Source: Nemertoderma westbladi
Lineage: Eukaryota; Animalia; Xenacoelomorpha
Reading direction: 5' to 3'
Assembly: GCA_032718475.1 (NCBI GenBank)
Contig: JAUCBJ010001547.1
Span: 1-32,129, forward strand
DNA length: 32,129 nt
Both the position numbers and the translations under genes were made by a program. How positions within the stretch are numbered: position 1 is the first letter of the stretch; each line of letters opens with the position of its first letter. Below, piece by piece: positions 1 to 32,129 of this stretch. A model generated the notes under the pieces. It had not been told where the DNA came from. It did not search any database and saw only the letters and a program-made list of their open reading frames with translations.

Positions 1-246
1 GCGCTAGAGAGTCGTCCCTCTAGCCTTCCAACTTCTTATATTATATCAAAAGGTTATATATATAATGATATCGTGTAATGAAACAATATAGGCCGTTAGG
101 TACCGGTAGGTATGTGACAGCAGTATATATATATGAACTCAATGTTGATCTAGTTGCTAGGAAACCCCCGCAGTTGCCACAGAGATCAACCAAGCAAAAA
201 CACGGGTTATCAGTGACCATTAGCCCCGAAGGGGCAGTCCGCTACA
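1..246 (-). repeat. 3' LTR of Gypsy element (truncated by window edge)
   Basis: Appears identical to 4141-4386; ends in GCTACA. Confidence 0.95.
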
Positions 247-250
247 CCAC

Positions 251-3200
251 CTAGTGATAAACCCAAGGTGTTTTGGTTCCTGTAAAACGCGTGGGCTGTT
301 GTGAAACGCGTCCAGATCGAGTTGTTACGGCGGGTCGCGGTTGAACAGTTTGTTCCGGTGTACAGGGTGGGTTTTGGGTGGTGGTATCCACCAGGGTGGG
401 TGTGTCGTCCACGAAAGCTTGCTTCAGGCGGTCGACAGAGACGTTGGTCGAACGACCGTTGACAGACAGTGTGTAAAACTTGTCCGCCCGTGCCAGAACG
501 CGGAAGGGGCCGTCGTACTGACACTGCAGAGGGCCTTTGTGGGCGTCATGGCGGACAAAGACGTTGTCCGTTCGCAGCAGGTCAGACGGGACGTGTGTGT
601 GGCGGTGTTCCTGGCCATGGCTGGTCGTTGGTGTTGCGCGAAGGCGGCGCATCGAGTTCCTGAGGCCAGTGATAAACTCGCCGTGGTCGGGACGAGTGTC
701 GCTCGAGAGTTCGGAGGATGAGAAGAACTCTCCGGGGAGGCGAATCGTTGTCCCGTAGAGGAGTTCGGCTGATGTGCAGCCGAGGTCTTCTTTCGGGGTA
801 GTCCGTATCCCGAGGAGGACGATCGGGAGTTCATCCACCCAGTTCGGGCCGCGGAGGCGAGCTTTAAGGGACGCCTTAAGCTGCCGGTGGAATCGTTCCA
901 CGATGCCGTTGGACTGTGGGTGGTAGGCTGTGGTGTGGTGGGCGTGGGAGCCGAGCAACTCGTTGAGGGAGGCCCACAGTTCGGACGTAAACTGGGATCC
1001 ACGGTCCGACGAGATGTGTGCCGGGACGCCGTAGTGGGCCACCCAATGGGCGAGCAGTGCACGGGCGCAGGAGACAGTGGTGGAGTCAGCCATTGGGACG
1101 GCCGTGGGCCATCGAGTGAATCGGTCTACAATGGTAAACAAGTAACAGGCGCCTTGAGAAGGAGGAAGGGGACCCACGATGTCGACGTGGATCTTCTCAA
1201 AGCGTCTGTCTGGGGTTTCAAAACGTTCGAGTGGGGCGGAGATGTGGCGCTGAGTTTTAGCCCACTGGCAACCGACGCACTCCTTGGCCCACTTCCCGAC
1301 ATCGCGGTGTAAACCGTGCCAGACGAAACGTTTGGCAATGAGGCGGCGGGATGAACGTATTGAGGGGTGGGAAAGGTCGTGGATGGCGTTGAAAATCCGG
1401 CGACGCCATTGGTCCGGAATGATCGGACGTGGGCGGGAGGTGGACACGTCGCACAACACGGAAAATGTACCATTGTCTACTGGGATGTCTTGTAGGACGA
1501 GGTTGGTGATTGCGGTGCGATATGCCTGTACACCAGGGTCGTTGTACTGGGCCTGGGACAATGCGGCGTAGTCGATGTGTTGGTTGGGGAGTGTCGCGTT
1601 GAGTTCGATCGGGGGATCTGCATCTGCAAGTTCGACCCGGGAGAGGGCGTCGGCCACGAAGTTCGACTTGCCTTCAATGTGTCGGATGTCGGTTGTAAAT
1701 TCCGACACGAACGCTAGGTGGCGCTGTTGACGTAGCGACCAGCATTCTGAGGCACTGCTGAAAGCGAAGGTTAGTGGTTTGTGGTCCGTGTAGGTGTGGA
1801 ATCTACGTCCCTCGAGGAAGTACTGAAAGTGCCTGATCCCCAGATACATTGTGAGGAGTTCGCGATCGAACGCGCTGTATCGGGTTTCGGCGGGTCGCAG
1901 TTTCCGGGAGAAGAAAGCGACGGGGCGCCAGAGTCCGTCGAGGAACTGCTCGAGGACTCCGCCAACCGCCTTGTCGGAGGCGTCCACGGTGAGGCTGGTG
2001 GCGGCGGAGTGACTCGGATGGACGAGGAGAGTTGCGGAGGCCAACGCGGTCTTGGCGTTCTCAAACGCCGACTCCATGGCGGGTGTCCAGTTAAGGGACT
2101 TCGCGGTCGAAGCGAGTGCACTGTGGAGTGGATGGAGCAACTCCGCGGCCTGGGGGATGAAACGATGATAAAAATTTATCATCCCAACGAATTGTTGGAG
2201 GCCCTTCTTGTCGGCTGGGCGGGGAAACTCCGCGATGGCCTCGACCTTCTCTGGGATTGGCGTTGCACCGGAGGCGGAGATGTTGTGTCCCAGGAAGGTG
2301 AGTGAGGCGACACCGAAAACGCACTTTGATACGTTTATGATTAGTCCATGAGCAGTGAGGCGTTCGAACAACAATCGGAGGTGTCGGAGGTGCTCTTCGG
2401 GGCTGGAACTCGCGACAAGGATGTCGTCGAGGTAAATAAACGCAAAATCGAGCTCCCGGCAGACATTATCCATGAGTCTCTGGAAAGACTGAGCAGCGTT
2501 ACGGGTTCCAAAAGGCATCCGGCGGAATTCGAATAAACCGAATGGAGTGATCACTGCGGTCTTTGGGATGTCCTCCTCGGCAACCGGGATTTGATGGTAT
2601 CCCCGGACCAGGTCTACCTTTGAATAGATTGTGGTGCCGGCGAGTTGGGAGGAGAAATCCTGGAGGTGTGGAATGGGGTATCTGTCGGGGATTGTCGCGT
2701 CGTTGAGTTGGCGGTAGTCTCCGCAGCGGCGCCAACCGCCGTTCGGTTTAGGGGCGAGATGGAGCGGGGATGCCCAGGTACTCGAGGAGCGGCGGATGAT
2801 CCCCATCTGCTCCATCTGCTCGAATTCGCGCCGAGCAATGGCGAGTTTCTCGGGGGAAAGTCGACGAGGCCGAGCGTAAACCGGCTGCCCTTTCGTGGGT
2901 ATGTGATGTTCCACGCCGTGTTTGGTGCTCGGCTGCGAAAAACAGGGTTCTGTTAGAGTGGGGAACTCTGACAAGAGTTTGTTGTACATATTGTCGGTTT
3001 GGTCGATGGAATGGAGGCCAGGAGCGACAGTATCGGCAAGACGTGCCGGTGTACTGGTGAAGGTCTTCGCATCGATTATACGTTGCCCCTTTATATCGAT
3101 GAGCAGTCCGTTGTTGCGGAAAAAGTCGGCGCCGAGAATCGGCTGTGAAACGTCGGCGAGGGTAAACTTCCAGTTCATCCGGCCCAGATTCAAGTTTAGC

Positions 3201-3445
3201 GGGATTTCCCGAGTTCCGAAAGTCTTAATTGGGCTGCCGTTTGCTGCGACGAGGGAAACGGTTGGCGTGTTGAGGCGCCGTTCTCGTGGGGAGGCGGGGA
3301 AAACGCTGAGTTCGGCCCCGGAGTCGACAAGAAACCGTAGACCAGCGTTCCGGTCCCAGACATAGAGGAGGCGACTTGTACCGTCTCGACCAGCGGCACT
3401 CGCCGCCATTAGTGGCTGGTCGGGCCGTTTCCCGAGAAGGAACAC
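251..3445 (-). CDS. pol: Pol polyprotein (protease, RT, RNase H, integrase), probably expressed by -1 frameshift from gag
   Basis: Protease LVDSGA; [22 protein letters not shown]; RNase H VDAS, TDHKPL; integrase H-x3-H..C-x2-C, HVDIVGP, SDRGSQF, VERFHR; GPF motif; uninterrupted 1064 codons. Confidence 0.95.
3387..3433 (-). promoter_or_regulatory. -1 ribosomal frameshift signal (G GGA AAC plus downstream stem-loop)
   Basis: GGGAAAC at 3433-3427 is in the correct gag frame within the gag/pol overlap, followed by a CGACCAGC...GCTGGTCG stem (3422-3387). Confidence 0.8.
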
Positions 3446-4071
3446 GGGGCCTTACAGTTCTTCGCTTTCGCACCGTACTTGGCGTGGTACCAGCATAAGG
3501 TCGAGGAAGTCGAGGACCGTGCTGGCATATCGCGTCCCCCGTCGCTGCGGTGGGGGCGACTGACTCCGAAAGCGGGAGGTTGTTGGGCCTTGGTCTCGAC
3601 AACGGCGTCGGCGGCTTCCGCGAGTTCGCGAACGTCAGCAATTTTTAAGGCGGAAACCATTAGCCGGACATCGTCTGGAAGTTGCTGAAGAAACAGTTGG
3701 CGGAACAGTTGATCCACGGGGTTGTTGCCGTTTAATGCCAGCATGTAGTCCAGCAATTCTGTAGGTCGTTTGTCGCCGAGTCCAGGAAGGTTTAATAGTT
3801 TAGAGGCCTTCTGCTCCGGTGTCAGGCCGTAACACCGCAGGAGAGCCGCCTTCAGGAAATCATATTTCCCGGTGGTTGGGGGGTTCGAGATCGTCGCTAC
3901 CATCCGACTGGCCACGGTTTGTTCCAGCGCGGCGACGACGTAGAAATACCGCGTTTCGTCAGTGGTGATGGCGCGGGTAGCGAATTGGGCCTCGGCCTGG
4001 AGGAACCACACGTGCGGTTCGAGGGGCCAAAACGTTGGTAGTTTTAGTGATACCGCGTTTTGTTCTGCCAT
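3409..4071 (-). CDS. gag: Gag, 220 aa, with C-terminal C-x2-H-x9-C-x3-C motif
   Basis: KLPTFW...[10 protein letters not shown]-terminus and [18 protein letters not shown], typical of CsRN1-like Gag. Confidence 0.92.
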
Positions 4072-4111
4072 CGCGATCGTGACGTTGGTTGTTCCGGTTA
4101 TCGGGTGGTAG

Positions 4112-4132
4112 CAAATCTCGTCCGGGTCACCA
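4112..4132 (-). promoter_or_regulatory. Primer-binding site, tRNA-Trp-like
   Basis: TGGTGACCCGGACGAGATTTG starts 1 nt after the 5' LTR and closely matches the complement of the metazoan tRNA-Trp 3' end as recalled (TGGTGACCCCGACGTGATTTG). Confidence 0.85.
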
Positions 4133-4133
4133 A

Positions 4134-4386
4134 TGTGGGAGCGCTAGAGAGTCGTCCCTCTAGCCTTCCAACTTCTTATATTATATCAAAAGGTTATATA
4201 TATAATGATATCGTGTAATGAAACAATATAGGCCGTTAGGTACCGGTAGGTATGTGACAGCAGTATATATATATGAACTCAATGTTGATCTAGTTGCTAG
4301 GAAACCCCCGCAGTTGCCACAGAGATCAACCAAGCAAAAACACGGGTTATCAGTGACCATTAGCCCCGAAGGGGCAGTCCGCTACA
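4134..4386 (-). repeat. 5' LTR of Gypsy element, 253 bp, TG...CA
   Basis: TGTGGGA...GCTACA; direct repeat of 1-246. Confidence 0.95.
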
Positions 4387-4700
4387 GTATCTAGTAAAAT
4401 ATACACATTTTAGAGCAAAATTAAAATGTTGGCACGGGCGGAACTCTAGCCAAATTTTTATAAGCTATTTTTTCTCGATTAATTTATGATTATTAATGTT
4501 ACATTTCATTCATTTCATTCCCGGATTTGGCCCCGGTGGCTTTAATTGAATTAAAATGTTAAAACCAAATATATAAAACGTCACATGACCGGTACTATAA
4601 ATATTACAAAACATGACCGGTATATATAGACGATAAAATATTGCAAAACACATAAAACAGCAGAATATTATACTATACATACTTTGCTCTATCGATAGAA

Positions 4701-4805
4701 TAAAATATTTAGGGTTGCACAATATAATATATATTTTGTCCCAAGATCGTTAAAATATTTAGGGTTGCAGAATATAATATATATTATTTTTTGTCCCAAG
4801 ATCGT
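4701..4805. repeat. ~50-bp tandem duplication
   Basis: Two copies of TAAAATATTTAGGGTTGCA.AATATATAATATA...TTGTCCCAAGATCGT. Confidence 0.85.
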
Positions 4806-4869
4806 GGTCGGAATTCTAAACGATCTATTATTGTTTTTCCTAAGTTCCACACCAGTGTATGTGTTGCTT

Positions 4870-6248
4870 CTAAACTATTTGCCACCTGGGTTGAAAATAT
4901 TCAACTAACACGTCATGTTTTACGTTGAAATTATACTTGGGTTTATTTAAAACTACCTGCATATATAGTGCGTCAAAGTGAATGCTGAAACATGTGTTAA
5001 TTAAGTCGTGTTTTCCTTCCTGTTTTTTCTGATAAATGATCTGTTTAATTTTGTATTGATTAATTGAGAGTGCTTCTAGCGATGGAATTCCAAGTTGAAA
5101 TGCGTATCTGCTGTAATCTTGTAGCATTAAATCTTTCGATATTCCCGCTATGTGGTGAGAAAGGAAGTAATAAGAGAGATAGATCCCCTTGGTATTAGAA
5201 TTGAATGCGCTGTAATTAGAGCGAAGACTTGCTGACTTTAGAAGAAATTTGGAATGAGGAATGTACTATCTATTGTTTGGTTGGATACATAGTTTTTGAC
5301 AGATAGTATGCTTCTCAGTGCTTTATACCAGGTTATTTTAATATCTTCTATAATGTTACTTGGAATGCAAGCACATCCATAAAGTGCTGATGGTAAGCAG
5401 ACCGTATTCCATATCAGTCTAGTAATATCAAATGGAACATTGTCAGCTCCAAACCCATTCTTCTGTAATTGGTGCAGATTTCCCCATATGCGCTTGGTGT
5501 AATGGTCTCTTAACTTCCAGTTTTCTGCTGGTAGAGGAAGACCCAAGAAAGAAATAAAATTCGATTGAATGATAGCAGTGCCACTCTCCAAGTACACTTG
5601 TTCATCTTTACGTGGAATCATTCCAGATGGGATCTCAAGTTTCGTGTAGCTTGTGACAAACCATGTTTTTCTCAAATTTAATCTCAGGTTGTGCTTTTTG
5701 AAATAACTTTCACAAGTAGTTAGCAAGAACTGTGCGTCGTTTTTGAGGTTAGCCATAATAATTAAATCATCCGCATATGCTAGCATTGGAAATGATATTT
5801 TATTTAAGTGCAGTCCTTTCCCGGATTGTTCGAGTGCTTCGACTAGGTCTCGCATGTAAAAATTAAAGAGGAATGCAGAGATGATCCCTCCCTGGCGTAC
5901 TCCCTTCTTTAACACAATAGATTGTCTGGATATAATGTTATTCAGGGCTATAAATGCTTTTGACTGGTAGTAATAAGATGCTAAAGTTAAAAGGATTGAT
6001 TTGTCGATGTTGGTGTTCTCCAATTTGTCGAAGAGGGTCTTGTAAGATACAGTGTCAGAAGCTGATGAAAGGTCTAGGGATATAATATACACGTTTGATC
6101 CATGGGAATTGAAATGTTTTGTTAATCTGATTGCTAGGATGTATGGCAACTCTGTGCTTTGTCCACTTCTGTAGCCCATTTGAAGATCACTAAGTCTGAT
6201 CTTTTTTATTTCATTCACTATTAGTGATGTTATGTTACACAACATCAT
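4870..6248 (-). pseudogene. 5'-truncated non-LTR retrotransposon (LINE) reverse transcriptase; open 5238-6248, disrupted C-terminus to ~4870
   Basis: QMGYRSGQST, SLDLSSASDTV, KGVRQGGIISAFLF, LAYADDL, FLG motifs. Confidence 0.88.
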
Positions 6249-7719
6249 CTACATTTATTATAGTACGCATAATTAATGTATTTATTCTTTAATTAAATTT
6301 GTCTGGATTAATTTACGAGTCATTGTAGCTAGGAACTAGGAGCTAGAAGTTTGTAATAAATTTTTAGCTACTTTTAGCTTTTAGCTAATTTTTTAAAATA
6401 TAGAGTAAAATAAATAAGATAAATTATATACATTTTTTAATTTAACTATTTTTGAATATTTTAATGTTTTTTTGTGTATAGTGATCCCGAAGTACTATTT
6501 AAATTTTTCGAAAAATGTCTAGAACAAAAAAAGTGTTCCAGAACCTTAACTGATAGATAATATGTTCTAGAAAACTTAAAAAGAAGTACCAAAAACTAGC
6601 TCGTCTTTAAAAATCATTTTTTTTAAATAACATGTTCTAGAAAAAATGATGTGTTCCTAGAACATTAATATTTTTTTAATTGATATCTATTAATTGTGTT
6701 CTAGAACATTTGCTGCCATGTAATATTTATAATTTATATTATAATAATTGTAAAAACGAGCTATATTATAGTATAAAAAGTCTGGTCTAAGGGTACGTTA
6801 CCCAATGTCTTGTAATGTCAACAATTCCCGATGTTTGCGAAATTCGCGAATTTCACGACGTTTGCGAAATTCGCGACGAATCCATCAGTTTTTGTGCCCT
6901 AATGCAAATGTGTTTAATGGTAAGGGGACTATTATGCCAAATCAATTTTTTATTTATAAAGCTACTATCTGAAACTTTAACACAATGATCTGTAATCTTT
7001 AACTACAGTAAGATAACGGGAGTATGGACAGCTTCGTAAACCAGTTTGTTCAAAAAATATGGCACTTTTTGTTCAGGTCGGATTTTTTCGAACATTTTGT
7101 AAATTTTGAGGCATTTATATGTAAAATATATCATGTTTAAGATCTGTAATATCACCTGGGTTGAAGTTCTTGACCCAAGACTTTGGCAAAATGGACCTAG
7201 TGCAGTGTCCATATATATTAGGGGTCATCTCATCAAACCCGAATTGACTCACCACTAGATGGCTTAGGACATACTACTACTAGGTATGGCATTTCTAAGA
7301 ATGCTGTGCTGACTGACTTGTCGACAAAATTGCGCTGCCACAACTCCCTATCACCCATGACATTTGCAAGATCAACCGCATTTCTAAGGCCAGTGTCCTT
7401 TATGATGCCAAGATGCGTCTCAAGAAAATCATGGGCTGTCCACCATGCTTATGGTGCGTATGGCACCATGATTTGAATTCTCTTGCTTTAGCTGTTGTAG
7501 ATGAATTTATGTATTTAGGACATATAATTTCCTCGGATTTCTGTGAGTGATATCTTTTCAACAGCTTTTGTTCTACAATTTATGGTTGTACTTTGTGGTC
7601 CGAAGTGAAATTTACAGTCTATTTTTAATAAGCTCTGTGTTGGTCTACACAGAGCCATGATATTTTTATTTTGCATTAAATTATATAATAGTGAAACAGA
7701 GACCAAAAACAGCAGAAGC

Positions 7720-8062
7720 ACGATGCTTTTAAATTACAACATCAGATCCATTAGAGAAGTCGTTAGGCGTTCCCAAGTTAGTCTACATAGAATATTAGAC
7801 CAGGCAACCAATAAAATAGTTTCAATGATTCGTGCTGTTTCTCGTCCTGTATCTACAATTTTTGCTACTTTTAATAGAATGAGTCGTGCTTAAGGTTAAT
7901 TGTATGTTTAGCCTATTGCATCTGCTTTTATCTTTATTTTTATTTATTTTATTTAAATTCAATTCAATCATATTTATACCTATTTTGGTGCTTTTAATTA
8001 GTTACTCTATTTGTTTTTTTTAGATACCGCATTTTTTGCTGAAATAAAATAATAATAATAAT
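7720..8062 (+). mobile_element. Possible LINE 3' end fragment
   Basis: ORF tail resembling the C-terminus of some LINE ORF2 proteins, followed by an AT-rich UTR, AATAAA and a (TAA)n tail at ~8043-8062. Confidence 0.3.
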
Positions 8063-8232
8063 CGTAATAGTGATATTTATTTATTATTAATTCACGGTGC
8101 ACCATTTTTAATTGTATGTTAAACCTTATTGTCTTAATTGTATTGTTCTGATTGGTGGTGGGATGCTGGTGCAGTTTTATATTTAGTTTTATAGCAATTT
8201 CATATTAATATTATTAATCTTTATTACTAATT

Positions 8233-8285
8233 AAAAAAAAAAATAAAAAAAAAAAAAAAAAATTATAATTATAAAATATTAATAA

Positions 8286-8320
<35 letters not shown>
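8233..8320 (+). repeat. Two poly(A) tracts
   Basis: A-runs at 8233-8262 and 8291-8320. Confidence 0.85.
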
Positions 8321-8322
<2 letters not shown>

Positions 8323-9039
8323 GTGATATTTATCAAACTACCAAAAAAGGTAAAATAATTTTTTTTGAAGATTTTGTAAATCTTCGAAAATTTAACTTCA
8401 TACTTAATACCTAGAGAGCCCATAAAGTAAAGGGGGCATCCAGATTGAATTTTAAACATCCATAACATTTTGAATTTTCCTCCCCCATAACGCGAAATTG
8501 AAGATGAAGTTCACATTAGTAAGTTCATGTTAGGATTTTTTTTTCTATTAGAAATTTTTCTTATTTTTTTAATAATTTTCTTCTTTTAACTTGGGCTTTT
8601 TTGTTGCTTATGGCTATGTAAAAGGAGATGGCACAAAATAGTGCATGCTATTCAGGGCCAATTTCCCCGGATGGTATTACTGTGATTGGCTAGATTGGCT
8701 GGATCGATGGAGGATTTCTCATGGTCATTGATTACAGAGAGGTTGCTGTGGATGATGCATACTTGCAATAGAATTCCAAAAACTTCCAATATAATTTACG
8801 AATGCAGTGGATGTATGTTGATCAAGTTGTGTCTGAAGTGAAGATGTTACATCCATATGAGATCAAAGACAATACTTTAACAAGCCATAGCTTTCTTGAG
8901 AGAGTCGTCTTGAACTTCACTTTTATCACTACCGATGCCTTTCCTATAGAAATAATTGTATTGGCCACTGGGGTTGATATTCTTTTAAAGGATTGACACT
9001 CAGTGGGGGAACTGTTATAAAGACTAATACATTGGGATG

Positions 9040-10565
9040 AGAGAATCGTTCTCCATGGTCTCCATGGTTAAGCGTGAACAGGATGAGGTGAAGATTGTAG
9101 GACAACTATAGGTAGATCACAACATAAAATTCTACTCAAGAAAGTCATTGGCTGTCTACCATGCTTATTCACTACATGGGGTCTCCAAAGCACGAGATTA
9201 TGTCCTATAACTAATCAAGTCCTTATGACTAATAAAAACCTGCAAAGATGTATAGAGTCTGACTGGAGATGTGTTCATTGTACATGACACAATGAACACG
9301 ACATATAATTCTTGTATATGTGCCATCAAGAGATTTAGCGTTGTCTGCAGTTAAAGCCCAGCATGGATTCCTATATAAGAAGTACTGGTTCTACTTCTGT
9401 CCTAAATACTAACCTTTGTATACTAATACTAACCTATTCCATATTATTCTACGTGACTTCCAAATCCTGGACTGACTATTTAATGCTGACTGTGATTTCC
9501 CCTTACGTTACGTATACATAATATCCATAGAACTTCAGCTGACTTTTGTATCATTATCCCAAGTAGCAGAAGTCATCCACAAGCTCAAGCAAGCCATCCT
9601 TAGAGCTCATATCATATCCTTATTATCTATCATTTATTGAGGGCTGTAAACGTTCACTGTCAAAATGTTGGTCCTAATTGAGTTTACAAAATAACGAACA
9701 TTGGAAGCAATCAGATCCAATTAACAGAGGAGTGTTTGTGATCCATCTAGAGATTCTGATAGTATACCTAAGTCATCAGCAAAGTCTAGATCAGTAATGT
9801 ACTTGGCTGGGTTCACGCCTGGATTAAGATGGTCTAAGGACATGTGTAGAACATAATAACAGCAATTATGAATAAGAATGATGTTCAAGTGTGTCATCCT
9901 GAAGGACTCCCCATAATACTGTCATGATCAGCAGTAGTCATAAATGTTGTAGAACCATTGTACAGAGATATGATAGTTCAGAATCCCATATGCTGCAAGT
10001 ATGCTTGAAATATGGTGTTGGCAGTTAAAGAAAGGCTTTAAAGAAATCAATATTAAGACATTATAGACCTCACCTCTATCTTTCTTCAATCAATATCAAT
10101 ATATATATTTATTAGCCTTTAAAACTTGTACCAGCATACTGATTCAAGGCAGTTAACATGCATATTGCACTATACATAAAACTGATAATAAAAAAAGGCC
10201 CAAGTCGAAGGGCAAAAATTGGTTTAACCAATTCGTGAAATGGACCGGTATATCTACTGTACAGTACTTACCATATCGCAATATAAATAAACCTTTACCT
10301 GTAAATCAATAGTTAAGACCAGGCCTATTCATACATTCGCAAGCAAAGAAACAAAACGCACAACATCCAAGAAAAAATAAGAAAATATTGGAATCATAAT
10401 ATTTAAGGGTAAATCTACTTACTTACTCATTCACGTCCATAATCTAGTCTACACACTCCCATGTAACAGTCCCTCAATAGGATCCTTGATGTTATTTAAT
10501 ATAATTATATTGTATAGATTTCCAGCAATTGAGATTAACGAAATTCCATGAAATGATCCACAGGA
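9040..10565 (-). pseudogene. Highly decayed LINE (RTE-like) reverse transcriptase, 3' part
   Basis: Manual minus-strand translation gives collinear remnants: CGSFHGISLISIAG (~10515-10560), IDFFKA (~10040), LAAYGI (~9990), GVLQDDT (~9900), PAKYITDLDFADDL (~9770-9810), VDDFCYLG (~9560-9580), VEPVLL (~9385). Confidence 0.75.
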
Positions 10566-10705
10566 TGCTTCATTGCTTTTATTTGGGACAGAGGCCAAAA
10601 TGTTTTAATTTCTACAGGGGCTCTCTTTGTGGGGCGAGCCACGAAGTTGGCGGAGCCTTAGCGAATTGACACTGTTAGGGGGTGGGTCAATTTATGCAAA
10701 TAGTT

Positions 10706-10770
10706 GTCGTCGTCGTCGTCGTCGTCGTTGTCGTCGTCGTCGTTGTCGTCGTCGTCGTTGTCGTCGTCGT
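10706..10770. repeat. (GTC)n microsatellite with GTT interruptions
   Basis: Directly visible. Confidence 0.95.
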
Positions 10771-10799
10771 TACGATTTTGACATGCTAATAACTTTGTC

Positions 10800-12700
10800 G
10801 GATTTAAAGCTGCCAAGTTGAAAATTTGTAGGTATCAATATGAGCAAAAGTTGAGATTTTTGAGAGACTTTCAGACACCATCAGTGCAATGGTCTCCCGC
10901 TAGAGGGCCACATGTCTAAACATTAAATGGCCACCCATTTCTTTGCTTTTAATCCGTTTAAGCTGAAACTTGGGAAGTATGTACTAGACCATTAGCTGTA
11001 AATTTCAAAGGAGGCTAATCTGTCTGCAGTTCTCCAGTCTACCGCTAGAGGGCGAAATGTCCCGAATGTGAAATTATTCTTCCATTTAGTTGTTTATGAT
11101 CTGATTACGCTGAAACTTGTCATATATGTACTAGATGACATCCTGAGTCTTTGTGTGGATTGTAATCGGTCCGAAGTTTTCCAGTCTCCCGCTAGAGGGC
11201 CACATGTCTAAACATTAAATGGCCACCCATTTCTTTGCTTTTAATCCGTTTAAGCTGAAACTTGGGAAGTATGTACTAGACCATTAGCTGTAAATTTCAA
11301 AGGAGGCTAATCTGTCTGCAGTTCTCCAGTCTGCCGCTAGAGGGCGAAATGTCCCGAATGTGAAATTATTCTTCCATTTAGTTGTTTATGATCTGATTAC
11401 GCTGAAACTTGTCATATATGTACTAGAAGACATCCTGAGTCTTTGTGTAGATTGTAATCGGTCCGAAGTTTTCCAGTCTCCCGCTAGAGGGCCACATGTC
11501 TAAACATTAAATGGCCACCCATTTCTTTGCTTTTAATCCGTTTAAGCTGAAACTTGGGAAGTATGTACTAGACCATTAGCTGTAAATTTCAAAGGAGGCT
11601 AATCTGTCTGCAGTTCTCCAGTCTACCGCTAGAGGGCGAAATGTCCCGAATGTGAAATTATTCTTCCATTTAGTTGTTTATGATCTGATTACGCTGAAAC
11701 TTGTCATATATGTACTAGATGACATCCTGAGTCTTTGTGTGGATTGTAATCGGTCCGAAGTTTTCCAGTCTCCCGCTAGAGGGCCACATGTCTAAACATT
11801 AAATGGCCACCCATTTCTTTGCTTTTAATCCGTTTAAGCTGAAACTTGGGAAGTATGTACTAGACCATTAGCTGTAAATTTCAAAGGAGGCTAATCTGTC
11901 TGCAGTTCTCCAGTCTGCCGCTAGAGGGCGAAATGTCCCGAATGTGAAATTATTCTTCCATTTAGTTGTTTATGATCTGATTACGCTGAAACTTGTCATA
12001 TATGTACTAGAAGACATCCTGAGTCTTTGTGTGGATTGTAATCGGTCCGAAGTTTTCCAGTCTCCCGCTAGAGGGCCACATGTCTAAACATTAAATGGCC
12101 ACCCATTTCTTTGCTTTTAATCCGTTTAAGCTGAAACTTGGGAAGTATGTACTAGACCATTAGCTGTAAATTTCAAAGGAGGCTAATCTGTCTGCAGTTC
12201 TCCAGTCTGCCGCTAGAGGGCGAAATGTCCCGAATGTGAAATTATTCTTCCATTTAGTTGTTTATGATCTGATTACGCTGAAACTTGTCATATATGTACT
12301 AGAAGACATCCTAAGTCTTTGTGTGGACAGTAATCGGTCCGGAGTTTTCGAGTCTGCCGCTAGAGGGCGAAATGTAGGAAAGTGATAACCTTTGCGAATT
12401 CCTTGATCTTAATCTATTTAAGCTGAATTTTGGAATATACAGTACCGGTATGTACTAGACCACATGCCTCGTCTTTGTGAGGAAGGTGATCGATCCGTAG
12501 TTCTTTAATATGCCGCTAGAGGGCTAAATGTATGAAAGTGAAAACCTTCCAACATTTCGTTATTTATGATCCGTCAATCGGAAACTTGGTAGATATGTAA
12601 TAGACCATATGATGTGGCTTTGTAGGGAAACTAATCCTTCCTTCTTCAGTTACCCAGTCTCCCGCTAGAGGGTTAACGTTTTCCGGGAAAATCTTCTCCT
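10800..12700. repeat. Tandem array: 292-bp higher-order dimer (145+147 bp monomers), about 5 near-identical dimers plus diverged edge monomers
   Basis: CCGCTAGAGGG at 10897, 11042, 11189, 11334, 11481, 11626, 11773, 11918, 12065, 12210, 12357, 12513, 12662. Confidence 0.95.
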
Positions 12701-12780
12701 ATGTTTTTATAATCCTTTCGAGTTGATACTTAGCATTAACTCATTTCACGTGCTGCGCGAAGGCCCCACTTCGTGTCCTA

Positions 12781-12960
12781 TACATATCCACAATAATGGG
12801 TTAAATGAGCTCCAAACCCATCAGGGGACATGCGATTCCGATAACGATGCGAATACTCCACTGACACAACTGGTCTTGATTTCAGCAAAGCAGATGTCAG
12901 CAATAATGTCAGCACTGTCTATGAAGGCAGTTTTGACGCTTCTCAATTTGGGCCTTCCAA
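12781..12960 (-). pseudogene. Upstream part of the decayed LINE RT, separated from 9040-10565 by the HINE-like insertion
   Basis: Minus strand reads ADICFAEIK...SPDG, the region that precedes the GISL motif in LINE RTs. Confidence 0.45.
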
Positions 12961-14174
12961 ACATTGATATTTTCAGCTGGAGATTCACCCTTAACCTTTA
13001 TGGTTAGTTGGTTTTTCCTCCCAGTGAGCAGGCTTATTGATTGCAATGCCTGAATTGTAAGAATTGGCTGAATGGATGACAATGGCTGGAATTAATTTGT
13101 AATTGTGGATGTAAATGTAAATTGATAGAATGCTTCATGATAACTTTTAACAACACTAGCTGCTTCAGTATGGTGGGAGCCACACAATTTGCTCCTCCCA
13201 CGCAATTTCTTTCCATTTAGAACATGTAGTGGGAACCTTCCAAAAATACCTCGTCTTCTACAAGATTCCGCAGAGACTCTCTGGTAGGCAGGTATCTGTT
13301 ACCTTCCGCCATAATGGCTACTAGGCAAATGTGTTTGGGCAAGTCAGTGAATTTCAGAGTGCAACTGGTGATGCAGATCGCTGACTGTGTGTGAGAATTG
13401 AAGTTTGCACTGGTAATGCACTATGGTTCAAACAAACAAGGCCCACCCATGTGTGTCGTGCTTAGTGGATGTAGGAAAGCTATGGTTTTTTTTAAACATG
13501 AATAAAAATTCTAAATTATTTTGTGACATACTATAAATAATTAATAATACTATTACTACTAGTAGTACTACTACTACTATCATCGGCCCGCTGCATTGAA
13601 ACTGCACATTGAGATGCTAATATTAGAAGTGCTAATATTAGAGTGGCCAGATGTTTTGTGGTTATTGGTAATATTTGGTGTATTTAACATGTCGATATTG
13701 GATGTGGAGTTTTTTTGAGAATAATTATGCATCAAATATCACCTTATTTTTCCTTGCCTATATAGATATTTATATTAGTTTATTGGTGTATACGTTATTC
13801 GCAACGTACTTGCTATGACACTAATAATGGTGAGATATTAGAATAAGACTATTGAATATCACAACAATATACATTGTAAGTCAAACCAATCTATCTTATT
13901 CATGACACTACCTGTGGGGTCTACTACATATCCTCGACTGGTACTATCCGACGGCAAGTTGCCTGAACGAAACCAGAGGTCTAAGTGGGAGGGGAGGTCG
14001 ATATTCAGCTAGTGGAACACTCGGAATAGGATAAGAACTTTCAATATTCTCAACACACATGACGAAAGTCCCTTACAGCAAAGGAGATATCGCCAATGGA
14101 GAATATCTGGGAGTGCAGACTCAGACAGATAGATAAATAAGTAGCGCCTGGAGCGCTGTATATTTTCCATGTTC

Positions 14175-14468
14175 CTAATTAAATACATCATAATAAATTT
14201 CGTAATATATTTCGTAATATAGGTTGCCCTTCTTGGGAACTGGCACCAACTTATTTGTTTTCATTTCTTGTGGGACTCTTGTTGTTCGGTACATGTCTAC
14301 TATGATGGGATAGATGAGCTTTAAACACTCAGGTATTTTAAAGACCTCAGGGGGAACACCATCTACTCCACTGGCACGATTGGTGTTAATGCTCTTTGCA
14401 GCAGCCTTCACTTCTGCAAAGGAGATATCGCCAATGGAGAATATCTGGGAGTGCAGACTCAGACACAT
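14175..14468 (-). pseudogene. LINE RT N-terminal fragment
   Basis: DISFAEVKAAAKSINTNRASGVDGVPPEVFK...LVPVPKKGNL; breaks at a short tandem duplication. Confidence 0.8.
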
Positions 14469-15151
14469 TTACTTCTATAAAGTTATCAGGCAATACCCTG
14501 CCATTATTGAGAAGCTTTATTAATGACCATGTATTTTTGCCTTTTGGAATTAATATATTTTTTTTTATTTTCAGATATTTGGAATTGAATATCTCAACCC
14601 GTCGTTTTACACATCTACCTTTTACATCTGGTATCTAAATCTTGTTTTGGATCCTTTCGTATATTTCCTAACAAATGACAGATCAATAAAGTCGTTTGTA
14701 AGATTGGCAAATTGTATGAGACATAAGAAGTAGAATTGAAAATATGTTATTTATGTTATTTATATTTCAAACTAAACATGTCTACCCTTACCCAACCGAG
14801 TATTTATTTTTCTTTGTCAATTCGATCTATTATAAACGTAACCATAGCTAACCAAAGGAGATTTTGATGTCAAGGTAGAATCGAATGTTTGCAGCTCTAA
14901 AACTAAAATAATTTACATCCTTTTGGCCTGTTACTTGTTGTTGCCAATTAGTACAAAATTGTTAAAAATATTAATAAATTAAAATAGTAGTATGGTAATT
15001 TTTATCTAATACATAGAATTTATCGGTTTACGACATGATATTTCTCCACAGATCTAGAACATTTTTAGGAAAAATATTATCATACATCAGTAGTAAGACG
15101 AACCCCTTTTCTGCGACAGTTGGACCCACTTCGCACCTTAGGTGTTAAGTA

Positions 15152-16533
15152 TGTTGCCGTTATTCCCGACACCATGGGGGAAAACGCCGATGCTGGAGGC
15201 GGAACTTTTCAGACCACGGAATCCCGGCCAGTCACCGGATATTGGTAGTGGAGAAGGAATACGTTCTTAAATGCAAGATTGCGGTTGAGGAAACGTTTCA
15301 TTGGTTGGATATATTCTTTAATGTAGTTAATCTCACTGAACCCTGATTGAGAATAAATTGGGCTTCCCCAAACCAATATACACCAAATATTCGCAATAAT
15401 ATAACACGACAATATAAATCCCTACAGTATATTATTTAATTACCCACTGTTCGCTCAGATTTTAGCCTAACTAATGTTCCCCAATTTTCCCCCGGTCCTA
15501 GTCTCGGTACCGTAGTGTCGGTGTCGGTCGACCCTGTTGCGTGTCCGTCCCACCCTTCCCGAACCCCGAAGGGATCGGTCATCAGGAACCAGTACGGCTT
15601 GGCTAGGGGTCTGTCATGTTGGTGGACCCATTTGCGTGTCCGTCCCACCCTTCCCGAACCCCGAAGGGATCGGTCATCAGGAACCAGTATGGCTTGGCTA
15701 GGGGTCTGTCGGTTCATCGCAGGGACCCAACCACCTAGGCTTTCCGAGTCCTTATTCAGGCTCGTAGTCGCTTCGGCAGCCGAGAAGCTGCTCCGAACAG
15801 TCGGTAGGCCAGTAGAGTCCAGTCCTTTGTCTTTCGACCCCGTTGTGTGTCCGTCCCACCCTTCCTGAACCCCGAAGGGATCGGTCAGGAACCAGCACGG
15901 CTTGGCAAGGGGTCTGTCAGCCCATCGTGAGCCCCAACGGTTGGTGGTTTTCCGAGTCCTTATTCAGGCTCGTACTAACGCCGGTCGTGGAACCCACTTC
16001 AGGAAGGCAGTCCTCGTCGAACCCTTCCTCCGTTAGTCAGTCAACCCGTTCGTGTGTCCGTCCCACCCTTCCCGAACCCCGAAGGGATCGGTCAGGAACC
16101 AGTACGGCTTGGCTAGGGGTCTGTCGTCGGTTCCCGTCGCAAATCCCTGACACAAGCAGCAGACTTTCCGATGTCCTTTTCAGGCTCGTAATAACTGCTG
16201 TTGGCCAGGGACCGCTACGGGCAGTCCTTGTCCTTTAGACCTAGCGAGTTACCAAATCCACCTCTACAGGCAGGAGGAAGTTGGCTAGGCCTAATAGTAA
16301 TCAGGCAAACCTGAATACTGCTTAACTTTTCCTCCCACCCCTGGCCCTTAAATACATGAAATGAGTCCTGCACCCCGTAAGTCGCCCCAATATTCGCCCA
16401 TAAATCGCCCCCAGTCCATTGAATGTGCCCAAAACCCATGTTCCCGCACCCAGTAGTAATATCGGAATATTCATTTAAAATAAATCCAAAAAATATTCAA
16501 CTCGCGTTAGGAAAAGCTGAAATACCGCGAACA
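15152..16533 (-). repeat. 3' LTR of BEL element (1382 bp) with internal repeats
   Basis: Direct repeat of 27581-28959, a few percent diverged; four ~75-bp internal modules (starts ~15541, 15636, 15847, 16054). Confidence 0.95.
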
Positions 16534-16542
16534 GTCCCCCCC
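16534..16542 (-). promoter_or_regulatory. Polypurine tract
   Basis: GGGGGGGAC immediately before the 3' LTR on the minus strand. Confidence 0.75.
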
Positions 16543-16713
16543 AATGACCTTCGTGAGGTCTATCGGTAGATCGAGTTTGCGTAGGTCATTTCCCATATAA
16601 AAAACCCAAATTTTTAATATTGCATAGTCTTGATTAATTTGGCCTAGAGTTAGTTTATGTAAATATATCAAAATAAATGTTCGATATAAATGTTCCTGGA
16701 ATATCTTGGTCCT

Positions 16714-18342
16714 CTATTTCTTGCTCTGATACGCCTTTCTCCTCTTCGCCCGTCGACTCTTGTCGATCGCCAGTGCTGGTAGGGGAGCATCAACATCCAT
16801 CGTGAGCAACATTTCGGCTTGTCTCCTGGCAGCTCTTCCTTTCAATGGTAGCGGGATCATATCGGTTCGTCTTTCCAACTCGGTATTGCGTGCCTCTAGG
16901 AACCACTTTCCATCACCGAACCCTTCTTTATAGGAATATAAACGCCTAAGGATCTCGAATGGGCCGAATAATCCGGCGCTTAGCAACAGATCCACGTAAT
17001 GGAATGGTAACGTCGCTGTCGTATGGAGGCGTTCTGGGAAGGAAAAATACCCGCACGCCATTTCCTGCGCGATATTCCGAGCGTTTCTCCGTACTTTGGT
17101 CTTTATGTGGCTGTTTGCGTAGGTTTCGAACATAACCAGATTTCCCATAGCGGTAACGTCCTTTGTGGGACACTTTATATTGCAGCGGGGGCTAGCGGAA
17201 TGTCCACGGAAACCGCATGTTGTGCAGAGGTTATAGAGGGTTGGACAAACTGAAACATCATGTCCCGATGTCGCGCAGTAGGGACAATACAGTATCCCGA
17301 GGAGCTGGAGGCATGAATCGGTTACTCGGTTTCTTCTACCGCGTGGGCACTGCTCTGAACCGCAGTCTCCACATATCTCTAACTGCATCTCCCGGCCGAA
17401 GAATATCGGAATCGGGACGCCGACGTAATACTCGAGTCGTCGGTCGCTTTTTGGAATATTCGCTGTGGCCGGTAGCCCGCAAAAAGCTGTGCTTTGGCGT
17501 AGTACGTTCTCGTTTCGATAACCTTCTTTATGTCCTGCCGGTCTCATCTCGGATGACCGTTTCTGGCGGTGGATCCATTCGGTCTGCTCGGCATACCATC
17601 GGGTAAGTCGCATAGGATCCTGTGGAACGGAGGGGGTAGTCGCCACCGCTGGTTGGCGAAGAGGTGCCGGGGTTTTCGATGGAGGGATTCCGCGGAGATC
17701 TTCGGGAGTCGGTGCAGCGCTGGGACCCTTTTCAACCAGTATCGCTGAGCGGGTCCGTTGGGTGCTGGTACTCGGAATCTCCGAAGACCAGTCTTCGCCA
17801 CCCGGGAACGGATATGGGGATAACCTCTGACATATGTCGCCGAAGTCGTTCAATGCGAAGGTAGTGACTAACTCCCTCGCGGGGCTATCGGAGCCAAGTG
17901 GGGAGGAAACGCCTGCTTCCGTCGCAGGTTCGGCCGAGGCGACCCGTTTGGCGGCCGGTTCGTACGCGATTTCCGGATCGAGCTGTCGCTTTGGGGTGGA
18001 CAGTAAAATACCTTCCTGTAGCCATAATTCTTCCCCTTCCGAGGAAATCAGTGGTTCCTCCTCACCGAGGAGATCGGTAATTGTAGGGATGTCGAACGGC
18101 CCATTCTCGTCCCAGGAAGCGATGACGGTGAGCGTTTTCGTCTCTCCCGGTGTAATATTCTCGACCGCTTTGAACGCGTGGTTGATAACCTCGTTCCATT
18201 CGTAGTCGATAAAGGAATTAGGAACCGCCGTAATGAGGCTATCGAGAGTTTTACATATGAACTTAGCGACTGTGTAGGATTCCATAACGACGTAGATGTA
18301 GTTCCGTTGCCCCGGATCCTCCCACTTGTGGTGAATCGTCAC
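16714..18342 (-). CDS. Accessory ORF, C-terminal part: possible ExoIII motif, Pro/Ser-rich linker, tandem CCHC zinc knuckles, Arg/Lys-rich tail
   Basis: CPYCATSGHDVSVC (C-x2-C-x4-H-x4-C) and CTTCGFRGHSASPRC; GTG start overlaps the upstream ORF stop, so probably one frameshifted gene with 18339-19313. Confidence 0.7.
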   Translation of the reverse strand: MTIHHKWEDPGQRNYIYVVMESYTVAKFICKTLDSLITAVPNSFIDYEWNEVINHAFKAVENITPGETKTLTVIASWDENGPFDIPTITDLLGEEEPLISSEGEELWLQEGILLSTPKRQLDPEIAYEPAAKRVASAEPATEAGVSSPLGSDSPARELVTTFALNDFGDICQRLSPYPFPGGEDWSSEIPSTSTQRTRSAILVEKGPSAAPTPEDLRGIPPSKTPAPLRQPAVATTPSVPQDPMRLTRWYAEQTEWIHRQKRSSEMRPAGHKEGYRNENVLRQSTAFCGLPATANIPKSDRRLEYYVGVPIPIFFGREMQLEICGDCGSEQCPRGRRNRVTDSCLQLLGILYCPYCATSGHDVSVCPTLYNLCTTCGFRGHSASPRCNIKCPTKDVTAMGNLVMFETYANSHIKTKVRRNARNIAQEMACGYFSFPERLHTTATLPFHYVDLLLSAGLFGPFEILRRLYSYKEGFGDGKWFLEARNTELERRTDMIPLPLKGRAARRQAEMLLTMDVDAPLPALAIDKSRRAKRRKAYQSKK

Positions 18343-19313
18343 TTTCTTTCAACATCCTTCCAGCGACTCTCTCGCTCACTCTTTATTTCTAATCCCAGGT
18401 ATCCGCCATATATCTTATTATAGTCCTGGAATTTCTGGGGTTTAAAGTCTATGCCGCCGTTTAGCACTGCGAGGTAGCCAATGCCGGATTTCGTCCGTCT
18501 CACCTCTCGGAATCCTCGCAGGAATTCGGCGGATCGTAACCAGGCTAATAGAGTTTGGGTGTCGACACAATGACTAATGGCGTTGAGATCTTCTCGACGG
18601 TCTCTTCCGAAAGGTGCGTTCGCGTAGTTGTTTCGGACGTCCGCCTTTATATCTGACCCGATTTTAATGATGTCGAAGTCGAATAGGATCTTTTGGATCT
18701 CGGGTGGTAGTAGCCAGATCACTCCGGCTGTCCGCACCTCCTGTCTGGGTGTCGGAAATATTCGACATACCAACACCAAACCGTCCAGGTTTCCGAGGAC
18801 GACGACCAAGGATCGACCGTATTCTTTCGTCCCGTACTTCTCCTGGTAGTCGTCGCGATTCTGGATAACTGATATACGTTCCTCTCGCAGCGTTGCCGTA
18901 CACTCCGCTAGGTTTCCCCAGTGGGCGAGGTACGTACTCTTGTCGTCGACGAAACTTTGACATCGCACCAACGTAATCGCTTTCGAGGTGGGCATCGCGT
19001 TTCCCTCGTTGTCGTATATCAAACATCGGGATTTGTAGACGCTTTGCCGGAACGTTTCCCAGTACGACAACTCGTCCCCTCCAGTTGCCTTTGCGTTCCG
19101 AGTTCTTTTCAGTCTCGTACTAGCATCGGACAACTGGAGGTCTTGTAGATTCCGGGAATCCGGTCCCTCTCGCCCGGAGAATTTGACGACTCGCACATTC
19201 TCATTTATCAGGGCGTTCCATTTTGTATCAAAGTTAGGGGATCCAGGTTGTGGATATTCCAGTAAATCTATCGTATTACATAGTTCGCCGATAATTTGGT
19301 GATTTGGGTCCAT
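18339..19313 (-). CDS. Accessory ORF, N-terminal part: predicted DEDDy (WRN/EXD2/RNase D-like) 3'-5' exonuclease
   Basis: ExoI-like LIYDNEG; ExoII-like LPPEIQKILFDFDIIKIGSDIKADV; then CVDTQTL and KSGIGYLA in the family-typical order. Confidence 0.65.
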   Translation of the reverse strand: MDPNHQIIGELCNTIDLLEYPQPGSPNFDTKWNALINENVRVVKFSGREGPDSRNLQDLQLSDASTRLKRTRNAKATGGDELSYWETFRQSVYKSRCLIYDNEGNAMPTSKAITLVRCQSFVDDKSTYLAHWGNLAECTATLREERISVIQNRDDYQEKYGTKEYGRSLVVVLGNLDGLVLVCRIFPTPRQEVRTAGVIWLLPPEIQKILFDFDIIKIGSDIKADVRNNYANAPFGRDRREDLNAISHCVDTQTLLAWLRSAEFLRGFREVRRTKSGIGYLAVLNGGIDFKPQKFQDYNKIYGGYLGLEIKSERESRWKDVERK

Positions 19314-19869
19314 ATTTTCGATTATGTTCGTTGCAAATTTACATCAGTTAATTATAAATCCAGAAAGTCTGATACTATAGTGACTGCAGAATAATTCAGT
19401 TTATTTGTAATTCAGTTTATTAAATAACATTGCTATATAGGCATCTACCATCTTATTGCTAATACATTCAGCATTTACAGTTACTATAGCTATACATTAA
19501 TATCCAACCAGTTTTGACTTTTTATGTCCTCTTCTTTTTCCAATTCTTTTCTTTCTACATTTTATACATTTTTTTGTCATTTTTAATTTCTCATTATTAT
19601 TTCATTTCACATTTCATCATTTATTTCCACCACTTCATCATTTATTTCCACATTTATTTCACATTTCATTTATTTCCATATCTTCATTGGGGTTATAGCC
19701 CCCCGGCTATCATCATTTGTTATAAGCGCAGCACCAGGGTGTGCATCATTACATTTTCATCATCATACGCGTCATCATTCAGTTTATAGTAAGGTTGTCT
19801 GTTTCTTTTCATCATTTCACCAAACTGCACACGTAACGGACAATGAAGACGCTGGAAGTGAAGTCACGT

Positions 19870-20160
19870 GGAATGCACCAGGGACCCACCAGAATAACAC
19901 TCCCAACAACATAAAGCTCAGCTGACGAAGTCATTTGGGATGGGGTTACGCAACATTCTGGGATCTACAGCTGGACTAGTTACACCGCCCTCGCCTCAAA
20001 ATCCACGCAACGGTCCCACCAGAATAACGCGACTGAGAAACATAAAACCTCTATCGACGAAGTCATGTGGATGCACCATGGACCCACCAGAATAACGGGA
20101 TAGAGGGGGCGTTGCGCGGCAATCCGGGATCTACAGCTGGACTAGTTACACCGCCTACGC
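19870..20160. repeat. Mosaic direct repeats between pol and the accessory ORF
   Basis: CCCACCAGAATAAC x3, GGGATCTACAGCTGGACTAGTTACACCGCC x2, GACGAAGTCAT x2. Confidence 0.8.
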
Positions 20161-20454
20161 CCCGAACTGCGCACGCAACGGACAACACAACATAATACAA
20201 TGGATACAATGAATTCCACTTCAAATCTTTACCATTTCCAATAATCCAATGTCGTTGGTCCCGATGACCACAATCAGGGTTAACAATACATTAACGACCC
20301 TGCGTCAGTCGAAACATCTGCAGGATGATGCTGGACTCCACATAACACACGAGGAAACACAAATACCATGCGTCGTTACAGTTGGTTTAAGGGGGTCCAT
20401 TTTCATTGTCGATAAATCACAGTTTAAAGAGTTTATCAACAGGATGAGAAGGGT

Positions 20455-23400
20455 TTAAACGGATTTAGCATTGTCACCAATGTCTGCAGCAGGATCCGGA
20501 GTAGGGAACTTATCACCTCTCGTGGAGTCACCGCTGTCATTGCCTTCAAGAAGGCACAGCCTCTGGATAGGGCGTTGGTAGTGGCCCTTTGCCGTTCGTA
20601 TCGTCACAGTCCTCGCAAGTCCGTCTTTACTCGGGTTTATTGCCACGACTCGCGCCACCGGCCAGTGGACACGGTCTTTGAGATCTTCCTTCACTAGCAC
20701 CATGTCGCCAACTGCGACATTCCTATAGGTGTTGTTCCACTTCCTCCTGGTCCGGAGGGTTATGAGATACTCTTGTGCCCATATTCTCCACCAATGCGCT
20801 GCCAATGCTTGGGCCTTCTTACAATTGGTATGTCTCGCGATATCGTTGGGATCCGGAAACATCGTCTCTGGAAGAATATGGGTTTTGGGTCTTCCAAAGT
20901 AGGTGGTTAGGAGTGAGAGGCTCCAGATCTGTGGGGTCGTCGCAGATAGGGACGATGGGCCGGTTGTTTAGGGTAGCCGTGATCTCGCAGAATGTTGTAC
21001 GGAGGGTGTTGTGGGTTACCCGGGTGTCTCCTAATGCGATGCGCATGGATCGTTTTACCAAGTCGATGAGCTTCTCCCATACCCTGCTCGTATGGGGTGC
21101 TAAGGTTGTTTGGAAGTGCCACTGTATATGGTGTTCCCTCCAGACTTGGGATGCGGTGTCCTCGGTAAACCATCCCTCGATCGCCTCTCTAAGTTCTCTT
21201 TCTCCTCCCACAAAGTTTGTGCCATTATCGGAGTACATATGACGACATGTTCCATTGTTCGCCACGAACCGACGCAGGTCGTTGATGAATGTGTGTTGCG
21301 TAAGGTTCACCACAATGTCTAGGTAGATTGCCCTAGACCTAAGGCAGGTAAAGATGGCTCCCCAGCATTTGATGTTGGATCGTCGCTCGATGACCGTGAA
21401 TGGTCCGAAACAGTCTACTCCGGTTACATAGAACGGTGGGGAATCGGACTGTAGACGTGTGGCTGGTAAGTCGGCCATCCTTTGTGTGAGTGGTGGCATT
21501 AGATATCTTCTGCAGGGAAAACAACGTTTTAACACTTTCCGGATCAGTGGCTGGATGTGGGTGATCCAATATCTTTGCCGTATATTAGCCATAATCCAGT
21601 TCTGTCCCGCGTGATGGTTTTCCTCGTGACACTGTTGGATTAATAGCTTGGCTAGTGTTGACGTTCCGGGCGGAAGCGCTGGGTATTTGACTTCGTATTC
21701 AACCGGGGCGTTTGCCATCCGGGTATTCAGTCGAATCAGTCCATCCTCTCCCATCATTGGTCTCAATTGGTAGACTGGACTGTCCGGTTTCAAGGTCTTG
21801 CCCGCATTGAGTTGTTCCCACTCATCGGGGAAACTTTCTCTCTGGACATAACTGACAATACACTTCTCTGCGATAATGAGTTCTTGTATACTTCGTTGAA
21901 CTATCGGTTTGTTGTCTTTCCACCGTAGGAAGTTGCGAAGGGTTATGACGTGGTGGATGAGACGTCTCATTGATGAAGTTCGCTCGATCAATAGTTGTAA
22001 AGACACCGCTGGTTGTGTGATCGTCGCGACGTTATAGTGCCTGCCCGAATCCTTTGCAGGCTCGGTCAGACAACTATAGATCTCCACTGTGGCGCTTCTA
22101 TGGACTTTGCGGATCTCCTTGTCGTCTTCGGAGTATTTTCCGCTATCGAGTTCGGGATCGAATCTGGTACTCCAGGTTAATTGTGGTTGCTGTAGGAATT
22201 CCGGACCGGTGAGCCAGAGTTTACTTTTACCGAGTTGTCGTGGGGTGGCGCCTCTACTCGATAAGTCCGCTGGATTTTCTTTCCCGTTTACATGGTGCCA
22301 CTGTTCTCGGCCGGTGCACTGTTTTATCTCCGTGGCTTGGTTCGCTACGAACGTGTTATGTCGCCGTGATGGTGAGTGGAGGTAGTAGAGAACGATACTC
22401 GAATCGACCCAGAAATGTTGCGATTCGATGTGGATTCGTAGGTTCCGCATGACCATCCGGTTCTGTCTCACTGCCCAAACTGCGGCCTGTAGCTCAAGTC
22501 TCGGAATCGTTGCTACGAATTCCCCGGATACTGTCTTAGCTTTAGAAAATAAGAAGCTCGTATCGCCGTTTCCATCTTGACTTAGTCTTCTTAGGAAAGT
22601 GACTACGCCGATTACGGTATTCGAAGCATCCGAGAAAGTGTGGAGCTGGAGGATATTGGTGGGTAGTTTATCGAGGAAGAACGGTCGAGGGATCCGCATA
22701 AGATGTAGATGTTCGAGTTGTTCCGTCCACTTTCTCCATTTGACACTGAGGTGTGGGGGGAGTTCTTCATCCCATCCCAGTCCTTCTATCCACATTTCCT
22801 TGATCAAATTCATTCCGGCCAAGGTTACCGGAGATATGAAGTTTAGTGGGTCGAATATTGCACTTTTTATAGACAAACATCCCCTTTTCGTCATGGGCTT
22901 GAGTAGGGGGTTATATTTGAAGATGAATTCATCCAATTCTATGTCCCATTCAATGCCGAGTACACGGTGATCCACATCCTCGGAATACATTTTATTGTTG
23001 CCCAGTCGGATTTCCTCCGGAAACTTTTCCATAAGTTTTTTGTCATGGGATCTGAACTTCACGAGGGGGAAACCTCCTCTCTTTAAACATTCCACCATCC
23101 CCATCACTAGCTGATATGCCTCGTCAACATTATCGGCACCGGCGCATCTGTCGTCCACGTAGAAGCATCTCGGATGGTTTCTATGACTGTTGGAGGGAAC
23201 TCGTTTTCGCACAGAGTCGCTGTTTTCTTCAGCATGTCACTACATGCTACCGGCGAGTCCTTAGCGCCGAAGATCCTGACGATCATGCCATTACGTCCAC
23301 AGCCTTCAATGTGAGTTGACTTATCTCCTGTGGAGTTAATGTTTTATCCATCCATAATATACGCAGACAGTCTGAGTCTCTTGGTAGCGTTCGGACCTGG

Positions 23401-24131
23401 TGAAACATCGCTTTGATGTCGCATGTGAATGCTATCCGGTTTTCCCTAAACCTGATCAACACGCCGATGAGTGTACTGTATATGTTGGGCCCTGTATAAA
23501 GTTGGCTGTTCAGGGATTCGCCTTGATACATAGCAGCGGCATCATTGACTACTCGGATTTTACTGCCCTTCCGGGCTTCTACCACATAGTGGGTTGGGAG
23601 ATAATATGTCCGTCTACCCCCTTGCAGTTCATTCCGGGGTACCATTTCCACAAATCCATCTTCTAGATATCCTTTGATTACATTATTATATTTCTCCTTT
23701 ATCTCGGGTTGGTCATTCAACCGGCGTAGGATTCCTTTGAGCCGCCTAAGGGCCATGTTGACATTATTTGCCATCGGTTTATCTGGGTCTTTCCATAGCA
23801 TGGGTGAACACCAATGTCCGTATTTGAATGTGGCCTGATCAAGGATGTCAATACAATATTGATCTTCCTCGGATGGGTTCTCGTCCTTTTCAGCAAACTC
23901 TCGGGTCTCTAGATTAAAGTATTTGGTCATCTCCTGCTGGGTTTTCTCGGTCTCAAGGAATAAATCCTCGTCCAGGTCTGTAGCTGAACAATAACCCACG
24001 GAGGTTGCATTCTCTTTAATCTGACATTTAGGGAGATATGTATAGGTGTCTGTAGTCTCCTCCTTGATGCCGCAGAGTGTCCATCCCATGATCGTACGTT
24101 CGGCATAAAAGCCGTCATCGTGCTTTACAGA
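20455..24131 (-). pseudogene. pol: BEL pol region (RT, RNase H, integrase, C-terminal domain) split by frameshifts (ORF pieces 23283-24089, 20819-23212, 20455-20862)
   Basis: KIRVVNDAAA, CDIKAMFHQV, IFGAKDSP (intervening frame), FYVDD, FSDAS, TIPRLELQAA, NPADLSSRG, H..HH..CFPC, GVDCFGP, SDNGTNFVG, LTPNHLL, WPVARV. Confidence 0.92.
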
Positions 24132-27100
24132 TCAGGCGACGTCTCCTGTGGGTATGTGTAATTCCGGTGTGTCGAGTCCGATCAATAAGGTGATGCAGTT
24201 CATGTCCAACGGTGGACATCTTAGGTCTACATCTTCCCGGTCTAACTGTATGAGAGGGGCGTATTCAGCTGATTGTCGGAACCGCACTCGGAGATCGGTG
24301 TGTACCAAGGCGTTCTTGATTGTCAGCTTGACTGTCTCGTAACCCTTCATGACTCCTTCCATCTGGAGCTGCACCTCCCCGGACTCTACTTCTCTATGGT
24401 CGGTGATAGTTTGTATGGGCCGTTTGCAAGGTTCGTAGTCTAGGCCGAGTTGTTCAAGGAAATCCCGGTCGATGATGGTTCCGTCCGACCCGTTATCAAG
24501 GAACGCGAGCGTTGTGAAGGATTTCCCGACCCATTGAATTCTTACTGGGATTACTTTGGCGAAGACCATGTAACGGCGATTTATAAGGTTGATCGTGGCC
24601 GAGATATTTGTCACTTGTGATACATCGGTGGAGGTCTTAAACGGGTTGGTTTCCCTCCGTTGAATCGTCCGGGTTCCTTTAGAGACGTGGTTCGTTTCTC
24701 CTCTTCGTTTGGCTTCGATCCGAAAGGGGAGGGTGGTAAAGTCGAAGTTCGCGGGGATGTGGAGGAGTGTGTGATGACGTAGGTCATTACAGACCGCACA
24801 GCACGATCTTTGGTCGCAATCCCGAACATAGTGACCTGTTCCAAGACACCGGAAGCATCCTCGGTGTTTCATTATCGCCTCGAAGCGTGGTGCGAGTTCG
24901 GCAAACTGGAACTTTCTGCAGAATTCCACCTTATGTTTCTCTCCGCAGAAGAGACAGAGAAGGGAGTTTGTGGTGCCTTCCCTTTCGGGTGCCCAATTCG
25001 CAAGATAACACGCCCATTCCTCGGCTGATGTCGGTTCCTCGTAGTCCTCGTCGTCAGAATCCTCGGCCATGGTGATAGCCATCGTACTCACCGGAGGGGG
25101 ACGGAATCTCGGTTTCTGAGTGGGTGTCCTGCTCCTGGAGTTGTTCTCTATTCCATCTAACTTGGCGAGACTTTGTTTGGAGAACATCGAGTCATTCATG
25201 GCTTCGGAGATATCATCCAGGAATGCCGACATTTCGAGGAAACTGGGATCTCGATCTGGGTGTCTGCGTCGGAGATCTACGCATTTATACGCCCACTTAC
25301 TTTGCAGCCATCCGGGGAACTTTCGGGCGATCTGTCGGAGGTTTAGAATGTTGTTTACTTGTTCCTCCTTATTTAATGGTTTTAGAGTGTAGTAGGCATC
25401 TTTCATGGAATCCGAGAACTCCTGGATATTCTGTGGGTCCCCTAGGGATCCCGCGTCCTGTATCAGTTTCTCGAGAGTTTTATTAAATATAGTCCCGGTA
25501 TTTCCGTATCTTTTGTCTAGAGTTTTCCATGCATCATAGTATGCTTCATGAGCTCCTCCCTCAAAACATGCAATGATTCGGCGTGGTTTGTCGCCCAGGT
25601 ATTGGGATAAATATACCAGTTTTTGTGTGTCGGCTATATCCGTTGACCCAATCTGAGTGAAGAACCGTTTATTGAATCTGAGGTAATCGACGGGGTCTCC
25701 TTCGAAGGTGCGGATCTCCATCTTGGGCATGGCCAGGCGGTTTTCCAATGCCCGGATAATGCCGACGTCATCTGAACTGGAATGACTAGGAGGGTTATAG
25801 TTATTGGCACTCTCTCCCATGCACGATGGATCGATGAGAGGTAGAGTTTTAATGATGACGCAGTTACGGATTTGTGGTGTGGATGTAAACGGGTTGTTGG
25901 ATCGAGGGGTGGCGTCCCGTTCCGAGTCCTTTTCAGGCTCGTACTTGGGAACGCTCGGGACCGTGGGGTTGGCTGGGAAATAAGGTTCCTCATTCTTAAG
26001 CGTAACCGGTGGGGGATGGAATACCGGTGCTTGTGCCGATAACGTAGACTGTATGGTTGGCGGGAACTCGGGTTTCGGAGGTTTCGCCGCTGGTGGCGTA
26101 AATGACTTCTCTAATTCCGGGACCGGGATTGGTTCATAGTTCTGTTCTATACCCCTTTCCCAGTCCTCATATAGTTGAAGATCCCGTTCTATGATTGCGG
26201 CTTCGTATTCCGCAAGTTTCCCAATATCCGCATTCTTTTTATGGATGAGAATCGCTTGGGCCTCGGCATGTTGTTTACGCATTTCTGCCTCCAGTTTACG
26301 TTGTTCGGCCTCCTGTTCGGCCTGTCGTTCGGCCTCTCGTCTACGTTGTTCGGCCTCCTGTTCGGCCTCTCATTTACATTGTTCGGCCTCCTGTTTGGCC
26401 TCTCGTTCACGTTGTTCGGCCTGTCGTTCGGCCTCTCATCTACGTTGTTCGGCCTGTTGTTCGGCCTCTCGTCTACGTTGTTCGGCCTGTTGTTTGGCCT
26501 CTCGTTTTTGCATTTCGGCTGCTAATACATCTTGCTCGACTCGCAGTTGAACATATTCATCTTCCATCCGAGCTTTGAGGGCCAATGCCCTCTGTTCTCG
26601 TAGCTGATCTCGGAGTGGCTGACCCCCTTGAGAACTGCGTGCTGAACCGAACATCTCGCTCCTAGCGCTGGAGTGCTGGTGCCTCCCGGACCCCGTTCTC
26701 TTTCGATAAATTGCTGTCCTGGTGCTGGAGGTTCGCACCGATTCTGCGTCTGTTCTTTCAGTTCTCTTATAGTACTGTTCCTCGTAGCCTCTCACGAGGC
26801 TGAGGGTCCTCCGGTGTTGTTTGCGGAACTCATCTAGATGTACAACGTGTTCTTCTAGTCTGGGGTAGTTTACCTGATCGGTGGCTGGGATGAGTTCTTG
26901 ATATGCCTGTATCATTCTCTCATATCGTTGTAAGATACTTCGGATGTTCTGTAGCTGAGTTTGTATCTCGTTGAGGGGGGGTTTCGACTCCCTTGAGTTG
27001 TTTCTCTATACGTTGATACGCTCGAGTGACTCCGCCTTTGAGAGCGCCTAGTCGACGGGTCATGTTCTTTACGTTCGGTACCTCGTCGGCTTCCGAGTCT

Positions 27101-27147
27101 GTGTGGTGGTCCATCTCATCGGTATCGGAGACGTTGTTCGTCGTCAT
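24132..27147 (-). pseudogene. gag: BEL gag-protease region split by frameshifts (pieces 26920-27147, 26436-26915, 24132-26282)
   Basis: FEGDPVDY capsid-like motif; CLFCGEKHKVEFC, CFRCLGTGHYVRDC, CAVCNDLRHHTLLH; protease FLDNGSD. Confidence 0.92.
26290..26510 (-). repeat. Coding tandem repeat in Gag coiled-coil (EAEQQAEQRR-type units)
   Basis: Repeated TGTTCGGCCT units. Confidence 0.85.
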
Positions 27148-27335
27148 TCTAGCGCCTCGTTGATAGCTAGATATGCGATGTCGTAAAATAGTTCTTCGTA
27201 GGTCTCGTATTCAGCTTGGAGTACTCGAACGGTAATCCTGAATTGTCTGACGTTCGTTCCTTGTACTTCAACCTCGACGTGCCAGATTCCTGGCTCAACT
27301 TGGATTATATCAATGGGTGTGATCGATACTTCCAT
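27144..27335 (-). CDS. 63-aa upstream ORF of unknown function, stop overlapping the gag ATG (ATGA)
   Basis: ATG in good context (GGAATGG); protein-like beta-strand/helix patterning; 4-nt overlap with the gag start. Confidence 0.45.
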   Translation of the reverse strand: MEVSITPIDIIQVEPGIWHVEVEVQGTNVRQFRITVRVLQAEYETYEELFYDIAYLAINEALE

Positions 27336-27580
27336 TCCCTGTTAACGACTCTCTATATGTGATCCGCCGACTACGAGTTTATTAGTTCGAGTTTGTCGAT
27401 TGATTAAACCACGGCTTTGTCTTAACTCAAATACCAGAGTTTCCTCGTAGTGGGTACTGGGTAAGCACGGAGAGAGTTTGAAGAGTATTGTAGGATTCCC
27501 AACTTCCACCAGTCGAAGTTGGCTGCGTCTTATTCTCAATTCTGACAGCCTGTCAAAATTGACTCCCTTATTCTCAATTC

Positions 27581-28959
27581 TGTTGCCGTTATTCCCGACA
27601 CCATGGGGGAAAATGCCGATGCTGGAGGCGGAACTTTTCAGACCATGGAATCTCGGCCAGTCACCGGATATTGGTAGTGGAGAAGGAATACGTTCTTAAA
27701 TGCAAGATTGCGGTTGAGGAAAAGTTTCATTGGTTGGATATACTCTTTAATGTAACTTCCCTACAGTTGAACCTTGATTGAGAATAAGTTGGGCTTCCCC
27801 AAACCAATATACACCAAATATTCACAATAATATAACACGACAATATAAATCCCTACAGTATATTATTTAATTACCCACTGTTCACTCAGATTTTAGCCTA
27901 ACTAATGTTCCCCAATTTTCCCCCGGTCCTAGTCTCAGTACCGTAGTGTCGTTGTCGGTCGACCCTGTTGTGTGTCCGTCCCACCCTTCCCGAACCCCGA
28001 AGGGATTGGTCATCAGGAACCAGTACGGCTTGGCTAGGGGTCTGTCATGTCGGTGGACCCATTTGCGTGTCCGTCTCACCCTTCCCGAACCCCGAAGGGA
28101 TCGGTCATCAGGAACCAGTACGGCTTGGCTAGGGGTCCGTCGGTTCATCGCAGGGACCCAACCACCTAGGCTTTCTGAGTCGTTATTCAGGCTCGTAGTC
28201 GCTTCGGCAGCCGAGAAGCTGCTCCGAACAGTCGGTAGGCCAGTAGAGTCCTTTGTCTTTCGACCCCGTTGCGTGTCCGTCCCACCCTTCCCGAACCCCG
28301 AAGGGATCGGTCAGGAACCAGTACGGCTTGGCAAGGGGTCTGTCAGCCCGTCGTGAGCCCCAACGGTTGGTGGTTTTCCGAGTCCTTATTCAGGGACGTA
28401 CTAACGCTGGTCGTGGATCCCACTTCAGGAAGGCAGTCCTCGTCGAACCCTTCCTCCGTTAGTCAGTCGACCAGTTCGCGTGTCCATCCCACCCTTCCCG
28501 AACCCCGAAGGGATCGGTCAGGAACCAGTACGGCTTGGCTAGGGGTCTGTCGTCGGTTCCCATCGCAAATCCCTGACACAAGCAGCTTTCTTTCCGATGT
28601 CCTTTTCAGGCTCGTAATAACTGCTGTTGGCCAGGGACCGCTAAGGGCAGTCCTTGTCCTTTAGACCTAGCGAGTTACCAAATCCACCTCTACAGGCAGC
28701 AGGAAGTTGGCTAGGCCTAATAGTAATCAGGCAAACCTGAATACTGCTTAACTTTTCCTCCCACCCCTGGCCCTTAAATACATGAAATGAGTCCCGTACC
28801 CCGTAAGTCACCCCAATATTTGCCCATAAATCGCCCCCAGTCCATTGATTATGCCCAAAACCCATGTTCCCGCACCCAGTAGTAATATCGGAATATTCAT
28901 TTAAGATAAATCCAAAAAATATTCAACTCGCGTTAGGAAAAGTTGAAATACCGCAAACA
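27581..28959 (-). repeat. 5' LTR of BEL element (1379 bp)
   Basis: Direct repeat of 15152-16533; candidate TATA (TATTTAAG, ~28773-28780 minus) and ATTAAA (~27746-27751 minus). Confidence 0.95.
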
Positions 28960-28968
28960 AAGTAGGTC

Positions 28969-29026
28969 ATTAATTAATTAAACAATTAATTAATTGGTTG
29001 ATTAAACAATTAATTAATTGTTTAAT
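28969..29026. repeat. AT-rich duplicated palindrome; perfect 26-bp palindrome at 29001-29026
   Basis: ATTAAACAATTAATTAATTGTTTAAT is its own reverse complement; an imperfect copy lies immediately upstream. Confidence 0.85.
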
Positions 29027-29558
29027 AGATCGATTTGTATCAAATAATGTTGCCGGCTTTAATTTGACACAAATCAATCAGATAGGGGACGCGCGATGAA
29101 TAGATTGTACTACAGTAGGGCTTGCCTTGGTATGTTGCCATGGTAGCCTTCAGCTTCGTTATCATGTAAGATTGGAAACCTTAGGTTTACATCTTACGCG
29201 CCAGCATTCCCTCAATCGCACATAGACCAACTACAACCATTAATTACCACACATACGAGCCCATATGTTAAATTAATCCTCAACCATTTCTATACTAGAT
29301 ACTGTAGTTTTATGTACCATACGACCATTGTCAAATCCCCTGAGAAATTACAATAAACATCTGGTTTACAATAGATTATTCTTCTTTCACAACTCCATTC
29401 TAGCCTCCCTCTATAATAGCCCCCATTCACCGCATTCCCATTCATTCTCTAATTTTTATTGTTAAAAGTTTTATTTATTTTCATAAAAGTTTTATTTATT
29501 TAAAATTTTGTAAAATCATTCAGCGAAAATTCATAATATCAATTGACATTGCTATATA

Positions 29559-30611
29559 ATGCATAGAGATGAAAGATGTTTGGTTTGTAATAAAGAAATG
29601 AGACAAGACAATCTATCTCGTCATATGGAAAGACATAGAAAGGATAAACTAATGGATCCATTACCAAAGAAATTTAAAAAATCCGAAGATATTTTTAATG
29701 AAGATGAAAAGAAAAAGAGAGTTGAGCGTGATATATTAAAGATAAAACAGACAATGGAAAATAAATTTCATAAAGTTATGAATATTTTGAAAGGGATACA
29801 AAAACAGTTACCCCTAGAAAATGATGAAAATTTGAGTGAGGAAGATGAAGAAGAAGAGGACGATGAGATGGAGAATGAAAATAGTGAGGGTCAGGATGAA
29901 GTTGAAGAGAGTGAGGTTGAGAACGAAGTGAGTGAAGGTCAGGAAGAGGACGAAGAAAGTGAAGGTCAGGAAGAGGGTGAAGAAAGCGAAGGTCAGGAAG
30001 AGAATGAAGAAAGTGAAGAACAGGAAGAGGATGAAGAAAGTGAAGAACAGGAAGAGGATGACGAAAGTGAAGGTCAGAAAGAGGATGAAGAAAGTGAAGG
30101 TCAGGAAGAGGACGAAGAAAGTGAAGGTCAGGAAAGTGAAGAAGATGATGAAAATGATAATAATAAGGAAATATTGAGACAATTACTTGGAAATAAGAAT
30201 AAATTGCGGAAAATTATTAAACATTTGAAGGAAAATGAAGAAAATAAAGAGGTGACATTGACCCAAGTTCTAGGAAGTAAAATTAAATTACAGAAATTTA
30301 TTAAACATTTAGAAGAGAATGATGAAAATAAAGAAGAGATATTGAGACAAATATTAGGAAACAAAAATCAAATGCGGAAATTTATTAAACAAATGGAAGA
30401 AAATGAGGAAAATAGAGAAGAGATATTAAGACAGGTTCTGGGAAATAAAAGTAAATTACTGAAAATTAATGAACAATTGAATAAAATTAAGAAACAGTTG
30501 GTTAATGAGGAAGATGAAAGTAAAGAAAATCAACCAGCTTTTACTTATTTTCGAAGACCTATGATAAAAAACTCTCGTACAGTATATGCCCGCGCAGGAG
30601 GACACTATTGA
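29559..30611 (+). CDS. Intronless 350-aa protein: N-terminal C2H2-like zinc finger, acidic 9-aa repeats, four 27-aa helical repeats; possibly Polinton/virus-associated
   Basis: CLVCNKEMRQDNLSRHMERH; (EESEGQEED)n; (NKEILRQLLGNKNKLRKIIKHLKENEE)x4; TATAATAG at ~29413 upstream. Confidence 0.7.
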   Translation: MHRDERCLVCNKEMRQDNLSRHMERHRKDKLMDPLPKKFKKSEDIFNEDEKKKRVERDILKIKQTMENKFHKVMNILKGIQKQLPLENDENLSEEDEEEEDDEMENENSEGQDEVEESEVENEVSEGQEEDEESEGQEEGEESEGQEENEESEEQEEDEESEEQEEDDESEGQKEDEESEGQEEDEESEGQESEEDDENDNNKEILRQLLGNKNKLRKIIKHLKENEENKEVTLTQVLGSKIKLQKFIKHLEENDENKEEILRQILGNKNQMRKFIKQMEENEENREEILRQVLGNKSKLLKINEQLNKIKKQLVNEEDESKENQPAFTYFRRPMIKNSRTVYARAGGHY

Positions 30612-30637
30612 CATTTGTTTGTTTGAGTTCCTTTCAT

Positions 30638-30765
30638 AATAGTATTAGGACTATTTATCCATAACAATTATATTAGTATTAGGAGTATTTATCCTTAATT
30701 ATTATATTAGTATTATAAATGTATTTGCCAACAATATTTATTACTATTAGGTCTATTTATTCAAG
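30638..30765. repeat. Degenerate ~33-bp minisatellite
   Basis: Recurrent TAGTATTAGGA.TATTTATCC. Confidence 0.6.
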
Positions 30766-31081
30766 AAATTATATGTTTTTTATAATATATTTTGGAAAAT
30801 TAGTCGACTAAGTCATAATTTTTAAAACTTTAAATAAGGGTTGAGTTATTTTATAAAGTTAAGAAGAGTGAATCAATGGAGGCAACCTGAAGTCTAATCT
30901 CTTGCCCTTTACTCATAAGACCGCACATTAACTCCCAAGGTTGCATACTATCACTATAGCTGGGAGAGTCAAAGCTAGTGTACACTAGATTCAGCCTAGA
31001 GCTAGGAAAAAGAATAATGCTCTTCTAGGGTTCGAACCTATTGCTGACCGAGGCCTATTGCTGACCGAACGAAAACTGTCC

Positions 31082-31154
31082 TGGTTCATGCAGGGATCGA
31101 ACCCATGACATGCGGGAGATGTGAATTCAACGCAACCACTACACCAAGGTGAAA
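31082..31154 (-). pseudogene. tRNA-derived sequence (pseudo-tRNA or SINE head); a second B-box remnant at ~31017-31040
   Basis: Minus strand has A-box TGGTGTAGTGG and B-box GGTTCGATCCC at tRNA-like spacing; no clean cloverleaf. Confidence 0.55.
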
Positions 31155-31213
31155 CAGTAACCTTCGAATTTGTTCGTTGACGTTCGGATTTGTAAGACTT
31201 TCATTTAAGACCT

Positions 31214-32019
31214 GACACAGACTATGCCTCACTGAGGCATAGACTATGCCTCACTGAGGCACTGAGGCAAGACTATGCACTGAGGCACTGAGGCATAGAC
31301 TATGACTCACTGAGGCATAGACTATGCCTCACTGAGGCACTGAGGCACAGACTATGCCTCACTGAGGCATAGACTATGCCTCACTGAGGCAGACTATGCC
31401 TCAGAGCATAGACTATGCCTCACTGAGGCACTGAGGCATAGACTATGCCTCACTGAGGCATAGACTATGCCTCACTGAGGCACTGAGGCACTGAGGCATA
31501 GACTATGCCTCACTGAGGCATAGACTATGCCTCACTGAGGCATAGACTATGCCTCACTGAGGCACTGAGGCATAGACTATGCCTCACTGAGGCATAGACT
31601 ATGACTCACTGAAGCATAGACTATGCCTCACTGAAGCACAGAGGCACAGACTATGACTCACTGAGGCATAGACTATGCCTCACTGAGGCACTGAGGCATA
31701 GACTATGCCTCACTGAGGCACTGAGGCATAGACTATGACTCACTGAGGCATAGACTATGCCTCACTGAGGCACTGAGGCACAGACTATGCCTCACTGAGG
31801 CATAGACTATGCCTCACTGAGGCATTGAGGCATAGACTATGCCTCACCGAGGAATAGACTATGCCTCACTGATGCACTGAGGCATAGACTATGACTCACT
31901 GAGGCATAGACTATGCCTCACTGAAGCACTAAGGCATAGACTATGACTCACTGAGGCATAGACTAGGCCTCACTGAGGCACTGAGGCATAGACTATGCCT
32001 CATTGAGGCATAGACTATG
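31214..32019. repeat. 22-bp palindromic minisatellite (ACTGAGGCATAGACTATGCCTC)n with interspersed 8-bp ACTGAGGC subunits
   Basis: Directly visible, about 30 units. Confidence 0.95.
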
Positions 32020-32129
32020 TGCATATTGGTGAATCTGAGGCAAGTCACTAGACTAGCCTCAGTAAACACCCTAAAACTCGGGTCCCCAATGCGACAAGGT
32101 GAGCTGACTGCCTTGGCAGATAAGCTTTC

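Follow-up and report, generated by a model that had tools for sequence, protein, structure and literature searches.

The stretch of DNA analyzed here, which we call the window, comprises 32,129 nt of Nemertoderma westbladi contig JAUCBJ010001547.1 (assembly GCA_032718475.1), and it contains a full-length but decayed BEL/Pao LTR retrotransposon that lies on the reverse strand, as do all stranded features given below. Its 5' LTR (27581..28959; 1379 nt, TG...CA, with a unit of ~95 nt present four times) and 3' LTR (15152..16533; 1382 nt) are 95.7% identical (K2P 0.039, three gap events), and the same five bases lie beside both LTRs as a 5-bp target-site duplication (left, 15147..15151; right, 28960..28964). 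A ribozyme within the LTR repeats was considered and rejected, given that no Rfam match rose above E 1.1 and that folding z-scores ran from -0.9 to 0.6. The broken gag-pol (20455..27146) encodes DUF1759, three gag knuckles, an aspartic protease, a reverse transcriptase (YVDD), Peptidase_A17, an integrase zinc finger and DUF5641, and by our reading it carries four frameshifts and three stops. The Pao-specific domains PF05380 (E 1e-38), PF03564 (E 1.1e-13) and PF18701 (E 8.1e-29), and the order of gag, protease, reverse transcriptase, RNase H region and integrase, are those of BEL/Pao elements, which bears out the assignment made in the initial annotation. A gag with three knuckles, the last of them His-rich, is a BEL/Pao feature and is also what we found in the window. 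Searches of viral, metagenome and prokaryote collections, which hardly cover animals, returned no related locus for the element.

Two ORFs lie on the element strand between the end of pol (near 20455) and the polypurine tract (16534..16542). ORF-A (18339..19313) runs for 324 aa from an ATG and holds an N-terminal extension and most of a predicted DEDDy-type exonuclease domain. ORF-B (16714..18348) is a frame of 544 codons from stop to stop, or 542 if counted from a GTG rather than an ATG, and another stop precedes that GTG by two codons; it holds a candidate ExoIII helix, a linker, zinc knuckles, a conserved post-knuckle segment and a basic tail. Both ORFs, to which we refer together as the cargo, had been described before, at 324 and 542 aa. 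The 1.1-kb spacer that separates them from pol (19314..20454) contains two 59-nt direct repeats and 13 ATGs in its last 300 nt and is AT-rich close to ORF-A (GC 0.25-0.28), and this third ORF would need its own transcript or a spliced one.

BEL/Pao (Belpaoviridae) elements can carry env in the third position, and the env-bearing members share the backbone and the slot between pol and the polypurine tract with our element; there the product is a fusion glycoprotein, whereas the cargo is predicted to encode a soluble nucleic-acid-binding protein. We rejected an env identity, as the initial annotation had done, since a Pfam search and a hydropathy scan of ORF-A and ORF-B found no env family match and no anchor-like segment or hydrophobic leader. 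The highest 19-residue hydropathy was 1.93 in ORF-A and 1.22 in ORF-B, and the ORF-A peak aligns to a beta-hairpin in the core of the exonuclease fold.

Of three protein-search matches, P0001 and P0003 were dropped as repeat proteins (fn3, PKD). The third, P0002, is a distant relative of 648 aa encoded in one ORF that matches first ORF-A (pairwise E 8e-16) and then ORF-B (7e-12) colinearly. Given that a single-ORF protein matches both in the same order, ORF-A and ORF-B most likely form the two halves of a single gene, as had been supposed from the window. Word-index protein searches recovered P0002 itself only (7994 candidates; it forms a one-member cluster), none of 1081 candidates for ORF-A and none of 7995 for ORF-B. 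With P0002 as query, tblastn against phages and plasmids gave chance-level matches only, and nothing fell below E 0.008 in 301 bacterial genomes, where the best match overlapped a response regulator on the opposite strand and was discarded. P0002, whose contig is 9.4 kb long, was compared as a protein, and the linkage of the cargo to BEL/Pao comes entirely from the window's family.

At the junction of the two ORFs (18339..18351) the frames are offset, with 7 nt from the upstream off-frame stop to the stop of ORF-A. One explanation is a conserved, regulated two-ORF layout, in which recoding, stop-restart or splicing would yield a small amount of full-length product in addition to a truncated form. 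The off-frame stops at the four gag-pol frameshifts are ~58 to 146 nt apart, a distance of 8 nt or less is expected at 0 to 1.7% of positions for random frameshifts, and ORF-A and ORF-B are otherwise stop-free. Such a short overlap is seldom left by random frameshifts and speaks against plain decay. However, the junction has neither a canonical slippery heptamer nor a stable structure downstream (z -0.36), ORF-B would have to start at a GTG, and the break falls inside a nuclease domain that is continuous in P0002. The junction is, moreover, a short A-rich repeat of the kind where slippage would be expected. The rate of decay in gag-pol predicts 1.55 frameshifts over a stretch as long as the cargo. 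Among 12 of 87 indel rows none falls at the junction; since the pol frameshift near 20900 is likewise missing from them, these rows weigh on neither side. On balance, a regulated layout seems rather doubtful, and the split probably, though by no means surely, reflects decay of the window copy after insertion.

The initial annotation had placed the cargo near the WRN, EXD2 and RNase D exonucleases, and we found that it very probably does carry this DEDDy fold. ORF-A scored 9.0 bits against a profile built from 51 bacterial PF01612 exonucleases, above all 1000 shuffles (best 5.0), although the profile-profile probability was only 56%. Its ESM Atlas features fell in Werner-like exonuclease clusters at 0.92, with a recognition score of 2102 that lies under the tool's mark of 2300 and makes this a lead. 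P0002 scored 5.7 bits against the bacterial profile (best shuffle 3.4), although with a smaller first profile 1 of 1000 P0002 shuffles beat P0002 itself (12.6 versus 7.6 bits); against Pfam PF01612 it reached 11.9 bits, under the gathering threshold of 23.6, and its nearest ESM Atlas cluster (0.86, mostly Euglenozoa) combines PF01612 with zf-CCHC. The Pfam comparison that had been proposed for the ORFs themselves gave no significant match for ORF-A or ORF-B, nor did NCBIfam or PHROGs, and a PDB sequence search found no match for ORF-A. Folding ORF-A from two alignment rows failed (pLDDT 32.7). The fold was modeled on residues 1-286 of P0002, a relative and not the window protein. This AlphaFold model (mean pLDDT 65.7) matches DEDD exonucleases with Z up to 11.9 (rmsd 4.4, 159 aligned), although its likeness in the ExoI and ExoII regions is partly circular because the input alignment was built from DEDDy proteins. 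The Foldseek list for the model includes Egalitarian, EXD2, Trypanosoma brucei RNase D, Exd1, Nibbler and RICE1.

Each of the motifs that had been pointed out lies where it was said to lie, and their support differs. Firmest is the ExoII region of ORF-A (18555..18710; LPPEI at residue 202, KIG at 217, D225, VDTQ at 250, with SGIGYLA following at 276), which is the sole part with a significant profile match and in which D225 aligns to the invariant ExoII Asp. The proposal that D101-x-E103 (19005..19013) is ExoI fared less evenly. Without gaps, no position of ORF-A matches the P0002 ExoI better than D101, which scores 13 against -3 for position 151 and ties with position 151 on a bacterial helix-plus-ExoI block (6.8 versus 6.5); however, it needs an insertion of ~50 residues after it, and anchored gapped alignments prefer the compact register at Q151-x-R153 (18855..18863), which is without acidic residues, in each of 6 settings against P0002 and for 33 to 50 of the 50 bacterial rows. 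MAFFT also picks the register at 151. D101/E103 thus appears to be the less parsimonious of the two registers, and with ExoI at Q151/R153 the window lineage may encode a pseudo-nuclease that binds RNA without cutting it. An internal duplication behind the two registers was rejected, as 1666 of 2000 shuffles scored as well. P0002, by comparison, keeps D62/E64/D130/Y229/E233, with D62/E64 its top-scoring ExoI position (16.4).

The candidate ExoIII, W9...Y19-x3-E23 of ORF-B (18280..18324), stands at the level of a motif. It is colinear with W218...Y229-x3-E233 of P0002, both ending in Glu where the canonical motif is Y-x3-D; for ORF-B residues 1-75 against P0002, 1381 of 2000 shuffles scored equally well. 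An ExoIII motif profile gave nothing significant in ORF-A, ORF-B or P0002. Although the bacterial alignment rows behind the P0002 model stop short of ExoIII, the range ends of its structural matches place P0002 Y229 on mouse WRN Y206 and Klenow Y497 (residue numbers from PMC6648332).

These motifs bear on whether the cargo encodes an active 3'-5' exonuclease, as the initial annotation proposed, with ExoI at D101/E103 followed by the ~50-residue insertion, ExoII at D225 and ExoIII at Y19/E23 of ORF-B, that trims host small RNAs or the ends of the element's RNA, primer or cDNA. D225 and the Y-x3-E motif are present, the full residue set is found in P0002, and a Glu in the last position does not prevent activity in RICE1, although there without metal (PMC5451212). 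Set against the preference of the gapped alignments and MAFFT for position 151, we regard an active enzyme in the window lineage as somewhat unlikely.

The remainder of ORF-B is built of a low-complexity linker (17419..18126; 47% P/S/T/E/A) with no match to P0002, zinc knuckles (17182..17373), a post-knuckle segment conserved with P0002 (16909..17163; 0 of 2000 shuffles reached its score) and a basic C-terminal tail (16717..16908; 27% K/R) that could serve as a nuclear signal or in RNA contact. The two CCHC knuckles (at 355 and 375) and basic tail that had been predicted are confirmed, and to them we add a degenerate third knuckle near 326, for which P0002 has a canonical counterpart. The P0002 knuckles match HIV-1 NC and Air2 in the PDB. 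A copying of the knuckles from the element's own gag was rejected, with 583 of 2000 shuffles scoring as well.

A DEDDy domain followed by tandem CCHC knuckles is likewise found in T. brucei RNase D (TbRND; PDB 7c42 and related entries), in which the knuckles provide binding to RNA and greatly increase cleavage (PMC7797062). The P0002 model aligns to it with Z 10.7 (rmsd 4.8, 184 aligned). TbRND works in mitochondria as an enzyme of the cell and has four knuckles and a 28-residue linker (PMC7797062), whereas the window cargo has two or three knuckles, a linker of >200 residues and the extra post-knuckle segment. Since the sequence match to TbRND is confined to the knuckles and is not significant (E 8.8), the shared architecture is probably convergent.

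Variant contigs that cover the gene number in the thousands across three studies, with 30 of 30 bins covered in 4 of 4 runs, and in one contig (record 27) variants down to ~83% identity keep the start of ORF-B and the knuckle region. Shared variants were synonymous in 6 of 8 cases, compared with 3 of 16 changes private to the window copy (Fisher P 0.02), in a test that used 24 rows out of 40 of 1023 with a cut-off chosen after the rows had been viewed. Because the variant contigs cover the gene and the shared variants lean synonymous, we conclude that the cargo is a family-wide property and not a one-off capture.

The same data address whether the cargo is a captured host gene that confers no benefit and is riding along and decaying. 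The window copy is broken, a deletion form without most of the cargo gene (joint 16147 to 19093) occurs in 3 of 4 runs, and the rotifer ORF3s discussed below did not clearly depart from neutrality (PMC5408684). Against this, the cargo frames have stayed long and open despite seven lesions in gag-pol, diverged variants keep the features just named, shared variants show a synonymous excess, base composition resembles that of pol, and our protein searches found no close host relative. We therefore consider a mere passenger very unlikely.

WRN exonuclease, EXD2, Nibbler/Mut-7, Exd1, Egalitarian and RICE1 have a common fold class and the ExoII signature with the cargo, at 10 to 19% identity in structural rows, and several of them target small RNAs or are RNA binders that do not cleave; none is element-encoded. 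Egalitarian and Exd1, as inactive DEDD derivatives, suggest that the cargo could act as an RNA adaptor devoted to the element's own genome, helping to transport, package or localize the element's RNA instead of opposing silencing. The Foldseek list has Egalitarian-BicD-RNA structures near its top, one of them with the I-factor localization signal, the compact ExoI register would leave a dead pocket, and the knuckles resemble nucleocapsid fingers. Nevertheless, the Foldseek ranks differ little and the alignment behind the model biases it, Egalitarian falls to rank 19 in a wider search (Z 9.9), and the element's gag already holds three knuckles, so that such an adaptor seems unlikely.

We instead favor an account in which a BEL/Pao family carries a DEDDy-knuckle gene in place of env, the product of which binds RNA 3' ends and blunts small-RNA silencing, and to this account as a whole we give about even odds (roughly 0.5). 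The product would likely bind single-stranded RNA 3' ends; by analogy with the trypanosome enzyme, it is quite likely that the knuckles would grip RNA so that its 3' end reaches the exonuclease pocket. In the window lineage we lean toward a catalytically impaired pocket, with ExoI at Q151/R153, in which RNA would be bound and shielded or sequestered, while P0002 would still trim. That the target would be the host small-RNA pathway and not the element's own RNA is the weakest step, and we propose it tentatively, at somewhat less than even odds. It is quite unlikely, though worth stating, that the cargo is this lineage's own counterpart of the host's small-RNA trimmers, an exonuclease fold joined to zinc knuckles that serves as an encoded suppressor of piRNA/siRNA silencing; some lineages would then have an active form and others a pseudo-enzyme, and the split might be regulated so as to restrict the full-length product.

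Juno and Vesta, LTR retrotransposons of bdelloid rotifers, are of the Ty3/gypsy type, whereas the element in the window belongs to BEL/Pao. For LTR elements, a DEDDy third ORF is already known from these two, in an ORF3 shared with Terminons (PMC5408684; PMC6431247), as is the pairing of exonuclease and knuckles from trypanosome RNase D (PMC7797062). Like the cargo, the rotifer ORF3 is a non-envelope ORF downstream of pol with an RNase D-like DEDDy domain and no membrane segment, and the same candidate roles were proposed for it (PMC5408684). Its motif is DEED, compared with D-E-D-E in P0002: the ExoII residue is Asp in both ORF-A and P0002 and the last position is Glu, and ExoI may be lost in the window. 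The excerpts of PMC5408684 describe a Cys-His-Cys motif in two of the rotifer ORFs and make no mention of tandem CCHC knuckles, which the cargo has. Among the papers listed by our literature searches, an exonuclease ORF in a BEL/Pao element did not come up.

The role of non-envelope third ORFs in LTR retrotransposons is left open in PMC5408684. With our results, predicted DEDDy cargo reaches beyond the rotifer elements into another superfamily, in a high-copy family, and gains a knuckle module that would grip RNA and whose cellular analogue has a solved structure. Given an intact natural relative with predicted catalytic residues, the question of the third ORF becomes testable. If the cargo does suppress silencing, it would be an animal retrotransposon's anti-silencing protein of known fold and a concrete weapon in the arms race between transposon and host.

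A complete LTR element spans 28959 to 15152 on the minus strand, flanked by LTRs of 1379 and 1382 nt that are 95.7% identical (K2P 0.039, with three gap events), with an identical 5 bases at both outer edges and a G-rich polypurine tract (PPT) directly before the 3' LTR. Because Pfam finds PF05380 (E 1e-38), PF03564, and PF18701 within it, we assign the element to BEL/Pao. By our reading, four frameshifts and three stops interrupt gag-pol across 6.7 kb; programming, rather than damage, could account for one or two of them, and this copy is dead. After the 5' LTR (27525-27580), a canonical TGG primer-binding site is absent, and a stretch of about 13 nt is present twice instead. Each LTR also carries four copies of a hairpin-containing unit of about 95 nt (15522-16128 and 27953-28554), which folds no better than shuffles and has no Rfam match. 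A 33-nt tandem repeat in gag (26269-26544, minus strand) holds two of the element's stops and encodes a charged, probably coiled-coil protein repeat. Elsewhere in the window lie a young Ty3/gypsy-type LTR element (1-4395, minus strand; 255-nt LTRs 99% identical, primer site beginning TGG, separate gag frame, intact pol of 1066 codons), a non-LTR-type reverse transcriptase fragment (4870-6248, minus strand; RVT_1, E 7e-28), a tandem array of five 292-nt units, each of two ~146-nt subunits, that are 98% alike and share a recurring GC-rich core motif (10892-12375), and, at 29547-32030, a frame of 354 codons that opens with a weakly C2H2-like stretch and contains acidic 27-nt repeats as well as 84-nt repeats; a compound 22/8-nt tandem array comes after it.

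Between pol and the PPT, 1.1 kb beyond the end of pol, are ORF-A (19313-18339, 324 aa) and ORF-B (18348-16714, 544 codons). The initial annotation had held that these frames are not env and belong together, and both points agree with our results. A membrane anchor is absent, and the motif positions reported for the two frames were recovered on re-checking the sequence. An HMMER scan that covered 1.84 billion representatives in full returned three matches, of which the only true relative was P0002 (E 3.8e-6), a 648-aa single-ORF singleton encoded on a 9449-nt contig. Since the N-terminal part of P0002 matches ORF-A (28% over 159 columns, E 8e-16) and its C-terminal part matches the CCHC zinc knuckles and next segment of ORF-B (32% over 139, E 7e-12), the latter independently of the discovery query because P0002 was not found with ORF-B, ORF-A and ORF-B most likely represent two halves of a single gene. 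Judged from these alignments, its order is most likely a nuclease-like domain, a linker, the knuckles, a conserved segment, and a basic tail. At the gag-pol lesion rate, a 2.6-kb stretch should carry 1.55 frameshifts, so one in the third gene is expected, and we give decay a probability of roughly 0.6 as the cause of the split. A conserved split is less likely. In its favor, the off-frame stops are only 7 nt apart, a spacing (8 nt or less) found at 0 to 1.7% of random positions, but the junction is an A-rich, slippage-prone repeat where a canonical slippery site and stable RNA structure are both absent, and P0002 is continuous across the corresponding region.

Searches of Pfam, NCBIfam, and PHROGs gave no significant match for either ORF, nor did a search of PDB sequences with ORF-A. 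A profile of 51 bacterial PF01612 exonucleases scores ORF-A at 9.0 bits (best of 1000 shuffles, 5.0) and P0002 at 5.7 bits (best shuffle, 3.4). These profile alignments are confined to the region of the ExoII motif, and when an initial 19-sequence profile was used, 1 of 1000 P0002 shuffles scored above P0002. ESM Atlas features place ORF-A with Werner-like exonucleases (0.92, weak on the tool's own recognition measure) and, as a lead, P0002 with a PF01612 plus zf-CCHC cluster (0.86). Predicting ORF-A from a two-row alignment gave no usable fold. A model of P0002 1-286 (pLDDT 65.7) was built from an alignment with ORF-A 78-305 plus 46 of those 51 bacterial exonucleases, trimmed before ExoIII. 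It resembled DEDD exonucleases by Foldseek (E of 0.001 or lower for 68 chains), by VIA (best Z 11.9, with rmsd 4.4 and 159 aligned; Z of at least 8 for 33 chains), and in a viral structure library. For ExoI and ExoII this resemblance is partly circular; ExoIII lay outside the input alignment. Together with the ORF-A profile score, this model supports the earlier DEDDy, WRN-like call.

Assuming gap-free stretches between residues and range ends, the epsilon range (1j53) sets P0002 D62, E64, and E233 on residues 12, 14, and 167, which we take to be catalytic. Under the same assumption, ranges ending 248 to 225 in mouse WRN (2e6l) and 249 to 517 in Klenow (1d9d) set Y229, four residues before E233, on Y206 and Y497, described as catalytic tyrosines in PMC6648332. 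Because these range ends place its residues on known catalytic ones, P0002 most likely has a predicted D-E-D-E site plus tyrosine; a Glu in the last motif position is compatible with function in RICE1, according to PMC5451212.

For the window's protein, D225 is secure as the ExoII Asp of ORF-A. The ExoIII proposed in ORF-B (Y19/E23) is colinear with P0002, but the sequence match is not significant. The initial annotation's ExoI, D101/E103, aligns best with P0002 when no gaps are allowed but requires an insertion of about 50 residues, whereas Q151/R153 retains a compact strand-helix-strand order, is MAFFT's choice, and is preferred in anchored gapped alignments against P0002 (6 of 6 settings) and the bacterial rows (33 to 50 of 50). 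Block scores tie, and residue 107 aids the compact register yet is a change private to the window's copy. On these alignments, ExoI is somewhat more probably dead than alive in the window's lineage.

Contigs from four runs in three studies (7230, 4959, 3834, and 197 contigs, a depth not equal to copy number; one run is possibly the window's own source) cover 15100-21000 in 30 of 30 bins each, which speaks against a one-off capture. A single contig at about 83% identity carries the ORF-B start plus the knuckle region. Three of the four runs include contigs of a deletion form that joins 16147 and 19093 and lacks the PPT, the beginning of the 3' LTR, and most of the third gene. Among 40 of 1023 substitution rows examined (24 inside ORFs), 3 of 16 private changes were synonymous, as decay predicts, as were 6 of 8 variants common to several copies (expected share 0.34; P 0.02, with a small sample and a private/shared cut-off chosen after inspection). 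Given that sample and cut-off, the shared variants hint at purifying selection on the third gene.

Among rotifers, Juno and Vesta elements as well as Terminons carry DEDDy ORF3s, as described in PMC5408684, PMC6431247, and PMC5718144. The literature searched, which included few subscription journals and neither Repbase nor GyDB, yielded no BEL/Pao element with an exonuclease ORF. We conclude that a family-wide third gene with a predicted DEDDy fold and zinc knuckles, a putative nuclease, is real in this BEL/Pao element. Knuckles in Trypanosoma brucei RNase D confer RNA binding and strongly boost trimming of U-rich 3' ends, as stated in PMC7797062. By analogy, the cargo protein would grip single-stranded RNA and place its 3' end in the pocket; P0002-like members would trim such ends, while the window's lineage would shield or sequester the RNA. 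The cargo may be an adaptor for the element's own RNA, or its trimming may be tied to element replication. We tentatively favor a role in opposing host small-RNA silencing, because many of the nearest folds, such as Nibbler, Exd1, RICE1, and Egalitarian, work in small-RNA or RNA-transport pathways, and weaker silencing would benefit a selfish element.
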